Source of the DNA: a bacterium | Lineage (GTDB): Bacteria; Patescibacteriota; Patescibacteriia; JBAXGH01 | Assembly (NCBI GenBank): GCA_037139515.1 | Contig: JBAXGH010000003.1 | Location: 12,800-76,799, forward strand | DNA length: 64,000 nucleotides | Direction: 5' to 3' | Shown here: positions 1-64,000 of the stretch, in pieces | Layout: the number at the start of each line of letters is the position of its first letter | Position numbering within the stretch: the stretch's first letter is position 1 | Program-made: the position numbers and the translations under genes | Notes under the pieces: generated by a model | Database searches by the model: none | The model's input: only the letters and a program-made list of their open reading frames with translations | What the model was told of the DNA's origin: nothing

Positions 1-410
1 AACGATGAGCTGACCGCGACAACCGAAATCACGAAAAACATGTCCCCACTTCCCTGTTCTACGAGCGCCGTCGTGATTGCCCAAGCAAGCGCCAGATAAA
101 AAGTTGCGCGCTCAACTGGTTTATAATTCCCAAATCTGTCGAGCGCCCAAATCAGAATGAGCGTCAGAAAGAACATGAGCGACGCCGTTGATGCCTGGAC
201 GATGCGTGTATTCAGAAGCGCGTAGAAGAACGATGAGACGAAATAGGCCATACTGACCACGAACGGCAGAAATGCAATTGCTTCGGCTGAGCGCTTCTCT
301 GACACGGTGCAAAACTGTTTCCACATCCCATAAGCCTGTAGGATCCCAACGGCAAGAGTCAGCATTGCAATCAGCGTTGCTGGATTCCAACCAAAGTTTT
401 CAAGCTCCAT
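1..410 (-). CDS. Hypothetical polytopic membrane protein, partial (C-terminus lies beyond the window start)
   Basis: ATG at 408-410 (minus strand) opens a stop-free frame running to position 1. It encodes a strongly hydrophobic, multi-helix sequence (MELENFGWNPATLIAMLTLAVGILQAY...). The ORF-track entry 121..390 is in a different frame and is not protein-like. Confidence 0.4.
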   Translation of the reverse strand, partial: MELENFGWNPATLIAMLTLAVGILQAYGMWKQFCTVSEKRSAEAIAFLPFVVSMAYFVSSFFYALLNTRIVQASTASLMFFLTLILIWALDRFGNYKPVERATFYLALAWAITTALVEQGSGDMFFVISVVAVSSS

Positions 411-498
411 CTGAGCCTCCGTGAATCGCCATGAAGAGCCGATGTTTTCTACCACTATAATCCCCTTGCGTCAATCGACCATAACAAAAAACCGCGCT

Positions 499-1692
499 CT
501 AACTAGCCGCGGCCTGTGCTTGTTTTGATTTTTCGACCTTTGGGAAGGGCAAGAGTACGAGAATCAGATTTATCGCGGCAATCAGCCAGAACACTGGCTT
601 ATTGTCGCTTGTCGCAATCGCTGAAGCGACGAGTAGAAATGGGATTTCGATGATTCTCTGAGTAAAACTGATCATCGAGCCGGTTGTGGCGCGAACCTCG
701 TCAGGGATGAACCTGTTCATGCTTTCCAGGTAGTAAACATCGCGCATTTCGGAAATCACCCAGGTCAGGAACGCAATCGGCACCAGGACCCAGACATTAT
801 CGACAAGCGCGATCGTGAGCGTTCCACCTAGCGTAAATATGGTCGCGTAATTCACGAAGTTATGAGCTTTGATGCGCTTCTTGATCCAGGTAGCAAAGAA
901 GCTCCCGTGAATCATGAGAACGAGATGCGAAGTTGCATACCAGATGAGCAGATGGATCTCGGTGAAGCCGACTGCCTTGAAACGCAGGATGTACGCGGCC
1001 CAGAAAATAAGCGACGAAGTGAAACGGAGCCCGTCGTGAAGTGAAAGCATCCGAAGCGCCTCGTGTTCGACGAGCGGTCTCAAAGCGTCTCGAAGCGACG
1101 TCTTCTTTATGGGTGCTCCCGGCTCAATCAAGAACAGCGTCGGAATGAGCGCCAGCGTCATGAAGGCCGCCGTAATCCAGGCAAGCGCGTCAGAAAGATC
1201 ACCATCTGTGTACCAATATGCGAGCGGAAATCCCGTGAATGGCACAAAGATTTTGATCAGATATTTGGCGCTTGAAAGCTTGCCGTTGTTCTTGGTTACA
1301 TCTTGATTGAGTTGCCTCGACGTTTCAACGAGCAGCGCGTCCTGTGTTCCTGAGTGGAAAGCGTGACCAAGTGCCTTGGCTGATTGGATCACAAGCATCG
1401 CGATAAATCCGCTAGCAAAAGCGAAGGCTGTGTTTGCAATCGCGAAGATAGCGGTTCCGATCAAGAGTCCGCGTCGCCGTCCCAAGACATCGCCGATCCA
1501 CCCGGTCGGAATCTCGGCGACTATGGTCACAATAGTAAACGCGAGAAAGAGCAGATAGACTTCGCTTTCCGAGACACCACGCGTGATTAGGAATGCGGTG
1601 AAAATCGGGTTCAGGAACTTCGCCTCACAAAACACAGTCTTGATCTGCAAAAGCGGCAGATTCCATGCCAATTTCCTGGTGGGTTCATCCAC
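499..1692 (-). CDS. MFS (major facilitator superfamily) transporter
   Basis: 397 aa with about 12 predicted hydrophobic helices. MFS-like loop motifs are present (GWIGDVLGRRRGLLIG resembles the conserved G-x-L-x-D-R-x-G-R-R motif). Confidence 0.75.
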   Translation of the reverse strand: MDEPTRKLAWNLPLLQIKTVFCEAKFLNPIFTAFLITRGVSESEVYLLFLAFTIVTIVAEIPTGWIGDVLGRRRGLLIGTAIFAIANTAFAFASGFIAMLVIQSAKALGHAFHSGTQDALLVETSRQLNQDVTKNNGKLSSAKYLIKIFVPFTGFPLAYWYTDGDLSDALAWITAAFMTLALIPTLFLIEPGAPIKKTSLRDALRPLVEHEALRMLSLHDGLRFTSSLIFWAAYILRFKAVGFTEIHLLIWYATSHLVLMIHGSFFATWIKKRIKAHNFVNYATIFTLGGTLTIALVDNVWVLVPIAFLTWVISEMRDVYYLESMNRFIPDEVRATTGSMISFTQRIIEIPFLLVASAIATSDNKPVFWLIAAINLILVLLPFPKVEKSKQAQAAAS

Positions 1693-1781
1693 GATGTCCT
1701 CCCGAATGAAAGGTGCGAGCTAAAACCCTACAGAACAAAAACAAATACGTCAATCAAGCCGTATTTGTTTCAAAATTTAAA

Positions 1782-1964
1782 TTAAACCGCAGTACTAAGT
1801 AAATAACTTGAAGCAATTGCGCCGATCATAAGCATAAGCCAAATCGCAGCCGGAACATACATATCTTTATCATCCACAAATCCGATAAAACCCAAAAATA
1901 TCGCAATCAGTCCGGTGATTACCGCGAGTACATTCAACACGATTCTCATTACAAAGATTGCCAT
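1782..1964 (-). CDS. Small two-helix membrane protein (hypothetical)
   Basis: 60 aa, two hydrophobic helices; no homology recognised. Confidence 0.3.
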   Translation of the reverse strand: MAIFVMRIVLNVLAVITGLIAIFLGFIGFVDDKDMYVPAAIWLMLMIGAIASSYLLSTAV

Positions 1965-1986
1965 AAGGATATTATACCAGATAATT

Positions 1987-2766
1987 TTACTTGGTAAAAA
2001 TCACCCAGTTCGATTGCCGATCAGTTGCACTCTGAAGATAGCCGATTGACTTTAAATCATCAGAAACCGGATCGCGATACCAACCCTCACTCCATGATCC
2101 CATGTCCAGATTAAATGCCTCACGCACATCAAGCTCGACCAAGTCTTCGGCGAAAACTGACAGTTCAAGCAAGTCTCGCGATTCAATGATAGCCGTTGTA
2201 CCGTCTTTTAGTAGCGTTAGAGCGCGGCGCTGATACGGTGTGCCTGCGAGCATTTTCTGCGCTGACCCCTGATGAACCAATAAATGCCCTTGAATCAATG
2301 AAGCGCTGTCATTTTCCACGGTCTTTAAATAGTCTTTAGTTAAAAGTTTACCATTATTAGTTTCAAAGATATTTACAGTACCGTCTGCACGAAAAAAAGC
2401 CGCGCCATTCCATGCCTGGCGTTCGCGCGCCTGAATAATCTTGCCGTTAAGTACCACGAAGCCTTCCGGCTTGTCTGTTGGGCTTGTATAGGTGCCAGGA
2501 ACGCTCAAGACTATCTTTTCATCATTCCGGCTTGGGCGTTCGAGGCTAAGCTTCGCCGAACCTTTTAAAAGAGTAAAAATGTAGTAATCGTGTTTATTTT
2601 TAGTGTTCTTTTGTGATACTGATATAAACTTATTTGAAACATAAGAGCTCTTGCCTGCATCTGGCAAATGTTTTTCATCTTCAGCAACAACTCGTACATC
2701 AACGCATCCTGCTCCAAAAAAAATAAGCGAAGCGGTAAAGCAAATACCAGCAGTTCTTGCTCTCAT
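1987..2766 (-). CDS. Putative lipoprotein of the phosphodiester glycosidase (DUF2233/NAGPA-like) family
   Basis: N-terminal signal with a lipobox-like GAGC. The C-terminal NLDMGSWSEGWY resembles the NLDGG(G/S)S motif of phosphodiester glycosidase family proteins. Confidence 0.45.
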   Translation of the reverse strand: MRARTAGICFTASLIFFGAGCVDVRVVAEDEKHLPDAGKSSYVSNKFISVSQKNTKNKHDYYIFTLLKGSAKLSLERPSRNDEKIVLSVPGTYTSPTDKPEGFVVLNGKIIQARERQAWNGAAFFRADGTVNIFETNNGKLLTKDYLKTVENDSASLIQGHLLVHQGSAQKMLAGTPYQRRALTLLKDGTTAIIESRDLLELSVFAEDLVELDVREAFNLDMGSWSEGWYRDPVSDDLKSIGYLQSATDRQSNWVIFTK

Positions 2767-2768
2767 AA

Positions 2769-3983
2769 TTAATTTGCGACCAGGAAGTTTAACGGATTCT
2801 GAGGAACGCCGTTCGAGCGGGCTTCAAAATGCAAATGCGGACCAGTTGAAAGACCGGCTCCTGGAGTTCCAGGCGTACCTCCGGAATAGCCAATAACGTC
2901 ACCGCGCTCTACGTAGGTGTCGGGTTTTACGACCATGCGAGAAATATGCGCGTAAAGAGTTGAGATACCGCCGGAATGAATCAAAACAATATAGTTTCCG
3001 TACATCGTGGTACCAAGTTTAGCTGTACCAACATAACCGGGAGCGGCCGCATGAACAGGAGTTCCCTGAGGAGTCGCTAAATCCAAGCCTGAGTGCTCGA
3101 ACAGGCGTCTGAAAGGATAAGTTGGATCATGAAAAACAACCGTAATCACGCGGCTCGAAACCGGCCAAGAAAGCAAAGTTCCCCCGCCGATAGTGTCATC
3201 GTTTTTCTTTAATACATCTTTTAAGCTGCCTTCAAGTCGTCGAACTTGAGCTTCCGTTGCCATTTGCTCATCACGAATATCGGCGAGCAAAGCCTGGAAT
3301 TTCTGTTCCGACATGGCGGTCTGTTGCATGAGTTGGCTCTTCGCAATCTGCTCATCATCCAAAGTTGTTTTCAATCCCTGAAGCTCAGCGCGCTGATTAT
3401 CAAGCGTGACGCGCTTAGAATCAGCCTTTTGCTTTCGCACCAACATGTCGTCACGCAAGCCCTTCAAATCATGGACCGCTTCAAAAGTTCGCTCTTCGAT
3501 ATCACGCATTCTTTCAACACGATCAAAAAACTCCGAAAAAGTATCGTTGTTCAAAAGAATTTCAAGCGTTGAGGTGCCGTCTGATTCGCGAATATTGCGC
3601 ACCAGTTCAGAAACCAATGCTTTCTTCCGCGACATTTCCGAGGTCTTGATTTCAATTTGGCCCTCAAGAAGTCCAATATCTGTAATCGTACTTTCGATTT
3701 CCTGATTCAAGGCCTGGATGTCAAGTTCAGTGGCAGCTGATTTATTTTCGAGAATCGCGATTTGATTCGAAAGCGAAGCCTGCTCAGCTTCCTTTTTCGC
3801 GATTTCGTTACGATAAGCGTCGGCCTGTTTTTTAATCGAATTGATGCGGTCTTTCTTGGCGTCGATAGTATCTTTTATTTCCAGTACTTCGTCCTTAGCA
3901 GCCAAAGAATACAACGAAGCACCCGTGATTGACGCGAGGCAAAGCGCTGTAACTGCGATTTGAACTCTTAAAGAACGAAGCAT
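2769..3983 (-). CDS. M23 (LytM) family peptidase with N-terminal coiled coil (EnvC-like)
   Basis: Signal/TM N-terminus, then a long coiled-coil region. The C-terminal M23 domain carries the metal-binding block GPHLHFEARSNGVPQNPLNFL. Confidence 0.8.
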   Translation of the reverse strand: MLRSLRVQIAVTALCLASITGASLYSLAAKDEVLEIKDTIDAKKDRINSIKKQADAYRNEIAKKEAEQASLSNQIAILENKSAATELDIQALNQEIESTITDIGLLEGQIEIKTSEMSRKKALVSELVRNIRESDGTSTLEILLNNDTFSEFFDRVERMRDIEERTFEAVHDLKGLRDDMLVRKQKADSKRVTLDNQRAELQGLKTTLDDEQIAKSQLMQQTAMSEQKFQALLADIRDEQMATEAQVRRLEGSLKDVLKKNDDTIGGGTLLSWPVSSRVITVVFHDPTYPFRRLFEHSGLDLATPQGTPVHAAAPGYVGTAKLGTTMYGNYIVLIHSGGISTLYAHISRMVVKPDTYVERGDVIGYSGGTPGTPGAGLSTGPHLHFEARSNGVPQNPLNFLVAN

Positions 3984-3999
3984 GGCTTGAATTGGTAAA

Positions 4000-5469
4000 C
4001 TATTTTAATTTAGCAAGCGCTAGTTTAATCCGACGCACTGATTCATCACGGCCAAAGATTTCCATGAGTGTAAACGGCGGCGGCGATTTTTCAGCTCCGG
4101 AAAGCGCCACGCGTAACGGCCAGAAGACATCGCCATTCTGGAATCCATGGCCCGTCACCCACTCCTTAAGTATACCCTCTATGTGGGCTTCCTTCCATTC
4201 ACCTTCAATGCCTGCCAAATATTCGGAGAGCTGGGTCAAAACATTTAGAGCGATTTCGCGTGAAGATTTCTTCCAAACCAGCATTTCGACTGCATAATCA
4301 GGCAGTGTTGATAACTCTTTCAAAGCCACTGCAACATCACGAAGCGTGACAGCTCTTTCGCGCGCAGCATTAAAGGCCGCAGCATAAGAAACGAAAGCTT
4401 TTTTATTGATTTCAAGCTCTTTCAGAAATGGTTCCGCGCGTCGATCAGCTTCTTCCACACTTAAAGCGCGTAAATACTGACCGTTCAACCAATCAAGCTT
4501 GGCGCGGTCAAAAACGGCGCCGGCTTTACCCATATCGGAAAGATTGAACTCTTTGATGAGTTCCGGAAGTGTATAGATTTCCTTAGAATCTGACGGATTC
4601 CAACCCAAAATCGCGAGGAAATTGATGACTGCTTCTGATAAGTATCCAGCCTTAGCATAATCCATGGCCGCGACATCGCCCTGACGCTTTGAGAGCTTGG
4701 TTTTATCCGGATTCAAAAGTAGCGGAAGATGCGCGAATTCCGGCACCGCCCAACCAAAAGCCTCATATAAAAGAATATGTTTCGGCGTGGACGAAAGCCA
4801 CTCTTCGCCACGAATCACGTGCGTCGTCTCCATAAAGTGGTCATCGACAATTGCGGCCAGGTGATAGGTCGGGAAACCGTCTGACTTGATGAGGACCTGA
4901 TCATCAACCGTATCCGACTCAAAACTAATCGGACCACGAATCACATCTTTGAATGCAATCGTCCGGCCTGGTTCGATTTTGAAACGAATAACATTTGCTT
5001 CGCCAGCTTCAAGACGTCGCGTCACTTCTTCGGCAGACAGAGTTTTGCACAATCCGTCATATTTCGGCGGAATCTTTTGAGCTTCCTGAGCCGAGCGCAT
5101 TTGATCCAACCGATCCGCAGTACAAAAACAATGATAAGCCTTGCCTTCTTTTACAAGTTGATCAGCATACTGTTTGTACATCGGAAGACGCATTGATTGC
5201 GTATATGGCCCCTTTTCACCCTTTTCCAAAACTTCGCCATCTTTCAAATACGGACCTTCATCGTTCGCGAGTCCCGCCCAAGCCAAAGATTCCAAAATAT
5301 TTTTGACTCCGTCAGCCACAAAACGCGCCCGATCCGTATCTTCGATGCGAATAAAAAACTCACCGCCATGGTGACGCGCAAATAAATAATTGATGAGAGC
5401 TGTTCGTACTCCACCGATGTGGAGATAACCGGTCGGGCTAGGAGCAAATCTAACGCGTATTTTTGACAT
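4000..5469 (-). CDS. gltX: Glutamate--tRNA ligase
   Basis: Class I aaRS signature PSPTGYLHIGG (HIGH) and KLSKR (KMSKS). Full-length similarity to bacterial GluRS. Confidence 0.95.
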   Translation of the reverse strand: MSKIRVRFAPSPTGYLHIGGVRTALINYLFARHHGGEFFIRIEDTDRARFVADGVKNILESLAWAGLANDEGPYLKDGEVLEKGEKGPYTQSMRLPMYKQYADQLVKEGKAYHCFCTADRLDQMRSAQEAQKIPPKYDGLCKTLSAEEVTRRLEAGEANVIRFKIEPGRTIAFKDVIRGPISFESDTVDDQVLIKSDGFPTYHLAAIVDDHFMETTHVIRGEEWLSSTPKHILLYEAFGWAVPEFAHLPLLLNPDKTKLSKRQGDVAAMDYAKAGYLSEAVINFLAILGWNPSDSKEIYTLPELIKEFNLSDMGKAGAVFDRAKLDWLNGQYLRALSVEEADRRAEPFLKELEINKKAFVSYAAAFNAARERAVTLRDVAVALKELSTLPDYAVEMLVWKKSSREIALNVLTQLSEYLAGIEGEWKEAHIEGILKEWVTGHGFQNGDVFWPLRVALSGAEKSPPPFTLMEIFGRDESVRRIKLALAKLK

Positions 5470-5486
5470 ATATATTTCTGGACAGT

Positions 5487-6245
5487 CTATCGTTTTGTGA
5501 TGAATTCGTAAATAAGCGCACGAATCGGAAAGATGAAAACTGCATTAATAATTCTTCCTAGGCGTTTCGGTTCAAGATACAATCTCCAGAGCCACTCAAA
5601 CTGATTTCTCATCCAGGCAGGAGCGCGCGGCAAGGTCCCGGCAATCATCGCGAACGCCCCGCCGCAACCGATTGCGATTTTCACATCCGGCAATTCGCGC
5701 AGATGCTGCAGAATCCATTCTTCCTGCTTCTTCATACCAAGTCCAACCATCACAACACATGGTCCGACAAGTAGAAGCATATCTTGAACTCCGTCCGGCA
5801 TCGACCACCCACTTCCCTCTTTTAAAACAATAACCTGAGCCAGCGAAACAGTTTTTAAACCGGGATTTTCTGCAAGCATGATTTTTTCGGCGCCTTTGTT
5901 CGATAGCTCATCGCCACCAATTAAAACTACCGCCCAGCCATTTTCTGCGGCGATTTTCGCAATCGGCAGCAACAAATCAGAACCTGAAATTCTTTCAAAA
6001 ATATGTTTTCCGATGAGTCGACCGACGAGTTTTAAGCCGAAACCATCTGGAGTTCGAAGATCAAAACAGGCCAGTCGCGAAGCAAACTCAGGCTCGCGAA
6101 TTGAGGCAAGCAGGATCTCCGGGTTTGGAGTTGCAATCAAAGTCTGCTCTCCTTTTTGAGAACGGTCTTTAATCAGAGCGATACAATCGGCCTGGCTATG
6201 CGAAAAAATCAGTTGTCCACAAAGCTCAATTTCGCCGAGTTTCAT
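5487..6245 (-). CDS. WecB/TagA/CpsF family glycosyltransferase (N-acetylmannosaminyltransferase-like)
   Basis: 252 aa with the typical WecG/TagA architecture; conserved central GGDE-like and C-terminal blocks. Confidence 0.75.
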   Translation of the reverse strand: MKLGEIELCGQLIFSHSQADCIALIKDRSQKGEQTLIATPNPEILLASIREPEFASRLACFDLRTPDGFGLKLVGRLIGKHIFERISGSDLLLPIAKIAAENGWAVVLIGGDELSNKGAEKIMLAENPGLKTVSLAQVIVLKEGSGWSMPDGVQDMLLLVGPCVVMVGLGMKKQEEWILQHLRELPDVKIAIGCGGAFAMIAGTLPRAPAWMRNQFEWLWRLYLEPKRLGRIINAVFIFPIRALIYEFITKR

Positions 6246-6342
6246 AAGTTAGCATTATCGCTCTTTTTAGCTGTATAATCAAGTAATCAGGGGCGCGCAC
6301 AAACCCTTGACCCAATGAAAGAATTCAAGTATTATCTCCGTA

Positions 6343-6369
6343 TTAGCAGTCTAATCCCGAGAGTGCTAG
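6343..6369 (+). promoter_or_regulatory. CIRCE-like inverted repeat (HrcA operator) upstream of clpB
   Basis: TTAGCAGTC-N9-GAGTGCTAG against the CIRCE consensus TTAGCACTC-N9-GAGTGCTAA, 7 nt upstream of the clpB start. Confidence 0.55.
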
Positions 6370-6375
6370 TCGCCT

Positions 6376-9057
6376 ATGCCTATGCTTCCCCATAATTTTA
6401 CCAAGCGATCACAAGAAGCTCTTCAGCGCGCCCACGCGCTTGCTATTCGTGATCTTCCGCATGAACTCGATCCGATGCACATGCTTTACGCGCTTCTCGA
6501 TGAAAACGAGGGCACGGTCGTTCAGATTTTCGAAAAGCTTTCGATTGATATAGACACAGTGCTTGATGAACTCGATCGCCATCTCGACGCCTTACCACAG
6601 ACCCTTCAGGGTACACCGGCACCAAATGGCCAAGTCGCAATCACCCCGTTCTTCGCAAAATGCGTGGAAGCGGCTGATGCTCGCGCCAAGTCTTTCGGTG
6701 ACTCATTTATTTCAACCGAGCATCTCTTGCTCGGCATTCTTGATACCGACTGCCCGGCGAACCATGTTCTGAAACGTTTCGATATTAAAATCGAAAAAGT
6801 TTTAGAGATTTTGAAGAGCATTCGTGGTACGCAGAAAGTCGATACTCCGGAACCAGAATCCCGTTATCAGGCGCTCGAAAAGTATGGCCGCAATCTGACT
6901 GAGATGGCCCGCACTTCGAAACTCGATCCTGTTATCGGTCGCGATTCCGAAATTCGCCGCGTCATGCAGGTTCTTTCACGCCGCACCAAAAATAACCCGG
7001 TCTTGATTGGTGAAGCCGGTACCGGTAAAACCGCTATCGTCGAAGGGCTCGCCCAGCGCATTGTCGCGAATGATATTCCGGAATCTCTGCGCGATCGCGA
7101 AATCGTGGCGCTAGATATTGCAGCGCTCATCGCCGGCACCAAGTTCCGCGGTGAATTCGAGGAACGTTTGAAAGCTGTGATTCGCGAAGTTGAAGAATCG
7201 AACGGGAAAACAATTTTGTTTATTGATGAGCTTCATACCATCATGGGTTCGGGCACGTCAGACGGCGGCACTCTTGATACGGCAAACATTTTGAAGCCGG
7301 CACTCGCCCGCGGTCAGCTCAAAACCATCGGCGCTACGACCCCAAAGGAATATCAGCGCTATATCGAACGCGACAGCGCACTTGAGCGACGTTTTCAACC
7401 GGTTACCGTTGCCGAACCTAGCGTCGAAGATACCATCGCGATTCTCCGCGGTATCAAAGAAAAATACGAAGTTCACCACGGCGTTCGCATTACTGACGGC
7501 GCAATTGTAGCCGCGAGCAATCTTTCGAGCCGATACATTAGCGACCGTTTTCTACCCGATAAGGCGGTTGATTTGATTGATGAAGCCGCTTCAGCGATGC
7601 GCATGGAAATAGATTCCATGCCGGTTCCGCTTGATGAAATGAAACGCTCGCTCATGCGCCTTGAAATTGAAAAGCGCGCTCTTACGAAAGAAACAGACGC
7701 CGAATCAAAAGCCCGTCTCGCTAAAATCGAATCTGAACTTTCAAATATTTCCGAAAGAAGCCAGGAGATGGAATTAAAATGGAAAAACGAAAAAGAAGCC
7801 ATCACCGCGATTCGTGAGTCAAAGAAAAAACTAGAAACCTTAAGAACTTCTGCTGATTCGACCGAGAGAACAGGTGATCTTCAAAAAGTCGCCGAGATTC
7901 GTTATGCCGAAATCCCGGCTGAAACCGAAAAAATCAAGAAACTCGAAACTCGTTTGCGGGAACTTCAAAAGGGCCGCGGAATTTTGAAAGAAGAAGTCAC
8001 CGACGAAGACGTAGCTTCGGTGGTTTCGAAGTGGACCAAAATCCCGGTCACAAAAATGCTCGAAACCGAAGTCAATAAACTTGTTAAACTGGAAGACGAG
8101 CTCGGTAAGCGTGTTATTGGACAAAAAGAAGCCATTACGGCGCTTTCGTCAGCTATTCGCCGTTCGCGCGCAGGTTTGGCCGAAGAGAAACGCCCGATTG
8201 GATCATTCCTTTTGCTTGGTCCGACAGGAGTCGGCAAAACCGAACTCGCCCGCGCGCTCGCCCACTATATGTTCGATGACGAGCAGTCTTTGATTCGCGT
8301 CGACATGTCGGAATACATGGAAAAGCACAATGTCGCCCGCATGATCGGCTCGCCTCCGGGCTATATCGGCCACGAAGAAGGCGGGCAGCTCACCGAAACC
8401 GTTCGTCGCCGTCCGTATTCAGTAATTCTCTTCGATGAAGTCGAAAAGGCTCACCCTGATGTCTTTAATGTCTTGCTTCAGATTCTTGATGATGGTCGCC
8501 TGACTGATGCCAAGGGCCGCGTCGTGAACTTCAAAAACACCTGCATTATCATGACCTCGAATATCGGTTCAGAAATGATTCTGAACTCCGGAAAAACGCT
8601 TGAAACAATCGGTTTCGCGGCAAATAAAGAAAAGAAAGAAGAAAAAGAAACCGAGCTGCGCAAACGTCTCAATCCGATGTTGCAGGAACGCTTCCGTCCG
8701 GAGTTCCTGAACCGCGTTGACGACATCATCCTCTTCCACACGCTCACCATGGATGATCTTCTAAAGATTGTCGACATTCAGCTTGATAGGGTCCGTATTC
8801 GCCTGGCGAAGGAGCGCATGAATGTAATCTTCACCCAGGAACTCAAAGAATATCTCGCAAAGAAAGGCTTTGATCCGGCTTATGGCGCCCGTCCGATGAA
8901 GCGCCTTATCGAACGCGAAATTCTTGATCCGTTGTCAGTTGAAATCATCAAGAACGGCATCACTCCAGGAGTAACGTTCGCAATCGACTACAAGAAAGAT
9001 AAAGTCGTCGTGAATCACGCAAAAATAGACACAAGCGAAATGGTCACGGAACGATAA
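6376..9057 (+). CDS. clpB: Chaperone ClpB (Hsp100 disaggregase)
   Basis: 893 aa with an N-domain and two AAA+ modules. Walker A motifs GEAGTGKT and GPTGVGKT are present, with a long coiled-coil middle domain between NBD1 and NBD2. Confidence 0.95.
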
Positions 9058-10452
9058 ATGTGCGAAAATACCGTCATGATAAAACCATGGCGGTGTTTTT
9101 GTTTAGCGGTTGTTATTTTTTCGCTTCTCACTCCTCCCAGAGCAGAGGCTTCGGTATTTGATTTTATCGTTTCGGATGCCGACATGACTGATAGCGGCGG
9201 CATGAGCCGAGATATGCTCAAGCGCTTCCTCGCCGAACGCGGGGCGCTTTCAAAGCAAAACTTTATCGATATTGACGGTAAGAAAAAACCGGCCTATGAA
9301 ATCATCTACCGAGCCTCGGTAAAATATCAGTTGAATCCGAAATTTTTTATCGCATTATTACAGCGCGAACAAAGCTTGATTGAGGACGCGACGCTTACCC
9401 AGGATCAGCTTGATTGGGCGCTCGGATATGGGATTTGCGATAGCTGCGATAAATCTGATCCGCGGCTTTTGACGTATAAAGGATTCGCAAATCAACTTGA
9501 GAATGCCGCCCGCAGACTGCGCGAGATTTTTGATGCCGAGATTGGCTTTAAAGTAGGTTCGACTTTTAATATCGACGGTATTCCGGTGAAGCCTGAAAGC
9601 AAAGCAACCGCTGCGCTTTACACCTACACCCCTCATCTGCTCGGTAACAATAATTTTCGAGATATCTGGCGCCGATATTTCCTGATGCGATACCCTGACG
9701 GAACTCTTCTTCAACCGCGTGGAGAAGACGGCGTGTATCTGATTTATTATGGCCGGAAACGTGCCTTTGCTTCGAAATCTGCGCTCACCTCGCGCTATGA
9801 CCTGAATAATATCATTCAAGTCGCACGCAATGAGCTAGATGCTTACGAAGACGGCGTACCGATTCAATTCCCAAATTTTTCTCTACTTCAAACCGCTGAT
9901 TCGGCAATATTTTTACTCGCCGACGACACACTGCGCCCGATTGACCCGGAAACATTTCGCGCTATCGGTTGGAGTCCAGATGAGCTAATTCCGGTTGAAG
10001 CAGCTGACATAGAGAGCTACGGCATGGGCACTCCAATAAGCGCCGAGCATCCAACTATTTCCGACGAACTCGTAAGACTATCAAACGGCAACACTTTCGC
10101 GCTACGTGATGGTGTCAGACACCCGATCCTCTCTCCGGAAATTCTCCGCGACCGCTACTCTGATTCCATACCTCGAAAAATCGCGCCAAACGAACTTACC
10201 AAAACCACTCTCGGTGAACCGATACTCTTCAGAAACGGAAGCCTCATCAAAGCTCGCGGAACCTCGACGGTTTATCTCGTCACGAACGGAGCCCGTCGCC
10301 CCTTTTTAACCGAGAAAGCCTTCCGTTCATACGGATTCGAATTCCGAGATGTCGTGACCACAACCAAAGCAGCGCTTGAAATTCACGCTCTCGGAACGCC
10401 AGTTTCCATTCTTCCGCCAACTTCTTCAATCCTGACATCCCTTTCCCCATAA
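9058..10452 (+). CDS. Secreted hypothetical protein with internal ~50-aa repeats
   Basis: N-terminal signal peptide (start more likely at the M at 9076). Four recurring blocks are visible (GVYLIYYGRKRAFASKSALTSRY / TFALRDGVRHPILSPEILRDRY / TVYLVTNGARRPFLTEKAFRSYGF). Confidence 0.5.
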   Translation: MCENTVMIKPWRCFCLAVVIFSLLTPPRAEASVFDFIVSDADMTDSGGMSRDMLKRFLAERGALSKQNFIDIDGKKKPAYEIIYRASVKYQLNPKFFIALLQREQSLIEDATLTQDQLDWALGYGICDSCDKSDPRLLTYKGFANQLENAARRLREIFDAEIGFKVGSTFNIDGIPVKPESKATAALYTYTPHLLGNNNFRDIWRRYFLMRYPDGTLLQPRGEDGVYLIYYGRKRAFASKSALTSRYDLNNIIQVARNELDAYEDGVPIQFPNFSLLQTADSAIFLLADDTLRPIDPETFRAIGWSPDELIPVEAADIESYGMGTPISAEHPTISDELVRLSNGNTFALRDGVRHPILSPEILRDRYSDSIPRKIAPNELTKTTLGEPILFRNGSLIKARGTSTVYLVTNGARRPFLTEKAFRSYGFEFRDVVTTTKAALEIHALGTPVSILPPTSSILTSLSP

Positions 10453-10492
10453 CCCTTTACCCTCTCCGAGACCAGATGTAAGCTATAAGTAT

Positions 10493-11290
10493 ATGATCGT
10501 AAGCGCTCATCTTTTACCGCATAGCCCATTACTTCTTCCAAGCATCGGAAAAGAAAGAACCGAGAGCCTGAAAAACACGGTTCAAGCTATTTCCATAGCC
10601 GCGGATGAGATTCGAAAGGCTAAACCAGATACGATTATCGTGATAAGTAGTCATGGTACGGTTTATAAAGATGCTTTTTCAGCGAACATTCATGATATTT
10701 ACCAAGCTCACTTTGAAGAGTTTGGCGATTTTGCTACATCTTTTACCGCCAAACCGGACCTTGAAACTGCCGATCGTTTGAGCCGACATCTGAATCTCGC
10801 AGGCATTTCGTACAAGCAGAGTTCGGATGAAACTCTGGACTACGGAACAGCTGTTTCGCTTTCATTCCTAACACCTTTATTCGCGAAGACGAGACTGATT
10901 TCACTTTCACCTTCGCAGTTAGATGCCAAATCCCACTTCGATGTCGGGATGCATATTTCCGAGATACTGCTCGCAAGCAAAAAACGCTTTAGTATTATCT
11001 GTTCTGGCGATCTGTCACAGAGGCTCACAACGCAATCTCCGGCCGGATATTCGGCGGACGGAGCGGAATTTGAAAGTAAGCTAAAGGAAAGCATCGTTTC
11101 GCATAATGTCATGGGACTCCTAAAGCTCGCGCCCGAATTAGTCAACAATGCCGGAGAATGCTCTTACCGTCCGCTTCTCATGATGCTCGGTATCATAGAA
11201 GCCTTCCCATATCAGACGAAACTACTGTCATACGAAGCTCCTTTTGGCGTCGGTGAGCTGGTCGCGAGCTTTGAACTTGGACATAAATAA
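10493..11290 (+). CDS. Class III extradiol dioxygenase family protein (LigB/YgiD-like)
   Basis: Blocks AHLLPHSPLL, IIVISSHG, DYGTAVSL, ICSGDLSQRL and SYRPLLMMLG align with YgiD/LigB-family conserved blocks. Confidence 0.5.
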   Translation: MIVSAHLLPHSPLLLPSIGKERTESLKNTVQAISIAADEIRKAKPDTIIVISSHGTVYKDAFSANIHDIYQAHFEEFGDFATSFTAKPDLETADRLSRHLNLAGISYKQSSDETLDYGTAVSLSFLTPLFAKTRLISLSPSQLDAKSHFDVGMHISEILLASKKRFSIICSGDLSQRLTTQSPAGYSADGAEFESKLKESIVSHNVMGLLKLAPELVNNAGECSYRPLLMMLGIIEAFPYQTKLLSYEAPFGVGELVASFELGHK

Positions 11291-11297
11291 GCCGAAC

Positions 11298-12818
11298 ATG
11301 ATTGCTCACATTGCACCGCTTCGGCGCATGCCGAACAGTCTTCCGTTTTTAAGTTATCTTTTGCCGACGGAACTAGAGCCACGCATACAGCGCGGCTCAA
11401 TGGTTTTAATTCCGCTTCGTGGGCAAGATATTCCAGGACTGGTTCTTCGTTTAGAAACCGTTTCAGATGTCGCACGTCTCAAACCGATTTCAAAATATTT
11501 AGGCATAACTTTGCCGGAACATTCCGTCCTAACTCTTGAAAAGGTCGCCGAATATTTTGCGAGTACTCTGCCTTATCTAACCGATGCACTTCTGCCAACA
11601 CCGGGAAAGCGATGGAATGAGGAAATACCACCGATTGAAACTCGTAACACGAAGTTTGCGAATGAACGTCGCTTGATTGAGTTAAATCATGCCTCCGAAG
11701 AATCAACCATCCTTCGTAATTTGGCTGACGAAACGATTGCCGCCGGATCCGCCATGCATGTAATAGTTCCGAGCCTCGAAAAAGCCGGTCTTGTAGCTGA
11801 TGTTTTCGACGGTGCCTACCGGGTCGGAATCATCACTAGTGAAGTTTCTCCCGGGAAAATCTGGTCCGTTTTTATATTGGCACTCCGCGGTGAACTCGAT
11901 GTACTCATAACTACAAGACGTGGATGCCTCACGCCTATTTCGCGCCTCGGCCGCACTGTTGTACTCGACGAGGAATCGAGTGATCACAAACAATGGGATA
12001 TGAAACCACGGTATGACGCGCGTACCGTCGCGATGATAAAAGCCGAAACTTCCGGTTCCGGGTACATTGCTATTTCGATTGCGCCAAGACTCACTGCGCG
12101 ACAGACTTTAGTCAGCCAAACTTCGCTCGTAACCATTCCGAAAATTCTGGTGCACGTAAACCCGGAAACCAAAAACCCTTTTTCACAACCGACCCTTGAT
12201 GCGATTGAAGACGCTCTAGACATCGGCAAAAAAGTCGCAGTTCTTGATTCGAGTGGATTCTCGGTTCCAGTACCGGGTTCAAATCCGGCCAGACTTCCAG
12301 CACTAGCCTCCGAAGCGTCTCTTGTGATTATCTTATTCCCCGATCGAATGCTCTTCACAAACGAATGGAGTGCCGAAGAAAGAATGCACGCCGAGCTTCT
12401 TAGACTCACAAAACGCATGCGCTCCGACGCGACTCTGATTATCGTGGCGACTACCGCGCACCGTGCCTTTGCCGGCCTCTTGCCGGGTCGCCGTGACGAG
12501 TATTTCCGAAAGCTTATAGATGAACGGCAGGAACATAATTACCCTCCTTTTGGCAGTTTTATAAAATTAATCGTACAATCTGATAAATCGCTTGATGACG
12601 CAACCCAAAAAGCCATCGCGCTCGAAGCATCGTTAAAATCACCCGGCGTTGAGATGCTTGGACCGTATCCGGCGGATCCGGCAATGGTCAGAGGTCGTTT
12701 TCGCGCGCTAGCTCTGCTCCATGGAACCCCAGAAGCAATTAGAGCTGTAAAAGCAGGCTTATTTAACCTCCCTGATGAGATCCTTGTAGATATTGACCCG
12801 GAACGTATTTTCCGCTAG
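11298..12818 (+). CDS. priA: Primosomal protein N' (PriA)-like, with degenerate ATPase motifs
   Basis: The N-terminal winged-helix region matches PriA (SMVLIPLRGQDIPGLVL). TRRGCLTPISRLGRTVVLDEESSDHKQ parallels PriA GTRSALFLP..LGLIIVDEEHDSSYKQ. It sits in the conserved priA-def-fmt gene order. The Walker A position reads NLADETIAAGS and DEEH is replaced by DEES. Confidence 0.6.
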   Translation: MIAHIAPLRRMPNSLPFLSYLLPTELEPRIQRGSMVLIPLRGQDIPGLVLRLETVSDVARLKPISKYLGITLPEHSVLTLEKVAEYFASTLPYLTDALLPTPGKRWNEEIPPIETRNTKFANERRLIELNHASEESTILRNLADETIAAGSAMHVIVPSLEKAGLVADVFDGAYRVGIITSEVSPGKIWSVFILALRGELDVLITTRRGCLTPISRLGRTVVLDEESSDHKQWDMKPRYDARTVAMIKAETSGSGYIAISIAPRLTARQTLVSQTSLVTIPKILVHVNPETKNPFSQPTLDAIEDALDIGKKVAVLDSSGFSVPVPGSNPARLPALASEASLVIILFPDRMLFTNEWSAEERMHAELLRLTKRMRSDATLIIVATTAHRAFAGLLPGRRDEYFRKLIDERQEHNYPPFGSFIKLIVQSDKSLDDATQKAIALEASLKSPGVEMLGPYPADPAMVRGRFRALALLHGTPEAIRAVKAGLFNLPDEILVDIDPERIFR

Positions 12819-12832
12819 AATATCACTTAATT

Positions 12833-13312
12833 ATGCCGCGTCTAGAAGTTATCAAAAATCCAAATCCGCATCTGCGCCGAATTGCCACGCCGGTCGCGCT
12901 TGATTCGATTACCTCAAAAACCAACCAAAAGCTGGTCGACGACATGATTTTGACCATGAAAAAAGAGAACGGCGTCGGTTTGGCCGCCGTCCAGGTTGAT
13001 GTGAATCAGCGTCTGATTGTTGTACTTGATGACGATGAGCCGCTCGCAATCTTCAATCCGGAACTCTCGAATCTGTCTTTTGCTAAGGTGATGAGCGATG
13101 AAGGCTGTCTTTCGGTACCCAAGGTTTGGGGATATGTAAAACGCCACCGTTCACTTACCTGGAAAGGCTTCGATCGTGAGGGAAAAGCTATCGGAGGTCG
13201 CGCTGCTGGCTTTTTTGCCATCGTGCTTCAACATGAAGTCGATCATTTAAACGGAATTTTGTTTATCGATAAGGTCGAAAGCTACTTGGAGACCTCGAAT
13301 TCTCAAATTTAG
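12833..13312 (+). CDS. def: Peptide deformylase
   Basis: The three PDF motifs are present: GVGLAAVQ, EGCLSVP, QHEVDHLNG. Confidence 0.92.
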   Translation: MPRLEVIKNPNPHLRRIATPVALDSITSKTNQKLVDDMILTMKKENGVGLAAVQVDVNQRLIVVLDDDEPLAIFNPELSNLSFAKVMSDEGCLSVPKVWGYVKRHRSLTWKGFDREGKAIGGRAAGFFAIVLQHEVDHLNGILFIDKVESYLETSNSQI

Positions 13313-13319
13313 ACTTGCT

Positions 13320-14252
13320 ATGAAAATTGTATTTTTTGGAACTCCGGAGTTTTCACTTCCGGCCTTGAAGGCTTTGCATAATGATAAGCGTTTTGAGATT
13401 TCGCTCGTTGTGAGTCAGCCGGCCAAGCCTGTGGGACGCGAACAGGTCGTAACCGATTCCCCTGTCGCTACTTTTGCCAAAGAAAACAACTTACGACTTG
13501 CGACTCCGGAAACCCTCCGTCAAAATACAGACATTGTCGAAACGGTCAAAAATATTGCGCCGGATTTTTTGCTTGTTGTAGCTTTTGGAAAGATTATCCC
13601 AAACGAGCTTCTTGGGCTCGCAAAACATGGTGCCGTCAACATTCACCCGAGCCTACTGCCTAAATACCGTGGTGCTTCCCCGCTCCAGATGAGCATCGCG
13701 CACGGAGAAGCCGAAACCGCCGTCACAATCATGCTTATGGATGCTGAGGTTGACCACGGCGCAATTCTGGTTCAAATACCCGACCAAATCACAGAATCAG
13801 ATACCACGACCACGCTCGGCGAAAAACTCTTCAAAAAAGCAGCCGATGTTTTACCGCAAACTTTGATCGATTTTGCTTCCGGCAAGATAAAAGCCCAAAC
13901 GCAGAATCACGAAAACGCAACTTTTACCAAACTCATTGATCGCGCTGACGGCAAACTAACCTTCGATACAAGCGCAAAACTTATTGACGCCAAAAGACGC
14001 GGGTTTACTCCATGGCCGGGAGTTCACATCGAACTCGGCGATGGTTTTGTCATCAAAGTTTTGGACACCGAAGCTGTTAAATCCTGTACGGGTTTCGTGC
14101 CCGGCGCTCTTCATGAGCACGAAAACGAGCTTCACGTGGCAACCAATGACGGCTGCGTTTGGCTTAAATCGGTCCAGCCTGCCGGAAAGAACCCGATGCC
14201 GGGCGAGGCTTTTATTCGCGGTTACAGCAGGTATCTTTCGCTCCGACAATAA
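13320..14252 (+). CDS. fmt: Methionyl-tRNA formyltransferase
   Basis: N-terminal formyltransferase domain MKIVFFGTPEF... with the NIHPSLLPKYRGASP motif; directly downstream of def. Confidence 0.9.
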   Translation: MKIVFFGTPEFSLPALKALHNDKRFEISLVVSQPAKPVGREQVVTDSPVATFAKENNLRLATPETLRQNTDIVETVKNIAPDFLLVVAFGKIIPNELLGLAKHGAVNIHPSLLPKYRGASPLQMSIAHGEAETAVTIMLMDAEVDHGAILVQIPDQITESDTTTTLGEKLFKKAADVLPQTLIDFASGKIKAQTQNHENATFTKLIDRADGKLTFDTSAKLIDAKRRGFTPWPGVHIELGDGFVIKVLDTEAVKSCTGFVPGALHEHENELHVATNDGCVWLKSVQPAGKNPMPGEAFIRGYSRYLSLRQ

Positions 14253-16503
14253 CTAAAACCTCAAGCAGCAGAAGCACCGAAAGCCCAATCGGGTGATCAA
14301 GATACGGCGTTGTGGCGTGAGTCGCAAGCAAAACGACAAAGACGCCGAACGCCGCTATTTTTTTCGAATAATCAGGAATACGTGAAAGCGCGCGCCACAG
14401 AAAAGCCAGATATCCAAGAAAAAGCGCCCCACCAATCAGGCCAAATTTCAGCCAGACATCCAGCCATCCCCACTCGAAGCGCGTCGTTACAACAAGCCCA
14501 TCAGCACGTATATTGCGCCAAAAAGGATCAGGGGAAAGATAAGAAATAGACTTAGCAAAACCGGAACCAAGAATCGGGTGCTCTTTTACCGCAGCCCAGA
14601 GCGGTTTGAGTAATTCCCATCGCGCGCCGACAGCGGGATCGTTAATCGAACTATAACGGTCTACAAGCAATTTTGATAAGTTAGAACCGCCACTTACAGA
14701 TGGAATCGGAAACTTAACGACGGCAGCAAGAATCATTACGCCAATAACAAGAGACGCGACAAAACGCCAAATTGGCATGAAAATCACGCGCCAAGAGCGA
14801 TCTTTAAAAGCCCAAACAGTCAGTCCGAAACAGAGTCCGATTACCAAGCCGAGCAAAATACTTCTTGAAAGAGAAGCCACGAGCGCCGAACCAAACAATC
14901 CCAGCATCAGATACCATGAACGAGGTCTGGTTTCTTTTCGCGAGGTTAGAATCATCCAAACCATCGCGAGTCCCAGGAATAGATGGGACGGCAAAAATAC
15001 GCGATGAAAATTACCGAGCAGGCGGGTAACTTCGGCAACGCGGGTATCGCGAACCCAAATATAGGTGGCACGAATCACATCATCACCAAAATGTGAAAAC
15101 ACATAAACTAAAACCAGCGTTTTAATTGCCAGCCAGGCGGTACCAAACCCCAAAATTTCTTTTATCTTTGTGAGATTTTCAGTCTTGATACTTAGGAGCG
15201 GTAAAAGCAGCGCCAAGAAAGCGTAACCATTTGCGTCTGAAATTAATTCATTTACTGGTCGGTTATATAGGAATCCGACAACCAGTGCATAAACAATTGC
15301 GAGAATTAATAAAGTAAAACGGGCCGGGACTCTGGAAAACACGACGCGACGTCGCAGGATTTGAATCATCCAGGCGAGCATTACCGCAAGAAACATCGTA
15401 ATGCGCAACGAAACACCGGACTCGCCGTGAACTCCGAGCCCAATCATATGACCATGAGAACCAATAATGACTTCAAGCGCAATCGCAGATAACCCAAGCG
15501 CGAGCGACTGCAGCGATGCCACAAAAACACCGGCCGTAATTGCAAGAAGAATTGGAAGCGCTAGGCTTGGATATGCGTGCCCTATCCAGGAACCAGCTTC
15601 CAGAACTGCAAGAAATTCAAAAATCCGAATATGGGTTTTCGATTTTTCGATGTCTTTTTGATAATGAGTCTGAAGCCAGGCCAAAAATAAACTAATCGGA
15701 CGCAATGCCCAAAACATAAATCCAACCAGCAGACCAAAATGCTTCTGCATGTATTGCGCCATGCTGGTTGAAAAATATCTTTGCTTTTTGACGGTCATGA
15801 TTTGACCGAAACTCTGTCCACCATGATGAATCATCTCAATCTGAGGCATGAAGCGAATCGAATAGCCGGCATCTTTAGCGCGCTTCATGAAATCGACTTC
15901 CTCAAACCAGATAAAAAAACGCTCATCAAGAAGTCCGATTTTTTCCATCAAATCACGACGAAAGGCAAAGCTCGCGCCCATGACCTGATCAACTTCAGCT
16001 TCGCGAGAATAGTCAAAATCATCGGCCAGATACTTAGAAATCGCCTTCGAGTGGCGGAATAGCTTTTGCAATTTCAGACCGACAAGCAGCTGGCTAAACG
16101 GCGTCGGAAAACGTCGAACTGATTCTTGAATTGTTCGGTCAGCATTCAGAAGCCTCGCGCCAACGATTCCCAATTCAGGCCGCGAGTCGAATTCGCGAAC
16201 ATAGTTAGAAAGAGAATCGCTGATGAATTCCGAATCCGGATTTTGAACTAGAAGAATGCGCCCATTCGCGGCCTGCAGCCCCTGATTCACAGCTTTCGCA
16301 AAACCAAGGTTCTGATTATTCGCGATAATCGTTATTTCCGGATGTTCAGCGATGATTGCCGCCACAGATCCATCGCTCGAAGCATTATCGACCAGGATTA
16401 TTTCGTACGAGGCGCTCTTAGTCTGATTTTTTATCGACTGAATCAACCGAAGAACCAGCGCCTTCACGTTCCAGTTCACGATAATTACACTGATATCAAT
16501 CAT
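14212..16503 (-). CDS. Fusion of a family 2 glycosyltransferase to an O-antigen ligase/polymerase-like (Wzy_C-type) polytopic membrane domain
   Basis: The N-terminal ~250 aa form a GT2 fold (VIIVNWN, ILVDNASSDGS). The C-terminal ~500 aa have at least 10 TM helices and an O-antigen-ligase-like loop region. Confidence 0.65.
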   Translation of the reverse strand: MIDISVIIVNWNVKALVLRLIQSIKNQTKSASYEIILVDNASSDGSVAAIIAEHPEITIIANNQNLGFAKAVNQGLQAANGRILLVQNPDSEFISDSLSNYVREFDSRPELGIVGARLLNADRTIQESVRRFPTPFSQLLVGLKLQKLFRHSKAISKYLADDFDYSREAEVDQVMGASFAFRRDLMEKIGLLDERFFIWFEEVDFMKRAKDAGYSIRFMPQIEMIHHGGQSFGQIMTVKKQRYFSTSMAQYMQKHFGLLVGFMFWALRPISLFLAWLQTHYQKDIEKSKTHIRIFEFLAVLEAGSWIGHAYPSLALPILLAITAGVFVASLQSLALGLSAIALEVIIGSHGHMIGLGVHGESGVSLRITMFLAVMLAWMIQILRRRVVFSRVPARFTLLILAIVYALVVGFLYNRPVNELISDANGYAFLALLLPLLSIKTENLTKIKEILGFGTAWLAIKTLVLVYVFSHFGDDVIRATYIWVRDTRVAEVTRLLGNFHRVFLPSHLFLGLAMVWMILTSRKETRPRSWYLMLGLFGSALVASLSRSILLGLVIGLCFGLTVWAFKDRSWRVIFMPIWRFVASLVIGVMILAAVVKFPIPSVSGGSNLSKLLVDRYSSINDPAVGARWELLKPLWAAVKEHPILGSGFAKSISYLSPDPFWRNIRADGLVVTTRFEWGWLDVWLKFGLIGGALFLGYLAFLWRALSRIPDYSKKIAAFGVFVVLLATHATTPYLDHPIGLSVLLLLEVLVIVGAKDTCCNRE

Positions 16504-17207
16504 ATTCCGTGTTTACGCTTGATTATTTCGGCAGCCGCCTGATAGGCGCGGATCGTTTTTGGTTTCCAGCCCAACTTATCCCACGGAATACGATGCCAAA
16601 TCGATGGTCGCCAGGTAGAAATACCAATTTTACCGCGCGGAATTACTTTATACAGAATTTCCGGAACCCAGACTCCAACCTTACCCTGTTCAAGTAAGGT
16701 TAGCCACAAATCCCAATCATGAAAACGCTTAAGACTTTCATCAAAACGAGGTTCTGCTTCACGCCTAATCAGAGCGCTCGTGTGAACAAAATTACGTTCT
16801 TTTAGTTTTTTGACGTCAAATTCCCCGCTCGTAAACTTCTTCCAGCCAAGTTTGAAAGAACTATAGGCATAGCTCGCCTGCGGATTCTCTTCGAGCGCCG
16901 TAACGAGCTTCTGAATCGCATCCGGCTTGAAGATTAGATCAGAGTCACAGAACATCACATATTCCCCTTTCGAAAGCCTGAAGCCGGTATTTCTTGCGAC
17001 CTGAGCACCGGAATTTTTTTCCAATTTTAAATACTTAATTCGATCTCGAAATGGAGCGATTACTTTCTCGGTTTCATCAGTTGAAGCGTCATCAATCAAA
17101 ATAACTTCGAGCGGCTCACAGGCTTGAGCGAGCACCGTTCTGAGCGTCCCGGGAAGCGTTCCGGCGCTTTGCCAGGCTGGAATTATTATCGAAACTAGCT
17201 TATTCAT
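16500..17207 (-). CDS. Family 2 glycosyltransferase
   Basis: SIIIPAWQ and ILIDDASTDETEKV GT2 motifs, and DSD (DXD). Overlaps its neighbours by 4 bp, suggesting an operon. Confidence 0.8.
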   Translation of the reverse strand: MNKLVSIIIPAWQSAGTLPGTLRTVLAQACEPLEVILIDDASTDETEKVIAPFRDRIKYLKLEKNSGAQVARNTGFRLSKGEYVMFCDSDLIFKPDAIQKLVTALEENPQASYAYSSFKLGWKKFTSGEFDVKKLKERNFVHTSALIRREAEPRFDESLKRFHDWDLWLTLLEQGKVGVWVPEILYKVIPRGKIGISTWRPSIWHRIPWDKLGWKPKTIRAYQAAAEIIKRKHGI

Positions 17208-18208
17208 AAGTGCTTAAACCATTTCCAGAAGTATTGCGCTTGTCTTTTTGCCTCAAAATTTGAGGCAAATTCACGCAGTTCGCTAATCCGTGGAGCTTTC
17301 ACGCCAACATCGCGAATTGCCTGCGCTAAACTCTCGGGTGTGTGACGTATCGCATGTGCTCGAAGATCAGGGTGAATTGCTTCACGCACGCCTATTCCCT
17401 CACCACCAATCACCGGAAGACCAAAAAACTGCGCCTCCAAATACACGATACCAAAACCTTCCTTATCGGACCCGATTTCACGAGTCGGAAGGACAAAAAC
17501 ATCATGCTCAAGAAATAGCTTTATCTTCAATGCATCATCTACTCGACCCGTAAAAGTTACGCGATCATAAAATCCTGATTCCGCGGCCAGTTTTTCAAGT
17601 CTAAGTCTGTCCGGGCCGTCGCCCGCAATCGTGATTCTAGCCTCAGGCATGAATTTAAGCGCTTCGATAGCGGTATCGAAGCCTTTTCGTTCGACAAGCC
17701 TGCCTAGCATCAGCCAGCGAAGAGGCATTTCGGCTCGAAGCTCAAGCGGGGATCCGATAAGTGTCTGCGGTATCGACGGATACAAGACAATCACTTCCCT
17801 TTTTGAAAACACTTCGACGAGCTTCCGAAGAGATTCGGTATTTGCCGTTACGCCGCTTGCAAACTTCAAAATCCAGCGCAACAGAAAGCGTTTTCGTGTA
17901 TTCCCAAGAGCAAGAAAATAATCCATGCCGTGCAGAGATATAATATATTTTCTGCCGGTTAAAATTTTCAATATCAAAGCTACGGTTCCGTAAGGCAAAA
18001 CGTGGCTTATGTGCAAAACCGCATCCGGATACTTGCGAAGCTTCAGGAATAATCTCTGAATCAGAAATAACCAATGCCCTGAAAATAATTTGTCGTCATT
18101 CAACACCAAAGTTCTTTCGGCCGGCAAATTCGAATAAATACCGTAAAGATAACGGCCGATTCCTCCTCGTTCGTTTCCGTATTCCGGAGTTGCGAGGACT
18201 AATTTCAT
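17204..18208 (-). CDS. Family 4 (GT-B, glycosyl transferase group 1) glycosyltransferase
   Basis: C-terminal EGFGIVYLEAQFFGLPVI block, which is the typical E-x7-E region of GT4. Confidence 0.8.
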   Translation of the reverse strand: MKLVLATPEYGNERGGIGRYLYGIYSNLPAERTLVLNDDKLFSGHWLFLIQRLFLKLRKYPDAVLHISHVLPYGTVALILKILTGRKYIISLHGMDYFLALGNTRKRFLLRWILKFASGVTANTESLRKLVEVFSKREVIVLYPSIPQTLIGSPLELRAEMPLRWLMLGRLVERKGFDTAIEALKFMPEARITIAGDGPDRLRLEKLAAESGFYDRVTFTGRVDDALKIKLFLEHDVFVLPTREIGSDKEGFGIVYLEAQFFGLPVIGGEGIGVREAIHPDLRAHAIRHTPESLAQAIRDVGVKAPRISELREFASNFEAKRQAQYFWKWFKHL

Positions 18209-19728
18209 ACGGCTTCAACTTCTCCCGGTACAGGTGTGAGAGCAGGCTTTCGTCTGATTAATGACATGAAAGCTTCGATATCATTCTTGCGAACACCGCC
18301 AACTATCCAAAGTGCCGCTGGATATACGATCACAGCCACCAAAACAACTATCAGAATAGAAATATGACCCTTTAAAGAAGCTGCGACAGCATACATCACG
18401 GCGCTTGCAACGAGTGGACGCAGATAGGTTTTTGCGAGTTTTGAGACGTTAATCGGGAAAGCCAAGAGAACGGCTGTTAGACCTGCTATAAACATGAAAC
18501 CAAAACTTACCAAATCAGCAATAGCGGCCCCGCGCTCGCGCATCGTCGGAATCAGCCAAAAATTCAATCCGAGATTAACCACCATAACCATGCCCGAAAG
18601 GAATGTTTTTGTATTTTGACGGTGCGTGGCATTCAAGAGCGAAGCGATCGGAAATTCCAGGAATATAAATGCCAAAACCGGAACGAGCAAAGTCAGCGTC
18701 GGGATAGCAGGAGCGAATTTAGCCCCGTAAAGCGTGGTAATAAGCGGGTCCGCAACCGCCCAGATCCCGGCGACGAGCGGGAAAGCTATTGTCGCCATAT
18801 ACCATTGCGCGCGTTCGAATAGGGTCACGATTTTGTCATTATCCTTGCCATACATCGAAGCGAAGGCTGGATAAAGCCCAGCTACAAAGGCCAACGGTAA
18901 AAACTGAAAAGCATATGTGAATTTATAAGCGTTGCCGAAAAGTCCGGTCGCATGATCATCGGCGAGGCGCGAAAGCATCACGCCACCCACATAACTATAG
19001 ATTTTCACGAAAATACCGGCGAGCGTGAATGGCAAGGCGAGCTTTCCGAATCTCCAAAGCGCACCGATATCGTAAGAAAACTTTAATCGCAAATCAAGTT
19101 TACGTCTGATTACCAAATACGAAACTAAGACATTAAAAATATTCGTTGCAAGGATCGCGTAAATAACCGCGACCGGAGAACGCATTTCATACAGCAAAAT
19201 TGTGCCTAAAATGATTTGAACCGCTTGTCCAGAAAACAAAATCATCGCTTCGTATTTGAGCTGTTGAACAGTTCGAAGCGCGGCAAAAAACAAGACATGG
19301 ATTGCTTCGAAAAATGAGGAAATCGAAGCCAGTAATATCAGTTTTCGATAGTCGAGGTCGTAGTTCAGCAGCCAGGCAACGAGCGAAGTCAATCCGACCA
19401 TGACGATGCCATTCACGACTCGAAGCGTAAAAGACTTGGCGAATAAATTCTGACGATCGCTCGGATTTTGTGCGCCTTCCCGAATAAAAATATTTGTCAC
19501 GCCAAGATCAGCAACGACTGCAAACATCATTCCGAAAGTCACTGCCGCGAACACCCGTCCGTTTCCCTCAACCCCCAATAATCGCGCAATAAGTAAAGTA
19601 AAGATGAAAGCCAGAACCTTTTGAGCGATCAACCCGCCGGTATAAATTATGGTATTTTTAGCAACAGTTTGAGACATAAGTGTCTGAACATAATACACTT
19701 TTAGGCTCGCTTTGTCATCATTTATCAC
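18205..19728 (-). CDS. Polysaccharide biosynthesis protein, Wzx-like flippase (MOP superfamily)
   Basis: 507 aa, about 12-14 TM helices, with an N-terminal region typical of Wzx/MATE-like polysaccharide exporters. Sits in an operon with three glycosyltransferases. Confidence 0.7.
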   Translation of the reverse strand: MINDDKASLKVYYVQTLMSQTVAKNTIIYTGGLIAQKVLAFIFTLLIARLLGVEGNGRVFAAVTFGMMFAVVADLGVTNIFIREGAQNPSDRQNLFAKSFTLRVVNGIVMVGLTSLVAWLLNYDLDYRKLILLASISSFFEAIHVLFFAALRTVQQLKYEAMILFSGQAVQIILGTILLYEMRSPVAVIYAILATNIFNVLVSYLVIRRKLDLRLKFSYDIGALWRFGKLALPFTLAGIFVKIYSYVGGVMLSRLADDHATGLFGNAYKFTYAFQFLPLAFVAGLYPAFASMYGKDNDKIVTLFERAQWYMATIAFPLVAGIWAVADPLITTLYGAKFAPAIPTLTLLVPVLAFIFLEFPIASLLNATHRQNTKTFLSGMVMVVNLGLNFWLIPTMRERGAAIADLVSFGFMFIAGLTAVLLAFPINVSKLAKTYLRPLVASAVMYAVAASLKGHISILIVVLVAVIVYPAALWIVGGVRKNDIEAFMSLIRRKPALTPVPGEVEAV

Positions 19729-19731
19729 CCA

Positions 19732-21129
19732 CTAAACTTCATACCAAGAATATCCGTCACTTGCCGGAAGTTCGTTCTGTGAGATTGGCCCAGTCGAGCC
19801 GTTTGAGTACTTTTCCGGAGGAACATCGTGCAATTCTACGCCATTCTTAATCCCGTCAATAATTTTCCACTGCGCAATAATTTCCGGGAAACTAAGAAAG
19901 AATTTCTTCTCGCCACGAAGCACATCCAGAATCAAAGTTGCATATTCGGGCAGACAACCTTCTTCTAAACTGCAAAATATCGATTGAGTGAGCGATAAAT
20001 CCTGATAGGACTCGGTTTCCCCCACTCTATTTACTAATTTAACGGTTATCCTCTCTTCCGGAAAAAACTCAAAGATGATGCGGTTTGGCTTTTCATCCGC
20101 TTTTTGAAAATCAAACTTTTTAAGTTCGACTACGGCATATGTGCTTTTCTGCTTGCCGATCATCTTGCCCGTACGAATATAAAACGGCACCCTATGCCAA
20201 TCCAGACGATTCACAAGCAATCTGAGTGCCACGAAAGTCTCGGTTTCCGACTTGGCCGGAATGTCTTTCTCTTGCGCATAAGAATCATACTGGCCAAATA
20301 CTATATTCCTCTTTGCGCCAGAAAAATGCATCGCGCCAAGCATGGTTTCGCGTTCGCGCTGCAGACTTTCGTAGTCCTGCGTAATCGGCAATGACATTGT
20401 AAGTAGTGCGAGGAGCTGTAAGAGATGCGACTGCACCATATCTTTAAGCATCCCAACCTGATCAAAATATCCGGCGCGTTCTTTGACGCCAAATGGCTCA
20501 AAAGCCGTGATTTGAATGTTCGAAATCTCATGACCGTGCATCATGTGACTCAAGATTCGATTCGATTCCCGAAGGCGTAGGATACTGCGGACCGCAGTTT
20601 TCCCCAAATAATGATCAAGAAGATAAAATTTTTCCTCCGCGAAATATTGCGAAGCAAAATGGAATAGTTCACGCGCCGTTCCGGTGCTGGTGCCAAAAGG
20701 TTTTTCAATAATAAGGCGCAAATCATCATTCTTCTCGTAAATCGCGGCCAAATTAGCAATAATATCTTTATAAACCAAAGATGGCACTGAAAAATAGGCT
20801 AAATGAGTTAGTCTCGACTCGAATCCCGGAATCGTCTTCAAAAAATCACGATAAGCTTTGAAATTTTCAACATCGTTGTATTGACCAGCAAAATACCAGC
20901 AATGATTGAGTAGGTCAGCGAGTACTGCCTCTTTCACACTGTCCCCATAAGCAGCCCTGACACTTCCAGCGAATTCAGCCTGAAACTCCTCACGAGTCTT
21001 AGAACTTCGAGCGAACCCCACGATTGCATAGTTATCGGGCAACCTCTTGAACTCAGCCAATCGATAAATACTTGGAAAAATCTTAAGCTTAGCCAAATCA
21101 CCCGAAGCGCCAAAAATGGTAAGTGTCAT
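19732..21129 (-). CDS. zwf: Glucose-6-phosphate 1-dehydrogenase
   Basis: FGASGDLAKLKIFP NADP-binding motif and the DHYLGK active-site motif. Confidence 0.9.
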   Translation of the reverse strand: MTLTIFGASGDLAKLKIFPSIYRLAEFKRLPDNYAIVGFARSSKTREEFQAEFAGSVRAAYGDSVKEAVLADLLNHCWYFAGQYNDVENFKAYRDFLKTIPGFESRLTHLAYFSVPSLVYKDIIANLAAIYEKNDDLRLIIEKPFGTSTGTARELFHFASQYFAEEKFYLLDHYLGKTAVRSILRLRESNRILSHMMHGHEISNIQITAFEPFGVKERAGYFDQVGMLKDMVQSHLLQLLALLTMSLPITQDYESLQRERETMLGAMHFSGAKRNIVFGQYDSYAQEKDIPAKSETETFVALRLLVNRLDWHRVPFYIRTGKMIGKQKSTYAVVELKKFDFQKADEKPNRIIFEFFPEERITVKLVNRVGETESYQDLSLTQSIFCSLEEGCLPEYATLILDVLRGEKKFFLSFPEIIAQWKIIDGIKNGVELHDVPPEKYSNGSTGPISQNELPASDGYSWYEV

Positions 21130-21244
21130 ATCGGAGATGTGTGTTCTTTCTTAGTTTAACTTAAACGTCAAAGCGTACCAAGTTAATACGTAATACTACG
21201 CAAAAGAAATGCCCTAAATGTATAAATTTGCCCTGAAAATATTG

Positions 21245-21284
21245 CTTAGCCGGGCTATGCGCCCCCCTCTAGCCCGCCAAAGCA
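21245..21284. terminator. GC-rich imperfect palindrome 3' of rpsI; putative terminator/REP-like element
   Basis: GCTTAGCCGGGCTA-tgcgcccccctc-TAGCCCGCCAAAGC. An imperfect stem of about 14 bp surrounds a loop containing TGCGCCCCCC. It lies in the rpsI-zwf intergenic region. Confidence 0.4.
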
Positions 21285-21348
21285 ATTTTTCGGGCAAATG
21301 TAGGCATCAAAAAGACCACTCTTTCGAGTAGTCTTTTCGTTGTATGGA

Positions 21349-21816
21349 TTAACGCTTTGACCATCGTGGCGCCTTGCGAGCACGCTTCAAACCTGGCTTC
21401 TTACGTTCCTTTCGACGAGCATCTCGAGTGAGATGACCGCTCTTCTTAAGATTCGCGCGGTAAAGCGGGTTCAAGAGAAGTAAAGCGCGAGAAATAGCGA
21501 GTTTAGCGGCATCGCCCTGGCCTGATTTGCCACCGCCGGAGACGTCGACAACCATGTCAACCTTGTCATCCTGACCGACGGCAACGAGCGGAGCTTTGAT
21601 GGCATTCCGGCTTCCAACAGTCGTGAAATAGACTTCGAAAGGCACACCATTCACAAGCACCGTTCCCTTTCCGTTCTTGTAAAGCTTAGCAATGGCGACT
21701 GAAGTCTTTCTGCGACCGCGTCCAAACAAGTATTCGCGCGTCTTAAATTCAGCCGGCAATTCATATCGCAAAGCATCCACCTTCTTTCGCTGAATTGTAG
21801 TTTTATTATGTTTCAT
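21349..21816 (-). CDS. rpsI: 30S ribosomal protein S9
   Basis: C-terminal ...RKAPRWSKR and central S9 blocks. Confidence 0.9.
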   Translation of the reverse strand: MKHNKTTIQRKKVDALRYELPAEFKTREYLFGRGRRKTSVAIAKLYKNGKGTVLVNGVPFEVYFTTVGSRNAIKAPLVAVGQDDKVDMVVDVSGGGKSGQGDAAKLAISRALLLLNPLYRANLKKSGHLTRDARRKERKKPGLKRARKAPRWSKR

Positions 21817-21824
21817 ACCGTAGT

Positions 21825-22181
21825 CTACTTGAAGGTGAGTCGCTTGATGTAAATGGCGCGGTGCTTGTTCTTTGGGAGCATTCCCATGACGGCGTGGATG
21901 ATGACCTGTTTAGGATCTTCAGCCATGACGTCTTTCATCTGCTTCTCTCTCAAGTGTCCAGGGTACATCGTGTGATGGCGGTAAAGCTTCTGGTCCATCT
22001 TCTGACCGGTAACCTTGATGAGGGCGACGTTCGAGACCACAACTTCGTCACCATTATCAAGATGAGGCAAATATGAAGCCTTCCCCTTGCCGATAAGCAA
22101 AGTAGCAATCTTCGTAGCCAAACGTCCAAAAGGCACGCCGGCCGCATCGATTTCATGAATTTTCTTTTCCGTGATGGTCAT
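21825..22181 (-). CDS. rplM: 50S ribosomal protein L13
   Basis: L13 signature region HAVMGMLPKNK. Confidence 0.9.
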   Translation of the reverse strand: MTITEKKIHEIDAAGVPFGRLATKIATLLIGKGKASYLPHLDNGDEVVVSNVALIKVTGQKMDQKLYRHHTMYPGHLREKQMKDVMAEDPKQVIIHAVMGMLPKNKHRAIYIKRLTFK

Positions 22182-22183
22182 AT

Positions 22184-22534
22184 TTAGATAAATTCAATGC
22201 GAGCGAGCTCGGCTCCATCACCTTTGCGCGTCGACATTTTGATGATACGGGTATAACCGCCGTTTCGATCTTTGTAGCGCGCACCAAGGTCATTTAAAAC
22301 CTTAAGTACAGCCGCTTCAGTAAGAAGATAGCGCGAGAGATAGCGACGAGTGACAAGAGTATTGTCACGTCCACGGGTAACCAAACGCTCGACGATCGGA
22401 CGAATTTCCTTCGCGCGAGCGACGGTGGTCGTCATTTTTTCGTCAACTACAAGAGATGTCGCAAGTCCGCGTAGAAACGCTTTGCGCGACGCAGCTACTC
22501 TACCAAATTTTCGGCCCTTTCGGAGGTGGCGCAT
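22184..22534 (-). CDS. rplQ: 50S ribosomal protein L17
   Basis: MRHLRKGRKFGR... N-terminus typical of L17. Confidence 0.9.
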   Translation of the reverse strand: MRHLRKGRKFGRVAASRKAFLRGLATSLVVDEKMTTTVARAKEIRPIVERLVTRGRDNTLVTRRYLSRYLLTEAAVLKVLNDLGARYKDRNGGYTRIIKMSTRKGDGAELARIEFI

Positions 22535-22543
22535 ACTTGTTTA

Positions 22544-23323
22544 TTATTCTTCGGATTCTGATTTCTTTTTCTTCTTAGGCTTCTCTTCCTCGGAACCGGT
22601 TGCCGGTTCAATCGAGTCAATAGGGGCCGGAGCGCCGAGTGGCGCAAGAAGTGAAAAGTAGTCGATCAATATTTTAGAAGCTTCGCGAACGGCCTCTTCC
22701 GGCGAGATGGTTCCGTCCGTGTCGATCGTCATGACGAGCTTATCGTAGTTCGTGATGTCGCCGACGCGGGCGTTTTCGACGCTGTATCCCACATTCTTGA
22801 GTGGCGAATAGAGAGCATCGATCTGAATCATTCCGATTTCGTTCTTCGATTTGGTGTCGCGATCCTCAACCGCGCTATATCCGCGGCCACGAGAGACGAC
22901 GATTTCCATTTCGAGGTTCGAATCTTTGGAAGTAAGGCTTAAAAGATGCAAATCAGGATTGACGATTTCGACGAGCGCATTCTTTTCAACATCAGCTCCG
23001 GTTACTTCGGTTTCACCGCTCGCCTTGATAGTTAGGCGAACTGGCTCATCCGAGAATAGTTTCAGACGAAGCATCTTCAGGTTGAGAGAAAGCTCGAGGA
23101 CGTCTTCAGCAACACCGTCAATGGAAGTAAACTCATGTGGCGCGCCCTTAATCTTGAAGGAAATAACGGCGGCACCCGGGAGGCTCGATAGCAAAACACG
23201 TCTGAGCGCGTTTCCTACCGTAGTACCATAACCCTGGAAACAAGGCTCCATCACTAAATTGGCCTGGTTGGCCTTCTCGCCCTTTTCAAACGAGATTTTC
23301 GACGGAAGAAGAATGTTTTCCAT
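22544..23323 (-). CDS. rpoA: DNA-directed RNA polymerase alpha subunit, short form (N-terminal domain only)
   Basis: The alpha-NTD dimerisation/assembly region is clear. The protein ends after about 230 aa in an acidic/lysine-rich tail (EEKPKKKKKSESEE), with no recognisable alpha-CTD. It is positioned rpsD-rpoA-rplQ as usual. Confidence 0.85.
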   Translation of the reverse strand: MENILLPSKISFEKGEKANQANLVMEPCFQGYGTTVGNALRRVLLSSLPGAAVISFKIKGAPHEFTSIDGVAEDVLELSLNLKMLRLKLFSDEPVRLTIKASGETEVTGADVEKNALVEIVNPDLHLLSLTSKDSNLEMEIVVSRGRGYSAVEDRDTKSKNEIGMIQIDALYSPLKNVGYSVENARVGDITNYDKLVMTIDTDGTISPEEAVREASKILIDYFSLLAPLGAPAPIDSIEPATGSEEEKPKKKKKSESEE

Positions 23324-23454
23324 AGATGAAGTCCCGATACAATCGGGAAAGTTTACTTCATTAACAACGATTATAATAGCTTGCTAGATGCCAGCTATTA
23401 GTTCTGAGCTCCGAACTTTCAGAGCCTAGAACTAATAGCCGGCACTCAATCACT

Positions 23455-24069
23455 CTATCTGCTATACAATTCGACGATGAGCTTAGGATCAAAGATTTGT
23501 TTAAGGTCTTCTCCGATTGGAGCGTTCAAAACCTTTCCTTCGCGCTTTTCAACATTGAGCGAGAGCCAGCCCGGGGTCTTCACAACCTTGAGACGCTCTT
23601 CTAAACCGTTGAAAATCTTTTTCGACGAACGGTTTTCTTTGATACCGATTACATCACCAGGAACAGTCATTGCGGACGAGATGTCGCAAAGCTTCCCGTT
23701 AAGCGTGAAAAATCCGTGTCCAACCATCTGGCGAGCCATACGACGAGTCTGAGCAAAGCCTAAGCGGTAAACCACATTGTCGAGACGCATTTCGAGGGTC
23801 TGGACGAGGTTTACGCCGGTATCGCCTACTTTCTGAGCAGCAGCTTCGAAATATTTGCGGAACTGACGTTCCAAAATATTGTAGTGCCACTTCGCCTTCT
23901 GCTTTTCGCGCAACTGAATGGCGTAACCAGAAAGCTTCTGATTGCGACGAGTCGGTCCGTGCACGCCAGGACCAAATGGGCGTCGGGTGACTGGGCATTT
24001 CTTTGAAAGACAAATCTTCTCTCCAAGAGCGCGGCAGTGTTTGTGTTGTGGTGTAAGATCGCGTCCCAT
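23455..24069 (-). CDS. rpsD: 30S ribosomal protein S4
   Basis: Full-length S4 similarity, including the Zn-ribbon-like CRALGEKICLSKKCP region and the S4 RNA-binding domain. Confidence 0.9.
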   Translation of the reverse strand: MGRDLTPQHKHCRALGEKICLSKKCPVTRRPFGPGVHGPTRRNQKLSGYAIQLREKQKAKWHYNILERQFRKYFEAAAQKVGDTGVNLVQTLEMRLDNVVYRLGFAQTRRMARQMVGHGFFTLNGKLCDISSAMTVPGDVIGIKENRSSKKIFNGLEERLKVVKTPGWLSLNVEKREGKVLNAPIGEDLKQIFDPKLIVELYSR

Positions 24070-24078
24070 AGGTATTGC

Positions 24079-24513
24079 TTAGATTCTTCGCGGCTTCCGA
24101 GCTCGGCAGCCGTTATGTGGAATCGGAGTGACATCTTTAATCGAGAGAACGTTCAAACCGTTGGCATTCAAAGCGCGAATAGCGGAATCACGTCCGGCGC
24201 CAACGCCTTTCACAAAAACCGTTACATCTTTGAGTCCGGTTGCGGCCGACTTTTCAACCAAGTCCTTCACAACCATCGAAGCGGCATACGGGGTGGCTTT
24301 CTTCGGACCGGTGAAACCTACCTTGCCGGCAGATGACTGACCGATTGAGTTGCCGTTCGCATCCGTGAATGTAACAATCGTGTTGTTGAAAGTGGCGTGA
24401 ACATAGGCTCGACCGACGCTGACAGACTTAACCGCCTTCTTTTTGCGGGTTCTAGCCGGAGCAATCGCAGCCGTAGGCTTTGTTTCTTGAGTTTTGGTTT
24501 CAGGAGTTGCCAT
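24079..24513 (-). CDS. rpsK: 30S ribosomal protein S11
   Basis: S11 core ...HATFNNTIVTFTD...GSRKSTPYAAS-like blocks; ends ...ARKPRRI. Confidence 0.9.
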   Translation of the reverse strand: MATPETKTQETKPTAAIAPARTRKKKAVKSVSVGRAYVHATFNNTIVTFTDANGNSIGQSSAGKVGFTGPKKATPYAASMVVKDLVEKSAATGLKDVTVFVKGVGAGRDSAIRALNANGLNVLSIKDVTPIPHNGCRARKPRRI

Positions 24514-24516
24514 ATA

Positions 24517-24903
24517 CTATTTCTTTTCAACCTTGCTTCGACCGCTGCCCATCGTGCGGCGAACGTTTCCGCGAACGGTTCGAGAATTGGTTTTAGTACG
24601 CTGACCACGAACCGGGAGACGACGCATGTGGCGAATACCGCGGTAGGAACCAATTTCCTTAAGACGTTTGATGTTCGACATGATGTCGCGACGCAGTTCA
24701 CCTTCAACACGGTAGTTCTTTTCGATGTAAGCGCGAAGCTTATCTTCTTCGTCCGGGGTCAAATCTTTAACACGTCGCTGACCATCGAGTCCGACGGCGG
24801 CGATAACTTCTTTGGCACGGGCCGGGCCAACGCCAAAAACATATCTGAGTGAGATGAAAAGTGGTTTCTCTTTCGGAATTGTGACGCCAGCAATACGTGC
24901 CAT
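24517..24903 (-). CDS. rpsM: 30S ribosomal protein S13
   Basis: MARIAGVTIP...KRV..AL..IYGVG-like N-terminus. Confidence 0.9.
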   Translation of the reverse strand: MARIAGVTIPKEKPLFISLRYVFGVGPARAKEVIAAVGLDGQRRVKDLTPDEEDKLRAYIEKNYRVEGELRRDIMSNIKRLKEIGSYRGIRHMRRLPVRGQRTKTNSRTVRGNVRRTMGSGRSKVEKK

Positions 24904-24917
24904 AGAGGTGTTTGCGA

Positions 24918-25031
24918 CTAGCCTTGTCGCTGTTTATGTTTCGGAGTCTTACAGATAACGCAAATTCGACCATTGCGACGAAGCACCTGGCAATCACGGC
25001 AGATTTTTTTGACGGAAGCTCGTACCTTCAT
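24918..25031 (-). CDS. rpmJ: 50S ribosomal protein L36
   Basis: Not in the ORF track. The reverse strand encodes [37 protein letters not shown], near-identical in pattern to bacterial L36 (C-x2-C-x12-C-x4-H), between rpsM and infA. Confidence 0.8.
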
Positions 25032-25065
25032 AATCTCCAATAAAAAACTCGCTCATTCGCGAATA

Positions 25066-25281
25066 TTAGAATCGATAGACGATTCGACCCTTAGTCAAAT
25101 CGTAGGGGCTCATTTCAAGCTTCACCTTATCGCCGGCAGTAATGCGAATTTTGTTCATTCGCATCTTTCCAGAGAGGTGAGCAATAATTTCTTGCCCATT
25201 GTCAAGCTTAACGCGGAACTTTGCGCCCGGGAGCAATTCATCAACTGTTCCGGACATTTCGATGAAGTCTGACTTAGCCAT
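25066..25281 (-). CDS. infA: Translation initiation factor IF-1
   Basis: [71 protein letters not shown] is a canonical IF-1 S1-like fold sequence. The track ORF is N-extended; the start is taken at the conserved MAK. Confidence 0.9.
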
Positions 25282-25455
25282 GTATTGGGGGACAAAATTG
25301 AGTAGCGCAAGTATACGGAAGTTCGTTTTTTCTGTCAAACACGTGGGTTTCGAGTTGTCAACAACCCATCACTTTCGCGAGATTTAGCCAAATTTGCATG
25401 AAAATACAATATTTTCATCAACTCTCCTAACAACAAAGCGATTATAGCACGTTTT

Positions 25456-25770
25456 TTATGCTAGAGCCCACATATCTAGGGCAACTTCTTCGTAGGGATG
25501 TACTTTTTTGATTGCCACAATCACTTTATCAGTCAGCGCGGCGTCGCAAACGAATTCAATCCGCTCCTCCTCGACCTGTTCAAGCTTACCCACTTGTCCA
25601 ATCGCTGGATGCGCGCCATCTTCCGGCTTGAAACGTCCGACGCCACGACTAGAGAAAGTACAGAATGAGTAGTTTCCTATTCTTCCCCCGCCCGCGAGGC
25701 CAATCGCCTCTCTCACAGCATCCGCATGAGACAGCGGTACGAAAACAACGATTTTGTATTTGAAAGTCAT
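25456..25770 (-). CDS. Small conserved hypothetical alpha/beta protein (possible PII/CutA-like or Nif3-insert-like fold)
   Basis: 104 aa, with the pattern G-x-G-R-I-G-N-Y-S-F-C and G-V-G-R-F-K-P. The family is not confidently recognised. Confidence 0.35.
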   Translation of the reverse strand: MTFKYKIVVFVPLSHADAVREAIGLAGGGRIGNYSFCTFSSRGVGRFKPEDGAHPAIGQVGKLEQVEEERIEFVCDAALTDKVIVAIKKVHPYEEVALDMWALA

Positions 25771-25810
25771 AAAGCTGACTATTACGAAAAATATTCTGTA
25801 TTCACGACAC

Positions 25811-25838
25811 TTTCAAGATCCCTCGGATTCGGGATGAC
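25811..25838 (-). repeat. Inverted copy of the dispersed ~28-bp repeat GTCATCCCGAA(G/T)CCGAGGGATCTTGAAA
   Basis: The reverse complement of 25811-25838 is GTCATCCCGAATCCGAGGGATCTTGAAA. That is 27/28 identical to 53466-53493 and shares the core with 55755-55777. Confidence 0.6.
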
Positions 25839-25860
25839 GCAGGGAACCGAAAGGAAGGCT

Positions 25861-25944
25861 CGAGGCGAGCGATTTTGGTCGTACTCTGCGCCGGACACTG
25901 CGCCCCAACGTGTCCGCCGCAGAGTACGCCAAACCGCGCTCGCG
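25861..25944. repeat. Long GC-rich imperfect palindrome 3' of alaS
   Basis: Inner stem GTACTCTGCGCCGGACAC / GTGTCCGCCGCAGAGTAC (18 bp, 1 mismatch) with loop TGCGCCCCAAC. Outer arms CGAGGCGAGCG...GGTC / GCCAAACCGCGCTCGCG extend the pairing. Confidence 0.55.
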
Positions 25945-25958
25945 TATCATCGTATTGG

Positions 25959-27824
25959 TTATTCTTGTATTAGTCCTCCGACGATGGCCTTGATTCTTCG
26001 AATTCCTGCCGAGCTCGCTTCTTCCTTCAATATCTTGAACGATTTTAGCTCACCGGTATGAGTCACGTGCGGCCCGCCGCAAATCTCTTTGGAGAAGCTT
26101 CCGATTGAATAGACCTTAACCTTATTTCCGTATTTATCCTCGAATAGGCCCATAGCACCATCTTTCTTAGCCTCTTCAACCGTCATTTCCTTGAAAGACA
26201 CTGGAAGGTCAAGCGCGATCTGCTCATTAACGATTTCTTCAACCCGCTTGAGCTGCTCCGGAGTAACCTTTGTCGGATTCGGGAAATCGAAGCGCAATCT
26301 TTCTTGTGTGATATTTGATCCTTTCTGCTCAACGTGGGTTCCGAGAACCTGACGCAGAGCCGCCTGCAACATGTGCGTTGCCGTATGAAGCATGGTCGAT
26401 TCACGCGAGTGATCAGCGAGACCTCCGGTGAATTTCTGTGCTGAACCGGAACGCGAGAGATCCTGGTGCTTCTTGAATTCGGCGTTAAAGGCTTCTTCAT
26501 CGACCTTCATCCCCTTTTCAGCGGCGAGTTCTTTGGTAAGTTCGAGCGGGAATCCGTAGGTTTGATATAAAAGAAACGCGTCTTCGCTCGTAAGCTTACC
26601 GGCATGCGCAAAAATCTTTTCAAATTCTTTTTCGCCGTTTTCAACGGTGACATTGAATTTTTCTTCTTCCGCGAACAGTTCTTTTAATATGTGCTCACGA
26701 CGAGTTTCGATTTCCGGGTAAACGTCTTTCATCAAATCGATATACATGGAGGCGACCTTACCGATGAAAGCGCCCTGCAAACCGAGAAGGCGCGCATGGC
26801 GAATAGCTCGACGAATAAATCGGCGCAAAACATAACCCTGCTCGACATTCGAAGGCACGACTCCGCGCGGGTCACCCAAAACAAAAGTGGCGGCGCGAAT
26901 ATGATCGGCGACAATTTCCATCGATTTCGTTGTCATCGAATCTGATCCGTATTTTTTGCCGGTGCTATCTTCGAGGAACTTGATTACCGGCGCGAAAATT
27001 TCAATTTCGAAAATAGATTTTTTTCCTTGGGTCATCGCAGTCAGTCGCTCAAGTCCCCAACCGACATCAACGTTCTTGTGTTCAAGCGGCACAAATTTGC
27101 CTTCCTGGTTTTTGTTGAATTCCATGAAGACATCATTTCCAATTTCGATGAAGCGGCCGCAATCACAATTCGGATGACAAAACTCACCGAACTTTTTATC
27201 GTGCGTCTTGCCGGTGTCATAAAAGATTTCAGTGTCCGGACCACATGGACCAGTTAAACCTGCCGGACCCCACCAGTTTTTTGATTTTGGATATTGGAAA
27301 ATACGATGACCGTCATCAATGTTCGGATTCTCAGCTGGAGCCAAAGTTGCATCAATGCCGACGCTCTTGAATTTCTCTTTCCAAATGCCTACCGATTCTT
27401 CATCACGAGGCGCATCTTCATTGCCCATGAATACACTCGTATATAGTCGCGACGGCTCAAAGCTCAACTCTTGAGTGAAAAATTCAAAAGTCCACGGAAT
27501 AATATCTTTCTTAAAATAATCTCCAAGCGACCAAATACCAAGCATTTCAAAAAACGTGGTGTGACGAGAATCGCCGACATCTTCGATATCCTGGGTACGA
27601 ATACATTTCTGCGAATTCGTAAGTCGAGTACCAGCGGGATGCTTCTCGCCGAGCAAATATGGAACGAGCGGATGCATACCGGCGGTTGTGAATAAAACCG
27701 TCGGATCATTTTCCGGAATCAAAGAAGCAGAAGGCAAAACGGCATGCATGTGGCCCTGAAAGAATTTTAGAAAACGCGAGCGAAGTTCTTTGGCAGTCAT
27801 AGTATTAGTTTTGTTTGTGTACAA
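25959..27824 (-). CDS. alaS: Alanine--tRNA ligase, short form (catalytic, tRNA-recognition and editing domains; no C-Ala domain)
   Basis: N-terminal class II AlaRS core (FTTAGMHP, QKCIRTQDIEDVG, FFEMLGIWSLGDYFK). The editing-domain HxxxH block is HTATHMLQAALRQVLG, with CGGPHV near the C-terminus. It is 621 aa against about 870 typical. Confidence 0.9.
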   Translation of the reverse strand: MYTNKTNTMTAKELRSRFLKFFQGHMHAVLPSASLIPENDPTVLFTTAGMHPLVPYLLGEKHPAGTRLTNSQKCIRTQDIEDVGDSRHTTFFEMLGIWSLGDYFKKDIIPWTFEFFTQELSFEPSRLYTSVFMGNEDAPRDEESVGIWKEKFKSVGIDATLAPAENPNIDDGHRIFQYPKSKNWWGPAGLTGPCGPDTEIFYDTGKTHDKKFGEFCHPNCDCGRFIEIGNDVFMEFNKNQEGKFVPLEHKNVDVGWGLERLTAMTQGKKSIFEIEIFAPVIKFLEDSTGKKYGSDSMTTKSMEIVADHIRAATFVLGDPRGVVPSNVEQGYVLRRFIRRAIRHARLLGLQGAFIGKVASMYIDLMKDVYPEIETRREHILKELFAEEEKFNVTVENGEKEFEKIFAHAGKLTSEDAFLLYQTYGFPLELTKELAAEKGMKVDEEAFNAEFKKHQDLSRSGSAQKFTGGLADHSRESTMLHTATHMLQAALRQVLGTHVEQKGSNITQERLRFDFPNPTKVTPEQLKRVEEIVNEQIALDLPVSFKEMTVEEAKKDGAMGLFEDKYGNKVKVYSIGSFSKEICGGPHVTHTGELKSFKILKEEASSAGIRRIKAIVGGLIQE

Positions 27825-27874
27825 GATAATACGCTATGATAAAGTATCAGTAAACATCTTATAGGGAGGTCGTC

Positions 27875-28030
27875 TTGACTAAGCCAAAAAATGACAGAGC
27901 TTACCACTGCTTCCTCATCACGATAGCGGTTCTGGCGCTCATTTGCGTCGTCGTCGGACTGTCTATGGATGAAGAGTCTTTGCCGCGCAAGGCTCAGGCG
28001 TCTCACGGAGTTGACGTGCTCATTCCGTGA
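27875..28030 (+). CDS. Possible small single-TM protein (about 51 aa) with a strong Shine-Dalgarno
   Basis: AGGGAGG sits 5 nt before a TTG start. The product would be MTKPKNDRAYHCFLITIAVLALICVVVGLSMDEESLPRKAQASHGVDVLIP. It is not in the ORF track (too short), and its 3' end overlaps the mnmA 3' end on the opposite strand. Confidence 0.25.
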   Translation: MTKPKNDRAYHCFLITIAVLALICVVVGLSMDEESLPRKAQASHGVDVLIP

Positions 28031-29084
28031 TAATACCGCCACCCAGCACCTTTTCGCCTTCGTAGCAGACGACCGACTGTCCGACAGCTGGAGCCCACTC
28101 CGGCTCGTCAAAAACGATTCGATCTTTGAAGAGCGTGGCTGGCGCTAGCGGTTCGCGATAACGAATTCGCGCTTCGACCCGCATCCCATCATGAACGGCG
28201 CATAACCAGTGCTCATCAGCAATCCGAATCTCGCGTTTCAAGAGCGCGGGATCTTTTTTATCATCGGTAACCTTAATCGTATTCGTTGAGACATCACGGC
28301 CGCAAATATAATATTCGTGTTCAATTCCTAAATTCAAACCATGTCTTTGGCCAATCGTATAATATTGAACGCCATCATGTGTTCCGATAATTTTTCCGTT
28401 CATATCGATCACATTCCCCTGTTTTGGCTTGATACGAGTGGCTAAAAAATCATGCATTTTTACTTTTCCAACAAAACACAAACCCTGAGAATCTTTTTTC
28501 TCGGCGTTTGGTAGATCAGCTCGACGCGCAACTTCACGTAACTCAGGCTTGGTTAAATGACCAATCGGAAACAGGGTTTCGCGCAAAACTTCAGGCTTGA
28601 TGCGATATAGAAAATATGTCTGATCTTTATTCTGGTCGACAACTTTCATCAAATTCCCGTTTTTTGCCTGCGCATAGTGGCCCGTCGCAATAAAATCAGC
28701 ACCTAAACGCTTAGCCTCTTTATAAAAGGCATCAAACTTGATTTTTTCATTGCACATCACGTCCGGATTCGGAGTGTGGCCTCGGGAATACTCTCGGTCC
28801 ATGTATTCCACAACATCGCGCTGGTATTCGGCCTCGAAATCGAAAGTTAAGAACGGAATACCGAGCTTTGCTGCGACGCGCTCGGCGTCACGGCGTTCAC
28901 CGCGCCATTCGCACTCGCCGTTCGCATTTTTGGTTTCAGACCAGTTTTTCATGAAAACGCCGGTGACGTCATAACCTGCTTCGACCAATAAAAAAGCTGC
29001 AACGGAGCTATCAACTCCGCCGCTCATCGCCACAAAAACTTTTTGTTTATTTTCCGCCATCGATTTTTCGTGAATATTTTGCAT
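28020..29084 (-). CDS. mnmA: tRNA-specific 2-thiouridylase MnmA
   Basis: PP-loop VAMSGGVDSSVAA, catalytic Cys region (GLCFVGKV), and full-length MnmA similarity. The true start is probably the internal MAENKQK... (about 29060). Confidence 0.9.
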   Translation of the reverse strand: MQNIHEKSMAENKQKVFVAMSGGVDSSVAAFLLVEAGYDVTGVFMKNWSETKNANGECEWRGERRDAERVAAKLGIPFLTFDFEAEYQRDVVEYMDREYSRGHTPNPDVMCNEKIKFDAFYKEAKRLGADFIATGHYAQAKNGNLMKVVDQNKDQTYFLYRIKPEVLRETLFPIGHLTKPELREVARRADLPNAEKKDSQGLCFVGKVKMHDFLATRIKPKQGNVIDMNGKIIGTHDGVQYYTIGQRHGLNLGIEHEYYICGRDVSTNTIKVTDDKKDPALLKREIRIADEHWLCAVHDGMRVEARIRYREPLAPATLFKDRIVFDEPEWAPAVGQSVVCYEGEKVLGGGIITE

Positions 29085-30381
29085 TACAAGCAGCCTCTAT
29101 TGCTACGCGCTCACTCGCCCATTTTGGCTTATCGACACCAAGCGTAGAAGCTGAAAACGGATCGAAACGACGTCCTTTGATCGAAAGCTTAATATAGAAT
29201 TCCTGAGCCGGGAGATTAATCATGTCACGTAATTCAACCTGCGGCGAAAATTCTTTTTCAAGAAAAGCTGCATCTTCGGCGCTCACCTGGAAAGAAATCA
29301 AAGTCGCGACGTTTCCAAGCATCGAATGTTTGAGCGCCGGAGCGAGTTGCCCGAGATACTGATTTGAAGCCGTAATGCAGACACCATATCGACCAGCCTC
29401 GGAGAGAAGTGCAAGGAAAGAATCGGTTGCGACGTTCTGAAATTCATCAACGTAAAGATAATAATCCGCTCTCGTACCAGCCGCGTTCACACCACGGCGC
29501 AAAACTGCTCGCTTGAACATCGCGAGAAACAGCGAGCCAAAAATCGAGGCGTTGATATCGCCGAGCGCGCCTTTTGAAACCGTCACGAGCAAAATCTTGC
29601 CGTCACGAACTGCCGCTTCAATATCAATTTTGTTTTCGGCACCAGAAAATACGGCGTGCAAAGCCGGATGCGACAAAAACGATGTCAGCGTATTGATAAG
29701 CGCCGAAACCGCCGTACGATCTTCGGAAGTCGTCCAATTCACAAAATCATTCTGCCAAAAACGTTTGACCATGCCGTCCTGCACTACCTCCAATACCTTG
29801 GTTCGATATTCGGCGTTCGCGATAAAAGTCAAAAGATTCACAAAACTCGCTTCCGAATGGTCGAGGAGTGCGAGAAGCGCAAATCGAAGCAAATGCTCGG
29901 CGCGCGGATTCCACTGCGCTCCGAACAAACGAGAAAATACCTCTACAATGCCGGCGACCACGTGATGGCGCTCAGGAACAGGAATATTTGAAAGCGGATT
30001 CCAGGCGACAGGGTTTTTGTGATCAGAAGGATTCAAAACAATCACGTCGCCGATTCTTTCTTTGGGAATAAAATCAATCAAATCGTTAACCAGATCCCCG
30101 CTCGGATCGACAACGCAAATACCGTGACCATAATAAATATCGGAACGAATCAGATGTTCGAGCAATTTTGTCTTACCAACACCGGTTTTTCCGATGACAT
30201 ACATGTGGCGACGGCGATCCTCGCGCAAAACGCCAAAAACTTTGCGGTCATCACCAAGCCCGGCGCTTGAATTGGTCTCAGCGAAAAAACTGGCTTCGGC
30301 AGCCTCAGCGGCTTCCGGAGTTGGGATATTTTTCGGCGGCTCAACGTGACGAGCTATTTCCAGGTCATCAAACGATTCCAT
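29047..30381 (-). CDS. VirD4/TraG/TrwB-family (T4SS coupling-protein-like) P-loop ATPase without a transmembrane anchor
   Basis: Walker A VIGKTGVGKT and Walker B YLYVDEFQN. The T4CP-like SEAGRYGVCITASNQYLGQL block (R-x-Y-G ... Q-x-x-x-Q-L) is present, and the protein is paralogous to the upstream gene. Confidence 0.6.
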   Translation of the reverse strand: MESFDDLEIARHVEPPKNIPTPEAAEAAEASFFAETNSSAGLGDDRKVFGVLREDRRRHMYVIGKTGVGKTKLLEHLIRSDIYYGHGICVVDPSGDLVNDLIDFIPKERIGDVIVLNPSDHKNPVAWNPLSNIPVPERHHVVAGIVEVFSRLFGAQWNPRAEHLLRFALLALLDHSEASFVNLLTFIANAEYRTKVLEVVQDGMVKRFWQNDFVNWTTSEDRTAVSALINTLTSFLSHPALHAVFSGAENKIDIEAAVRDGKILLVTVSKGALGDINASIFGSLFLAMFKRAVLRRGVNAAGTRADYYLYVDEFQNVATDSFLALLSEAGRYGVCITASNQYLGQLAPALKHSMLGNVATLISFQVSAEDAAFLEKEFSPQVELRDMINLPAQEFYIKLSIKGRRFDPFSASTLGVDKPKWASERVAIEAACNAKYSRKIDGGK

Positions 30382-30415
30382 GAGACTTCAATTAGCCGAT
30401 TACGGCTTATTTATG

Positions 30416-32269
30416 TCACCACGGAAACACATTTGAGGACTTTTGTGAAGACTTGGCTGAAGTTTCAGGTTTTTTTGGTTCTGGAGCTGGGCTTTTTGGC
30501 GCAATTGCAGGGGTTTTTTCGTGAGGTACCGGTTTGTGGGCTACATGAGGCTTAGGAGCTGGAACCGGTTTTGCCGGAGCAGGCGCCTCGTCCTTTACGA
30601 TTCTAATCTTTCCACCAAACTCACCGTTTTGCCCTTTTGGGATAACTTTTAATGCCGGTTTTACATGAGAAACCGGTTTTGCAGGCAACGAAGATTTTAC
30701 CGGAGCTGCCACAGCTTTGCTCTCAACTTTCGCGGGCTTTGCGTCCTTCATTAGAGCCGACAATGAAACCGTTTCATTTGGCTTGGCTGGTTCCAGAGTC
30801 ACTTCGACACTTTCGATTCTTGGAGGTTTAACCGGAGTATGCGCAACGGGTGTTGGCTTCGTGAAGGCTGGAGCCGCATGCGCAACAGGAGTTGGCGGAT
30901 GTGGAATTGCAACAGGAGCTGCAGCAACAGGCTTAGCCGCCACAGGTCGCGACTCATCAACATAAGATTCGGACCACTGCACAATTTGCTTTTCAACCTC
31001 GGCACGATTCTTTGAATAAAGTCTACGACTTGTATTGATAATCAAATCCAAAAGTTCCGTACTCGGTTTGCCAAGCGGCGGAAGCGTATTTGCTGAAAAT
31101 GGCTTCGAAGTTACGCCGTCTATCAAAAGCTTCAGGTATATTTGATGATTTGGAATATTCACCAAATCTTCCGGCGTAAAGTCAGGCATGAATTCCGCTT
31201 CCATGAAAGTCGCATCATCAGTACCGACGCGGAAAGTCAGAATCGACCCGACATTGCCGAAGACCGCATCAGCAACTTCTTCTTCGAGCTGTTTGATGTA
31301 TTGATGTGCAACAATCAGATTTAAACGATACTTACGCGCCTCAGACAAGATATTTGCGAAAGATTCCGTGGCAAAGTTTTGGAACTCATCGACATACAGG
31401 TAAAAATCACGGCGATCAGCTTCCGGCATATCGACGCGTTCCATAGCCGCGAGCTGAATCTTCGTAATCAACATGCCGCCGAGAAGGCGTGAAGCATCTT
31501 CACCAATTCTGCCTTTGGAAAGGTTGATAACTACGATTTTTCCGGTATCCATGGCCTCGCGAATATCGAAAGTCGATTTCGTTTGCGCCACAATATTTCG
31601 GATAAGAGTCGACGACAAAAACTGTCCGACTTTATTCTGGATCGGAGCAATCGCCTCTTTTTGAAACTTCGGTTCCCAGCGTTCGAATTCATGAAGCCAA
31701 AATGATTTTACGACCGGATCCTTTACCGCGCTAATCACGATTCTTCGATAGTCTTTATCTGACAGCAAACGGTTGATACCGAGAAGGGTTGAATTCGGAT
31801 AATCCAAAAGCGCCAGAATACAGTTATTCATGATGTGTTCCATGCGGGCGCTCCAAACATCAGGCCAAATCTTCTTGAAAACGCCCATCAAACCGGCACC
31901 GATCAGGAATTTTTGTTCTTCTTTTTTCCATTCGAGCACATTGAACCCAACCGGATGCTCAATATCAGCCGGGTTCACGTAAATAACGTCATTCTTGCGC
32001 CATTCAGGCACGAAACCGATAATCTTTTCCGAGAAATCACCATGCGGATCGACGAGCGCCAAACCGTGACCGTTCTGAATATCCTGATACATCAGGTTTT
32101 CGAGCAGCGTAGTTTTTCCGGTGCCGCTTTTTCCGAGAACATACATGTGACGGCGACGATCTTCGGTCTTGATACCGAATCTGCGCAATTGATTACGAAA
32201 ATTAGTGGCCGCGAAAAGCGTTACTTCGTTCGGATGCACGTTCAGGTAATGATCTTTGAAATCCATCAT
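30416..32269 (-). CDS. VirD4/TraG/TrwB-family (T4CP-like) P-loop ATPase with a long Pro/Ala/Lys/Val-rich disordered C-terminal tail
   Basis: Walker A VLGKSGTGKT, Walker B FYLYVDEFQN, and SEARKYRLNLIVAHQYIKQL. The last ~170 aa are low-complexity PAxKPV repeats (coordinates about 30416-30950). Confidence 0.6.
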   Translation of the reverse strand: MMDFKDHYLNVHPNEVTLFAATNFRNQLRRFGIKTEDRRRHMYVLGKSGTGKTTLLENLMYQDIQNGHGLALVDPHGDFSEKIIGFVPEWRKNDVIYVNPADIEHPVGFNVLEWKKEEQKFLIGAGLMGVFKKIWPDVWSARMEHIMNNCILALLDYPNSTLLGINRLLSDKDYRRIVISAVKDPVVKSFWLHEFERWEPKFQKEAIAPIQNKVGQFLSSTLIRNIVAQTKSTFDIREAMDTGKIVVINLSKGRIGEDASRLLGGMLITKIQLAAMERVDMPEADRRDFYLYVDEFQNFATESFANILSEARKYRLNLIVAHQYIKQLEEEVADAVFGNVGSILTFRVGTDDATFMEAEFMPDFTPEDLVNIPNHQIYLKLLIDGVTSKPFSANTLPPLGKPSTELLDLIINTSRRLYSKNRAEVEKQIVQWSESYVDESRPVAAKPVAAAPVAIPHPPTPVAHAAPAFTKPTPVAHTPVKPPRIESVEVTLEPAKPNETVSLSALMKDAKPAKVESKAVAAPVKSSLPAKPVSHVKPALKVIPKGQNGEFGGKIRIVKDEAPAPAKPVPAPKPHVAHKPVPHEKTPAIAPKSPAPEPKKPETSAKSSQKSSNVFPW

Positions 32270-32275
32270 AGGTTT

Positions 32276-33835
32276 TTATACGAAAGGAAGATTTTCAGGG
32301 ACTTCTTGCGACGGTTCTTCGTGACCACCGTGGCCACCGCCATGTGATTCTTGTTTCGGTTCCGGAGATCCGTGCGCCGCCGCATCTTTAATCTGAGACG
32401 GGAAAAGCATATCTTCGCGGAACGGTACATTCGACGGCGGTTCTGAGCGCTTAGCCTCAATCTTGCGAAGCAAAGGCGACTTAATCAGCGCCGTCGGGAA
32501 ATGCCAAAGAGTCGCGAGTTCTTCCGTGCACATTATGTACGGCGCGGCGGCGGTTCCGATAGAACGTCCGCGGAAATTCGAGAACATATTCATGGTACGA
32601 ATCGGGGCCGGACGATAAAAACCAAACGTCAGATAATACGACCAGATTCCCTTGTGCCAAGAATAATCTGATTTTATCGCCGACGGCCAGTGACGCCCAA
32701 AACTGTTCAAGTTATGCGAAGCAAACCCAGCTAATGCCGCCGATAACTCGCTCAAACGCGCACCTCCCTTTCCGGCACCCTTGGGAGCAAGATAGGCCGC
32801 ACGCATCTTGGTCTTGAAGCCAACCTTAGATGCTTTCATCGAAAGGCCGTCGAGTGCTTCTTTTTCGAGTGGCGTAAAAGCCATTTTTACAGTTTTTTCG
32901 TCTTTTTTTACTTCTGATCCCTTCGCACCAAAAAATGTGTGAACTACAAGTTCCACCATATTATAGGCCTCGCTCACAAAAAGCTTGATGAGACCCGGAG
33001 CGTGTTTTTCTTCTTTAACAGGAATGCCAGCGATTTTTGCAATCAAGGCTTCAGAAGTCTTCTTCCATTCACTGTCAGCAGGTGTTATGGCGAGCTGAAA
33101 ACTCAATAGCTCACCCTGACCGAGTTTGTTCATGACTTCAATTACATGTGCGAGCGGATCCTTGAATTCACCAATCAGCTTATCCTCAAAAAAAGGCCAA
33201 GTTCTGATTGGATAATTATCTTTATTGGTCATGACAAACTCCGTTCCCGCCATGTCGTACTCCTCATTCGGCCATTTTCGCGGATAGGCATCAACATAGT
33301 CTTCGACCTGCTGGATTTCGGCAAGCGGATACTCGCTATAAACGGCAGCTTCCACCAAATCCCTAATTTTATCGCGACATCGAATATAGTAATGAATATG
33401 CCCCTCATGCGAGACAATTTCAAAAGACATTCGATTCGGTCCCCAGCCTTTAACATATTTCGGAATAAATTGAGGCTTTCCACCAGTACCCCAGACCATT
33501 GCGAAAATATTTTCAATAGCCTTTGGTGATTGTTCATTCAGGCGCGGAACTTCAACATTCAGCAAGATATAAGTTTGAGCGTGCTCCCACTTCTCTTCGA
33601 GCCATTCAACCCAAAGATGCTCAATCGTAACAATCGAAAATACCACTACGATTATCCAGCCGCCGTTCAAAAACAAAAACCAGCCGGCCGAAATTGGGTT
33701 CGTCGAATGAGCTGGCATCTCGTTTAAGACGCCCAATACGTGCTGGTACAGCGCATTTAAGAAATCTAGAATAAACATAGTTGACTCAAGACTTACGGCT
33801 AAAAATTGCGGTAAAACATTAAATTTATAACGCAT
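32276..33835 (-). CDS. Membrane-anchored hypothetical protein, first gene of the ATPase module
   Basis: N-terminal hydrophobic segment (GWFLFLNGGWIIVVVFSIVTI), a large soluble domain, and a Gly/His-rich C-terminus (HGGGHGGHEE). It ends 7 bp before the downstream ATPase gene. Confidence 0.45.
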   Translation of the reverse strand: MRYKFNVLPQFLAVSLESTMFILDFLNALYQHVLGVLNEMPAHSTNPISAGWFLFLNGGWIIVVVFSIVTIEHLWVEWLEEKWEHAQTYILLNVEVPRLNEQSPKAIENIFAMVWGTGGKPQFIPKYVKGWGPNRMSFEIVSHEGHIHYYIRCRDKIRDLVEAAVYSEYPLAEIQQVEDYVDAYPRKWPNEEYDMAGTEFVMTNKDNYPIRTWPFFEDKLIGEFKDPLAHVIEVMNKLGQGELLSFQLAITPADSEWKKTSEALIAKIAGIPVKEEKHAPGLIKLFVSEAYNMVELVVHTFFGAKGSEVKKDEKTVKMAFTPLEKEALDGLSMKASKVGFKTKMRAAYLAPKGAGKGGARLSELSAALAGFASHNLNSFGRHWPSAIKSDYSWHKGIWSYYLTFGFYRPAPIRTMNMFSNFRGRSIGTAAAPYIMCTEELATLWHFPTALIKSPLLRKIEAKRSEPPSNVPFREDMLFPSQIKDAAAHGSPEPKQESHGGGHGGHEEPSQEVPENLPFV

Positions 33836-33922
33836 TTATTATAGCACACGCAAAAACGGAAAAATATCACCGCTTGACTGCGGACTGATTTTTAGCTTAT
33901 ATTGCTAATCAAGGAGGCCATA

Positions 33923-34366
33923 ATGTCAGGGGAAAAGAAGCTTTCCGACGTACCCGTCATCATCAACAAAGTTCCGAAAAATGGTTCAAAGACAGCCCAT
34001 GAAGCATTGGAGCGCGTTCTCGATACCTTTGCGTGCTCGATTGATAGACATGGTGTGCATTGGATCGCGAAGCCCGAACACGCCGCGCGAAAGAATGAGC
34101 ACGGCACTATCTCAACGCTCTACATCAAGCTACACGCATTGCATCGCGGTCACGCAGTGCGCTATGTCTTCGATGAAAGCGGAAAAGCAGAACTCTGCAC
34201 GAGGTCCGGACCTCAAATCCAGTTCTCTTGGCTTGAGGCACTGGAGCATGCCCGCAAGATCATCTGCGACGAGCTCCGCAGTACCAAGATTGAAGAAGGG
34301 CAAGAGCCGAACACCGAAGATCGCCTTCTCGAGCTCAGAAAGTTCGAGGACATGCAATTCATCTAG
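33923..34366 (+). CDS. Hypothetical protein
   Basis: AAGGAGG Shine-Dalgarno upstream of an ATG at 33923 (the track ORF begins earlier, at 33902). No homology recognised; followed by an intrinsic terminator. Confidence 0.4.
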   Translation: MSGEKKLSDVPVIINKVPKNGSKTAHEALERVLDTFACSIDRHGVHWIAKPEHAARKNEHGTISTLYIKLHALHRGHAVRYVFDESGKAELCTRSGPQIQFSWLEALEHARKIICDELRSTKIEEGQEPNTEDRLLELRKFEDMQFI

Positions 34367-34388
34367 AAGCACCTTGCCCGCAAACCAA

Positions 34389-34425
34389 ACACCGCTGACC
34401 CAATCGGGACAGCGGTGCTTTTTTA
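34389..34425 (+). terminator. Rho-independent terminator
   Basis: CACCGCTG-acccaatcggga-CAGCGGTG followed by CTTTTTTAT. Confidence 0.6.
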
Positions 34426-34439
34426 TCGTGTGATTTGTA

Positions 34440-35342
34440 CTAACGCTTTTTCTGCCAATCGACAATGAGAGGAGTTGCAAGGAAGATAGATGAATATGTA
34501 CCGGATGCGGCGCCGATGATAAGCGCGAGTGCGAACGACTTGGTTGAATCTCCGCCGAACAGGAAAATAGCAACGAGAGACAAGATGACAGTCATCGAAG
34601 TGTTGATGGAACGAACCGCCGTTTGGCGAATCGAAACGTCGACAATTTCGGCGACGGTACCGGAAGTCTTGGTCATGTTTTCGCGAACACGGTCGAATAC
34701 CACGATGGTATCATTAATCGAATAACCAAGAATCGTAAGGATTGCAGCCACGAATGCGCCGGTAACTTCAAGGTTAGTATAGTGGCCGAGAACCGCAAAG
34801 ACGCCGATTGGAATAATGGCATCATGAACGCCGGCTAAAACCACGAGCACACCATATTTCCAGGCTTCGATACGACCACTCACCTTTCGGAAAGCCCAGG
34901 CGATATACAGACAGATGAGGAGAAGCGTAAAGAAGACGGCCCAAAGTGCCTTGGAACGAAGTTCGGCACTAATCGAAGGTCCGACGGTTTCAAAACGGAC
35001 TTCATTCGAATCCGTCCACTGCTTTTTGATGGCAGCCGTAAGAGCGGCGTGCTTAGTCGAATCAAGTTCGGCCGTTCTAAGAATAACTCCTCTTTCGGTC
35101 GTAACGATGCCAGCATCAACGCCAACCGTCTTGGCAGCAGCAACAACTTCGCTCGAAATCGGGGAATTCGCCATTGAATACTCAACGAGCGAGCCGCCGG
35201 TAAATTCGATGCCGAGCTTAAGTCCCCAGGTCATGAAAGCGAAAATCGAAAGCACTACGGCGATTCCGGAAAGGGCGTACCAATATTTTCTGATCGTAAC
35301 TACGTTCATAGAAGTTATTTTTTCTTGGCGCCGTAGAGCCAT
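34440..35342 (-). CDS. secF: Protein-export membrane protein SecF
   Basis: Six-TM SecF with the characteristic GIEFTGG block near the N-terminal periplasmic loop; overlaps secD. Confidence 0.9.
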   Translation of the reverse strand: MALRRQEKITSMNVVTIRKYWYALSGIAVVLSIFAFMTWGLKLGIEFTGGSLVEYSMANSPISSEVVAAAKTVGVDAGIVTTERGVILRTAELDSTKHAALTAAIKKQWTDSNEVRFETVGPSISAELRSKALWAVFFTLLLICLYIAWAFRKVSGRIEAWKYGVLVVLAGVHDAIIPIGVFAVLGHYTNLEVTGAFVAAILTILGYSINDTIVVFDRVRENMTKTSGTVAEIVDVSIRQTAVRSINTSMTVILSLVAIFLFGGDSTKSFALALIIGAASGTYSSIFLATPLIVDWQKKR

Positions 35343-37345
35343 TCTTTTTTAGCGAATTCGAAGCCGGAAACGAAGCGGAGAATTGAACGGGTCACGGTAA
35401 TCGCCGAGAACATCGAAACGATAACACCGATTGCGAGCGTCAGAGCGAAACCCTTAATAACCGAGGAGGTGAAATAGAAGAGCACAAAAGCGGCAAAGAG
35501 AGTTGTGATGTTGCCGTCCCAAATACTCGACCAAGCACGGTTGAAGCCTTCGTCGATTGCGCTAAGCAACGATCGTCCGAGACGCAATTCCTCGCGCATA
35601 CGCTCGAAAATCAACACGTTTGCATCGACTGCCATACCTACGGTTACAACGAAACCAGCAATACCGGAAAGCGAAAGCGTAACCGGGAAAAGTTTATAGA
35701 TGGCGAGCACAACGCTCGTATAGAAGAGAAGCGAGATGACCGAAATCACACCCGGCAAGCGATAGAAAAGAATCATGAAGAGTGCGACGAGCAGGAACGC
35801 AACAGTCGCAGCCTTCATCGACTTTTCCAAATCGGCGGCACCGAGCGTCGGACCGATTGTCGATTGCGAAACCAGCTTAATCGGCACCGGCAAGGCACCG
35901 GCGTTCAAGCGACGTGCCAAAGTCTTCGCGGTTTCGATCGAGAAGTTGCCGGTAATTTGCGCTGATCCGCCATCGATTTCTTGCTGGACAACAGGGGCAC
36001 TGATTTCTTTTCCGTCCAGGAAAATCGCAATCTGTTTACCGACCCAAGCTTTCGTGAGTTCGGCGAATTTCTTTCCACCTTCAGCTGAGAACTTCAAAGA
36101 AACCTGAGGTTCGCCGGTACGAGAATCAAACTGAACCGTAGCGGATTCCAAATCCTTACCGGAAAGATTGGTATTTTCCCAAGGGTCGGACGCGTTAATA
36201 ATGCCTGCCGTTTTCGCGATTTTAATAACAGATAATTTATATTCAGGCAAAATCACGTTCGGGCGTGAACCGGACTTCAAAATCAGGTGATAACCAAAAT
36301 CGGTAAGAACCGGTTCTTTAGTGATGGTATTCACGTACATCGGGCGAACCGCGGTTGCGAACGAATCAACCATTGTAACCGGGAAGAACCAACCCAAGCT
36401 TCCACCGGAATTAACAGCGCCTGGCTCGGTTGAGTTTTCAGAAGCAAACTTGGCAAAATTTGCCGGTGTGAGCTGTGGAACCAAAGCTTTAATCTTCGCG
36501 TAAGCTTCTTCCTTGGTTGTTTCTTTATCGCAATTCGAGGCGCCCTTGAAACAAATCAAGATATGCGAAGCCTGAACCTCGCGCTCGGTGCGTCGGATAT
36601 CATCAACCTTAACAATCCAATACGCATCTTTAGTTTCGATGAGCTTCGGCATGAGCTCGCCCTTCCAAGCGTTCTGACTCGTGATTTCCTGAACAACTTC
36701 GGAATAGGCCGCGGTCATTTTATTTACGAATACTGTCTCACCACCCTTTTCTTTGGTGGCCGCGTCTTCGGAAACTTCTTTAGCAACCGTCGCAAAAACT
36801 TCACGCTTTACTTTTACGCGATCCAAAGCGGCTTCAGCTTTTTTGAGAGAAGCAGCGTTAGCTTCGTCAGTCGCCTTTTTATCAATCTGTGCATCCGGTG
36901 ACTTCGGTGTCTTGAATTCCAAAACCGGAGTTTCGCCAATTTGCTTAATAGCTGATTCAACATCGGAAACACCAGCGAGTTCTACATTAATACGCGAAAC
37001 GCCACCGGCTGAAGCCGTTTCAACAAGAGGTTCAGCGACGCCAAAAGCATTCACACGACGTTCGATAACGTCTCGGGTACCGAGAAGAGCTTCGGTTTGA
37101 TCCTTAGAAGGAATTTTTGAAAGGTCAGCTTCGTAAATCAAATTCGCGCCACCCTTCAAGTCTAAGCCGAGACGAAATGGCACGTCCCAATAATCACTGA
37201 TTCCGAGATGAGCCGAGCGAGCCGCGCCGGCCATAACATTCCAAGCTTTCGGATAATTCAAAAAACCTGTGAATAAAAACACCACTACAAGTGCACCGAG
37301 GGTCATGTATAACTTCCGGCGTGAGGACGTTTGCGGCTGGGCCAT
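35315..37345 (-). CDS. secD: Protein-export membrane protein SecD carrying an inserted parvulin-type (PpiC) peptidyl-prolyl isomerase domain
   Basis: SecD blocks are present (LGLDLKGGANLIYEADL, and the C-terminal SecDF TM bundle with AVDANVLIFERMREE). In the periplasmic region there is a PpiC/parvulin signature: ASHILICFKG ... GGSLGWFFPVTMVDSFATAV ... GYHLILK. Confidence 0.85.
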   Translation of the reverse strand: MAQPQTSSRRKLYMTLGALVVVFLFTGFLNYPKAWNVMAGAARSAHLGISDYWDVPFRLGLDLKGGANLIYEADLSKIPSKDQTEALLGTRDVIERRVNAFGVAEPLVETASAGGVSRINVELAGVSDVESAIKQIGETPVLEFKTPKSPDAQIDKKATDEANAASLKKAEAALDRVKVKREVFATVAKEVSEDAATKEKGGETVFVNKMTAAYSEVVQEITSQNAWKGELMPKLIETKDAYWIVKVDDIRRTEREVQASHILICFKGASNCDKETTKEEAYAKIKALVPQLTPANFAKFASENSTEPGAVNSGGSLGWFFPVTMVDSFATAVRPMYVNTITKEPVLTDFGYHLILKSGSRPNVILPEYKLSVIKIAKTAGIINASDPWENTNLSGKDLESATVQFDSRTGEPQVSLKFSAEGGKKFAELTKAWVGKQIAIFLDGKEISAPVVQQEIDGGSAQITGNFSIETAKTLARRLNAGALPVPIKLVSQSTIGPTLGAADLEKSMKAATVAFLLVALFMILFYRLPGVISVISLLFYTSVVLAIYKLFPVTLSLSGIAGFVVTVGMAVDANVLIFERMREELRLGRSLLSAIDEGFNRAWSSIWDGNITTLFAAFVLFYFTSSVIKGFALTLAIGVIVSMFSAITVTRSILRFVSGFEFAKKEWLYGAKKK

Positions 37346-37448
37346 AGAGATTATTCAGCAAATACGGGCCTTTTTAAGATGGGCACAGTATAGTGATTGA
37401 AAAGCAAAAAGGCAAATTACCTTTCGGGCAATACGCGAGCGCTGATTT

Positions 37449-37502
37449 GGGCGTGTGTGTGGCGGGCACGTTGGGGGCGCAGTGCCCGGCTCACACACGC
37501 CC
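37449..37502. repeat. GC-rich imperfect palindrome 3' of glmS
   Basis: GGGCGTGTGTGTGGCGGGCAC - gttgggggcgcag - TGCCCGGCTCACACACGCCC, about 20-bp stem with 2 mismatches. The loop is the reverse complement of CTGCGCCCCCAAC, the same loop motif as at 25899-25909. Confidence 0.55.
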
Positions 37503-37637
37503 AATATCGCTCGCTTCGAGCCAACACCTTTCTGCTTGGCTTTTATCACCATCAACGTGTGGGACGGAAATAAACACACAAAAAATCCCGCGACGGATTT
37601 TTCACTTCCATCGCGGGTACGCTACTTTCAACACACT

Positions 37638-39488
37638 TCACTCCACCGTCACGCTCTTCGCCAAGTTTCTCGGCATATCCGGGTCGTGACCTCGCTTCAC
37701 CGCCATGTGATACGCGAGCAGCTGCAGCGGGATCGTCGCGAGAATCGCGTCCGTGACCGGTGAACCGCCGGATGGAATCCGGACTTCAAAGAACTCCGGA
37801 ACCTCCTGCAGGTCTTCGCTCGAAATCACGATGACCTGCGCGCCGTTCGCCTTGAGTTGCCGAATCGTGAGCCGCGTCTTTTCGAGCAATGAATCACTCG
37901 GGCAGAGCACGACGCACGGCGTGTCTTTCTCGATGAGCGCGAGCGGTCCGTGTTTCAACTCCCCCGCCGCGTAGCCTTCCGCATGAACGTAGGCGATCTC
38001 TTTCAGCTTGAGCGCGCCTTCGAGCGCAATCGGGTACATGTAGTCTCGCCCGATGTAGAACATTCCGCGTGTGTCCTTCAGGAAAGCCGCCAAGTCTTCC
38101 ACCTTCTTCGAGGCGGCAAGACCCTGAAGCAACTTTTCAACCTTGTGCGGCAGGCTCATGAGAGCTGCCACAATCCTCTGACCCTCAGCGAGCGAGAGTC
38201 CGCACGCACGCCCGAGGTATAGCGCGATTTCGGCCATGACCGCGAGCTGGCAAACGAACGCCTTGGTCGAAGCCACGCCGATTTCAAATCCAGCATGCGT
38301 GTACACTCCCCGTTTGCACTCGCGCGCAATCGAGGATCCGACCACATTCACGATGCCGAATGCCTGCGCTCCCCGGCGCTTGGCTTCCCGCACCGCTTCG
38401 AGCGTATCGTAGGTTTCGCCCGACTGCGAGATGGCGAAAACCACCGTTCCTTCCGGCATCGCAACGTTCGAGTAGCGGAACTCGCTCGCGAACATCACGC
38501 GCACCGGAATCCGCGCCAAATCCTCGATCATCTTCGCGCCCACAAGTCCGGCGTGATAAGCCGTACCGCAAGCGAGGATGATGATATTCGTAGCTCCCGC
38601 GAGAACCGCTTCGTGATTCCGAATGCCGCCGAGAATCGCAAGCCCGTCATACGAATCCAGACGCCCGGCGAGCGTGTCCCGAAGCACCTTGTCCTGCTCG
38701 TTGATTTCCTTCAGCATGAAGTGAGGGAAACCACTCTTCTGGATCTCATCGACCGTGAGATTGATTCTCTCGACCGAACGCGCGACCTGCACGTTTTCAA
38801 AAGTGCTGATCCGGTACGAACCGCGCGCTCCGAGAACCGCCATCTCACCATCTTCCATATAGATGACTTCTTTCGTGTGCGCCACGATCGGACTCGCGTC
38901 CGACGCGACAAAGACTTCGCTTTCTCCAATCCCGAGCACAAGCGGGCTTCCAAATCGCGCCGCAACCAAGGTATTCGGAATCTGCGAATGCATCACGACG
39001 ATGCCGAAGGTCCCGCGGAGCTGCTTCACCGTTTCGCGCACCGCTTCCACGAAGTTCGCGCCTGCGACCATATATGACTCGATGAGATGCGCGATCACTT
39101 CCGTATCAGTTTCCGAGGTGAAAACGTGCCCCGCGCCTTCGAGAGCCTTCTTAAGCGCGACGCAGTTTTCAACCTGTCCGTTGTGCACAACCTGAATCTC
39201 ATTCGTGCAGTCGGCGTGCGGATGCGCATTCTCTTCCGTCTTGCCACCATGCGTCGCCCAACGGTTGTGTCCGATGCCGTAGGTTCCCTTCAGCTTCTCT
39301 TCCTCCGCGATGGCACGAATCTGCGCGATTGCGGTCTTTCCAACCGCACGAATTTTCCGCAACTCCAGTCCCCCATCACCAATCGCGATGCCCGCCGAAT
39401 CATACCCTCGGTACTCGAGCCTTTTCTGCCCATCCAGAATAATGGGCCAGGCTTGTTTCTCACCAATATATCCGACCACTCCACACAT
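37638..39488 (-). CDS. glmS: Glutamine--fructose-6-phosphate aminotransferase (isomerising)
   Basis: MCGVVGY N-terminal Ntn Cys, two SIS domains, and the C-terminal ...LAKSVTVE. GC content is about 58% against about 45% in flanking genes. Confidence 0.95.
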   Translation of the reverse strand: MCGVVGYIGEKQAWPIILDGQKRLEYRGYDSAGIAIGDGGLELRKIRAVGKTAIAQIRAIAEEEKLKGTYGIGHNRWATHGGKTEENAHPHADCTNEIQVVHNGQVENCVALKKALEGAGHVFTSETDTEVIAHLIESYMVAGANFVEAVRETVKQLRGTFGIVVMHSQIPNTLVAARFGSPLVLGIGESEVFVASDASPIVAHTKEVIYMEDGEMAVLGARGSYRISTFENVQVARSVERINLTVDEIQKSGFPHFMLKEINEQDKVLRDTLAGRLDSYDGLAILGGIRNHEAVLAGATNIIILACGTAYHAGLVGAKMIEDLARIPVRVMFASEFRYSNVAMPEGTVVFAISQSGETYDTLEAVREAKRRGAQAFGIVNVVGSSIARECKRGVYTHAGFEIGVASTKAFVCQLAVMAEIALYLGRACGLSLAEGQRIVAALMSLPHKVEKLLQGLAASKKVEDLAAFLKDTRGMFYIGRDYMYPIALEGALKLKEIAYVHAEGYAAGELKHGPLALIEKDTPCVVLCPSDSLLEKTRLTIRQLKANGAQVIVISSEDLQEVPEFFEVRIPSGGSPVTDAILATIPLQLLAYHMAVKRGHDPDMPRNLAKSVTVE

Positions 39489-39618
39489 CGTTGCCTCCGC
39501 GCCACACTGAGTGGCAAAAGAACTGCGCCGCCCAAGCTACCGCACTTGAATACGAAAATCAAGCGCAGTAGAATGCGAGAGAAATCCCTTTCCCTCTAAC
39601 CCTTAACCCTATATCCTC

Positions 39619-40383
39619 ATGTTGAAGCTTTATTCCTGGAACGTGAACGGTATTCGTGCGGTAGAAAAGAAGGGTTTTTTAAATTGGCTCCATACCGAAA
39701 AGCCTGATGTACTAGGAATTCAGGAAACTAAAGCCCACGTCGATCAGCTTTCGCAGGCCGTGTTGCATCCCGATCAATACGAATCCTATTGGTCGAGCGG
39801 AGTTCGCCGCGGTTATAGCGGAACCGCCGTTTTCACACGCGTCTCCCCTATTTTATGCATGACGGACTTTGGACACCTGGCGCTCGACGGCGAAGGTCGC
39901 ATCGTGATGCTCGAATTTGAAAAGTTTTTCTATTTCAATGTTTATTTTCCGAACGGTGGCTCGGGCGAAGAGCGTCTTCAATATAAATTACGATTTTATG
40001 ATGAATTCCTGAAACTTGTCGAAAGTTTCCGCAAACAAAAACCGATTGTGATTTGCGGTGATGTAAACACGGCGCACAAGCCTGAAGATCTGGCGCGCCC
40101 GAAGGAAAATGCAAACACTTCCGGCTTTATGGCTATTGAACGTGATTGGCTTGATAAACTCGAGAGCCACGGTTATATCGACGCTTTCCGCTTATTCCAT
40201 GAAGGCAATGGCTATTATTCCTGGTGGGATATGAAAACCAGATCGCGTGAAAAAAATGTCGGTTGGAGAATCGATCATTTCTGGGTTTCGACGGAACTGA
40301 AAAAGCACATCGTGAGTGCCGATATTCACCCGGATGTGCTTGGTTCAGATCATTGCCCGATTTCGCTCAAGCTTTCTTTGTAA
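39619..40383 (+). CDS. xth: Exodeoxyribonuclease III
   Basis: MLKLYSWNVNGIRA... EEP-family AP endonuclease motifs through the C-terminal SDHCPI. Confidence 0.9.
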   Translation: MLKLYSWNVNGIRAVEKKGFLNWLHTEKPDVLGIQETKAHVDQLSQAVLHPDQYESYWSSGVRRGYSGTAVFTRVSPILCMTDFGHLALDGEGRIVMLEFEKFFYFNVYFPNGGSGEERLQYKLRFYDEFLKLVESFRKQKPIVICGDVNTAHKPEDLARPKENANTSGFMAIERDWLDKLESHGYIDAFRLFHEGNGYYSWWDMKTRSREKNVGWRIDHFWVSTELKKHIVSADIHPDVLGSDHCPISLKLSL

Positions 40384-40747
40384 AATCAAGCGCAAGCGAA
40401 TTGATGCAATATCTTTTTCCGGTCGGCGCCGGACCATCTTCAAAAACATGGCCGAGATGCGAACCGCATTTGGCACATTGAACTTCGGTACGCAGCACAC
40501 CCATGGAAGCGTCAGGCACTAGTTTCACCGATTCTACGCGAGTTAAATCGTAAAACGAAGGCCAGCCGGTACCGGACTCGAACTTCGTCTCCGAATCAAA
40601 TAGCCGTGTGTCACAAACGACACAGGAATAAACCCCTGTGTCTTTGTTATGCAGCCATTTTCCGCTCCCCGGCGGCTCGGTACCTTTCAAAAAGCAAACA
40701 TTATATTGCTCCGGAGTCAGTTTTGTTTTGGCCTCTTCCTGATTCAT
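40367..40747 (-). CDS. msrB: Peptide-methionine (R)-S-oxide reductase MsrB
   Basis: CxxC...CxxC zinc site and catalytic C-terminal GHLGHVFEDGP / RYCINS. The start is taken at the internal MNQEE (the track ORF extends to 40819). It overlaps the msrA stop by 4 bp. Confidence 0.85.
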   Translation of the reverse strand: MNQEEAKTKLTPEQYNVCFLKGTEPPGSGKWLHNKDTGVYSCVVCDTRLFDSETKFESGTGWPSFYDLTRVESVKLVPDASMGVLRTEVQCAKCGSHLGHVFEDGPAPTGKRYCINSLALDFTKKA

Positions 40748-40749
40748 AT

Positions 40750-41286
40750 TCAAGTTTTCAGTAATTCCGCGAAACGCTTCTTGGCTTTTTCCACTTTCGG
40801 CGTGATTACGATTTGGCAATACGGTTCATCCGAGTGATTCTCAAAATAATCTTTGTGATAATTCTCGGCCGGATAGAACTTATTCAACTTTTCAAGCGTC
40901 GTCACAATCGGTTTACCGCCCGGGTGTTCGCTTTCAAGTTTCGAGATATATTTTTCAGCCAGTTTTCGCTCAGTTTCGTCCGCGTAAAAGATAACCGAAC
41001 GATATTGCGTTCCGACATCATTTCCCTGACGATTCAAACTCGTCGGATCATGCGTCGCAAAAAATACATTCAACAAATCTTCGTATGAAATCACAGCCGG
41101 ATCATAAGTAAATTTGATAGCTTCAGCATGTCCCGTTTCTCCCGTTGAAACCTGCTCATAAGTCGGATCTATAACTGTCCCGCCCGTATAACCTGGTTCT
41201 ACCACCAAAACCCCACGGAGCATCTTGAAAACCGCCTCAGTGCACCAAAAACAGCCCCCGGCAAAAACCGCTTCTTTCTTTGCCAT
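40750..41286 (-). CDS. msrA: Peptide-methionine (S)-S-oxide reductase MsrA
   Basis: AVFAGGCFWCTEAVF active-site motif. Confidence 0.9.
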   Translation of the reverse strand: MAKKEAVFAGGCFWCTEAVFKMLRGVLVVEPGYTGGTVIDPTYEQVSTGETGHAEAIKFTYDPAVISYEDLLNVFFATHDPTSLNRQGNDVGTQYRSVIFYADETERKLAEKYISKLESEHPGGKPIVTTLEKLNKFYPAENYHKDYFENHSDEPYCQIVITPKVEKAKKRFAELLKT

Positions 41287-41288
41287 AA

Positions 41289-43226
41289 TTATTTGCCACT
41301 TTCAATCGCAAGAATCGCGAGCGCGCCTTCGGCTACAGCATCATTCATGCGCGAAATCTTCAGCGCATCGCCCACGACCTGCACCGATTTCACAACACCC
41401 TTCAATTCCTCCTGCAATCCGTCATTCGAACGCGAGCCGAGACACAGAACAATCGTGTTTGCCGGAATCGTGCGCGTGCCTTTCGAATCTTCGACTGTAA
41501 CGCTCTTCTCCCCAATAGCCGTGACTTTGGTTTCGAGATTTATCTTCACCCCAAGCTTCGTGAGTCGTCCGAGTAAAAGATTTCGATCATCCGGAGGTGC
41601 TTCCATCGCGATATTCTTAGTAAACTCGACAATCGCAACCTTATGCTTGCGAACCGCGAGATATTCGGCTGTCTGAGCGCCGGCACAGCCTCCACCAATC
41701 ACAACAACTGAACCCGTAGCCTTAGATTTTCCTTCAAGCAAATCACGCGCAGTCACCACATTCTCGCGGTCGATGCCGGGAATTCCCGGAAGCGACGGCG
41801 ATGATCCGATTGCGAGTACGACTGCATCAGGCTTCAATGCTTTAACATCACTTAAACCGAAAGTCTTATTCAACTTGAGCGTGATGTGAAGTTTTCCTAA
41901 ATCACGAATCAAAGCCTTACGAAATTCCACCCAACCGTTTCTATGAGGCGCGGCACCAGCCGCATACATTTGTCCACCGAGTTTCGATTTCGCCTCGAAG
42001 AGTGTGACCTTATGCCCGCGCATGGCCGCCGTTTTTGCCGCCTGCATACCGGCCGGGCCGCCGCCAACAACAATAATCTTTTTCGATTTACCCGGCTTCT
42101 TCGCGAATTCCAATTCGCGGCCGCAAGTCGGATTCACCGTGCACAAAACATCCTGACCAGCGAACAGACGTCCGATGCAAGCCTGATTACACGCGATGCA
42201 CGGCATAATTTTATCCAACTGTCCGGCGGCGACCTTGTTCGGCCATTCCGGATCCGCGAGAAGCGTGCGCCCAATAGCGACATAATCCGCTTTTTTAGCT
42301 TTCAAAATTTTCTCGGCGAGTTCCGGCGTGCGAATCTTATTGACCGTAATCACCGGAATCTTGACGTGCTTCTTTACCGCCGCCGCCAAATCAACCAGCA
42401 CACCGTCTTTTACGGCCATCGGCGAAATCATTCTCCCCTGCGCATACGAGGCATAGTTTCCGGACGAGATATGCAAACCATCAACGCCAAGATCTTCAAG
42501 TTTTTGCGCGATTTTCACAGTATCTTTAATCATGAGGCCGCCTTTTACATCCTCCGCACCCGACAAACGCACGATGACCGGAAAACAATCGCAAACCTCG
42601 TCACGCACCGCTTCATAAACTTCCTGAAGGAAACGAAAACGCTTTTCAGGCGTACCACCGTATGAATCTTTGCGATGATTGCTGAATGGTGACAGGAATT
42701 GGGTAATTAAATAGCCGTGAGCGCCGTGAATTTCAACAAAATCCATACCCGCTTCTTTAGCGCGACGGGCTCCGGCAGCATAAGCTTCGACCAAAGTCTG
42801 AATCTCTTTTGCGGTAAGGGCGACCGGCATCTCCCCGGAAGACGGATCCGGCACGGTCGAAGGCGCCACAATCGGCATGCCAGTAACAGCCTGATGAGTC
42901 TGACGACCGGCATGATAAAGCTGTACCCCGATTTTTGCGCCGTACTTGTGAGCGGCCTTTACCAAACGCTTCAAACCAGGAACCACGGCATCTTCATGAA
43001 TCCCAAGCTCATTCGGAAAACCCTGACCGCTTTTCATGACATAGCTCGCCTCCAAAATCATCATACCGACTCCGCCGCGCGCAATAGATTCGATATGCGC
43101 AACGTAGCGGTCGTTTGCGTGACCGTTCTTCTCGGCATAATCGCGAACCATCGGCGGCATCACCAAACGGTTCTTGAGTTGCATCTCACCCATCCGACCC
43201 GACTTGAACAAAGCAGAATATTTCAT
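41289..43226 (-). CDS. NADH:flavin oxidoreductase (Old Yellow Enzyme-like FMN domain) fused to an FAD/NAD(P)-binding oxidoreductase domain (2,4-dienoyl-CoA reductase / NADH oxidase-like)
   Basis: N-terminal OYE TIM-barrel (MPPMVRDYA..., HGAHGYLITQFLSP), a CIACNQACIG Fe-S cysteine cluster, and a C-terminal Rossmann GxGxxG (VVGGGPAGMQAA). Confidence 0.8.
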   Translation of the reverse strand: MKYSALFKSGRMGEMQLKNRLVMPPMVRDYAEKNGHANDRYVAHIESIARGGVGMMILEASYVMKSGQGFPNELGIHEDAVVPGLKRLVKAAHKYGAKIGVQLYHAGRQTHQAVTGMPIVAPSTVPDPSSGEMPVALTAKEIQTLVEAYAAGARRAKEAGMDFVEIHGAHGYLITQFLSPFSNHRKDSYGGTPEKRFRFLQEVYEAVRDEVCDCFPVIVRLSGAEDVKGGLMIKDTVKIAQKLEDLGVDGLHISSGNYASYAQGRMISPMAVKDGVLVDLAAAVKKHVKIPVITVNKIRTPELAEKILKAKKADYVAIGRTLLADPEWPNKVAAGQLDKIMPCIACNQACIGRLFAGQDVLCTVNPTCGRELEFAKKPGKSKKIIVVGGGPAGMQAAKTAAMRGHKVTLFEAKSKLGGQMYAAGAAPHRNGWVEFRKALIRDLGKLHITLKLNKTFGLSDVKALKPDAVVLAIGSSPSLPGIPGIDRENVVTARDLLEGKSKATGSVVVIGGGCAGAQTAEYLAVRKHKVAIVEFTKNIAMEAPPDDRNLLLGRLTKLGVKINLETKVTAIGEKSVTVEDSKGTRTIPANTIVLCLGSRSNDGLQEELKGVVKSVQVVGDALKISRMNDAVAEGALAILAIESGK

Positions 43227-43285
43227 AGGCTTATATAGCTTTGCCTATATTGTACTCCTCGCATGAAACCCAGCCTGTGCGAAAA

Positions 43286-44017
43286 TCAGAATATTCCCAA
43301 AAACTTCCTACAAACATTCTTGCGATGAATATTTACAACTTCCAAATCTTTCGGATTTTTAAATTCCGCTTCAAATATCGGCAACAATGTCTCGGAACCA
43401 CTTTCCAACAAGACCCGCATCTCTTCGGTATAAATCGGCACGGCTACAAAAACATAAATCGTTTTTTCACCGGTTTCTATTTTCATGAATTCATCAGACA
43501 TGACAAGCGACGGAAGTAACAAGAACCCGCTGAATTTGGTATTTGACGCCACCGGTTCCGCCGGATTGCCGTTCGGCATGCTGTGATAACCCCAAAGCCA
43601 GGTTTTGTACCAGTGCGGTAGCGTCGCGAGCTTTTTCAAATGCCTGATCGGCCAGTAATTATTTTCGTCGCGGAAAGATTCCTGATCGAGTTTCCAATCG
43701 GCCGGCAGAAACATGGCGATTTCGGCGTATTTGCAGTCCTGAGCATCTTCCGGCGCATTCATGGCGCGCGAGCTCATGCCGCTTGTCATCAAAATATTAA
43801 ACGGACGACCCTCCCCGGGCTTCACCATGAAAACATCAATATGAACCACGTCTGAAACAAATTCGTGAAAAACCGAAACGCCTTCATCGCCGAAAAATTT
43901 CCGTAGATGATCTCCAACCACGTCACTCGTATCGGATTCTTCCGGAGTCACATAATTCTCATCGGTTCTTTCTTGGTGCCTGATAATTTTTTGCCCAGGT
44001 TTTTCGTCATTCTGCAT
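43286..44017 (-). CDS. SUFU-like (Suppressor of fused) domain protein, possibly an orphan immunity-type protein
   Basis: Blocks NILMTSGMS, TKFSGFLLLPS and VAVPIYTEEMRVL resemble SUFU-domain blocks (HYISFGLSD, TPFGVVTFLQ, VGVCTEEL). Confidence 0.5.
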   Translation of the reverse strand: MQNDEKPGQKIIRHQERTDENYVTPEESDTSDVVGDHLRKFFGDEGVSVFHEFVSDVVHIDVFMVKPGEGRPFNILMTSGMSSRAMNAPEDAQDCKYAEIAMFLPADWKLDQESFRDENNYWPIRHLKKLATLPHWYKTWLWGYHSMPNGNPAEPVASNTKFSGFLLLPSLVMSDEFMKIETGEKTIYVFVAVPIYTEEMRVLLESGSETLLPIFEAEFKNPKDLEVVNIHRKNVCRKFLGIF

Positions 44018-44026
44018 ATTGCGAGA

Positions 44027-44587
44027 TTATATTTTCGAAATATTTCTTAAATATTTACGATGCTGCCTGGCATCCGGGCTGAATCTTTCTACGTGAGCCC
44101 AAAAACGAGGTGAATGATTGAATTCTAGCAGATGACAGAGTTCATGAATAACAAGATAATCGGCGACCGGGGGCGGCATAATCGCGATTTTATAATGGAA
44201 ACATAAAGTTCCGGTACGCGAACACGAACCCCAGCGCGTGCTTTGATTGCGCACCGAGATTTTTTTATATGCAACCCCAAGTTGCGGCGCAAAATAGGCT
44301 ACGCGTTCACAAGCGATGGCAAGTGCGCGCTTGTGATGAAGCTTGTAATCCGTTTGTTTTTCAGTGCGAGTTTTTCCTCCCCGGGCGCGATACTTCTCGA
44401 GCGCGTTCAAAATCAACTCAGCTTTAGATTGAATAAAATCCTCGGCGGCGCGAAGACTTGCCCGCATCGGCATCGAAAAAAGCACCGTCCCGTCATCGCG
44501 AATTCGCAAACGCAAAGAACGCGACCAACGTAATCGCTTAAAATCAACTTCCACATCGTATCCCGATAGACTAATTATTTTCCGCAT
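44027..44587 (-). CDS. YgjP-like (DUF45) M48-type zinc metallopeptidase
   Basis: HELCHLLEFNHSPRFW zincin HExxH-plus-NHS motif, characteristic of the YgjP family. Confidence 0.7.
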   Translation of the reverse strand: MRKIISLSGYDVEVDFKRLRWSRSLRLRIRDDGTVLFSMPMRASLRAAEDFIQSKAELILNALEKYRARGGKTRTEKQTDYKLHHKRALAIACERVAYFAPQLGVAYKKISVRNQSTRWGSCSRTGTLCFHYKIAIMPPPVADYLVIHELCHLLEFNHSPRFWAHVERFSPDARQHRKYLRNISKI

Positions 44588-45806
44588 GTAAAATCGGTTC
44601 CACGCCTAACAATTTATCCAACTCAACAACTTTTACTTTGAAATTTTCAAGTTCAGAGGAATCAATCGGCCCGGTTGACGGGAACTTCTCCAATAACGGA
44701 TTGATAAGCGCACCATTTTTCACCATTTCATAATGCAGATGCGGCCCGGTTGAAAAACCAGTCGATCCGACATAGCCGATTATTTGCCCCTGCTTCACTC
44801 TCTGCCCGGCTTTCACGATAATCTTGCTTTGATGGCCGTAATGCGTGGAATATGTCGCGTTGTGACGAATATTGGTGTAATTGCCATATGCTCCATTCCA
44901 TCCAGCTTTTACAATCGTGCCATCGGCGGTTGCGCGAATCGGAGTTCCTGTAGAAGCGGCGTAATCAATCGCACGATGTTTGGTGGCCGTATTAAATGCT
45001 GAAACGTAACGCATACCCTTCGTGAAACCGGAAGTTATATATTTGAAAGCAAGCGGCGCTTTCAGGAACATTTTCTTGAGCGAAGAACCGGTTTCGTCGT
45101 AATAGCCTTCTTCGCCACTCGCATTCGCATAAAGATATCCGCGGAACTCTGTACCAGCATTTGTATATTCGGCGCTCAGAACAGCTCCCGGCATCACGTA
45201 TTTTCCGTCGCGATACAATTCTTCGTACACGAACTTGAATTTATCGTGGGCGCGAACATCCTGCGCAAAATCGATAGTCCACTCAAAAACGTCGGCAAGT
45301 CCGATAATCGCGCGCTCATCGATACCGGATTTGAGCCCGGCTTCGTATAAAGAAGATTCGACCGTGCCACTCGCGGTTTTTTGGCGAATTTCGTATTGAA
45401 TTTTCTCGCGCACCGCTTGCCAACCGCCGTCTACGCGATTCACGTGCAATTCCTCTTCCACGCTGATCGCGTAAATCAAACCTTTGAGCTGTTTTGTTTC
45501 GGAATCGCGTATCAAATCAATATTTTTACCCAAGCGAACTTTTGCCAGGTCATAAACCTCTTTTGAAGCGTTATAAATTCCGTCAATATCGATTGGCACA
45601 ACGCCTGCATCAGACATCAAAGTGCTAAAGGTAGATTTTTCGGTCACCGGCACAGCTTCTACGAAATCACTGGGCTTTTTTACTTCAATTATTTTTGCCA
45701 AATTATTATTTTCTTGCGCCAAAGGTGTCACACGCTTTGAGAAAAGATAAACTCCCCCGGCCAAAACCGCAATCACGAATATGAATATCAAAATTGATTT
45801 TTTCAT
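44571..45806 (-). CDS. Membrane-anchored M23 family peptidase
   Basis: N-terminal TM, and a C-terminal M23 domain with GPHLHYEMVKNGALINPL. Confidence 0.8.
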   Translation of the reverse strand: MKKSILIFIFVIAVLAGGVYLFSKRVTPLAQENNNLAKIIEVKKPSDFVEAVPVTEKSTFSTLMSDAGVVPIDIDGIYNASKEVYDLAKVRLGKNIDLIRDSETKQLKGLIYAISVEEELHVNRVDGGWQAVREKIQYEIRQKTASGTVESSLYEAGLKSGIDERAIIGLADVFEWTIDFAQDVRAHDKFKFVYEELYRDGKYVMPGAVLSAEYTNAGTEFRGYLYANASGEEGYYDETGSSLKKMFLKAPLAFKYITSGFTKGMRYVSAFNTATKHRAIDYAASTGTPIRATADGTIVKAGWNGAYGNYTNIRHNATYSTHYGHQSKIIVKAGQRVKQGQIIGYVGSTGFSTGPHLHYEMVKNGALINPLLEKFPSTGPIDSSELENFKVKVVELDKLLGVEPILHAENN

Positions 45807-45842
45807 TCACTAAAAATAGCACGCAAAGAATTGTTCAGCAAA

Positions 45843-46412
45843 TCAAATATCAATTTTTCTAATGATGATTCTTCCCATGGCCGCCACCCCTTCATTACGC
45901 TGCATCTCATCAGAACAGTTATTTAGTACAACAAGCTTACGCAGCTTATCTGCTTTTCGAATAAGCGGTAAAGAGAATGGCCTAAATTCGTTCTTCACTC
46001 TTTGTCTAAATAACTGGCTCATATTGTTTGTAGAGTCACCAGGTCTCTTGCCTCGACTTATATATCTGCGTTCAGCCTCACTTGTTTTGACTCGGATATA
46101 TATTACAACGCTAACTTTAAAACCAAGTATACCGAGCATTTCTTCAAGCCACATGTTTCCGCTTTGATGAACAGGGCTAAAATCCAAAACAAGTCCACCT
46201 AAATACTTCCCTGGCAGGCGAAGGAGTTCGAGTTCCAAAAATGCCGTTGCCAGATCGTGCGTCTCTGGTAACACTCCGGACAACCTTCCAGCCCGAAGCA
46301 CATCACCCATCGAAAGGAACGGAATTCGTAAGTATTCCGCTATTTCCCGACCGACAGTTGTTTTTCCTGAACCAGGCATGCCTAGAACAAGAATTACCGG
46401 CTTTTCTCGCAT
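45843..46412 (-). CDS. P-loop nucleoside/nucleotide kinase-like protein (adenylate-kinase superfamily)
   Basis: Walker A LVLGMPGSGKTTVGREIA; size and layout are consistent with NMP-kinase-like proteins. Its substrate is unknown. Confidence 0.5.
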   Translation of the reverse strand: MREKPVILVLGMPGSGKTTVGREIAEYLRIPFLSMGDVLRAGRLSGVLPETHDLATAFLELELLRLPGKYLGGLVLDFSPVHQSGNMWLEEMLGILGFKVSVVIYIRVKTSEAERRYISRGKRPGDSTNNMSQLFRQRVKNEFRPFSLPLIRKADKLRKLVVLNNCSDEMQRNEGVAAMGRIIIRKIDI

Positions 46413-46439
46413 GTATTTTATGATATTACTATAATCACA

Positions 46440-46475
46440 ATAAAAAAAGCCACGCCTTTGAGACGTGGCGAGCTC
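46440..46475 (-). terminator. Rho-independent terminator (minus strand) downstream of the radical SAM gene
   Basis: On the minus strand: GCCACGTCTCAAAGGCGTGGC followed by TTTTTTT. Confidence 0.6.
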
Positions 46476-46478
46476 CGA

Positions 46479-47366
46479 TTATGGCATCTTGCCATAGCAA
46501 GCGAGTCGCTCGCGGATGTAGAGTTCAAGCCTACGAAGGTGCGCTTCATGCTGTTTGATGAACATAGCCTCGTCGAAAGCACAGATATTCATCGAAAGCG
46601 GTGCGCTATTGCCGATGGCAAGATCACCACTCGGGAGAACAAAGACCTTGTCCACATAACGCTCCGTATAGTTCGGAGCTACGATACACCCTCGCGGAGC
46701 AACACGCTTCACATCCTCCACGACGGTGCTAAACAACTGCTCTGAAATACCGTAACTATCGAACACGCTAGCGCCCATGCCGTGAGGCCGAAATTGGTAA
46801 AGGCGCCAAATGTCGACACGAATGTTCTCAAGAAGCTTCGCGATGCCAACGACGGAATGGGCGTTCACACTGGAAACGACCGTCGCGATCTTGATGGTTC
46901 CCTTGAACCCTGACTCCGAGAATAGTTTCGCTATCCAGAGGTTATGAGGGAGCAGATGTCCAACGTCGCGCATAACAGCTTGCACATCTTCCATTGAGGC
47001 ATCAATCGGAAGGTGAAGCATATCAAGCTTCGGCGCGATCCTCTGCACATCCTCTGGTGCGAGCAACAAACCGTTCGTATTGAGAGAGGTATAGATACCA
47101 CGAGATTTCGCAAACTCGATTAAGTCAAAAACAGCTTCCTTGAACAACAAAGGCTCGCCGCCACCTATGGCGATACCCGGAATCGTCATGTGCTTAAAAC
47201 TCAATGACGATTCAAGAAAACGCTTCAGTGCAATGAAATCAACGTGTCCCTTGACGGCTTTACTATTGATGCACATCGCGCAATTGAGCTGACATGCTTG
47301 CGTGATCTGAACATCAAGTATTGCCGTTCTACCTAATCCGGTGAAGATAGGAGAATTATTGACCAT
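46479..47366 (-). CDS. Radical SAM enzyme (single 4Fe-4S, no SPASM tail), function unknown
   Basis: CQLNCAMC (CxxxCxxC) and the GGGEPLL SAM-binding glycine motif. The start is taken at MVNNSPIF... (the track ORF extends to 47438). It lies in a GC-rich island. Confidence 0.75.
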   Translation of the reverse strand: MVNNSPIFTGLGRTAILDVQITQACQLNCAMCINSKAVKGHVDFIALKRFLESSLSFKHMTIPGIAIGGGEPLLFKEAVFDLIEFAKSRGIYTSLNTNGLLLAPEDVQRIAPKLDMLHLPIDASMEDVQAVMRDVGHLLPHNLWIAKLFSESGFKGTIKIATVVSSVNAHSVVGIAKLLENIRVDIWRLYQFRPHGMGASVFDSYGISEQLFSTVVEDVKRVAPRGCIVAPNYTERYVDKVFVLPSGDLAIGNSAPLSMNICAFDEAMFIKQHEAHLRRLELYIRERLACYGKMP

Positions 47367-47479
47367 CGTTCTCTCCCTCGCACAATCATCCGATATTCGG
47401 ATGATCACCTGTATTCTTAGTACACTACTAGAAAGCACCCGTCAAATATCCGTAACAAGCTTTACGCAAAACATGAGAT

Positions 47480-47506
47480 AAAAAATCAGGACCCGTCGGG
47501 TCCTGT
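47480..47506 (-). terminator. Rho-independent terminator (minus strand)
   Basis: On the minus strand: CAGGACCCGACGGGTCCTG followed by ATTTTTT. Confidence 0.55.
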
Positions 47507-47523
47507 GACTGGCGCGACGAGGT

Positions 47524-48117
47524 TTAGTCGTCGTGGTATTCGATGAGGCAGAAAGAGCCTTGGGTCAGCTGGCCCGGCTGTTCACCGAGCAAAAGCTTGA
47601 AGCGCGTGAGCGGATTCGCGAAATGCAGACGAAGCGCCGTACCGTGCCCAACGATGACCGGAACCGTTTCCTGGCTCGCGAGAGCATCACGATGAACCCG
47701 ATGGAAACCATCTTGATACCGCTTGCGCACCTGGTCAGCATTCTCCCCACCGATCTGGGTGAAGTCGAAGCCGTCCGAACTCGTTCGATAGCATTCCTCA
47801 GGGAAACGCTCGTGCGCGGTCCCCTTGGTAAGACCGGCCATCTTCCCAATGTCGACTTCTCCAAACTTGGCCTCTTGAATTACCCGCGAACCAGTCTGGA
47901 ACGAAATCAGATTTCCGGTGCGCAACGAACGAATCAGAATCGAAGTCCAAACAGTACCAGCGCGACAGTTGTCGATTCCGGCGATTGCCCGCCCAAGCGC
48001 GCTCGCCTGCATTTCCCCCTTGGCATTCAAATCAACGTCTTGAATGCCGCTGTAGATTCGCTTGGCGTTGTTGTCAGTCTCGCAATGCCTCGTGATGATC
48101 ATGCGTGTTTTTCGCAT
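47524..48117 (-). CDS. Histidine phosphatase superfamily (phosphoglycerate mutase-like) protein
   Basis: IITRHCETDNN is the RHGE(S/T)xxN catalytic motif. The start is taken at MRKTRMII (the track ORF extends to 48177). Confidence 0.7.
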   Translation of the reverse strand: MRKTRMIITRHCETDNNAKRIYSGIQDVDLNAKGEMQASALGRAIAGIDNCRAGTVWTSILIRSLRTGNLISFQTGSRVIQEAKFGEVDIGKMAGLTKGTAHERFPEECYRTSSDGFDFTQIGGENADQVRKRYQDGFHRVHRDALASQETVPVIVGHGTALRLHFANPLTRFKLLLGEQPGQLTQGSFCLIEYHDD

Positions 48118-48255
48118 GTCTTTCTCCTCTCCTGTGTGGGATTCTCGGAATTTAGCAAAATAAGAACGATTTAGCAACAGGCTCTATACTTAGGCAAAAA
48201 AATCCGGCCTGACTGCGAGGTGCAGCCTGGCCGGGTGAAACTTGGGCGCTTCGGA

Positions 48256-48603
48256 TTACACAATCGCGTGATGGACGACGCCGTCCCTGCACACGCAGAG
48301 CAGCATCCGCACATGAACCTGGGTACACCAGCTCATGTGCTTTTTTGTGTATTCATCGACGATCTTCGCGACCTTTTCCCTGACGGCCGCGGGCGCATCA
48401 GTTGGCATCCGAGCATCAAGGTCAAGGTCGATGAAGACCGTGAGCTTCGTAGCACCAGAGTACTCGGAAAGAACATGCACGCAAACTTCCGGCTTGAATT
48501 CCGGAGTGCTGAGGCATTGCTGCATGGCATCTTCCAGGCTATGCCGAAGTGCGCGCTGTTCTCCGGCTGACGGCAAACCGTAAACGCGAATCACAACCGC
48601 CAT
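48256..48603 (-). CDS. Hypothetical protein
   Basis: 115 aa in the GC-rich island; no family recognised. Confidence 0.35.
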   Translation of the reverse strand: MAVVIRVYGLPSAGEQRALRHSLEDAMQQCLSTPEFKPEVCVHVLSEYSGATKLTVFIDLDLDARMPTDAPAAVREKVAKIVDEYTKKHMSWCTQVHVRMLLCVCRDGVVHHAIV

Positions 48604-48621
48604 CTTCGCCTCCTTCCGCCG

Positions 48622-49176
48622 CTACGGAACTTGAATCCGCTTGGCCTTGTCGATGTTCACGGTACCGCGGTACAGAACATGCGGCACGAGATGATATCGC
48701 CGAAACTTGTCTCCCACTTTCAGGCTTCGGAAATACGCCCGGGCGGCTTCGGGGAGAGTCTTTCCGTAGGCTACAAGCGCTCCCGACGTGTACGGCACGA
48801 ATTCGTCGTCCGAGAACTCCTCTTCATTCGCGTTCGGAGCCTTGGAGTAGACGAAGATTTCGAGCTTCTTCGGATCGAAGTGCCGCGTGTCGATTTCGAA
48901 GAAATCGCGCGGGAAAGGCTTTCCGGTATGCGCGACCTCCTCCCAGATCTCAAAAGGGTGAACTGGGCAGAAGTGCAGAACATCGTTCCAGAGGCAGTTG
49001 CCGAGCGCCTTGATATGCCGACGCATGAGCCACTCACGATCGTTCTGATCCTCAATTGGAAGGTACTTCGCAAGCGCTTTTGCGTGAGCGTCAGGCGCTA
49101 CTTTGAGTAGCTCATTCAGCGGAATCAGCTCTTTGCCGACCATTTCCGACGGAACCTCATGGTAAAGAGAAGCCAT
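48622..49176 (-). CDS. Hypothetical protein
   Basis: 184 aa in the GC-rich island; no family recognised. Many overlapping antisense ORFs here are compositional artefacts. Confidence 0.4.
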   Translation of the reverse strand: MASLYHEVPSEMVGKELIPLNELLKVAPDAHAKALAKYLPIEDQNDREWLMRRHIKALGNCLWNDVLHFCPVHPFEIWEEVAHTGKPFPRDFFEIDTRHFDPKKLEIFVYSKAPNANEEEFSDDEFVPYTSGALVAYGKTLPEAARAYFRSLKVGDKFRRYHLVPHVLYRGTVNIDKAKRIQVP

Positions 49177-49330
49177 GTTACACCTCGCTTTCTACCTGCT
49201 TGTCCGGGCGGAATCATATGTAATTTTCAGCGAAATGTCAATAATCGCTCACAGACTTGACAAAATCGCGATTTTTAGCTTAAATACGAGGCGGATAACC
49301 TTTACCAAAACCCCCGAAGGGAGGCCGAAA

Positions 49331-49906
49331 ATGCCGCGTTCATTCAAGCTTTACATGTTCCGTGAAAGTCAGGTGGGGGTCGAGCCATACCAATACTCGC
49401 TTTCACCCCATGGTTTCAACCTGGCACGCCAAATCGGCGGCCGCTACCTGAAGGATTGCGATTTCACCGATTTCATCATACCGGGGACGCTGCGTTGCAT
49501 GCAGACCCTAGGCGCCATGAGCGAAGGTGCCAAAGACTGGACAACGGGTTTGATTCGGCACGAACCCAAGCTCCTTAGCCGGAAGCACAAAGAGCTGAAG
49601 GAACTCATCAGCGAGATTGAGAGCGACAACCTCAATGTTCTCATGAGGTCGGAGCCGAAGCTTTTCAAGGCGTTCCAGACCGAACTCATCGTCACGCTCT
49701 GGAAGACACTGCGCGAGATGAAGATTGAGACCGATAGCAGAGTCTTGATGATTGTCCACGACGCGCAAGCCGAGAGCATCGTGGAGGCGCTCACGGAAAA
49801 GGTCATCGACCCGCTCAAGCACTGCGAGGGGTTGATGCTCAACATGAGCTACTCCTTCTGGCGAATCGACGCCACGAAGTTCCCAACAGAGTTTCGAAGC
49901 ACCTGA
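49331..49906 (+). CDS. Hypothetical protein (possibly a degenerate histidine-phosphatase-like fold)
   Basis: A GGGAGG Shine-Dalgarno sits 9 nt upstream of the ATG at 49331. LYMFRESQ and IVHDAQAESIVEAL loosely echo RHGE and the second-His blocks of histidine phosphatases, but the catalytic residues are not conserved. Confidence 0.4.
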   Translation: MPRSFKLYMFRESQVGVEPYQYSLSPHGFNLARQIGGRYLKDCDFTDFIIPGTLRCMQTLGAMSEGAKDWTTGLIRHEPKLLSRKHKELKELISEIESDNLNVLMRSEPKLFKAFQTELIVTLWKTLREMKIETDSRVLMIVHDAQAESIVEALTEKVIDPLKHCEGLMLNMSYSFWRIDATKFPTEFRST

Positions 49907-50024
49907 ACCAGCCCACCCCGCACGAAGCCCCCGGTCCAACTCGGATCTGGGGCTCTTTATTTACAAATAAAATATCCCGCCGAAGCACGAGGCCGCAGCG
50001 GGGAGAAGCACGGTCGAAGGAGCG

Positions 50025-50585
50025 CTACTGCACATTCATCTCCGCCGCATCGAAGAGTCGCGTAAAATAACTCGCGAATCTGCGGATGATGCGTTCAGCG
50101 TCGGAGCGCGAAATCGGATAGCCGGCGGGCGTGACTTCGACACCGAGAAGGGACTTCCAAAGCCAGTCAAAAGTCCCGTTTTTTCTTTCGATGTGAGCGC
50201 GCCAGGGATCCTCGACGGGCTCTGCCACGGAATCGTCCAGGATATCCCAGCCGACGCCGATCAGGTCGCACTCCGTCCCGATTGGCTTTCCACAGCCCAG
50301 GCTCACAAAAACACCGGTCGAGCCGTCTTCAGAATCGGGGTTCACCTCGCCATAGACGCAAATCTTGTATTCGCCCTTCCTGACTTCGTAAAGGACGGTT
50401 GAATGTAGCTCGAAGTCGGGTGTGAGCTTGGCGCAGGAAAATTCGTCAACAAGCCCAACCTGCTCGTTCGTGCCTGGCACTGCGCTATTTGCATAAGGTC
50501 CAATCCGCACACCCTCCGAGCGAAGAATTTCGAAGACCTTCTGGAGATTCTTTGAAACCCGGTCCCAGTCTTCACGGCCATTCAT
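50025..50585 (-). CDS. Hypothetical protein
   Basis: 186 aa, acidic; no family recognised. Confidence 0.4.
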   Translation of the reverse strand: MNGREDWDRVSKNLQKVFEILRSEGVRIGPYANSAVPGTNEQVGLVDEFSCAKLTPDFELHSTVLYEVRKGEYKICVYGEVNPDSEDGSTGVFVSLGCGKPIGTECDLIGVGWDILDDSVAEPVEDPWRAHIERKNGTFDWLWKSLLGVEVTPAGYPISRSDAERIIRRFASYFTRLFDAAEMNVQ

Positions 50586-50740
50586 CGATACCTCCTTTGT
50601 CCACGAGAAAATTACGGTTTTTCCGGGGTTGTGTCAAATTAAGGACAGCGCACCTGACCGCCTTGACAAAATACTCCTTTTTGCATAGGTTGACCCAGTC
50701 CGCTGTTCGCTAGTTCACTGACAACGAAAGGAGTTTCCCC

Positions 50741-52363
50741 ATGCTCGAAGTCCTGCTCATTGCCCAGATTCTCACGCTCACAACCGACGATGTGCTCCCC
50801 GAAGTCATCGACCTCTTCACGAGTGGTCGCAAAATCCAACAGCATGGCGTCACCCGAATGATGGGCTATGCGAAAAGCAATGAGTCCCGTGGCGTCGCAG
50901 CGAAAAACAGCGATGAGCTTCGCAAAGTCAACGGTGACTTTCGAATTCACGGCAATCTCTTTTGTGAACCAACAAAGGTCAAGCTCGGAAAATGCAAAGC
51001 CAACAGCTTCGGCTTCACTGGCTCCATTGAACCGCTGCGCTATCTGACGATGTCTGAGGAATCCTATCTGCGAGGAGATGTCGTCATCTGGTACTCGCTT
51101 TGGCATGACGAGGCTGCGCAACAAATCTATTTGGGGGTGTCGTTCGTTTTCACCGATGCTGTCCAGCCGGATCCGACATTCACTGGCCTCAAGACCGCCT
51201 ATGATTTGCTCCTCGACATCAAAACGATGGAACAGAGAGCTCATGTCGCCAATCTCATCCTGGAAATCATCTACGGCCACAATGATAAACAAACCATAGA
51301 CGATGCCTGGAGAGCTTTTGGTTCGCCCTTCAACGTCTTCAACGGCAGAACCATCAGGTTCACGGAGAAAAAAGGCGTTAGCCTTCTCGTCGCCCGCAAA
51401 AAGTACAAAAACCACGTCGATGAAATCCTGGACCAAGCTCCGGTTGCAATCGGCGGGTATTTCGGAAGATTCTTGCCGGGTGAAAGTCACGCCTTTGTCG
51501 GCTATGAAAGCCCGGAAGAGCTTCTAGCCGATTTAGAAAACAATCCTTCCGACGGAGGCACAGCTGAGCTTCTGATTGCCCTTGACCACGATGACGCGCG
51601 CCGATCGATCATCATCACGGTACACGAAAACAATTCTTCACAGGACACGCTCGAAGCGGCTTCGCATAGAGATTCGCTGCCGCTCGTCGCCTATATTCGC
51701 CTGCCGATGACAAATGAACGTGAAGGCGCGATTGCTCAGGACGTGGTTTCGACGCTGATTGAAGGCCCCAAGCTGAATGATGGGCCAGCGCTTAGAACTG
51801 TTCTGTACAACACTTCTCCGATTCAAATCGGTAGCGTGGACGGACAGGAAGAGACATCTGTGCTTAGCTGGATTGCAAGCCTCGCTATCATACTCACGGT
51901 CATCATCGTGATTTGGCGCGATATCGCGAGGCGTACGAAAAAACCGCTCGCTCCGGTGAACGAAACCAAAAAGCTTCCGGAACCGGTCGACTCGGCCGCG
52001 GTTCAAGCAGCTGCACTCGCCGAACGCGAACGCAAGCTTGAAGAGCGACGACGCCGTCAGGAGGAAGAAGCTCAGGCGCTCGCGAACAAGAATTCGCCAC
52101 CCGCACCAGAGCCTCCGATTACGCTTGCGGATATCAAGCCGCTCCGCGATAGGCTCGTGAAATACCTTGAGGACCCTGATCTGTCTGAAGAGGCCCGCGA
52201 AACCTACGAATTCCAGCTCCGACGCGCGGACGAGGAAGACCGCCTCCCGCGCAAGAAGAAGTTCTTCGAGTATGCGGTGAGTCGGATGCCAGTTGAGGAA
52301 CCCGAGGCCGAGAACGACGATTCTGAACAAGGTCCTGATTCAAACCCCAGCCAAACGGCGTGA
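50741..52363 (+). CDS. Hypothetical single-pass membrane protein with a charged coiled-coil C-terminus
   Basis: GAAAGGAG Shine-Dalgarno before the ATG. One TM (VLSWIASLAIILTVIIVIW) splits a ~390-aa N-domain from an ER/K-rich tail. The antisense ORF 50639..51490 is treated as an artefact. Confidence 0.45.
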   Translation: MLEVLLIAQILTLTTDDVLPEVIDLFTSGRKIQQHGVTRMMGYAKSNESRGVAAKNSDELRKVNGDFRIHGNLFCEPTKVKLGKCKANSFGFTGSIEPLRYLTMSEESYLRGDVVIWYSLWHDEAAQQIYLGVSFVFTDAVQPDPTFTGLKTAYDLLLDIKTMEQRAHVANLILEIIYGHNDKQTIDDAWRAFGSPFNVFNGRTIRFTEKKGVSLLVARKKYKNHVDEILDQAPVAIGGYFGRFLPGESHAFVGYESPEELLADLENNPSDGGTAELLIALDHDDARRSIIITVHENNSSQDTLEAASHRDSLPLVAYIRLPMTNEREGAIAQDVVSTLIEGPKLNDGPALRTVLYNTSPIQIGSVDGQEETSVLSWIASLAIILTVIIVIWRDIARRTKKPLAPVNETKKLPEPVDSAAVQAAALAERERKLEERRRRQEEEAQALANKNSPPAPEPPITLADIKPLRDRLVKYLEDPDLSEEARETYEFQLRRADEEDRLPRKKKFFEYAVSRMPVEEPEAENDDSEQGPDSNPSQTA

Positions 52364-52404
52364 CCGTACGGCTGGTTTTTTATTAAACGAAGATGCGCAA
52401 TGAT

Positions 52405-53232
52405 TTATTTTCGCGTATTAAGTTTTTTGTTTTCTGACTGTTTTAAAAAATTATGTGCAGTGACGATGGATCTGCCGAGTCGAGCTTCAAGCTTTTTGCG
52501 CGCACCGCCGGCAATTTCGCCGCCAACCAGCGCATCATCTTTGAGCTTTGATACGCCTTTTGAATCCTCGACGCGATGAATTTCGGTCGTGGCGCGCTCT
52601 CCGAGCATATTAAAAATCAGCTCTAAATCATTCATGTGATCCCGCAGGCTTTCGCGTTTCAAACCTTTCAAATCCTTATATTCGCTTGGTGTGACGCCGA
52701 AAGTCGCTTTTGAAATCTCAGCCGTCAGAATCTCAAAGTCGCGATCTTCCTCCGCGCCACGGTTCTTCCATTCATCAGTCAGTTCTTCACGAATCGCGAT
52801 ACCGCGGAGGCGCTTTTCAATCCAACCCTCGCTATATCCTTTGAGTTGATACAAAGCACGGGTGCGCTTGGTAGCCAGTTCCGGATCCTCGATTTCCTGG
52901 ACGCGTTCATAGCCGACTTTAGCGAGCCAACGTTTGAAAGGCTCGGCTTTCGGGGAGTGAATGGATTGAATAAGACGGAAGACACTTTCGGTATTGGCAC
53001 AATTTATTTTTTGCGCGCCCCCGACGGTTTGAATATCAAGGGGGGTGGCAATTTGCCCCCACCCTTTAGAAAGTTCCGGATCACGCCGTCGCATGTCTTT
53101 CAGATATCCCTCGGGTTGAACCGAGTCTGTCAGCGCCGCCACAATATCAACGATCACAAACCACCATTCGTTTTGATGAATAGTTTTTCTGATTTCTTTG
53201 CCCTTGAAAAGTGATATTTTGATGTGTTGCAT
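52405..53232 (-). CDS. Bro-N / DinD-like (DNA-damage-inducible protein D family) protein
   Basis: N-terminal KGKEIRKTIHQNEWWFVIVDIVAAL is a KilA-N/Bro-N-type motif. The C-terminal region parallels E. coli DinD (ELKEHNK-like helices, GYSEGW, GERATTEI). Confidence 0.5.
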   Translation of the reverse strand: MQHIKISLFKGKEIRKTIHQNEWWFVIVDIVAALTDSVQPEGYLKDMRRRDPELSKGWGQIATPLDIQTVGGAQKINCANTESVFRLIQSIHSPKAEPFKRWLAKVGYERVQEIEDPELATKRTRALYQLKGYSEGWIEKRLRGIAIREELTDEWKNRGAEEDRDFEILTAEISKATFGVTPSEYKDLKGLKRESLRDHMNDLELIFNMLGERATTEIHRVEDSKGVSKLKDDALVGGEIAGGARKKLEARLGRSIVTAHNFLKQSENKKLNTRK

Positions 53233-53355
53233 ATATTTGTTTGAAAAAACACAAATAAGAGCTGGAAAATATTTTCCACCCCCTCAACACGAAGATAATT
53301 ATATCGCTGTCTATTTTTGATGCAAAGAAATACTGTGGATATACACTCTACCTCT

Positions 53356-53487
53356 TAGCTGTCACCCCGAGCCCTCCTATGCTGTCATCCTGGACCTCGC
53401 CGTCGTCATCCCGAAGCCCCCCCGCTGTCATCATGGGTCTCCCCGTCGTTACCCCGAGCCCCCTGCTGTCATCCCGAAGCCGAGGGA
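53356..53487 (+). repeat. Tandem array of six degenerate ~22-bp repeats (consensus about GCTGTCATCCCGAAGCCCCCC)
   Basis: Units start at about 53356, 53379, 53401, 53422, 53444 and 53462. The last unit, TGTCATCCCGAAGCCGAGGGATC (53465-53487), is identical to 55755-55777. Confidence 0.7.
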
Positions 53488-53500
53488 TCTTGAAATGTGG

Positions 53501-53761
53501 TTATAGTTGTAGCAGTTCCGGCAAACACTCCCCTTTTTTGTTGTTTATTGCGATAAGATAGAGGTCCTCAACTTTGGCGCGAGCCCACGGCGTTTTGCGC
53601 AAAAACACGAGACTCGATTTGATGCTCGGGTTCGTGGTGAAACACTTGATTTTGATTTTTCTACCCAGCTCTTCAAAGCCAAAATGCTCCACGAGATATT
53701 CGAGGATCATGAGCAGGGTTTTGCCGTGTAACGGGTCTTTTTGAGTAGAAATCGGGTTCAT
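53501..53761 (-). CDS. DUF2132 (VF530-like) family small protein
   Basis: KDPLHGKTLLMILEYLVEHFGFEELGRKIKIKCFTTNPSIKSSLVFLRKTPWARAKVEDLY matches the conserved DUF2132 core (KDPLHG..TLE...L...YGWEEL...I.I.CF..DPSIKSSLKFLRKTPWAR.KVE.LY). Confidence 0.6.
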   Translation of the reverse strand: MNPISTQKDPLHGKTLLMILEYLVEHFGFEELGRKIKIKCFTTNPSIKSSLVFLRKTPWARAKVEDLYLIAINNKKGECLPELLQL

Positions 53762-53876
53762 GGGGAGACTATATCATGAGCAGTGTGGATCACGAAAGCG
53801 CCCCAATCATGGCATTGACTAATACCAATAATTGCGCTAATCTCCGCCATGGATTCACAAACAAAGGAGTTCCGCC

Positions 53877-54698
53877 ATGCAGAGAACGCAAGCACTTGAA
53901 CAACTCAAGGAGTTCCGGGATTACACAATCGCTGACGATATAAGGCAGTGGATTCGACAGATAGAAGAAAGACCCGCTGACGCTGCACGTTACGCTCCGG
54001 AATTCTGGCCCAGGTTTAGCGCCACCATGAAGAAGCTGATGTACGCAAGCAGCTTCATCACCATCGCTCTTCTAATCATCGCCGGCCTTGTGAAGTCACC
54101 AGCCGACATAGAAGCTATGCTGCGTCATGGATTCTCCGGAGTCGTCATCGTCTCTATGTGGTACGCACTTCACACGATTCTTACACGTGCGACAAAGAAG
54201 AATCGGGAAGACGCCCGACGGAAATCGCAAGCGCGGATCGAAAGCAACCCGGCGTACGTCCGGGCCAAGCGGATGCTTCTCGCGATTGCTGAGTTTGAAA
54301 GACAGCGCGAACAATTCCTGATGTTTTCCGAAGTCAGAGAAATGGGACTCGCGAGGCAGAGCGATGAGCTGTACGAGCGCACGGCCGACAGACTCAACCG
54401 TTTTCTTGGCTCACTCAACCGCATGAGCAGGATGATGAGCTACTCAAGCCTAGAGCGACTCTACGAGCTGTACGAAAATCGCCAAAACGCAAAGCTCGAC
54501 GGTTCGGATGCTGAGGGCCGTGAAGCGATGCGCCTCATCATGGCGGAAGGCAAGAAGGGTTCAGAGCTGCCGCTCCTCGAGTTCGAGGATCTGGAGAGGA
54601 TTCTGGAGGATGAAGATATCTTCCGCGAGATTGAGGCCGACAGTCTGGAAAACAGGATTGCGGCTCTCAAACAGCCGCCGGAAGAGAATAAAGATTGA
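53877..54698 (+). CDS. Hypothetical protein with central TM helices and an Arg/Glu-rich C-terminal region
   Basis: 273 aa with two hydrophobic helices (FITIALLIIAGLV, FSGVVIVSMWYALHTIL); no family recognised. Confidence 0.4.
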   Translation: MQRTQALEQLKEFRDYTIADDIRQWIRQIEERPADAARYAPEFWPRFSATMKKLMYASSFITIALLIIAGLVKSPADIEAMLRHGFSGVVIVSMWYALHTILTRATKKNREDARRKSQARIESNPAYVRAKRMLLAIAEFERQREQFLMFSEVREMGLARQSDELYERTADRLNRFLGSLNRMSRMMSYSSLERLYELYENRQNAKLDGSDAEGREAMRLIMAEGKKGSELPLLEFEDLERILEDEDIFREIEADSLENRIAALKQPPEENKD

Positions 54699-54769
54699 TG
54701 TAGCTCGTGACAAGATACGAATCGCCCGCGGCGCTTGGCCCCGGGCGATGTTTTTTATCTGGTTTTTCT

Positions 54770-55642
54770 TTAGACGCCAATTTTCCAAACATTCTTTTCA
54801 AGGAATGCCTCGATGGTTTGTCTTTTAGCTTTATTGATCAAACTTGAATGTGAGATTCCGCTCATCTTTGCGTGTTCGGCGAGTGTCATAATTTTTTTTC
54901 CTTCTAAATACGCTAACCGTTTATGGTAGCTACTCGTGAGCGCCTTCCCCACCATTTCTTCCATAATAACGGTCGCGCCTTTCGTATCAAATTCTCTGAA
55001 CGCTTCGTAATATTTGCTCCTATCAATAAACTTGATATTCACGGGCACAAAACCTTCACGAATCAATAAATAGTTATTCAGCACCCGACCTATTCGACCA
55101 TTTCCGTCAACAAACGGATGCGTATACTCAAAAGTCAGATGCAGCCTGGCGATACGTTTAATGATGCTTTCGTGGCTCGAAGCCCCGTATTCGATCAGCA
55201 TTTTTTGGAGACGCTCAGTAATTTCTTTCGGATTTGGAGCAATATGACTTCCGACACGTACAAACTCATCATCTTTTCTGAATCTTCCGGCAACATCATC
55301 GCGAATATTCGAAATCAGCATTTTGTGCAAAAAAAGCATCACATCGAGCGTCAACTCCTGTTCTTTAGCCCGAACATCTATATACGAAACAACGCGCGCC
55401 AGATTCTTGGCTTCAAAAATCTCACGTTCAGTGATGTATCTATCCAAGTCGACTTGAAGAAGAATCTTTTCAGTTTCTTCAAGCGTCAGTGTACTATTCT
55501 CGATGGCATTTGAGTTATAGACCTGCTCCGCCACCTCGGCTTCAGAAATAAGCTTAATCAAAGCATCTTTTCCTTGAGCTGCTTTATAGTATCTTTCGCG
55601 CAAAGAATTGATTTTACCAAATACATTGAGTGTTTTAGCCAT
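54770..55642 (-). CDS. Fic/DOC family protein (class II, N-terminal inhibitory motif), probable AMPylase
   Basis: Fic active-site motif HPFVDGNGRIGR. The N-terminal SNAIEN matches the (S/T)xxxE(G/N) inhibitory helix, and there is a C-terminal wHTH-like region. Confidence 0.85.
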   Translation of the reverse strand: MAKTLNVFGKINSLRERYYKAAQGKDALIKLISEAEVAEQVYNSNAIENSTLTLEETEKILLQVDLDRYITEREIFEAKNLARVVSYIDVRAKEQELTLDVMLFLHKMLISNIRDDVAGRFRKDDEFVRVGSHIAPNPKEITERLQKMLIEYGASSHESIIKRIARLHLTFEYTHPFVDGNGRIGRVLNNYLLIREGFVPVNIKFIDRSKYYEAFREFDTKGATVIMEEMVGKALTSSYHKRLAYLEGKKIMTLAEHAKMSGISHSSLINKAKRQTIEAFLEKNVWKIGV

Positions 55643-55731
55643 ATACCAGGATTATACACGATTTTCACGGTTTTGTCCACATAAACGTGAAAAGCATGGT
55701 TTTTAAGCCATGTTTTCACGGTTATGATGAT

Positions 55732-55777
55732 CGTTGTCATCCCTGCCATCACGTTGTCATCCCGAAGCCGAGGGATC
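55732..55777 (+). repeat. Two-unit copy of the ~22-bp repeat, ending in the same 23-bp sequence as 53465-53487
   Basis: CGTTGTCATCCCTGCCATCA then CGTTGTCATCCCGAAGCCGAGGGATC. Positions 55755-55777 equal 53465-53487 exactly. Confidence 0.7.
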
Positions 55778-55785
55778 CAGTCACT

Positions 55786-56256
55786 TTAGTTATCAAAAGT
55801 AAACCCAAAGCCTCCCCCGCGAAGAAAAATAATGAATTCCTTTATCAACTCCACAGAGATTCCCCTGTTTGCCGAAACGAATCCACCTTCAGTCATTCCT
55901 TCGACGAGCAATATCGGCATTTTGGTTTTGGCCGAGCTTTCAATATCACCAGGCAATTCGATAAGCATTCGTTCCAGAGCATCAGCCCAGTTTTTGGCGT
56001 CGTCAGCAAAGATGCTCTTTGTATATTTATAGTCTATCGGATCGTAATCATTTTCATATCTGCCGACTCTCGCCCACTCATCCCACGAACTTCTCCCCGG
56101 AAGAGTTCCGGCTGATTTCCAACCATTCTCCCGCCCCAGCCTCAAAAGCTCGTTCCAGACATTATAGTGACAATCGAAACAACGCCTATGTGATTTTATC
56201 GGAGTCTCTCTTGGATTCTGAACAGTTTCATCCCACGTTTCTACGATAAATGCCAT
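55786..56256 (-). CDS. Hypothetical protein
   Basis: 156 aa, Trp-rich; the C-terminus is encoded partly by the repeat sequence. No family recognised. Confidence 0.35.
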   Translation of the reverse strand: MAFIVETWDETVQNPRETPIKSHRRCFDCHYNVWNELLRLGRENGWKSAGTLPGRSSWDEWARVGRYENDYDPIDYKYTKSIFADDAKNWADALERMLIELPGDIESSAKTKMPILLVEGMTEGGFVSANRGISVELIKEFIIFLRGGGFGFTFDN

Positions 56257-56660
56257 ATATTTGATTTTACGCGATTATTAAGACCAATGTTCTTCCACGG
56301 GAAGATGTTTAGCCGACCCGTTCGACGTTTGGAGGAACGCAAAAAGTGGCCAAGAGATTTGACCCGATGGCACATGAATGCCCCGGATGAAATCTCCCAA
56401 CCACTTAAGTGATCAGTCTCGGTCTCATTTATGGTTTCCAGCAGATTTCCCTGGTTGCCTACCCACGAGCCTGCGTTTATGGCGCAAAGCTGTGGGAATG
56501 AGTCGAGGTTCGCATGACTTTATGCGCGAACTACATCTCTTTTTTACTTCTTACTTGGAGAGTATACGGGGGAATTGGGGGCTTGGCAAATCATTTGCCA
56601 TAACATAATCATGAATTTGACAGATTCTTATCCGGCGACAATGCCTCGCATCCATAAATA

Positions 56661-57017
56661 TCAACGAGTGCGCCGATACGGCTTCAGTCCATCAATTTGT
56701 TGTTGAAGCCGAAGCTCGGTTTCAGCTTGACTTTTTCTTACCTGCGTCATTTCTTCGAAATACTTCGACCATGTATCGTTCACTTCATTAGTAGATCGCG
56801 TGTGAAAGAAGATAACCTCAACCGCAACTGTAACCAGGATTAGAAACGCTGCAAACAATACCGCGTAAACTACGTTTCGATTTTCGCCCTGTTGCTCTTT
56901 AATATCTACCCTAATGGCTGTAACTTCTATTGCGAGAGACTTAAGTGCTGCCTCGGTGAGAGGAATTGTCGGTGGTGTGTTTGAGGGCAAGTTCGGATCA
57001 GAGGTACTTGTAATCAT
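56661..57017 (-). CDS. Small single-TM protein, last gene of the defence operon
   Basis: 118 aa with one TM (VVYAVLFAAFLILVTVAVEVIFF). It overlaps the upstream gene by 4 bp (translational coupling). Confidence 0.45.
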   Translation of the reverse strand: MITSTSDPNLPSNTPPTIPLTEAALKSLAIEVTAIRVDIKEQQGENRNVVYAVLFAAFLILVTVAVEVIFFHTRSTNEVNDTWSKYFEEMTQVRKSQAETELRLQQQIDGLKPYRRTR

Positions 57018-57241
57018 ACGCCTGATTGATAAAAGCCTTTTATAACCAAAACGCTCCCCTGATCCTCTCCTGCGATATCAAGATTTTTATATTCCTGAAA
57101 ATTGACACCGCCGAGAGCAACGCCGGAGCCAAAAGAGACTCCGGGGCCGACTATAACCCCGTTCACATTAATCGCCCGTAGAGGCGTAAGCGTCCCATCA
57201 GGATTCTCCTTAAAAACAGAAAAGAATCTGTATCTCGTCAT
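57014..57241 (-). CDS. Small hypothetical protein, third gene of the defence operon
   Basis: 75 aa, Gly-rich (GPGVSFGSGVALGG). It overlaps the methyltransferase gene by 4 bp. Confidence 0.4.
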   Translation of the reverse strand: MTRYRFFSVFKENPDGTLTPLRAINVNGVIVGPGVSFGSGVALGGVNFQEYKNLDIAGEDQGSVLVIKGFYQSGV

Positions 57242-60200
57242 AAAGTTGTTTGCACTATACTCAAACGTCCGTTAGATTTTTCTAAATTAACACCCGTTTC
57301 TAATTCTGCGAGCTGATTCAGCGTGAGCCCGAGAGCACTTTTTAGTCCAAAGACAGCATCAAGCAATTGACATTCGATACTATTAAATTCCTCGCGTACT
57401 CTTAAATATGATTTGCCCTCTTCACCGTCAGATTCTCTCTTTAAGTGAAGAACGATCGACTCGCTCTCTTTGGTAATATTAACAATCTGACAATTATCCC
57501 TATCTAGAAAATCCGACGCACCCTTGAGCGTATGTGCGACGTCTCCAACACGAAACAATTCATTTATTTTCATAAAGTGTTTTTTATTCTCGATGATTTC
57601 TATTTCTGCAGGAGTAAAGCCGTAGAGTTCATAAACCATATGATCGATCTGATTTTCAAGGATATCAGTATCGGCTTTAGAATTGGATTGTTTCATAACT
57701 ATAATCTGGTCAACAATCAATTCAATCTGAGTGGAAATCTCTTTTTGTAGTGGTGAATCTATTATTGGAACCCGCACCTCTCGTAAGTGCCTAGGGTAAA
57801 AGTGCAAACCATTCGCAAACAGCTCTGCAAAATACCACGAGGACACCCTACAGTTTAAAACTCCGAGCATGTATCTAAGACTGTACTTTCTCGAATTTGA
57901 TATTTTTTCATCAGTAAATACGGATTTCAACTGACGATATTTCAATCCTCTTAGGATGTAATATGGAACGGCGTTTATGAGTGCGTCATTATTATAAAGC
58001 CCATTAGTATCCAACACCGCCTGTATTCCAGATCTGCCGACTATGTTTTTTACTATAATCTTTTCAGCCTCAAAAAGTTCTGGAAAAACAGGAGCTTTGT
58101 GCTTCTCTGGCTCGTAACTTAAGTACTTAATTTCATTTATTGAGTATCGATCGAAATATTTTCCCTCAATATACATCTTGAGCCCGGGCGAAAACTGATC
58201 CCTGATATATTCTTCTTTCTTTATCTGGTTCACAGTACTATGAAGTTCTGCACCTTTTGAAATATATAAAATATCGTCCATTACTATAGATAACGACTGA
58301 ATCTTCTTTAACAGCTTGATTTTATCTACAGACAGACTGATCTTAAAGTTTCTCTCTTCATTAAGCTTAAAGAATTTCGTATTTATTTGGGTCATTTTCA
58401 GTTCATCAAGTCTTGGAACATCCCCACTTTCATGAAAATAGATATTTAAGTCATAGTCATGCCGCTGTTGAATTTTTTGTATCAATGTAATTTGAGTATC
58501 AACCATTGCTGACTTGAAAACTCTATATGCAGAGAAATCGATTAGACTTATTATTTTATAGCCCAAAAAAATATTTCTAATTCCCTGGCCATATGATTGA
58601 GCCATCCATTTGTTGCTTGTTATATAAGACAGAACGCCTCCATCCTTAAGCAGATTGAGTCCGCGCTCATAAAAGATTATGTATAAATCATAATGTCCAT
58701 TCGCACTTAAATAGTTCTTCTCGAAATACTTTTTTAATAGGTCATCTATCTTCCAGATGCTTACATACGGCGGATTGCCGATTACAATATTAAAACCTTT
58801 CACACCAAACATGAACTCAGCGTCAAAAAACTGACACGAATTTTCACTATCAAATGGTAAATAGGTTTTCAACTGTTTAGTTTTTTCCGACGACCCGAAT
58901 AGACCTTCCTGCTGTTGTTGCAAAGACAAGAAGTCTGCTTTCAATCTTTTCTTTTTAGTAATGCTTTCCGTTTTAAAATATTCGTCTCGAATAGCCTGTA
59001 TCTCTTTAGCGAGATGAGTAGAATTATCACCAAGCATGACTGCGCTCTTTCCTGTTTGAAGAGGTAACAACGTATTCGCACACACGAACTTGAAATCCAA
59101 GTTCGGCAACGGTTCGATGCCCATGTTTTTTGCTTTTGGATTTAGTTCTTCATCAACTAAGATGGAAAGCCATGCTCGGAGGCGGGCAATATCTATTGCC
59201 ATCGGCTCGATGTCGACGCCGTAGAGGTTATTTTTTATAATCGCGAGCTTGGTTTTATAGACATCAAAGCGCGTTTCAAGGCGCTCATATATTGAAAGCA
59301 TGAGCTGCAACATACCCATCGGAAAGGCACCGGAACCGCAGGCGGGGTCGAGGATCTTCGCATCATCCAGCGCGTCAATCAGATATTTCTTATAGGGTGT
59401 AAGGTCTTCTCGATAATTACGGTTATCAAACTCGTGCTCTTTTTTGTCCAAAAGCAACTCAAGTATATGGGAGCGCTTATTATCATCCGGCAACTTCCCC
59501 TCCAAATACGCGCGCATGCTCTCGCGGCACATGTAGTCTACAATTTCACGCGGGGTGTAAAATGCACCTTTCGCCTTGCGCGCCTGCTCGCCAGCTTCAT
59601 CCGTCTGCTCGGCAAGTAAGTTCTCAAAAATGCGCCCTAACATCTCCGGATCGATGGCGACTTGCTGAAACGTACTCGTGCTTTCGTCTGTCGTAAAATT
59701 ATATTGATTGAGAGCCGCAAAAAAACGATCAAAATAATCTTTCGGAAAATTAATCTTCGTTTCACCGAAGTGATCCGTTGGGCGTGGCTCAAAAAGCCCG
59801 CCGTTCAGATATGGTGTCTCTGTATCCGTTGAGAACAAGTGTTTTGGTGTTTCAACTTTACCAAAAAGATCACGTTTGACGCCGGATTGGCGCTCACGAT
59901 CTTCTAATGGGGTATTTAAGACCTGAAAAAAAAGTTTTTCGAGTTTTGCGCGGTAGTATTCTGACGAGGCTATGCTTTCGGTCTCAAAATATTTATGAGC
60001 ATCAGCAATAATTCCCTTTCGCCGCAGGAACCAGCAGAAGATTAAACGACCAATAAGGCGGTTTGCAAAGAGCCGCGCATGTTTCTTATCAAAAATTTCT
60101 TTTGTCGACACATGCTCCACGAGCTCCGCGAAGAATCCAGCAATTTCCTGATAGAACTTTTTATTGAGCGGTTGCAGGTCAAAACTCTGCCAGATCATCC

Positions 60201-60765
60201 CGTGAACTTCAGCTTTTTTTGTAAAATCAAAAGGACCTTCCCATTTTGCGAGAATCTCTTGTTGGGTGACGGTTAACGCTCCGTGTAACTCGAGGGTACG
60301 GATTGCGTATTTGTTAGAAAGCACGAGAACGACACGATCTGCCTCTTTTGGAACGATAATGTCAACACCAATCGGCTCATGCGCAAAAAATGGTTCATCC
60401 TCAAAGTTTGGAGTCAATGCAACGACGGCTGAAATGATGCGTTTGGAGGTTTTTTGTACCCAATACAACTTAAAATCAAGATTTTTGCCATTCCCTTCAG
60501 CAACCTTGTAGCAGGCGCGACGATCACTAAACCCAGCCGCCTCCATAAACCAACCCGCATGATCACGGATCTTTCCCTTTGAATCATTAAAAGGCTTTGG
60601 AGAAGTATCTGCCGCAACACCAAAAAGACCCGAGATTGCATTCGTCACCTCAAGAGCATGAGCAAATGATGGCTCGGCAGACAACTTCAAGAGAGCCTCC
60701 TGAAGCAGTTTTAACTTTACTGGAATATTATTTGTTGTCCTTGGCATAATAGAGGATTCCCTCAA
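57238..60765 (-). CDS. Type IIG/PglX-like N6-adenine DNA methyltransferase (gamma class) with a large N-terminal helical region and a C-terminal target-recognition region
   Basis: MmeI/PglX-type helical linker blocks are present (LIGRLIFCWFLRRKGII, FFQVLNTP, YLNGGLFE). Methyltransferase motifs follow: GAFYTPREIVDYM, ILDPACGSGAF (motif I), NIVIGNPPY (motif IV), then about 450 aa of putative TRD. The N-terminal PD-(D/E)xK-like region appears degenerate (LDFKLYWVQK). Confidence 0.8.
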   Translation of the reverse strand: MRESSIMPRTTNNIPVKLKLLQEALLKLSAEPSFAHALEVTNAISGLFGVAADTSPKPFNDSKGKIRDHAGWFMEAAGFSDRRACYKVAEGNGKNLDFKLYWVQKTSKRIISAVVALTPNFEDEPFFAHEPIGVDIIVPKEADRVVLVLSNKYAIRTLELHGALTVTQQEILAKWEGPFDFTKKAEVHGMIWQSFDLQPLNKKFYQEIAGFFAELVEHVSTKEIFDKKHARLFANRLIGRLIFCWFLRRKGIIADAHKYFETESIASSEYYRAKLEKLFFQVLNTPLEDRERQSGVKRDLFGKVETPKHLFSTDTETPYLNGGLFEPRPTDHFGETKINFPKDYFDRFFAALNQYNFTTDESTSTFQQVAIDPEMLGRIFENLLAEQTDEAGEQARKAKGAFYTPREIVDYMCRESMRAYLEGKLPDDNKRSHILELLLDKKEHEFDNRNYREDLTPYKKYLIDALDDAKILDPACGSGAFPMGMLQLMLSIYERLETRFDVYKTKLAIIKNNLYGVDIEPMAIDIARLRAWLSILVDEELNPKAKNMGIEPLPNLDFKFVCANTLLPLQTGKSAVMLGDNSTHLAKEIQAIRDEYFKTESITKKKRLKADFLSLQQQQEGLFGSSEKTKQLKTYLPFDSENSCQFFDAEFMFGVKGFNIVIGNPPYVSIWKIDDLLKKYFEKNYLSANGHYDLYIIFYERGLNLLKDGGVLSYITSNKWMAQSYGQGIRNIFLGYKIISLIDFSAYRVFKSAMVDTQITLIQKIQQRHDYDLNIYFHESGDVPRLDELKMTQINTKFFKLNEERNFKISLSVDKIKLLKKIQSLSIVMDDILYISKGAELHSTVNQIKKEEYIRDQFSPGLKMYIEGKYFDRYSINEIKYLSYEPEKHKAPVFPELFEAEKIIVKNIVGRSGIQAVLDTNGLYNNDALINAVPYYILRGLKYRQLKSVFTDEKISNSRKYSLRYMLGVLNCRVSSWYFAELFANGLHFYPRHLREVRVPIIDSPLQKEISTQIELIVDQIIVMKQSNSKADTDILENQIDHMVYELYGFTPAEIEIIENKKHFMKINELFRVGDVAHTLKGASDFLDRDNCQIVNITKESESIVLHLKRESDGEEGKSYLRVREEFNSIECQLLDAVFGLKSALGLTLNQLAELETGVNLEKSNGRLSIVQTTL

Positions 60766-63700
60766 CAGTATCAGGAGTCATGACCGGTCGAATCTCGGAA
60801 TTCGTGAGTTTAGCTAGAACGATGATCTCCTTCAGTTTCTCATGGTAGGGCATATTTTCTCGGCGTGCCTTTATAATGTCTCTTGTGAGTTTCCGCATCT
60901 TACCATCATCAATCACATTTCGAGTACCGAAGCCAGCCTGCACCGACTGGATATCTTCGGCGGAATATTGTAACTCATACAACGTGCGTAGAATTTCTGT
61001 TTGCTGGCCAACTGGAGCGCCCGGCTCATCTTCGTCGTGGTACGCACCAATATTCCTCGCAGTAATCTCAGCGATCCGGGCACGGTCTATGGAAATCTGG
61101 TCTTTATCATGAGAGCCGTCTTCCGAAGTCGCTCTAATCCATTCCAGCGCTTGCAACGCCGTCACCGCCGCAAACCGCTCACCAGTTTTTTCCATCTGGG
61201 CAAATTGCATGCCGATTGGATTACCCCGATCAAGCAGTCGCGCGCAAGCGAGCACATCCGGACGATCACTTCCGATGTGTTTCCGGCTCGGCAAAACTCC
61301 CCACTTTCCCCTTGGAAGATTATAGATATGTTGCTTATACCCTTCTGAATTTTCTGGATTCTTATCGAACTTCTTAAGGTCGAAAATGTATTCATCTTCA
61401 GAAAGTAAAAAGTCCGCGCTCGATTCCAGCTTCGTGAATGCAGCTTTTCGAACCTCGGAATCTTCGCTATATACATCCTCGAGACTATCCGTGTACTCAA
61501 TCGGGTTTGGTAATTCGGTAAGTACCGATTGATCCGTGCCGATCGTGAATCGGATCAATTCAATCTTGCTCTGCAAGCGGCCAACAAGCCGCAAATAGCC
61601 TTCGAGCTTTTCTTCTGGACTCATGTTGTACACATAGACCGTGCTATGCGTCGAACCAAGACGATTCACACGACCATTGCGTTGAATCATACGCACTGGA
61701 TTCCAATGAAGGTCGTAGTTCACGATCACACCGCAATCCTGCAAATTTTGACCTTCAGAGAGCACGTCCGTGGAAAAAAGATACTGAAGTTCGTGTTCGC
61801 CCGTACCGATTGTGTGATTTTTAGAATTCGGGGAAAAACGCGCCGCGAGGTCATCTGCACTCTCGCGGTTTTTAGAGGAAACGAAAGCGGAGTTCTCTTT
61901 AGTGATAAGTTTGGTGAATTCGGGCAAGTTCTTTTCAAGATATTTGATGGTATCCGCAAAGTACGAGAACACCAAAACCTTGCCTCCCGCAACATTTTCT
62001 TTCCGTAATTTTTCAAGCAACTCTATGAACGAACGAAGCTTAGTATCGTCGGCTTCTACGATAGCGAGCTGCCGCAGAAGATGCTTAATGATCAAGCGCT
62101 CCTTCCCCATGTCCGCACCAAGCTCTTGGGCTGCATAGTTATTAGCGCCGATTGTATCAAGAATCAATTTATCATCCGCCTCCACAGCATCATCGTGTTC
62201 AATATCTTCATCTTCTTCGGCCAACATCTGTTCGAGTGCGTCCATGTCCTTTAAGCTCACAATTTTATCCTTTGCTACGCCGGCCTGAAACATATCTAAC
62301 TTACGATCGTATGCCTCAAGTGATGTTCGGAAGGCGAAAATAGAAGATTCCATTCGCTTCAAAAATATGGTACGCAAAATTCCGTACATTCCCATCTGGA
62401 GCTGTAAATCACGCCCCTCCTCCGAACCGAGCTTCAGCGCCTTGATCTGCTCAGGCGTTTTACCGTAAAACTTTGTCTGATAGATTCTCCATCGATATGG
62501 AATAAATCCCAACATGAGCACCATCTGATAAATAAAATACATTGGCGATTCACTCGCAAGTTCCTCGGTGCTTTTGAACTCCTTTACATTATCGAGCTGA
62601 TCAAGTGGATGTAGTAGACTTTTGCAGTCGTTAAAAATCGCCTCAGGGGTTGCTGCATATATCTTTTCCAGAGGAAGGAAACCGGATTCCAGTGCGAGAA
62701 TCTTTTTTCGAGCATCGGGATGAAAATCGTATTTTTGGTTTTCGGGCACAGAAGCTGGAAAACTCATCTTCTTTCCGTCGAGCGTGAGAAAACCATATTC
62801 TTTCTCAATGCCTTGGCGAGTACGTCGAACGACAAAATGGCGGATGATGGGCATCATCGTCTGTCGAACATAGTCATAATCGATTGTTCCGCCCCTCGTG
62901 ACATCCTGACGAATCTTTTTTTCAAGATTTTGGATCGCTTGGTAAAAGCTCACCATGCTCGTTTGCTTAGTTTTATGATCCACAAGCGGAATTTTGAAAA
63001 CATCCTGGTCGCCACGCGCTCCCAAGAGAATCTGATTTGTGATATCGCTTAATTGATTGTTGATTGGGGTCGCCGTAAGCAGTAAAACGTGCGCCTTTGG
63101 ATTTTGTCGCATCCATGCAAGAAGCTGTTCGTATCGCTGGCCAGAAGTACGTCGCAGGTTGTGCGATTCATCAATAACGAAAAGTGAGACGCTCGCGATA
63201 CGGTCGAGTTTCTGCGCCTCTTCAATCGCTCCCTTATTCTGAAAAACCCGAGGTTCAAAGTTCATCACGCCCTGCGTGAGCAGCTCTTGCGTCCATTGTT
63301 TTTTGAGCGATTTTGGACAAATAACTTCCACGCGCATTTTTCCCTCGCTTCCATCAAGGTACTGCTTCATCACTTCGATCGCAGTATAGGTTTTTCCTAA
63401 ACCAACTGAGTCAGACAGCATTGCAACTCTGTGCTTGTTGATGCGCCGCAAGAGCGCCTGTACGTTCTTTTTTTGAAAATCCATCAACTCATGCGCTCCA
63501 CGAATCGTAGATTGAACCGCTTCATCCTCCAACTCCTCATGATAAATCTCAAAAAGGGTCTTTATGTACATCTCGTATGGACTAAAAAGCTCATCACCAA
63601 TTGGAGATTCGCCAAGAATCTCTACAAATTTTCCGTCCCAATGTTCAGTTGTTTCGTCATTCCAAAGCTCATCAAACCAAAATAGATGTCCGACTTCCTG

Positions 63701-64000
63701 CGACTCAGTTAGTGGCCTTGAAAGGACGACTCGAAGATCGGATTCCAACGCATTAAGCTCAGTATTTTGCGTCAGTCCATTTTTTGTAAAGTTCGACGAA
63801 CCAATTATGCCCACCGCTTGATCAGACTGGTAGCCACCAAAAATATAACACTTGGCGTGAAGGAACGCTTTCCGATACACCCGAACTTCGAGCTGACCAG
63901 AGTCAATCATTTCCTTAATCCTCACTACCGTTTCTTTCAATTCGGGACGAGGACCGATTCTTTCAAGGTCATGGAAAAAGTCTTGATCGGGGTAATCAAC
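60728..64000 (-). CDS. Phospholipase-D (HKD) nuclease domain fused to an SNF2-family helicase; N-terminus extends beyond the window end
   Basis: HKD motif HAKCYIFGG...GSSNFTKNGLTQNTELN. SNF2 motifs: I DSVGLGKT, II VIDESHNLR, III LLLTATPINN, V/VI FSTDVLSEGQNLQ ... QRNGRVNRLGS. The frame is open upstream of the ATG at 63940 right to position 64000, so the gene is partial. Confidence 0.8.
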   Translation of the reverse strand, partial: VDYPDQDFFHDLERIGPRPELKETVVRIKEMIDSGQLEVRVYRKAFLHAKCYIFGGYQSDQAVGIIGSSNFTKNGLTQNTELNALESDLRVVLSRPLTESQEVGHLFWFDELWNDETTEHWDGKFVEILGESPIGDELFSPYEMYIKTLFEIYHEELEDEAVQSTIRGAHELMDFQKKNVQALLRRINKHRVAMLSDSVGLGKTYTAIEVMKQYLDGSEGKMRVEVICPKSLKKQWTQELLTQGVMNFEPRVFQNKGAIEEAQKLDRIASVSLFVIDESHNLRRTSGQRYEQLLAWMRQNPKAHVLLLTATPINNQLSDITNQILLGARGDQDVFKIPLVDHKTKQTSMVSFYQAIQNLEKKIRQDVTRGGTIDYDYVRQTMMPIIRHFVVRRTRQGIEKEYGFLTLDGKKMSFPASVPENQKYDFHPDARKKILALESGFLPLEKIYAATPEAIFNDCKSLLHPLDQLDNVKEFKSTEELASESPMYFIYQMVLMLGFIPYRWRIYQTKFYGKTPEQIKALKLGSEEGRDLQLQMGMYGILRTIFLKRMESSIFAFRTSLEAYDRKLDMFQAGVAKDKIVSLKDMDALEQMLAEEDEDIEHDDAVEADDKLILDTIGANNYAAQELGADMGKERLIIKHLLRQLAIVEADDTKLRSFIELLEKLRKENVAGGKVLVFSYFADTIKYLEKNLPEFTKLITKENSAFVSSKNRESADDLAARFSPNSKNHTIGTGEHELQYLFSTDVLSEGQNLQDCGVIVNYDLHWNPVRMIQRNGRVNRLGSTHSTVYVYNMSPEEKLEGYLRLVGRLQSKIELIRFTIGTDQSVLTELPNPIEYTDSLEDVYSEDSEVRKAAFTKLESSADFLLSEDEYIFDLKKFDKNPENSEGYKQHIYNLPRGKWGVLPSRKHIGSDRPDVLACARLLDRGNPIGMQFAQMEKTGERFAAVTALQALEWIRATSEDGSHDKDQISIDRARIAEITARNIGAYHDEDEPGAPVGQQTEILRTLYELQYSAEDIQSVQAGFGTRNVIDDGKMRKLTRDIIKARRENMPYHEKLKEIIVLAKLTNSEIRPVMTPDTVEGILYYAKDNK

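What the first reader, a model, noticed from the sequence alone, without database searches (positions are those of the whole stretch)
46440..52400. GC-rich ~6-kb island: radical SAM enzyme, histidine phosphatase and five orphan proteins
From the terminator at 46440 to about 52400 the GC content rises to about 55-57%. The segment encodes a compact radical SAM protein (CQLNCAMC, GGGEPLL, no SPASM), a PGAM-like histidine phosphatase (RHCETDNN), a possibly degenerate second phosphatase-like protein, three small orphans, and a 540-aa single-TM protein with a charged coiled-coil tail. Genes are on both strands, each with its own terminator, which is island-like. A radical SAM enzyme paired with a phosphatase could form a nucleotide- or metabolite-modifying module (compare viperin-like or tRNA/rRNA-modifying radical SAM enzymes), or a small-molecule pathway acquired laterally.
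Basis: partly seen in the sequence, partly recalled or inferred. Interest (0 to 1): 0.6.

Follow-up and report, generated by a model that had tools for sequence, protein, structure and literature searches.

The report
Viperin-like radical SAM, kinase, phosphatase cluster
A slightly GC-rich, probably foreign 6-kb block beside phage-defence genes carries a very rare enzyme from an unnamed sister family of the antiviral protein viperin, flanked by a phosphatase and a nucleotide kinase, so it may make a modified nucleotide, although no experiment supports this yet.

Summary
The GC rise is smaller than stated: 53% against 47% overall, and GC3 0.55-0.75 against 0.49.

The radical SAM protein (46479-47366, minus strand) is not a housekeeping enzyme. 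An exhaustive search of 1.84 billion representatives found only 8 proteins at E<=1e-30. By sequence profile and by predicted fold its closest characterised relatives are viperins. It fails viperin membership: 77 bits against a 180-bit cut-off, and several active-site positions differ (N77, H79, K120, Y302 become D, Q, G, K). It belongs to an unnamed sister family of about 280 aa.

It is a rare NMP kinase (45843-46412) whose homologues directly follow a compact radical SAM gene in 4 of 4 loci examined, with a NUDIX hydrolase upstream in two. In the window a catalytically intact histidine phosphatase sits where the NUDIX would be.

However, the enzyme's two closest relatives pair with a methyltransferase instead. 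The window's trio is therefore unique, and each gene has its own terminator. The five orphans have no detectable homologues. The "second phosphatase" is not supported.

My best reading is a nucleotide-modifying, possibly antiviral, module (confidence about 0.4).

The parts
45843..46412 (-). Short-LID nucleoside-monophosphate kinase-like protein (189 aa).
   Evidence: P-loop GMPGSGKT. Pfam AAA_17/ADK match the N-terminus. The AlphaFold model has pLDDT 90.9. The top Foldseek PDB hits are adenylate and UMP/CMP kinases over the full length, TM 0.65-0.76. Only 12 homologue clusters exist. In the 4 of 4 loci examined, the homologue directly follows a 322-323-aa radical SAM gene.
46449..46469 (-). 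Intrinsic-terminator-like hairpin plus U-run between the radical SAM gene and the kinase gene.
   Evidence: 9-bp stem with 6 GC pairs, followed by T7. Folding energy -16.6 kcal/mol.
46479..47366 (-). Compact radical SAM enzyme (295 aa) with cluster cysteines C25/C29/C32 and no SPASM domain. It belongs to an unnamed family that is sister to viperin.
   Evidence: Pfam Radical_SAM E 6.5e-19. The best NCBIfam match is viperin_w_prok at 76-77 bits, below the 180-bit cut-off. Foldseek: the top 17 PDB hits are all viperins. Family profiles against PDB put 9 viperin sequences first, at 6e-40 to 2e-35. Only 8 proteins reach E<=1e-30 among 1.84e9 representatives. Residue map.
47487..47505 (-). Intrinsic-terminator-like hairpin after the phosphatase gene.
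   Evidence: 8-bp stem with 6 GC pairs, followed by a T-run. Folding energy -15.6 kcal/mol.
47524..48117 (-). Histidine phosphatase, superfamily branch 1 (197 aa), with an intact catalytic set.
   Evidence: Pfam His_Phos_1 at 107 bits against a 21.7-bit cut-off. The best NCBIfam matches (CobC alpha-ribazole phosphatase, PspA) are all below their cut-offs. Alignment to PspA (4IJ5) conserves the RH, R, E and H catalytic residues. The homology search returned only the protein itself at E<=1e-10.
48204..48234 (-). Strong hairpin plus U7 after the 115-aa gene.
   Evidence: Local fold of -28.7 kcal/mol, followed by UUUUUUU. Sequence read.
48256..48603 (-). Orphan protein of 115 aa. It probably forms an operon with the 184-aa gene.
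   Evidence: GC3 0.65. No Pfam, NCBIfam, PADLOC or PHROG match. Singleton cluster annotated as hypothetical.
48622..49176 (-). Orphan protein of 184 aa.
   Evidence: GC3 0.67. No family match. Singleton.
49331..49906 (+). Orphan protein of 191 aa (243 aa if translated from the ATG at 49175).
   Evidence: GC3 0.75. No significant similarity to the phosphatase or to any PDB sequence. No family match.
50025..50585 (-). Orphan protein of 186 aa.
   Evidence: GC3 0.65. No family match.
50741..52363 (+). Orphan protein of 540 aa with one predicted TM segment (about 372-397) and an acidic, highly charged C-terminal tail.
   Evidence: Hydropathy and charge computed. No family match. It is not homologous to the ~540-aa proteins that sit next to the actinobacterial relatives.

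Best explanation
The GC-rich block is laterally acquired cargo in a variable, defence-rich neighbourhood. The part that can be interpreted is three co-directional genes: a histidine phosphatase, a viperin-related radical SAM enzyme and an NMP kinase. I propose they form a nucleotide-modifying module.

Proposed mechanism, by analogy with CMPK2 and viperin:
1. The kinase raises the pool of a phosphorylated nucleotide (inferred).
2. The radical SAM enzyme cleaves SAM at its C25/C29/C32 iron-sulfur cluster to make a 5'-deoxyadenosyl radical. The motif and fold are shown; the activity is inferred.
3. That radical abstracts a hydrogen from the nucleotide to give a modified nucleotide. Because the active-site lining differs from viperin's, the product may not be a ddhNTP (inferred).
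4. The phosphatase trims the product, or destroys it to protect the host. A NUDIX hydrolase holds this position in related loci (inferred).
5. The likely role is antiviral or antimetabolite (inferred from the neighbourhood only).

The window's trio looks like a recombinant. The kinase comes from a lineage of 'NUDIX, 323-aa radical SAM, kinase' modules. The radical SAM gene comes from a lineage normally coupled to a methyltransferase.
For: Relationship to viperin:
- Family profiles hit the 9 PDB viperin or viperin-like sequences first. With the 129-member profile these score 6e-40 to 2e-35 over the full length, ahead of SkfB (7e-30), BlsE (2e-28) and MoaA (4e-25).
- The top 17 Foldseek PDB hits are all viperins.
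- viperin_w_prok is the curated family matched by 127 of the 129 nearest relatives.
- K220 maps to K159, K247 to R188, and C314 to N253. Asn at the C314 position marks the promiscuous prokaryotic viperin pocket (Shomar et al. preprint).

Link to the kinase:
- The kinase has an NMP-kinase fold.
- Its rare homologues, 46-54% identical, lie 8 bp, 23 bp or -4 bp downstream of a compact radical SAM gene in L006, L007 and L008. L009 shows the same arrangement at a contig end.
- Literature: viperin works with the neighbouring kinase CMPK2, and 12% of bacterial viperins have a nucleotide kinase within three genes.

Link to a phosphohydrolase:
- An orthologous NUDIX gene lies divergently upstream in L007 and L008 (61% identical).
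- A NUDIX-radical SAM fusion (P0094) is among the window enzyme's relatives.
- The window's phosphatase keeps its catalytic residues.

Defence setting:
- The right flank carries PDC-S13, Fic/SoFic-like, a type IIG restriction-modification enzyme and an HKD+Snf2 helicase.
- A SIR2/ThsA-like fusion to a related radical SAM domain exists (P0070).

Foreign origin:
- GC3 shift.
Against: - The two closest homologues (45% and 38% identical) overlap a class I SAM methyltransferase gene, have no kinase or phosphatase nearby, and sit among housekeeping genes.
- The radical SAM proteins paired with the kinase elsewhere are only about 23% identical to the window's (about 22 bits), no closer than viperin is.
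- Strong terminators separate all three genes. The kinase's GC3 (0.37) is unlike the island's. The adjacency could therefore be a leftover from an insertion.
- No relative of the phosphatase was found, so its linkage cannot be tested.
- N77, H79, K120, R245 and Y302 of viperin are not conserved.
- The radical SAM model has only moderate confidence (pLDDT 73.5).
- There is no experimental evidence.
Confidence: 0.4

Rival explanations
1. The radical SAM enzyme has nothing to do with the kinase or the phosphatase. It is a stand-alone modifier, normally paired with a methyltransferase, of a small molecule or an RNA. It arrived on a GC-rich insertion that displaced the kinase's original 323-aa radical SAM partner at a recombination hotspot. 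The kinase is a relic and the phosphatase is unrelated cargo.
For: - The methyltransferase coupling is conserved in both close homologues, with overlapping genes; the two methyltransferases are 43% identical to each other.
- A terminator lies between the radical SAM gene and the kinase gene.
- GC3 jumps from 0.37 to 0.55 exactly at that junction.
- The relatives lie in non-defence contexts, next to ProRS, BipA and a cold-shock protein.
Against: - A foreign viperin-related enzyme would have to land by chance in the same position and orientation, 66 bp upstream of a kinase whose family is otherwise always preceded by a compact radical SAM gene, and with a phosphohydrolase on its other side.
- No methyltransferase remnant is present in the window.
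Confidence: 0.3
2. It is a genuine prokaryotic viperin (pVip) that makes ddhCTP, ddhUTP or ddhGTP with help from its neighbouring kinase.
For: - PADLOC pVip models match at E 9e-25.
- Viperin is the best structural and profile match.
- A nucleotide kinase is adjacent, as for 12% of bacterial viperins.
Against: - The NCBIfam viperin equivalog scores 77 bits against a 180-bit cut-off.
- The pairwise score to mouse viperin is 22 bits, while true viperins score 320-445 bits with each other.
- None of the 129 nearest relatives has N-x-H-x4-CxxxCxxC-F.
- N77, H79, K120, R245 and Y302 are replaced.
- The PADLOC match covers only the radical SAM core, residues 19-219.
Confidence: 0.1
3. It is a peptide (RiPP) maturase or a glycyl-radical-enzyme activase, and one of the small orphan ORFs is its substrate or partner.
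For: - Weak core-only matches to SPASM maturases, PflA and NrdG.
- Small orphan genes lie nearby.
Against: - No SPASM or twitch domain.
- No glycyl-radical enzyme in the window.
- The orphans are 115-540 aa, are not conserved next to any homologue, and are transcribed separately.
- The viperin match extends through the C-terminal half, which is not true of the maturase matches.
Confidence: 0.04
4. The 'island' is not foreign. The GC rise is ordinary gene-to-gene variation in this genome.
For: - GlmS, a core gene, is even more GC-rich (58%, GC3 0.70).
- There is no tRNA gene, no flanking repeats and no integrase-type Pfam hit among the proteins scanned.
- No related genome lacking the block could be found.
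Against: - Seven consecutive genes have GC3 0.55-0.75 against a background of 0.49 +/- 0.06.
- All seven are singletons or near-orphans.
- The setting is a mosaic, defence-rich region with sharp GC steps.
Confidence: 0.1

Closest known systems
Viperin / prokaryotic viperins (pVip; ddhNTP synthases; NCBIfam NF038283)
   Same: - CxxxCxxC radical SAM core.
- Predicted partial barrel with a C-terminal extension and no SPASM domain.
- Homology along the full length, including K-x-x-[ST]-V...N and W-[KR]-x-[FY]-Q.
- K220 and K247 equivalents are kept as K159 and R188.
- Asn at the C314 position, as in the promiscuous prokaryotic pocket.
- A nucleotide kinase next door.
- A defence-gene neighbourhood.
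   Different: - Scores far below the family cut-off (77 bits against 180).
- Has D-V-Q...C-I where viperin has N-Y-H...C-F.
- K120 becomes G, R245 becomes I, and Y302 becomes K.
- Only 22 bits pairwise to mouse viperin.
- Its closest relatives are coupled to a methyltransferase.
- The kinase is of the adenylate/UMP-CMP kinase type with a short LID. I did not compare it with CMPK2.
The 'NUDIX, 323-aa radical SAM, NMP kinase' module seen in loci L006-L009. I found no description of it in the held literature.
   Same: - The kinase is orthologous (46-54% identical).
- A compact radical SAM gene lies immediately upstream on the same strand.
- A phosphohydrolase lies upstream of that.
- The radical SAM proteins share motifs: D-x-x-I-T..CxLxCxxC, GGE[PA]L, W-R-L and P-[DS]-G.
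   Different: - The radical SAM protein is only about 23% identical.
- The phosphohydrolase is a histidine phosphatase on the same strand, not a divergent NUDIX.
- The genes are separated by terminators, whereas in those loci they are 8 bp, 23 bp or -4 bp apart.
CMPK2-viperin partnership in animals
   Same: A nucleotide kinase is genetically linked to a viperin-type radical SAM enzyme and is presumed to supply its substrate.
   Different: The kinase specificity here is untested, the enzyme is not a true viperin, and co-regulation is unknown.
OxsB/OxsA of oxetanocin-A biosynthesis (from my own knowledge; not tested here)
   Same: A radical SAM enzyme that acts on a phosphorylated nucleoside is paired with a phosphohydrolase, and together they yield an antiviral nucleoside analogue.
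   Different: OxsB is a cobalamin-dependent radical SAM enzyme and OxsA is an HD-domain phosphohydrolase. No homology was detected or tested.

Membership tests
Viperin / pVip (ddhNTP synthase) | CxxxCxxC [4Fe-4S] / SAM motif | tested here: met
   C25-x3-C29-x2-C32. Pfam Radical_SAM E 6.5e-19.
Viperin / pVip (ddhNTP synthase) | Partial (beta-alpha)6 barrel with a C-terminal extension that closes the barrel; no SPASM domain | tested here: met
   AlphaFold model, pLDDT 73.5. The top 17 Foldseek hits are viperins with 261-297 aligned columns and TM 0.65-0.75. The fold definition comes from the Shomar preprint. Model confidence is only moderate.
Viperin / pVip (ddhNTP synthase) | Score at or above the curated cut-off of NCBIfam NF038283 (180 bits) | tested here: not met
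   76.4-76.8 bits. The best of the 129 relatives reaches E 2.9e-50.
Viperin / pVip (ddhNTP synthase) | N-x-H upstream of the cluster motif and F after it (mouse N77, H79, F92). Their role as a family signature is from my memory of Lachowicz et al. 2021, a paper that is not held in the library. | tested here: not met
   D18, Q20 and I33. None of the 129 nearest relatives has N.H....C...C..CF.
Viperin / pVip (ddhNTP synthase) | Basic residues around the triphosphate and the active-site Tyr (mouse K120, R194, K220, R245, K247, Y302). Their roles are from my memory of Fenwick et al. 2020. | tested here: inconclusive
   K220 maps to K159 and K247 to R188. R194 aligns with D134, with R133 adjacent. 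K120 maps to G64, R245 to I186 and Y302 to K240. So the set is partly kept and partly replaced.
Viperin / pVip (ddhNTP synthase) | Nucleobase-binding residue in the beta-8 loop (Asn at the mouse C314 position in promiscuous prokaryotic viperins) | tested here: inconclusive
   N253, in a 'GN' motif conserved across the family, aligns with C314 (definition). The alignment and the model (pLDDT about 64-79) are uncertain in this region.
Viperin / pVip (ddhNTP synthase) | Production of 3'-deoxy-3',4'-didehydro-NTP; antiviral activity | not testable with these tools
   Needs biochemistry and phage assays.
NMP kinase (adenylate / UMP-CMP kinase superfamily) | P-loop plus the full NMP-kinase fold with NMP-binding and LID segments | tested here: met
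   GMPGSGKT. The model has pLDDT 90.9. The top 50 Foldseek hits are adenylate or UMP/CMP kinases.
NMP kinase (adenylate / UMP-CMP kinase superfamily) | Orthology to housekeeping Adk or Cmk (NCBIfam cut-offs) | tested here: not met
   Best score 39 bits against a 187-bit cut-off. Only 12 homologue clusters exist in 5.8e9.
Histidine phosphatase superfamily, branch 1 | Pfam His_Phos_1 above threshold, and the catalytic residues Arg-His...Arg...Glu...His | tested here: met
   107 bits against a 21.7-bit cut-off. The residues are conserved in the alignment to PspA 4IJ5.
Histidine phosphatase superfamily, branch 1 | Assignment to a specific equivalog (CobC, PspA, GpmA/B, SixA) | tested here: not met
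   The best is CobC at 69 bits against a 163-bit cut-off.
SPASM/twitch radical SAM peptide maturases | C-terminal SPASM or twitch auxiliary-cluster domain | tested here: not met
   No Pfam SPASM match. Only three scattered Cys residues follow the cluster motif.
Horizontally acquired genomic island | Base composition that departs from the host genome | tested here: met
   GC3 0.64 against 0.49 +/- 0.06, and the highest-GC 6-kb stretch of the window.
Horizontally acquired genomic island | Mobility hallmarks at the borders (tRNA gene, integrase, flanking direct repeats) | tested here: not met
   No tRNA gene in the window. No repeats flank 46.4 and 52.4 kb. No integrase-type Pfam hit among the proteins scanned in 37.6-64 kb.
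Horizontally acquired genomic island | Absence from closely related genomes | not testable with these tools
   The only matching contig is the same genome (L002). No close relatives were found in the genome or metagenome scans.

The most novel reading that the evidence does not exclude
The window's enzyme and the ~280-aa family around it are a second, uncharacterised branch of viperin-type enzymes. They would make nucleotide or nucleoside analogues other than ddhNTPs. Interchangeable accessory enzymes (NMP kinase, NUDIX, histidine phosphatase, methyltransferase, SIR2) would feed or process the product. The window would show a natural module swap that yields a new antiviral or antimetabolite compound.
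Probability: 0.2. Interest if true: 0.8.

Novelty: new variant of a known kind. Interest (0 to 1): 0.55.

Why it matters
Viperins make chain-terminating nucleotides and are one of the few immune mechanisms shared by bacteria and animals. A sister family with the same scaffold but a different active-site lining could be a source of new natural nucleotide analogues, which are potential antiviral leads. The family recurs next to enzymes that add or remove phosphates on nucleotides (NMP kinase, NUDIX, histidine phosphatase) and appears fused to SIR2. It would also show how such modules evolve by swapping partners. The claim can be tested directly with three small genes.

Tried and rejected
- Lachowicz et al. 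2021 is not held. The roles of N77, H79, K120, R194, R245 and Y302 therefore rest on my memory. Only the letters at those positions were verified, from PDB sequences.
- Scans for close relatives found none: genome contigs with the kinase profile (best hit a 35% match inside a giant Omnitrophota ORF, with no radical SAM nearby), metagenome contigs and viral contigs. The broad family alignment was too diverse for the locus finder.
- The phosphatase homology search returned only the protein itself. I set E<=1e-10, which may have hidden weak relatives.
- The contexts of P0041 and P0042 were on contigs too short to help.
- Considered and rejected: a MoaA, QueE, NrdG or PflA assignment (all weaker than viperin, core-only matches); a TYW1-like tRNA enzyme (E 3e-12 against 6e-40); homology between the window's 540-aa protein and the ~540-aa partner of the actinobacterial relatives (none); a second phosphatase at 49.2-49.9 kb; a methyltransferase, NUDIX or 323-type radical SAM remnant in the window (none).
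- Literature searches found no described radical SAM + NUDIX/kinase/phosphatase defence system in the held library. That is weak negative evidence.

Full report
**Observation**

Window GC is about 47%. The segment 46440-52400 is 53.2% and is the most GC-rich 6-kb stretch of the window. The shift is clearer at third codon positions. The seven genes from 46479 to 52363 have GC3 of 0.55-0.75 (mean 0.64), against 0.49 +/- 0.06 for 35 upstream genes.

All the ORFs and quoted motifs exist. The radical SAM protein has no SPASM domain. The 540-aa protein has one hydrophobic segment (about 372-397) and a tail that is 41% charged. Good hairpin plus U-run terminators follow the radical SAM gene, the phosphatase gene and the 115-aa gene. 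Weaker ones follow two others. The 184-aa and 115-aa genes look like an operon.

The window matches an NCBI MAG labelled only "bacterium". All island proteins are singletons at the 90% clustering level, and the orphans are annotated as hypothetical.

**The radical SAM enzyme (46479-47366, minus strand, 295 aa)**

It is very rare. A word-indexed search of 5.8 billion clusters gave 13 hits. An exhaustive HMMER search of 1.84 billion representatives gave only 8 proteins at E<=1e-30. The true close relatives are P0002 (45% identical) and P0039 (38%).

Beyond them lies a broad family of compact radical SAM proteins of about 280 aa. Its consensus is T..CN..C.FC / GGEPLL / L.TNG.LL / LPLDG / KI.TVV...N / W[KR]LYQF.P.G / Y..I.P.G / GN. 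No curated model names this family. The model matched by the most members is NCBIfam's viperin equivalog (127 of 129, best E 2.9e-50), and the window protein scores 77 bits against its 180-bit cut-off.

Against solved structures, profiles of the family put all nine viperin or viperin-like sequences first. With the 129-member profile they score 6e-40 to 2e-35 over the full length, ahead of SkfB (7e-30), BlsE (2e-28) and MoaA (4e-25) (the same order with a smaller profile). An AlphaFold model (pLDDT 73.5) has viperins as its top 17 Foldseek hits (E about 1e-12 to 1e-10, TM 0.65-0.75).

So viperin is the closest characterised relative, and the homology extends through the C-terminal half.

**It is not a viperin proper**

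I aligned the window protein to mouse viperin through the family profile.

| Mouse viperin | Window enzyme | Status |
|---|---|---|
| C84/C88/C91 | C25/C29/C32 | kept |
| K220 | K159 | kept |
| K247 | R188 | conservative |
| C314 | N253 | Asn, as in promiscuous prokaryotic viperins |
| R194 | D134 (R133 adjacent) | uncertain |
| N77 | D18 | changed |
| H79 | Q20 | changed |
| F92 | I33 | changed |
| K120 | G64 | changed |
| R245 | I186 | changed |
| Y302 | K240 | changed |

None of the 129 relatives has N-x-H-x4-CxxxCxxC-F. None scores above 87 bits with mouse viperin, and the window protein scores 22 bits. Fungal, cnidarian and mouse viperins score 320-445 bits with each other. The functional roles I attach to N77, H79, K120, R194, R245 and Y302 come from my memory of the structural literature. 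The paper I wanted was not held.

**The neighbours**

*Kinase.* Immediately downstream is a 189-aa P-loop protein (45843-46412), 66 bp away on the same strand, with a terminator in between. Its model (pLDDT 90.9) matches short-LID adenylate and UMP/CMP kinases over the full length. It scores far below the Adk and Cmk cut-offs and has only 12 homologue clusters, so it is not a housekeeping kinase.

In all four homologue loci I could read (L006, L007, L008, and L009 at a contig end), the kinase directly follows a 322-323-aa radical SAM gene, with gaps of 8, 23 and -4 bp. In L007 and L008 an orthologous NUDIX gene is divergently upstream. Those radical SAM proteins are 68-82% identical to each other but only about 23% identical to the window's. 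They share its motif skeleton.

*Fusions.* Among the window enzyme's relatives are a NUDIX-radical SAM fusion (P0094) and a SIR2/ThsA-like fusion (P0070).

*Phosphatase.* The window's histidine phosphatase (47524-48117) is a clear His_Phos_1 member with intact catalytic residues. No close relative was retrieved, and it sits where the NUDIX sits in the other loci.

*Literature.* Viperin cooperates with the adjacent kinase CMPK2, and 12% of bacterial viperins have a nucleotide kinase within three genes.

**Counter-evidence**

- Both close homologues of the window enzyme overlap a 217-aa class I SAM methyltransferase gene. The two methyltransferases are 43% identical to each other. Neither locus has a kinase or phosphatase, and both lie among housekeeping genes.
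- More distant actinobacterial relatives have their own conserved trio: a ~540-aa unknown, the radical SAM gene and a PfkB kinase.
- The window contains no methyltransferase, NUDIX or 323-type remnant.
- The kinase has GC3 of 0.37, and the island begins abruptly at the terminator between it and the radical SAM gene.

The window's arrangement is therefore a unique recombinant. Either it is a functional non-orthologous replacement, with a new radical SAM enzyme and a new phosphohydrolase placed beside an old kinase, or the insertion left the kinase as a relic.

**Setting**

To the right are PDC-S13 (Bro-N, E 5e-107), a Fic protein (PDC-S04/SoFic-like), a type IIG restriction-modification enzyme (E 3e-155) and an HKD+Snf2 helicase. 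This is a defence-rich mosaic with sharp GC steps. There is no tRNA gene, no flanking repeat and no integrase-type Pfam hit among the proteins scanned. No related genome lacking the block could be found.

The five orphans (115, 184, 191/243, 186 and 540 aa) have coding-like GC3 but no match in Pfam, NCBIfam, PADLOC or PHROGs. None recurs next to any radical SAM or kinase homologue. The proposed "second phosphatase" is unsupported.

**Verdict**

The finding is real and modestly interesting. It is a rare member of an unnamed sister family of viperin, on a compositionally foreign block in a defence neighbourhood, flanked by a phosphatase and a radical-SAM-associated NMP kinase.

I favour a nucleotide-modifying, possibly antiviral, module (confidence about 0.4). 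The main rival is an unrelated methyltransferase-type modifier that landed beside a relic kinase (about 0.3). A true ddhNTP-making viperin is unlikely (about 0.1). I class it as a new variant of a known kind. No function has been demonstrated.

Noticed in passing
window 53401-53489 and 55732-55777: Imperfect direct repeats (core CGTYGTCATCCCGAAGCCGAGGGATC) bracket the block that holds an 86-aa ORF, a GC-rich 273-aa orphan and the Fic gene. They could be cassette ends or regulatory repeats.
   Followed up: no
window 37638-39488: The GlmS gene is the most GC-rich gene in the window (58%, GC3 0.70). That exceeds the 'island' and shows that GC alone is not a safe marker of foreign origin here.
   Followed up: no
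window 57238-63940: A type IIG restriction-modification enzyme (E 3e-155) and an HKD(PLD)+Snf2 helicase (C3a139/DrmD-like) overlap by 38 bp. This looks like a two-gene defence system that runs off the end of the window.
   Followed up: partly
L006 9225-11392: About 1.6 kb downstream of the radical SAM-kinase pair lies a second cluster: an adenylate-kinase-like gene, a MoaA-like radical SAM gene (overlapping it) and a CYTH class IV cyclase/triphosphatase. It may be another kinase plus radical SAM nucleotide module.
   Followed up: partly
P0070 (756 aa; no locus): A fusion of a SIR2/ThsA-like (STALD) domain to a pVip-like radical SAM domain. It matches PADLOC pVip models over nearly their whole length (132 bits).
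   Followed up: partly
P0094 (435 aa; no locus): An N-terminal NUDIX domain fused to a radical SAM domain of the window enzyme's family. This matches the separate NUDIX genes in L007 and L008.
   Followed up: partly
L003 4138-8054; L004 4518-6867; L005 4376-8235: Actinobacterial relatives (about 30% identical) have a ~490-550-aa protein with no Pfam hit directly upstream of the radical SAM gene in all three loci. A PfkB-family kinase follows in L003 and L005. L003 and L005 also share a large divergently transcribed gene (58-59% identical) that I did not annotate.
   Followed up: partly
L010 4209-10640: In an Omnitrophota MAG, a kinase-like domain 35% identical to the window's kinase lies inside an apparent 2143-aa ORF with no radical SAM gene nearby.
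   Followed up: no
window 45843-46412: The kinase gene has the lowest GC3 in the region (0.37, about 2 sd below background). It may itself be foreign and from a different donor than the GC-rich block.
   Followed up: partly

Follow-up and report, generated by a model that had tools for sequence, protein, structure and literature searches.

Repeat arrays around a VF530-Fic gene group in a Patescibacteria contig as neighbouring copies of a dispersed hairpin repeat

The VF530-Fic locus and its repeat arrays

The window, which is the whole 64,000-nucleotide stretch of DNA analysed here, comes from a Patescibacteria MAG and includes an accessory island adjoined by RM genes. Within this island two repeat arrays enclose three genes on alternating strands, an arrangement described in a sequence-only reading of the locus and borne out by gene calls and Pfam. 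A VF530/DUF2132 gene (53501-53761, minus strand; PF09905, E 1.8e-31) is bracketed by the repeats and is not part of the repeat element. It is followed by a gene for a 273-aa hypothetical protein without a Pfam match (53877-54698, plus strand) and by a Fic gene (54770-55642, minus strand; PF02661, E 3.1e-21). The Fic protein contains HPFVDGNGR and an N-terminal SNAIEN motif, which fit its earlier description as class II. The Fic gene has a promoter (TGGACA-17-TATAAT, 55679-55651; promoter scan 11/12), and a shared, bidirectional terminator-like hairpin lies by the hypothetical gene (54732-54757). The three genes are separate transcription units. To the left, a promoter-like site (TTTGCA-17-TATAAT, 53298..53326, minus strand) belongs to a Bro-N gene (52405-53232), and the left array occupies the slot between this site and the VF530 stop codon.

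Both arrays end in the same exact 23-mer, TGTCATCCCGAAGCCGAGGGATC, found on the plus strand at 53467-53489 and 55755-55777 (0 matches expected in 100 shuffles), so the identical direct repeats claimed from the first inspection are confirmed. The six units counted on the left and two on the right were also located. The left units start at 53361, 53384, 53405, 53427, 53448 and 53468, with a spacing of 20-23 nt (TRF: period 43, 2.6 copies, score 125), and the right units start at 55736 and 55756. Only the last unit of the left array has both hairpin arms. The five head-to-tail units preceding it (53361..53466, plus strand; sequence and TRF) are degenerate, retaining the 5' half (GTCAYCCYGR...) and lacking the 3' arm. 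The left full unit (53467..53495, plus strand) consists of a TGTC tag, a predicted 5-bp hairpin (ATCCC-GAAGCCGA-GGGAT), a C and a TTGAAA tail; it begins 11 nt past the VF530 stop codon and is antisense to VF530. On the right, one degenerate half-unit (GTCATCCCTGCCATCACGT, 55736..55754, plus strand) precedes a full unit with a TGTC tag, the hairpin, a C and a CAG tail (55755..55780, plus strand).

The right full unit is 8 nt from the stop codon of the ORF at 55786-56256 (minus strand), to which it is antisense. This ORF had been thought to read into the repeat, but its stop codon (55786-55788) lies outside it. The plus-strand ORF 55687-56115, which does cross the right repeat and is antisense to ORF 55786-56256, is probably spurious. 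A CRISPR-like array was considered for the tandem units and rejected, as the 20-23-nt units abut and there are no spacers.

Dispersal of the repeat and the mobile-cassette reading

A search for further copies of the 23-mer, as the sequence-only reading had suggested, was productive and revealed two more sites on the same contig. The third copy (CGTCATCCCGAATCCGAGGGATC, 25817-25839, minus strand) lies in sense orientation between the alaS stop codon (25959) and the start of a 104-aa gene (25770). By sequence match, the element here spans 25811..25839 and comprises a CGTC tag, GTCATCCCGAATCCGAGGGATC and TTGAAA. The fourth copy is located about 280 nt beyond the start of the window. All four sites are 8-120 nt after stop codons, and two of them are outside the accessory island in housekeeping contexts. 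The left copy has 28 nt in common with the third, including the TTGAAA tail, which is more than it shares with the right copy, and the left/right identity ends exactly at the boundaries of the repeat element itself. The 3' tail is CCA in the right copy and CTT(GAAA) in the left, third and fourth copies.

The repeat is also present in other genomes. An exact 22-mer was found 25 times in GTDB genomes, compared with about 0.3 matches expected, as calculated from the 21 specified bases in the pattern and the collection size. Carriers include genomes of Harrisonbacteria, Saccharibacteria and Acidobacteriaceae, as well as many metagenome contigs, and one 0.72-Mb Harrisonbacteria MAG has at least 11 exact copies. 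Units lie around and inside housekeeping genes: gatB is bracketed by two identical direct units at one locus (L126), and relatives have in-frame copies within uvrA and within valS. Units are missing from syntenic sites in two RpoA-based relatives (L172 and L173), among them the L172 spacer homologous to that of the third copy, and this indicates that units come and go. The synteny of both relatives stops short of the island. Viral contigs gave no match to the exact motif and 13 to a degenerate motif, none of which was complementary (0/13), and these are therefore chance matches. The layout of half-units followed by a full unit recurs in relatives, with 17 half-units upstream and 4 downstream within 70 nt of 32 full units. 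Convergent pairs of units with tags outside, 20-50 nt apart, occur in five CPR loci (L004, L010, L017, L019 and L020).

Variable presence between relatives, in-frame insertions in uvrA and valS, inverted tag-outside pairs and degenerate array copies might all be produced by a selfish miniature element (REPIN/MITE-like) without host function, spread by a RAYT/IS200-type Y1-like transposase, with the half-units as decayed copies. We regard this as unlikely. No Y1 (RAYT) transposase was seen in the Pfam gene calls of the contig or in the loci examined, and none has been linked to CGTC REPs (PMC3733652). The tag is GTC and not GTAG, and the exact 22-mer across phyla argues for sequence-specific constraint over drift. 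Decay also leaves unexplained why half-units are almost only 5' of the full unit.

The sequence-only reading took the arrays for att-like ends of an inserted or recombining 2.3-kb cassette, through which a site-specific recombinase would insert or swap the VF530-hypothetical-Fic genes. Its appeal lies in identical direct repeats around three accessory genes, among them the toxin-like Fic, in an island beside RM genes, and in Neisseria dRS3 is the target of a phage recombinase (PMC11893778). The dispersal of the repeat over four contig sites and several phyla leaves the proposal unsupported. The units are widespread and flank housekeeping genes as well, gatB in L126 being bracketed in the same way, and the cassette idea thereby fails the refuting condition that the sequence-only reading had set for it. 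On 75 kb with four sites, chance alone would leave a gap of 2.3 kb or less in about 30% of cases. Pfam gene calls, which cover ~43 kb of the contig (from 1 to 21.7 kb and from 53.9 to 75 kb), list neither an integrase nor a transposase domain, and the window contains no tRNA or tmRNA as an integration target. The strands of the enclosed genes alternate, and the genes have promoters and a terminator of their own, which also speaks against a cassette. In BLAST searches of plasmids and phages the 2.4-kb segment had no counterpart, the only plasmid match being a weak one of the VF530 gene on Pantoea plasmids. Only one further sample has this DNA, and its Logan contigs repeat the arrangement at 100% identity. 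These contigs break exactly at the two full units, which could be read in favour of a cassette but is expected of a multi-copy repeat.

A mobile cassette is extremely unlikely on this evidence and that reading is largely refuted. The two units around the VF530, hypothetical and Fic genes simply happen to be neighbours within an accessory island, separated by 2.3 kb, and the units are very probably a dispersed repeat of the CGTC-tagged REP superfamily and not cassette ends. A false mobile-element call is thereby removed, as a dispersed repeat family can by chance flank toxin-like genes. The suggestion that the repeats are iterons, or operators for a VF530 or Fic HTH, is rejected because unrelated loci, and other phyla too, carry the same units.

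A further suggestion, that the repeats are recombinase targets or a hotspot, is probably right in spirit if judged by analogy, as a property of the repeat family everywhere and not of this cassette. As a homologous-recombination hotspot (NIME-like), identical units would supply portable homology and increase exchange or deletion of the genes between them. Two identical direct 23-mers could support such events, although 23 bp is short for RecA-dependent exchange. The locus is within an accessory island, homologues of ORF 55786-56256 (54% and 43% identical) are found in unrelated contexts without repeats, and Neisseria genes adjacent to dRS3 show greater variability (PMC11893778). However, no variant arrangement of the locus was found in the second sample and housekeeping genes are flanked by units equally, making a hotspot very unlikely.

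Hairpin structure and possible roles of the unit

In a full unit an unpaired C/TGTC tag precedes the palindrome and a conserved C follows it. The stem starts AT, its first two pairs being A-T and T-A, and continues with three covarying pairs up to a loop closed by GA...GA. No full unit departs from the GTC or the 3' C, and GTC-AT...AT-C is kept in every full unit and stem variant. The inner pairs occur as CCC/GGG, CCT/AGG, GCT/AGC, GTC/GAC, TCT/AGA, TGC/GCA and TCC/GGA in 22-mer loci. An unbiased metagenome scan with GTCATNNNGAAGCCGANNNATC gave 133 matches, 39 of them Watson-Crick complementary compared with about 2 expected. In 38 of these 39, GTC is preceded by T (33) or C (5), and TTG follows the 3' C in 21. 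Folding gives five Watson-Crick pairs and an 8-nt loop per unit; seven 'pairs' and a 4-nt loop would be reached only by counting the tandem G.A/A.G. The hairpin is weak (-2.8 kcal/mol, z about -0.4, nearest-neighbour energy) and shuffled sequences fold as well as the arrays do (z +1.6 and +0.2), so it is the covariation that makes the case for structure.

Rfam had no match in the window at gathering score, nor did relaxing the cut-off to E 10 bring one up in 53300-53560. The 18 related loci searched matched only rRNA and tRNAs. A hammerhead or other ribozyme, considered from the conserved GUC, was rejected as there is no CUGANGA/GAAA core. The literature on the mini-hairpin GCGAAGC offers a structural aside only.

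Units in such positions might act at the RNA level if they were transcribed at gene 3' ends and served as terminators or as hairpins that protect or tune mRNA. Both arrays begin 8-11 nt past a stop codon and end before the promoter of the next gene, and neither VF530 nor ORF 55786-56256 has a predicted intrinsic terminator. RNA action has been proposed for CGTC and GTAG REPs, which typically sit <20 bp from ORF 3' ends (PMC3733652). Against this, the units are not consistently oriented: they are antisense in the two arrays but sense at 25.8 kb. A U tract is missing, and a scan finds no intrinsic terminator at either array on either strand. The weak folding of hairpin and arrays is a further objection, while the strand-specific conservation of the GTC tag and 3' C points to a strand-specific protein site. 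SsnA, the Neisseria nuclease discussed below, has no RNA binding (PMC11893778). An RNA-level role is, in our judgement, somewhat unlikely.

The explanation we prefer for the dispersed repeat draws on Neisseria, where SsnA, a small GIY-YIG nuclease, cuts NTS/dRS3 repeats as single-stranded DNA (PMC11893778). The nuclease of this system is a single-domain ~94-aa GIY-YIG protein (cd10448), the positions critical for SsnA are the 3 nt before the palindrome and the C after it, and an NTS-gene-NTS arrangement reduces recombination of incoming DNA (PMC11893778). The system has been generalised as 'Ssn-related motifs' (SRM; Nat Commun 2025, PMC11893778), and Patescibacteria and Acidobacteria are absent from that paper. 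Units accumulate in intergenic slots just past gene 3' ends. By analogy with Neisseria, their GTCAT strand would at times be single-stranded, in incoming transforming DNA or in intermediates of replication or repair. A small single-domain Ssn-family GIY-YIG nuclease encoded elsewhere in the genome would then bind the hairpin together with the GTC tag and the 3' C, and would cut a few nucleotides 5' of the unit. Cleavage would shorten the homology and lead to less recombination of DNA with unit-gene-unit arrangements, and the same nuclease/repeat pair may explain the spread of units. Taken overall, the explanation by a dispersed hairpin repeat, Ssn-type mechanism included, is likely. That units are Ssn targets in this particular organism is a more tentative proposal, whose probability we would put slightly short of even.

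A candidate enzyme is encoded on a metagenome contig (L081), where a ~100-aa GIY-YIG gene lies between two copies of the 22-mer, one 92 nt upstream of it and the other 49 nt downstream, both with the tag pointing outward. Proteins of this type match Pfam GIY-YIG and, weakly, the UPF0213 protein 1zg2 in PDB. On L170/L171 a 59%-identical homologue is followed after 28 nt by a GTCATCCC...GGGATC unit. No unit was present within 1.6 kb of the GIY-YIG gene on L164 and L167, and a unit occurs within 100 nt in only 2 of the 5 gene contexts examined. The 64-kb window has no GIY-YIG gene by tblastn with approximate YhbQ/YazA queries and by motif regex, no GIY-YIG domain appears in Pfam gene calls over ~43 kb of the contig, and no WCJ29-tagged homologue is among the 120 matches listed. 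The L081 protein P0004 and TGTCATCCCGAAGCCGAGGGATC form a candidate enzyme/substrate pair which could give the Ssn toolbox a further specificity and shed light on the odd peptide inserts of CPR proteins, e.g. UvrA and ValRS.

The head-to-tail arrays of 5' half-units are no described feature of the superfamily and count against the preferred explanation. It is rather improbable that the '5' half-units, full unit, TTGAAA' module in the CPR lineage constitutes a distinct functional architecture of an Ssn-type system. On that reading, the module could have been left behind by repeated rounds of cutting and repair, or by copy-in events on the 5' side of a unit already present, and unit-gene-unit brackets such as the one around Fic/VF530 would protect accessory or toxic genes against being replaced when single-stranded DNA comes in. 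Episymbiotic bacteria depend on DNA uptake, and shielding by such brackets, if true, would be a layer of recombination control in them.

Comparison with known repeat systems

Literature searches by sequence string returned only irrelevant primer matches, and those on REP or palindromic elements in Patescibacteria/CPR yielded nothing useful. The resemblance to integron attC or integrase att sites is geometric only, in that direct repeats bracket promoter-poor accessory genes; unlike those systems, the locus has its own promoters, a dispersed repeat and no R/L box structure, and no integrase was seen. GTAG REP/REPIN-RAYT systems likewise consist of short dispersed tagged hairpins with inverted doublets and post-gene positions, together with a single-copy enzyme whose gene is flanked by repeats, but here the tag is GTC(A) and the enzyme candidate is a GIY-YIG nuclease.

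The units very probably belong to the CGTC-tagged REP superfamily (Di Nocera et al. 2013, PMC3733652), together with Neisseria dRS3/NTS, the 'Ssn-related motifs' and Rickettsia RPE-4/-6. CGTC REPs have a CGTC tag, often TGTC or CCTC, first stem pairs A-T and T-A, a stem of 8-9 bp, a loop of 4-5 nt and the tail consensus CCA (PMC3733652). The units here share the unpaired tag (TGTC at 53467 and 55755, CGTC at 25839 on the minus strand), the A-T, T-A start of the stem and subfamilies with compensatory stem changes. Of the short tails, that of the right copy is CCA and those of the other three copies are CTT(GAAA). They differ in having five Watson-Crick pairs (seven with G.A) and a loop of 8 nt unless G.A is counted. 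Many dispersed copies close to ORF 3' ends are a further likeness, and the in-frame copies in uvrA and valS match behaviour reported for CGTC REPs in uvrA and tRNA-synthetase genes (PMC3733652). CGTC REPs mostly form head-to-head dimers with tags outside, head-to-tail arrays being negligible (PMC3733652). Related loci have such tag-outside heterodimers 20-100 bp apart, whereas the window has only singletons and head-to-tail arrays. That study found repeats in five phyla, with no linked transposase (PMC3733652); no linked transposase was seen here either, and the hosts are outside those five phyla.

A close parallel is with Neisseria NTS/SsnA, with which the units share the frame C/TGTC-AT[stem]...[stem']AT-C. 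The CAG tail of the right copy is YRG and fits the NTS 3' frame ATCYRG (PMC11893778), and the conserved GTC and 3' C occupy the positions critical for SsnA. As in Neisseria, units have an orientation, lie mostly between genes and gather around some genes as unit-gene-unit, and the motif flanks a candidate nuclease gene, here in other genomes only (L081 and L170/L171). They differ in their Patescibacteria host, the tandem arrays of 5' half-units, the lack of an ssn gene among those seen on the contig, and a shorter stem (ATCCC + GA compared with ATTCCCGCG). The SRM search string HGTCWYN(0-2)YYVSBRHN(0-5)WNVSBRGN(0-2)RNCYNB accordingly matches no window unit, the 5' arm being too short. The identical 22-mer across phyla, the shorter stem missed by this published string and the recurrent half-unit arrays are new here. 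They extend the CGTC-REP/NTS-SRM family, most descriptions of which come from Proteobacteria and whose link to a site-specific single-stranded DNA nuclease is recent, to Patescibacteria and Acidobacteriaceae. The two kinds of repeat also occur side by side, with the Neisseria-type NTS CGTCATTCCCGCGAAGGCGGGAATCC adjoining window-type units on two contigs (L061 and L156).

Repeat arrays and the genes between them

The sequence-only reading treated the DUF2132 and Fic genes as a 2.3-kb inserted or recombining cassette, with the flanking repeats as att-like sites. The repeat is real, but the cassette interpretation is mistaken, and the Fic and VF530 genes are incidental neighbours. The exact 23-mer TGTCATCCCGAAGCCGAGGGATC does end both arrays, at 53467-53489 and 55755-55777 (both + strand), and had no chance matches in 100 shuffles. 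Each copy is a full unit, with a TGTC tag, an AT-stem hairpin and a 3' C. Five degenerate units (starts 53361, 53384, 53405, 53427 and 53448) lie 5' of the left full unit and a single one (start 55736) 5' of the right. Both hairpin arms (ATCCC-GAAGCCGA-GGGAT) occur only in the last unit of each array, the remaining units being half-units that keep the 5' half only. TRF reported the left array as 2.6 copies of period 43.

The unit is not a locus-specific cassette end. A third full unit, CGTCATCCCGAATCCGAGGGATC with a TTGAAA tail, is located at 25811-25839 (- strand), where it separates alaS from a gene encoding 104 amino acids. It matches the left copy over 28 nt, a longer match than that between the left and right copies. 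The 87-kb contig holds a fourth, GTCATCCCTAAGCCGAGGGATC plus TTGAAA, about 280 nt beyond the start of the window and flanked by convergent genes close to serS, and many copies occur in other genomes. Four unit sites in about 75 kb would leave one gap no longer than 2.3 kb about 30% of the time. The same geometry is seen on metagenome contig L126 (4476-6206), where a housekeeping gene, gatB, sits between two identical direct GTCATCCCGAAGCCGAGGGATC units.

The three genes between the arrays are as previously described, encoding VF530/DUF2132 (53501-53761, -), a 273-aa protein without a Pfam hit (53877-54698, +) and Fic (54770-55642, -; HPFVDGNGR and an N-terminal SNAIEN motif). They are separate transcription units, because promoters and a terminator-like hairpin delimit them. 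The VF530 stop and a promoter-like TTTGCA-17-TATAAT (53326-53298) border the left array, and the stop of the ORF at 55786-56256 (-) and the promoter TGGACA-17-TATAAT (55679-55651) border the right, so that each array occupies the slot from an upstream stop codon to the next promoter. The hairpin (54732-54757) is common to the convergent 273-aa and Fic genes. The flanking ORF had been thought to read into the right repeat; its stop codon, at 55786-55788, is 8 nt outside it.

No integrase or transposase domain was found in Pfam calls covering contig positions 1-21.7 kb and 53.9-75 kb, and searches for a plasmid or phage counterpart of the bracketed segment returned nothing besides a weak VF530 match. 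Homologues of the ORF at 55786-56256 lie in unrelated contexts without repeats. Two Logan contigs from SRR7053541 match 53470-54547 and 54695-55778 at 100% identity, and the gene and repeat arrangement is therefore unchanged in a second sample. One end of each contig falls at a full unit, and the opposite ends (54547 and 54695) lie within the 273-aa gene or where it ends. The units are branch points of the assembly graph, as expected of a multi-copy repeat.

The Fic promoter region is at 55651-55725 (- strand). The promoter is near-consensus, and its -10 box ends just 8 nt 5' of the ATG, which would give a leaderless-like mRNA. Around this promoter are three CGTGAAAA boxes, two of them direct and one inverted, that may be operators for the HTH-like tail at the C terminus of Fic. 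The DNA from about 50 kb onward, as far as the contig end, forms an accessory island encoding Bro-N, VF530, Fic, hypotheticals, an Eco57I-like type IIG restriction-modification enzyme and a PLD/SNF2 helicase. Its defence-type part adjoins the locus (window 56661-64000 and the contig beyond, L001 1-8920) and carries the Eco57I/MmeI-like enzyme (1175 aa), the PLD-nuclease/SNF2-helicase protein (about 1190 aa) and two short ORFs of 118 and 75 aa that overlap and have no Pfam hits. G+C drops to 35-40% at 57-59 kb.

Unit structure and distribution

Exact matches to GTCATCCCGAANCCGAGGGATC numbered 25 in GTDB contigs (one genome per species), against about 0.3 expected by chance from the 21 specified bases of the pattern and the collection size. 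At least 11 are in a single Ca. Harrisonbacteria MAG of 0.72 Mb, with others in Ca. Saccharibacteria and Acidobacteriaceae (several MAGs each) and in one Ruminococcus; IMG/VR contained no match. Further units near these matches have the same frame with other complementary stems (CCT/AGG, GCT/AGC, GTC/GAC, TCT/AGA, TGC/GCA and TCC/GGA). A scan with GTCATNNNGAAGCCGANNNATC, in which stem complementarity was not required, gave at least 133 matches in metagenome contigs. Watson-Crick complementary stems were present in 39 of the 133 listed, where about 2 were expected, and in none of 13 matches in viral contigs, and on this basis covariation supports a predicted hairpin. Thermodynamics lent this hairpin no support (-2.8 kcal/mol as DNA, z about -0.4). 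The 39 complementary stems among the matches listed comprise 32 CCC/GGG, 3 CTC/GAG, 2 CCT/AGG, 1 GCA/TGC and 1 TCC/GGA; 38 of them have T or C directly 5' of GTC, and in 21 the unit is followed by TTG.

The window layout, in which one to three 5' half-units lead to a full unit and then TTGAA(A), recurs in many metagenome contigs, among them L061, L076, L110, L125, L126, L150, L156 and L157. Across 32 distinct contexts, half-units within 70 nt of a full unit were upstream in 17 cases and downstream in 4. Near the GTDB matches, convergent pairs, 20-50 nt apart with the GTCAT ends outward, are frequent, and on L156 units fill most intergenic spaces (about nine in 13.5 kb). Units also occur in frame within genes: two inside valS on L076 (11754-14495), and three in uvrA of Ca. 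Harrisonbacteria on L020 (6213-8000), which add about 55 aa (...VRHSERSEESRRKKGRDPSGIPQDDKGE...EILRLQDDK...).

RpoA places the MAG, whose locus tags have the prefix WCJ29, in the Patescibacteria, with the best named matches in Ca. Uhrbacteria (about 63% identity). Syntenic DNA of 17 and 8 kb contains no units in the closer RpoA relatives L172 (77% identical) and L173 (85%), and the alaS-infA spacer of L172 is without one, indicating that units are gained or lost on short evolutionary scales.

A simple terminator role is argued against by the change of unit orientation relative to transcription from site to site and by the lack of a U tract, an argument that does not extend to RNA-level effects at large. 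The GTCAT strand is the C-rich (+) strand in three of the four contig units, a sample too small for calling an orientation bias. Cumulative GC skew falls monotonically over the entire window (1-64000), which therefore contains no replication origin or terminus. Strand orientation would be relevant if a single-stranded DNA nuclease acts on the lagging-strand template.

A second repeat family, a long hairpin of about 80 nt, occurs at 25865-25943 and 37435-37514, downstream of alaS and of glmS in opposite orientations relative to the flanking genes, and on L061, L076 and L142. Several contigs carry it immediately 5' of a GTCAT unit. It has conserved ends (GCGAGCGC..TTTG / CAAAATCGCTCGCYTCGAGCC), a conserved loop (GTTGGGGGCGCA) and variable, covarying stems, with compensatory changes in 7 of 33 pairs in a five-sequence alignment and a DNA fold of -37.7 kcal/mol (z -8.7). 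Rfam gave no match, and the element may be either a structured RNA of a new kind or a further mobile hairpin.

Relation to tagged repeats and the Ssn nucleases

The units are a new, short-stem member, in a CPR genome, of the CGTC-REP or NTS-SRM (Ssn-related motif) kind of repeat, an assignment made because their anatomy matches the superfamily of Di Nocera et al. CGTC REPs have an unpaired CGTC, often TGTC, tag, A-T and T-A as the first two stem pairs, a short CCA tail, and subfamilies with compensatory stem changes. They lie about 20 bp or less from ORF 3' ends, form tag-outside dimers 20-100 bp apart, are found in frame notably in uvrABCD, recBCD, polA and tRNA-synthetase genes, and have no linked transposase; the superfamily takes in Neisseria dRS3 and Rickettsia RPE-4/-6 (PMC3733652). 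The in-frame units in uvrA and valS, essential repair and translation genes, recall the palindromic elements of Rickettsia.

SsnA, a single-domain GIY-YIG nuclease of 94 aa, binds the longer Neisseria NTS, CGTCATTCCCGCGMAVGCGGGAATCYRG, in single-stranded form and cuts a few nucleotides upstream of it; the critical positions are the three nucleotides that precede the palindrome and the C directly after it. Such motifs commonly flank ssn genes across phyla, and an NTS in transforming DNA lowers integration of that DNA (PMC11893778, 2025). The window unit shares the frame C/TGTC-AT...AT-C, the right copy ends in ATCCAG, fitting ATCYRG, and on L061 and L156 window-type units have a near-perfect Neisseria-type NTS (CGTCATTCCCGCGAAGGCGGGAATCC) alongside them.

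Searches of the 64-kb window by tblastn and regex detected no GIY-YIG gene, and Pfam gene calls covering about 43 kb of the contig include none. On L081 (locus 1282-1763), a contig from elsewhere, a single-domain GIY-YIG gene of about 100 aa (Pfam PF01541) directly follows atpA. The same 22-mer unit as in the window lies 92 nt upstream of this gene and its T-variant 49 nt downstream, inverted, with tags outward, which is the published NTS-ssn-NTS layout. The catalytic Tyr/Tyr/Glu of its product, P0004, are near 6, 18 and 65, close to Y6, Y17 and E64 of SsnA, and P0004 is a candidate cognate nuclease for the window-type repeat. A related unit lies 28 nt 3' of a 59%-identical homologue on L170/L171; two other homologue contexts had none nearby. 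Most of the 120 listed small homologues are on very short contigs (0.5-2 kb), as predicted if multi-copy repeats, which break assemblies, usually flank these genes.

The window unit differs from CGTC REPs in its stem, which is shorter than the family's 8-9 bp, and from SRMs in not matching the published search string, and head-to-tail half-unit arrays are not described for either. By analogy with Neisseria, and from the gene-repeat associations on L081 and L170, the best-supported explanation for the way these units might work is a role as Ssn targets.

Follow-up and report, generated by a model that had tools for sequence, protein, structure and literature searches.

Does a PLD-family nuclease fused to a Swi2/Snf2 helicase, followed by a large adenine methyltransferase (MTase) and two small genes, form a defence system of its own, and how many of these genes belong to it? 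The question is raised by one end of a 64,000-nucleotide stretch of bacterial DNA, referred to here, at its full length, as the window. The first-pass annotation took the locus for a four-gene operon, reminiscent of a class 1 DISARM collapsed into two genes.

Organization of the locus

An ORF check of the window showed that the locus consists of four real minus-strand ORFs and, together with Pfam matches, bore out the co-directional arrangement and the domains first proposed. The features are:

56661..57017, minus strand: s118, 118 aa, single transmembrane segment; second cassette gene, ATGA overlap with s75
57014..57241, minus strand: s75, 75-aa Gly-rich protein; first cassette gene, ATGA overlap with the MTase stop
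57238..60747 (alternative start 60765), minus strand: gamma-class N6-adenine DNA MTase, most likely 1169 aa (Pfam and PADLOC matches)
57241..57597, minus strand: MTase C-terminal extension, about 120 aa, missing in 21 of 22 aligned homologues
57598..58470, minus strand: variable target-recognition region of the MTase (TaqI_C, about aa 760-1050), swapped between otherwise similar homologues
58765..59349, minus strand: MTase catalytic core, with motif I DPACGSGAF (59323-59349) and motif IV NPPY (58765-58776)
60286..60408, minus strand: MTase N-terminal conserved core (NFEDEPF...GVDIIV...LSNKY.IRTLEL)
60728..64000 and past the window end, minus strand: HKD(PLD)-Swi2/Snf2 translocase-nuclease (PLD-SNF2), C-terminal 1090 aa (Pfam, homologues)
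63161..63403, minus strand: SNF2 ATPase, helicase motifs I (GLGKT, 63389-63403) and II (DESH, 63161-63172), invariant across 51 homologues
63785..63862, minus strand: PLD nuclease domain, single HKD motif (LHAKCY ... GSSNFT), its H150, K152 and G169-N172 invariant across 51 homologues

All junctions had been described as 4-bp overlaps. This holds for two of them, the ATGA overlaps at 57014-57017 and 57238-57241, whereas the PLD-SNF2 and MTase genes overlap by 20 bp when the latter starts at ATG 60747. An equivalent start and an identical 20-bp overlap are found in three homologous loci (L003, L004 and L087), and because of this match the MTase, confirmed as a gene, is most likely 1169 residues long rather than the 1175 first assigned to it. 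The complete PLD-SNF2 was obtained from two contigs carrying an identical locus (L001 and L002): it has 1192 residues according to the gene caller and 1166 from the ATG that matches the N-termini of homologues (MNLPKIIDN). Since this ATG gives 1166 residues, about 76 of them lie off the window, the N-terminus being about 228 nt past its end. Directly upstream, and also off the window, is a fifth co-directional gene, encoding a DUF2779 protein (Pfam, E = 2.7e-31); the source contig (87,144 bp) stops within it, 1.3 kb upstream of PLD-SNF2, and the view in that direction is limited to this distance. The genes downstream of the locus, Fic and Bro-N, are unrelated.

The two large proteins

PLD-SNF2 matches the Pfam families PLDc_2, SNF2-rel_dom, ResIII and Helicase_C, and its invariant positions are H150, K152, G169-N172 (GSSN), the Walker A sequence GLGKT and DESH. 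Its AlphaFold model (pLDDT 77.6) matches SRCAP, Chd1, SWR1 and RapA at E values of about 1e-15; judged from this model, the protein is a true Swi2/Snf2 translocase of double-strand DNA.

The MTase is built of a conserved N-terminal domain of no known family, an MmeI-like helical spacer, an Eco57I/MmeI catalytic core and a TaqI_C-type specificity domain (Pfam: Eco57I, 2.5e-40; N6_Mtase; MmeI_Mtase; TaqI_C; a weak MmeI_hel). The order of elements is that of the gamma class: motif I (aa 467-475) first, NPPY (aa 658-661) after it, and the specificity domain at the C-terminus. In the MTase alignment NPPY is invariant, as are D467, A469 and G471-F475 of motif I, P468 and C470 being nearly so. Among solved structures, those of PglX/BrxX are nearest in sequence (8C45, E = 1e-13; 9EWZ, E = 1e-11). 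The specificity region is the hypervariable part of the protein: some matches reach higher identity over only 64% coverage, and coverage of homologues is otherwise about 89-90%, with the C-terminal extension unaligned.

The N-terminal domain had been read as a degenerate PD-(D/E)xK nuclease. In agreement with this, none of 23 family members matches MmeI_N or any nuclease Pfam family, and the strand position equated by sequence comparison with the ExK of MmeI, S144-N-K146 in this protein, reads S-x-(N/K) in the family, with the Lys not conserved. D129 and S144 lie on successive strands of the AlphaFold model (pLDDT 87). Nevertheless, among 61 sequences N114, E116, D117, G127 and R150 are invariant, D129 and E153 are conserved in at least 90%, and an alternative register, D137...E153-x-K, is found in some members. 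Because acidic residues are so well kept (E116 and D117 invariant, D129 and E153 nearly), the domain could conceal a nuclease, in which case the MTase would suffice by itself. The proposal that the MTase is nuclease-dead is thus unproven.

The conserved unit is a pair of genes

The pairing of PLD-SNF2 with the MTase, also suggested from the outset, proved to be conserved in many phyla. Of 54 loci from species representatives in which 3 kb or more could be read downstream of PLD-SNF2, 47 carry the MTase beside it on the same strand (20 adjacent, 16 with one inserted gene and 11 upstream), and in 7 none was detected. In close relatives (49-66% identity) the MTase is always immediately 3' of PLD-SNF2, overlapping or nearly abutting it, and the flanks of these pairs are completely unlike each other. 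Conversely, two independently picked MTase homologues both have PLD-SNF2 directly upstream. No recurrent third partner emerged from 80 genome loci, where no family is common to more than 3 of the 51 large same-strand neighbours. As had been noted for DrmA/DrmB and PglZ/BrxC, none of DrmA, DrmB, PglZ, BrxC and DUF499 is present in the readable part of the locus; nor do they occur in the loci of eight closer relatives (flank up to 10 kb) or as recurrent neighbours in the 80 loci. The neighbours or inserts of defence type seen in relatives are zeta toxin, MNT-HEPN, AbiE and DUF1016 or Schlafen-type genes, a TIR-like protein (called by eye from its sequence) and, in a 3' accessory slot, other toxin-like genes. 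The conserved unit is therefore two genes, PLD-SNF2 and the MTase.

The two small genes are another matter. s75 and s118 form an independent two-gene cassette, strictly kept in all 22 further loci whose upstream sequence was long enough to show it, and found in no other PLD-SNF2/MTase locus examined. Domain and system profile searches detected no domain in either; s118, whose homologues fall into 52 cluster representatives (E <= 1e-3), has a conserved TVAIEVILFHT helix between segments judged by eye to be helical and coiled-coil-like. Elsewhere, the cassette lies within restriction-modification (R-M) operons of type I (L090) and type III (L099, L113), where a modification or specificity gene immediately precedes it, and in the vicinity of a type ISP-like gene (L089). 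Housekeeping rather than R-M surroundings account for about two thirds of the informative cases. As a side observation, this cassette is more interesting than the module itself. The four-gene operon does not stand: judged from these distributions, s75 and s118 are not partners of the module, and would be cargo, a separate cassette in the operon's variable 3' accessory slot.

Proposed mechanism and alternatives

The core of the locus is probably a self-contained two-gene, ATP-dependent, R-M-like defence module, in which the MTase marks self and PLD-SNF2 is the effector. Support for this reading comes from the conserved pairing without a third partner, the intact catalytic motifs, the translocase fold, the turnover of the specificity region, the defence-type neighbours, the earlier hypothesis for pLd8 and the precedent of MANTIS, whose architecture is homologous. 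The C-terminal TaqI-like specificity domain would direct the MTase to a short DNA sequence, probably an asymmetric one, where it would methylate adenine at N6, thereby marking host DNA. Unmethylated sites on incoming DNA would be signalled to PLD-SNF2, probably via the conserved N-terminal domain of the MTase. PLD-SNF2 carries one HKD half-site, so that two copies would have to come together, by dimerization or by an encounter, before the PLD active site is complete and cuts DNA independently of metal ions. Such a module may be likened to a type ISP or type III enzyme divided over two proteins and having a PLD nuclease instead of PD-(D/E)xK, or to MANTIS (MtsC and MtsD) minus its DUF499 loader. 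In this scheme we infer the physical coupling, asymmetric hemimethylation, cleavage mechanism and anti-phage activity.

If the N-terminal domain were an unrecognized active nuclease, the MTase would work alone like any type IIG R-M enzyme, with PLD-SNF2 travelling along as an accessory or as an effector in its own right (type IV-like or backup). The conserved acidic residues leave room for this, the best PADLOC match of the MTase is the type IIG model (REase_MTase_IIG, 3e-155), the type IIG enzyme Cj0031 needs no second gene to restrict phage (PMC4889913), and MTases beside PLD-SNF genes have been likened to it (PMC9881135). We nevertheless hold this to be unlikely: no nuclease family is matched and the ExK-equivalent position reads S-x-(N/K), its Lys not conserved, as described above, the authors who reported the equivalent enzyme of the Lactococcus plasmid pLd8 found no restriction domain either (PMC6098607), and the close, overlapping, phylum-spanning link to PLD-SNF2 argues for joint working. 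It is quite unlikely, too, that the four (or five) genes make up one system in this organism, with s75/s118 either regulating the R-M module or acting, when triggered by it, as an abortive-infection effector aimed at the membrane. The ATGA overlaps, of the translational-coupling kind, that join the MTase, s75 and s118 would fit such a system, as would the recurrence of the cassette in ATP-dependent R-M operons and the toxin-like genes in the equivalent slot of relatives; against it stand the restriction of the cassette to this one among the module loci examined, its mostly housekeeping contexts and the lack of detectable domains.

That the locus is a piece of some larger system already named (class 1 DISARM, BREX, BR type-2/MANTIS or ARMADA) and extending past the window and the contig end is very improbable. 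The early end of the contig and secondary PADLOC/NCBIfam matches to DrmD, BrxHII, HmaA and PglX speak for it, but these matches are far too low: DrmD, the second-best PADLOC match, reaches 157 bits where 610 are required, the PglX models 109 against 500 and phospholipD_antiphage, matched by PLD-SNF2, 144 against 1100, while the MTase gives 48 bits with DrmMI and 517 with the type IIG model. The defining partners and any recurrent large neighbour are missing from relatives, the upstream neighbour is DUF2779, and the downstream genes, Fic and Bro-N, are unrelated. Membership in DISARM, BREX or MANTIS was rejected, as neither protein reaches the DrmD, PglX or related curated cut-offs. The collapsed DISARM of the first-pass annotation is thus a resemblance.

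Comparison with known systems

Class 1 DISARM (DrmA, DrmB, DrmC PLD, DrmD SNF2, DrmMI) likewise has a PLD nuclease together with an SNF2 helicase and a large N6-adenine MTase. However, it is defined by DrmA and DrmB (DUF1998), both missing here, and its PLD is the separate DrmC, not fused to SNF2.

MANTIS, also called Gao_RL or BR type-2, consists of MtsA-D (bioRxiv 10.64898/2026.09.23.753747; Rakesh & Krishnan 2026, PMC12839542). It too joins a sequence-recognizing N6-adenine MTase to an effector whose SF2 motor bears a fused HKD/PLD nuclease at its N-terminus; the MTase hemimethylates asymmetric sites, the PLD-SF2 effector is dimeric, and unmethylated DNA is restricted experimentally, in vitro cleavage by MtsD not having been reconstituted (bioRxiv 10.64898/2026.09.23.753747). 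MANTIS needs the DUF499 AAA+ ATPase MtsA, which loads the MTase, and the small MtsB (DUF3780 in PMC12839542, DUF3870 in the preprint, bioRxiv 10.64898/2026.09.23.753747), neither of which is present in the window or in relatives; the two-protein version may work differently. MtsD is described as SauUSI-like, whereas the window protein is longer and a RapA/remodeller-like Swi2/Snf2; PADLOC PLD_Helicase and HmaA, which like phospholipD_antiphage may represent MtsD, score best over its C-terminal helicase lobe.

Type ISP (LlaGI, LlaBIII) and type III (EcoP15I) enzymes follow a similar logic, with a nuclease, an SF2 motor, a gamma-class or Mod MTase and a specificity domain, asymmetric hemimethylated sites and ATP-driven communication along DNA between sites. 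Type ISP enzymes are single polypeptides with an Mrr/PD-(D/E)xK nuclease, in contrast to the two polypeptides, HKD nuclease and Swi2/Snf2 motor seen here, and type III enzymes have a beta-class Mod and a PD-(D/E)xK Res subunit; the likeness is an analogy of presumed mechanism, not family membership.

MmeI and Cj0031-type IIG enzymes and BREX PglX share with the MTase a homologous helical spacer, Eco57I/MmeI core and TaqI_C domain; yet the D-x(n)-ExK of MmeI has become D...S-x-(N/K), and the PglZ/BrxC of PglX contexts are missing at this locus. BREX type 3 (BrxHII and PglXI) and ARMADA (ArmA, ArmB, YprA and a GajB-like protein; PMC12458937) also place a RapA-like Swi2/Snf2 helicase beside a PglX-like MTase, but require PglZ, BrxC and others, or YprA-family helicases, and their helicases carry TUDOR or REase domains where PLD-SNF2 has its N-terminal HKD.

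Neither PADLOC nor NCBIfam has a system model that claims the pair, in keeping with the initial impression of an unnamed system; its composition had, however, already been published. An equivalent pair, orf33-orf34 of the dairy Lactococcus plasmid pLd8, was described in silico as a 'putative type II R-M system' by van Mastrigt et al. (2018, PMC6098607), who proposed that PLD-SNF2 supplies the nuclease and pointed to class 1 DISARM; the pair was noted again in 2023, with programmed inversions at MTase/PLD-SNF loci (PMC9881135). The literature searched yielded no experiment on this two-gene family. In the related plasmid pJM1F (NZ_CP016750.2), PLD-SNF2 is 35% identical (97% coverage) to that of the window and the MTase 39%, N-terminal domain included. 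Both plasmids have a PLD+SNF2+Helicase_C gene, then an overlapping IIG-type N6-adenine MTase with TaqI_C and no recognizable restriction domain. In the Lactococcus loci there is in addition an inverted partial specificity gene with an invertase, for specificity switching (in pJM1F, an Mpi invertase and an inverted part of a TaqI_C gene adjoin the pair), whereas the window has no such repeats; it has instead the C-terminal MTase extension and then the s75/s118 cassette. By these sequence relationships the locus is regarded as a member of the pLd8/pJM1F family, and is an ordinary member of a recognized, uncharacterized and unnamed R-M-like family.

Organization of the locus

The four co-directional minus-strand genes that the first-pass annotation placed at 56661-64000 were all recovered by ORF calling. 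The features of the locus and its surroundings are as follows.

Features in and around the locus (window coordinates unless a contig is named)
52405-53232, minus strand: Bro-N gene
54770-55642, minus strand: Fic-domain gene
56364-56348, minus strand: terminator-like hairpin, within 56257-56660
56589-56561, minus strand: promoter-like site, within 56257-56660
56661-57017, minus strand: s118, 118-aa protein with a single TM helix
57014-57241, minus strand: s75, 75-aa Gly-rich protein
57238-60747/60765, minus strand: MTase, large N6-adenine methyltransferase ORF
60728 to past the window end without a stop, minus strand: PLD-SNF2, HKD(PLD)-Swi2/Snf2 protein (ORF call)
L002:1-1278, off-window, directly upstream of PLD-SNF2 and co-directional with it: DUF2779 gene (Pfam E 2.7e-31)

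The 4-bp overlaps reported for these genes hold at two junctions, both ATGA; with the ATG at 60747 as the MTase start, PLD-SNF2 and MTase instead overlap by 20 bp. This start and an identical 20-bp overlap are also seen in homologous loci, and we therefore take the MTase to be 1169 aa long. Two contigs with the identical locus were retrieved by exact sequence matching. The full-length PLD-SNF2 has 1192 aa according to the gene caller, or 1166 aa from the ATG that gives MNLPKIIDN, in agreement with the N-termini of homologues.

The DUF2779 gene lies on L002, a contig carrying the identical locus; this 87-kb contig ends 1,274 bp upstream of PLD-SNF2 and truncates the DUF2779 gene, whose product has at least 425 aa. 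The gene overlaps the called PLD-SNF2 start by 4 bp or, if the likely true ATG is used, stops 74 bp short of it. No DUF2779 homologue adjoins any other family member among 80 genome loci and the close relatives. Small Cas4-like PDDEXK_1 genes (~248 aa) lie near three relatives (L084, L085 and L111).

Downstream of the locus, the window holds a 156-aa gene of no known family, followed by the Fic and Bro-N genes. The G+C content is 0.40-0.46 over 56-64 kb, against about 0.45-0.55 in the rest of the window; this low G+C and the Fic and Bro-N neighbours would fit a mobile or defence island. The window contains no tRNA gene that could mark an island, and none of the ORFs examined was noted as an integrase. 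Between the s118 gene and the next gene, about 400 bp (56257-56660) are free of minus-strand ORFs. The promoter-like site and the terminator-like hairpin lie in this interval; scans for promoters and terminators gave counts not above those of shuffled sequence.

A conserved two-gene unit

PLD-SNF2 and MTase, which the first-pass annotation had read as parts of one defence operon, form a module resembling a restriction-modification (R-M) system, and most relatives' loci have an MTase homologue beside PLD-SNF2. The pair is co-inherited as overlapping genes across phyla, with no conserved third partner and in neighbourhoods that are defence-like or mobile. Close relatives keep the MTase immediately downstream of PLD-SNF2, overlapping or nearly abutting it, and their flanks are wholly different. 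This arrangement is shared by the comparison loci L003, L004, L084-L088, L110 and L111 and by the Lactococcus plasmid pJM1F.

Flanks of the pair in close relatives
L003: housekeeping genes, a Tle1-like gene and AbiE
L084: prophage-like element
L085/L086: AAA_14/DUF4143, a 124-aa protein judged TIR-like by eye, and an 8xMP protein
L087/L088: MNT-HEPN

The relative of highest identity (66%), L084 (Logan SRR32573209 contig, 1-23504), is surrounded by large genes without annotation, has an Amidase_2 (lysin-like) gene on its upstream side and a phage-type integrase on its downstream side, and may be carried by a prophage.

A neighbourhood scan with a single genome for each species yielded 80 loci, and the 54 with at least 3 kb of downstream sequence were counted.

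Position of the MTase homologue relative to PLD-SNF2
Adjacent, downstream: 20 of 54 loci
Downstream, after one inserted gene: 16 of 54 loci
Upstream: 11 of 54 loci
None detected: 7 of 54 loci

The genes inserted between the two members of the pair encode DUF1016/YhcG nucleases, Schlafen-AlbA2/HATPase_c_4 proteins or DUF4062, types of cargo that are also found in type I R-M operons. A reciprocal check gave the same picture: both of two independently chosen MTase homologues, one of them in a complete Candidatus Nomurabacteria genome, have a PLD-SNF2 gene directly upstream. Among 51 large same-strand neighbours, no family was common to more than three cases, which indicates that the PLD-SNF2/MTase family has no DUF499, PglZ, BrxC, DrmA or DrmB partner.

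In a distant PLD-SNF2 subclade (~28% identity; L013, L016, L019, L022 and L023), the MTase lies upstream and has 1,490-1,620 aa; in L013, OLD-type AAA_15/AAA_21 and DUF3226 genes separate it from PLD-SNF2. This subclade could represent a separate variant of the system.

The family is not new. The composition of the locus, taken by the first-pass annotation as unrecognized, was described in 2018 on the Lactococcus plasmid pLd8 (van Mastrigt et al. 2018; PMC6098607). There, orf33 encodes a PLD, SNF2 and helicase protein and orf34 a REBASE 'type IIG' MTase without a restriction domain; orf33 was proposed to supply restriction, and the likeness to class 1 DISARM was noted. Strains JM3, SK110 and N41 carry a similar operon (PMC6098607). 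Milman et al. (2023; PMC9881135) later reported type II R-M genes with an adjacent PLD and SNF gene at programmed-inversion loci. The locus studied here has the same layout as pLd8, a PLD(HKD), SNF2 and Helicase_C gene being immediately upstream of, and co-directional with, a TaqI_C MTase. Homology was measured against the related plasmid pJM1F, in place of pLd8 itself: the PLD-SNF2 proteins share 35% identity (97% coverage, E=0), and the MTases 39% over aa 48-763 (E 6e-163), N-terminal motifs included. On pJM1F (L112, Lactococcus cremoris, NZ_CP016750.2), the pair is followed at 8763-10230 by an inverted partial TaqI_C gene and an Mpi-family invertase, in what looks like a specificity-switching shufflon. 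The locus is thus a new member of a recognized but unnamed two-gene family, of which we found no experimental test in the literature searched.

The PLD-SNF2 motor-nuclease

The fusion of a PLD nuclease to an SNF2 helicase, first proposed from sequence alone, is confirmed by Pfam matches to PLDc_2, SNF2-related, ResIII and Helicase_C. The HKD, Walker A and DESH motifs are all invariant in the family. Each chain carries a single HKD motif, so that two chains have to come together for a PLD active site; this is so in BfiI and, as the MANTIS preprint describes, in the effector MtsD (bioRxiv 10.64898/2026.09.23.753747). A model of the full-length protein (pLDDT 77.6) matches SRCAP, Chd1 and SWR1 at E about 1e-15, and the longest alignments, also at E about 1e-15, are with RapA; SauUSI is not among the top 50 structural matches. 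Judged from this predicted structure, the motor resembles those of genuine Swi2/Snf2 remodellers.

Homologues are abundant: at least 4,530 of 8,000 candidates scored reach E<=1e-10, and the best 120 are nearly all ~1,160 aa long, with 49-66% identity, and come from many phyla. GenBank phage records gave three weak matches, the best with 27% identity over 74% of the query.

The MTase and its N-terminal domain

The domain composition claimed for the MTase is also upheld. Pfam finds Eco57I (2.5e-40), N6_Mtase, MmeI_Mtase (1.3e-08) and TaqI_C (1.8e-08), together with a sub-threshold match to MmeI_hel, and the PADLOC model REase_MTase_IIG matches at 3e-155. The motif order is that of the gamma class, as had been stated: DPACGSGAF (aa 467-475), then NPPY (aa 658-661), then a C-terminal specificity domain. 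Methylation core and specificity domain thus lie in one chain homologous to MmeI/Eco57I, a type IIG feature. The specificity domain is the variable part of the protein, and no inversion or shufflon repeats surround it in the window. A C-terminal extension of ~120 aa (57241-57597, minus strand), absent from 21 of 22 aligned homologues, matches no family.

The N-terminal ~190 aa are conserved across the family. In 61 sequences, residues N114, E116, D117, G127 and R150 never vary, and D129 and E153 reach at least 90% conservation; in a smaller alignment of 23 sequences the latter two are invariant as well. No match to MmeI_N or to any nuclease Pfam family was obtained in 23 family members. The active-site motif of MmeI, which we take to be VDLFWP...LIEMK, would have as its counterpart in the MTase family GIDFIIP...VVLS(N/K)(N/K), a comparison that serves as a lead only; against this motif the family has Ser for Glu, and the Lys position is not conserved. 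The strand after D129 carries S144-N-K146, and in an AlphaFold model of aa 1-330 (pLDDT 87.2) D129 and S144 lie on successive strands. An alternative register, D137...E153-x-(K/H/S), can be drawn in the same domain. The invariant acidic residues and this register may betray a divergent nuclease active site. In our view, a role in coupling or as a regulatory surface is more likely for this domain than nuclease activity.

The variable slot 3' of the MTase

The position just 3' of the MTase, occupied here by s75 and s118, is a variable cargo slot among relatives.

Genes found in the 3' slot of relatives
L110:10102-10991: Zeta toxin and a 62-aa gene
L085:8479-9397: TIR-like 124-aa protein (TIR-like by eye) and an 8xMP membrane protein
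L084:16517-18538: 673-aa protein, GHKL-like by eye

In one homologous protein (P0185) the Zeta toxin is fused to the MTase itself, and a serine recombinase also occurs among the 3'-slot genes. This content suggests that the cargo consists of backup or abortive-infection effectors attached to an R-M module.

The s75/s118 cassette

The first-pass annotation had included the two small genes in the defence operon. This part of the claim does not stand, since the 80 genome loci and the close relatives contain no homologue of either s75 or s118. Neither has a significant match in Pfam, PADLOC, NCBIfam or PHROGs. An exhaustive HMMER search gave an s118 family of 52 cluster representatives, all about 70-150 aa long, with the TM helix TVAIEVILFHT conserved among them. 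The neighbourhood of one of these relatives revealed a 74-aa gene directly upstream, clearly homologous to s75, and a metagenome scan added 20 further s118 loci. In all 21 loci examined, an s75 homologue lies immediately upstream of the s118 homologue, with phmmer E values against s75 of 1e-12 to 1e-31 in 20 of them and a weak 2e-04 in L107. A further locus, L113, has a 72-aa gene directly upstream of its s118 homologue, which makes 22 of 22 by position, the sequence comparisons with s75 covering the other 21. A word-indexed search of 5.8 billion sequences had returned s75 itself alone; this was a false negative, as at least 21 metagenome loci contain homologues, and a word-indexed result of 'no homologue' is unreliable for very short proteins.

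No PLD-SNF2 or MTase homologue was found in the 21 s75/s118 loci, and a scan of viral contigs found no member of the s118 family.

Contexts of the s75/s118 cassette
L090: inside a type I operon, with hsdS and hsdR on either side
L099: flanked by mod and res of a type III system
L113: overlaps a type III mod gene at its 3' end
L089: beside a Type_ISP_C gene
About ten other loci: amid housekeeping genes, e.g. next to dnaE

The constant pairing across such varied contexts shows that the s75/s118 pair is real, strictly self-linked and mobile. It recurs, though not exclusively, directly behind the modification/specificity gene of ATP-dependent R-M operons, and may be an undescribed R-M-associated accessory module. 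Its presence inside R-M operons is a fresh lead and the most original observation made here.

Proposed mechanism and significance

Both PLD-SNF2 and MTase have intact catalytic motifs. In the scheme we propose, with fair confidence, the MTase would recognize an asymmetric site and methylate one adenine. At unmodified sites it would recruit or license PLD-SNF2, which would translocate on double-stranded DNA and cut when two HKD domains meet. That the pair is a minimal, self-sufficient ATP-dependent R-M system and that s75/s118 is an accessory module inserted into R-M operons are proposals that we consider rather unlikely to be both correct.

If they were, the pair would in effect be an R-M 'type' of its own, a PLD-based and split equivalent of type ISP that does without a DUF499/BrxC-like loader. 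It would also be the simplest experimental model for the group of systems that combine an SNF2 helicase with a PglX-like methylase. This combination is the common core of class 1 DISARM, BREX type 3, ARMADA and MANTIS, whose mechanisms are still poorly understood, and it is at its barest in the two-gene family, where motor and nuclease are one protein and a loader ATPase is lacking. A pair that works alone would show, in a setting free of four to six additional proteins, how a methylase that has recognized its site passes this on to a translocating nuclease. The s75/s118 cassette, for its part, would insert directly after the modification/specificity gene in at least three or four R-M types, and might be a membrane-acting backup or abortive-infection effector, or a regulator.

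The window locus itself is of modest value, being one more member of its family. The family is common, with thousands of homologues in many phyla and on dairy Lactococcus plasmids, and current defence annotation probably labels the pair as a single-gene 'type IIG' system, overlooking the partner gene.

Comparison with named systems

The earlier view that the locus is not a standard DISARM or BREX system is sustained, as core genes are absent and the cut-offs of curated families are missed by wide margins. DrmA and DrmB (DUF1998) are found neither in 56.6-64 kb nor in the 1.3 kb upstream, where the contig ends; they are also absent from the loci of eight closer relatives, with up to 10 kb of flank, and do not recur among the 51 neighbours. 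PLD-SNF2 scores 156.9 bits against the NCBIfam model DISARM_DrmD (cut-off 610) and 90.5 against DrmD_b (cut-off 950), and is therefore not a DrmD equivalog; the MTase scores 48.5 bits with PADLOC DrmMI, versus 516.8 for a IIG model. PglZ and BrxC are likewise absent from this part of the window, from the recovered upstream sequence and from the relatives. The BREX-1 PglX model gives the MTase 108.7 bits (cut-off 500), and the BREX-2, -5 and -6 models also stay below their cut-offs. The top PADLOC match, 'C3a139 HKD+Snf2', does not provide a named system: the label refers to nothing more than cluster 139 in a 2018 survey that covered genes neighbouring type III CRISPR loci (PMC6546367).

The likeness to type ISP and type III enzymes is one of functional logic only. 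These enzymes combine a PD-(D/E)xK or Mrr nuclease with an SF2 motor, in type ISP with all parts in one chain, whereas the locus has an HKD nuclease and divides its functions between two chains; type III Mod is of the beta class, whereas the MTase is of the gamma class.

MANTIS consists of a DUF499 ATPase (MtsA), the small MtsB, an MTase and a dimeric PLD-SF2 effector (bioRxiv 10.64898/2026.09.23.753747; PMC12839542), MtsB being DUF3780 according to Rakesh & Krishnan (2026; PMC12839542) and DUF3870 in the MANTIS preprint. The MANTIS MTase hemimethylates asymmetric 6-bp sites and the effector prefers inverted sites (bioRxiv 10.64898/2026.09.23.753747). By sequence, PLD-SNF2 does not qualify as a MANTIS effector, with 143.9 bits against the phospholipD_antiphage cut-off of 1100; with the HmaA and PLD_Helicase models, the stretch that scores best is in its C-terminal helicase lobe. 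Neither MtsA nor MtsB is present at the locus or in its relatives. The two share an architecture in which an N-terminal HKD nuclease is fused to an SF2 helicase and accompanied by an N6-adenine MTase, and MANTIS is the nearest characterized system to the PLD-SNF2/MTase pair. By analogy with these systems, the pair probably follows the logic of type ISP and type III enzymes with a PLD nuclease or, put otherwise, that of MANTIS without its loader.
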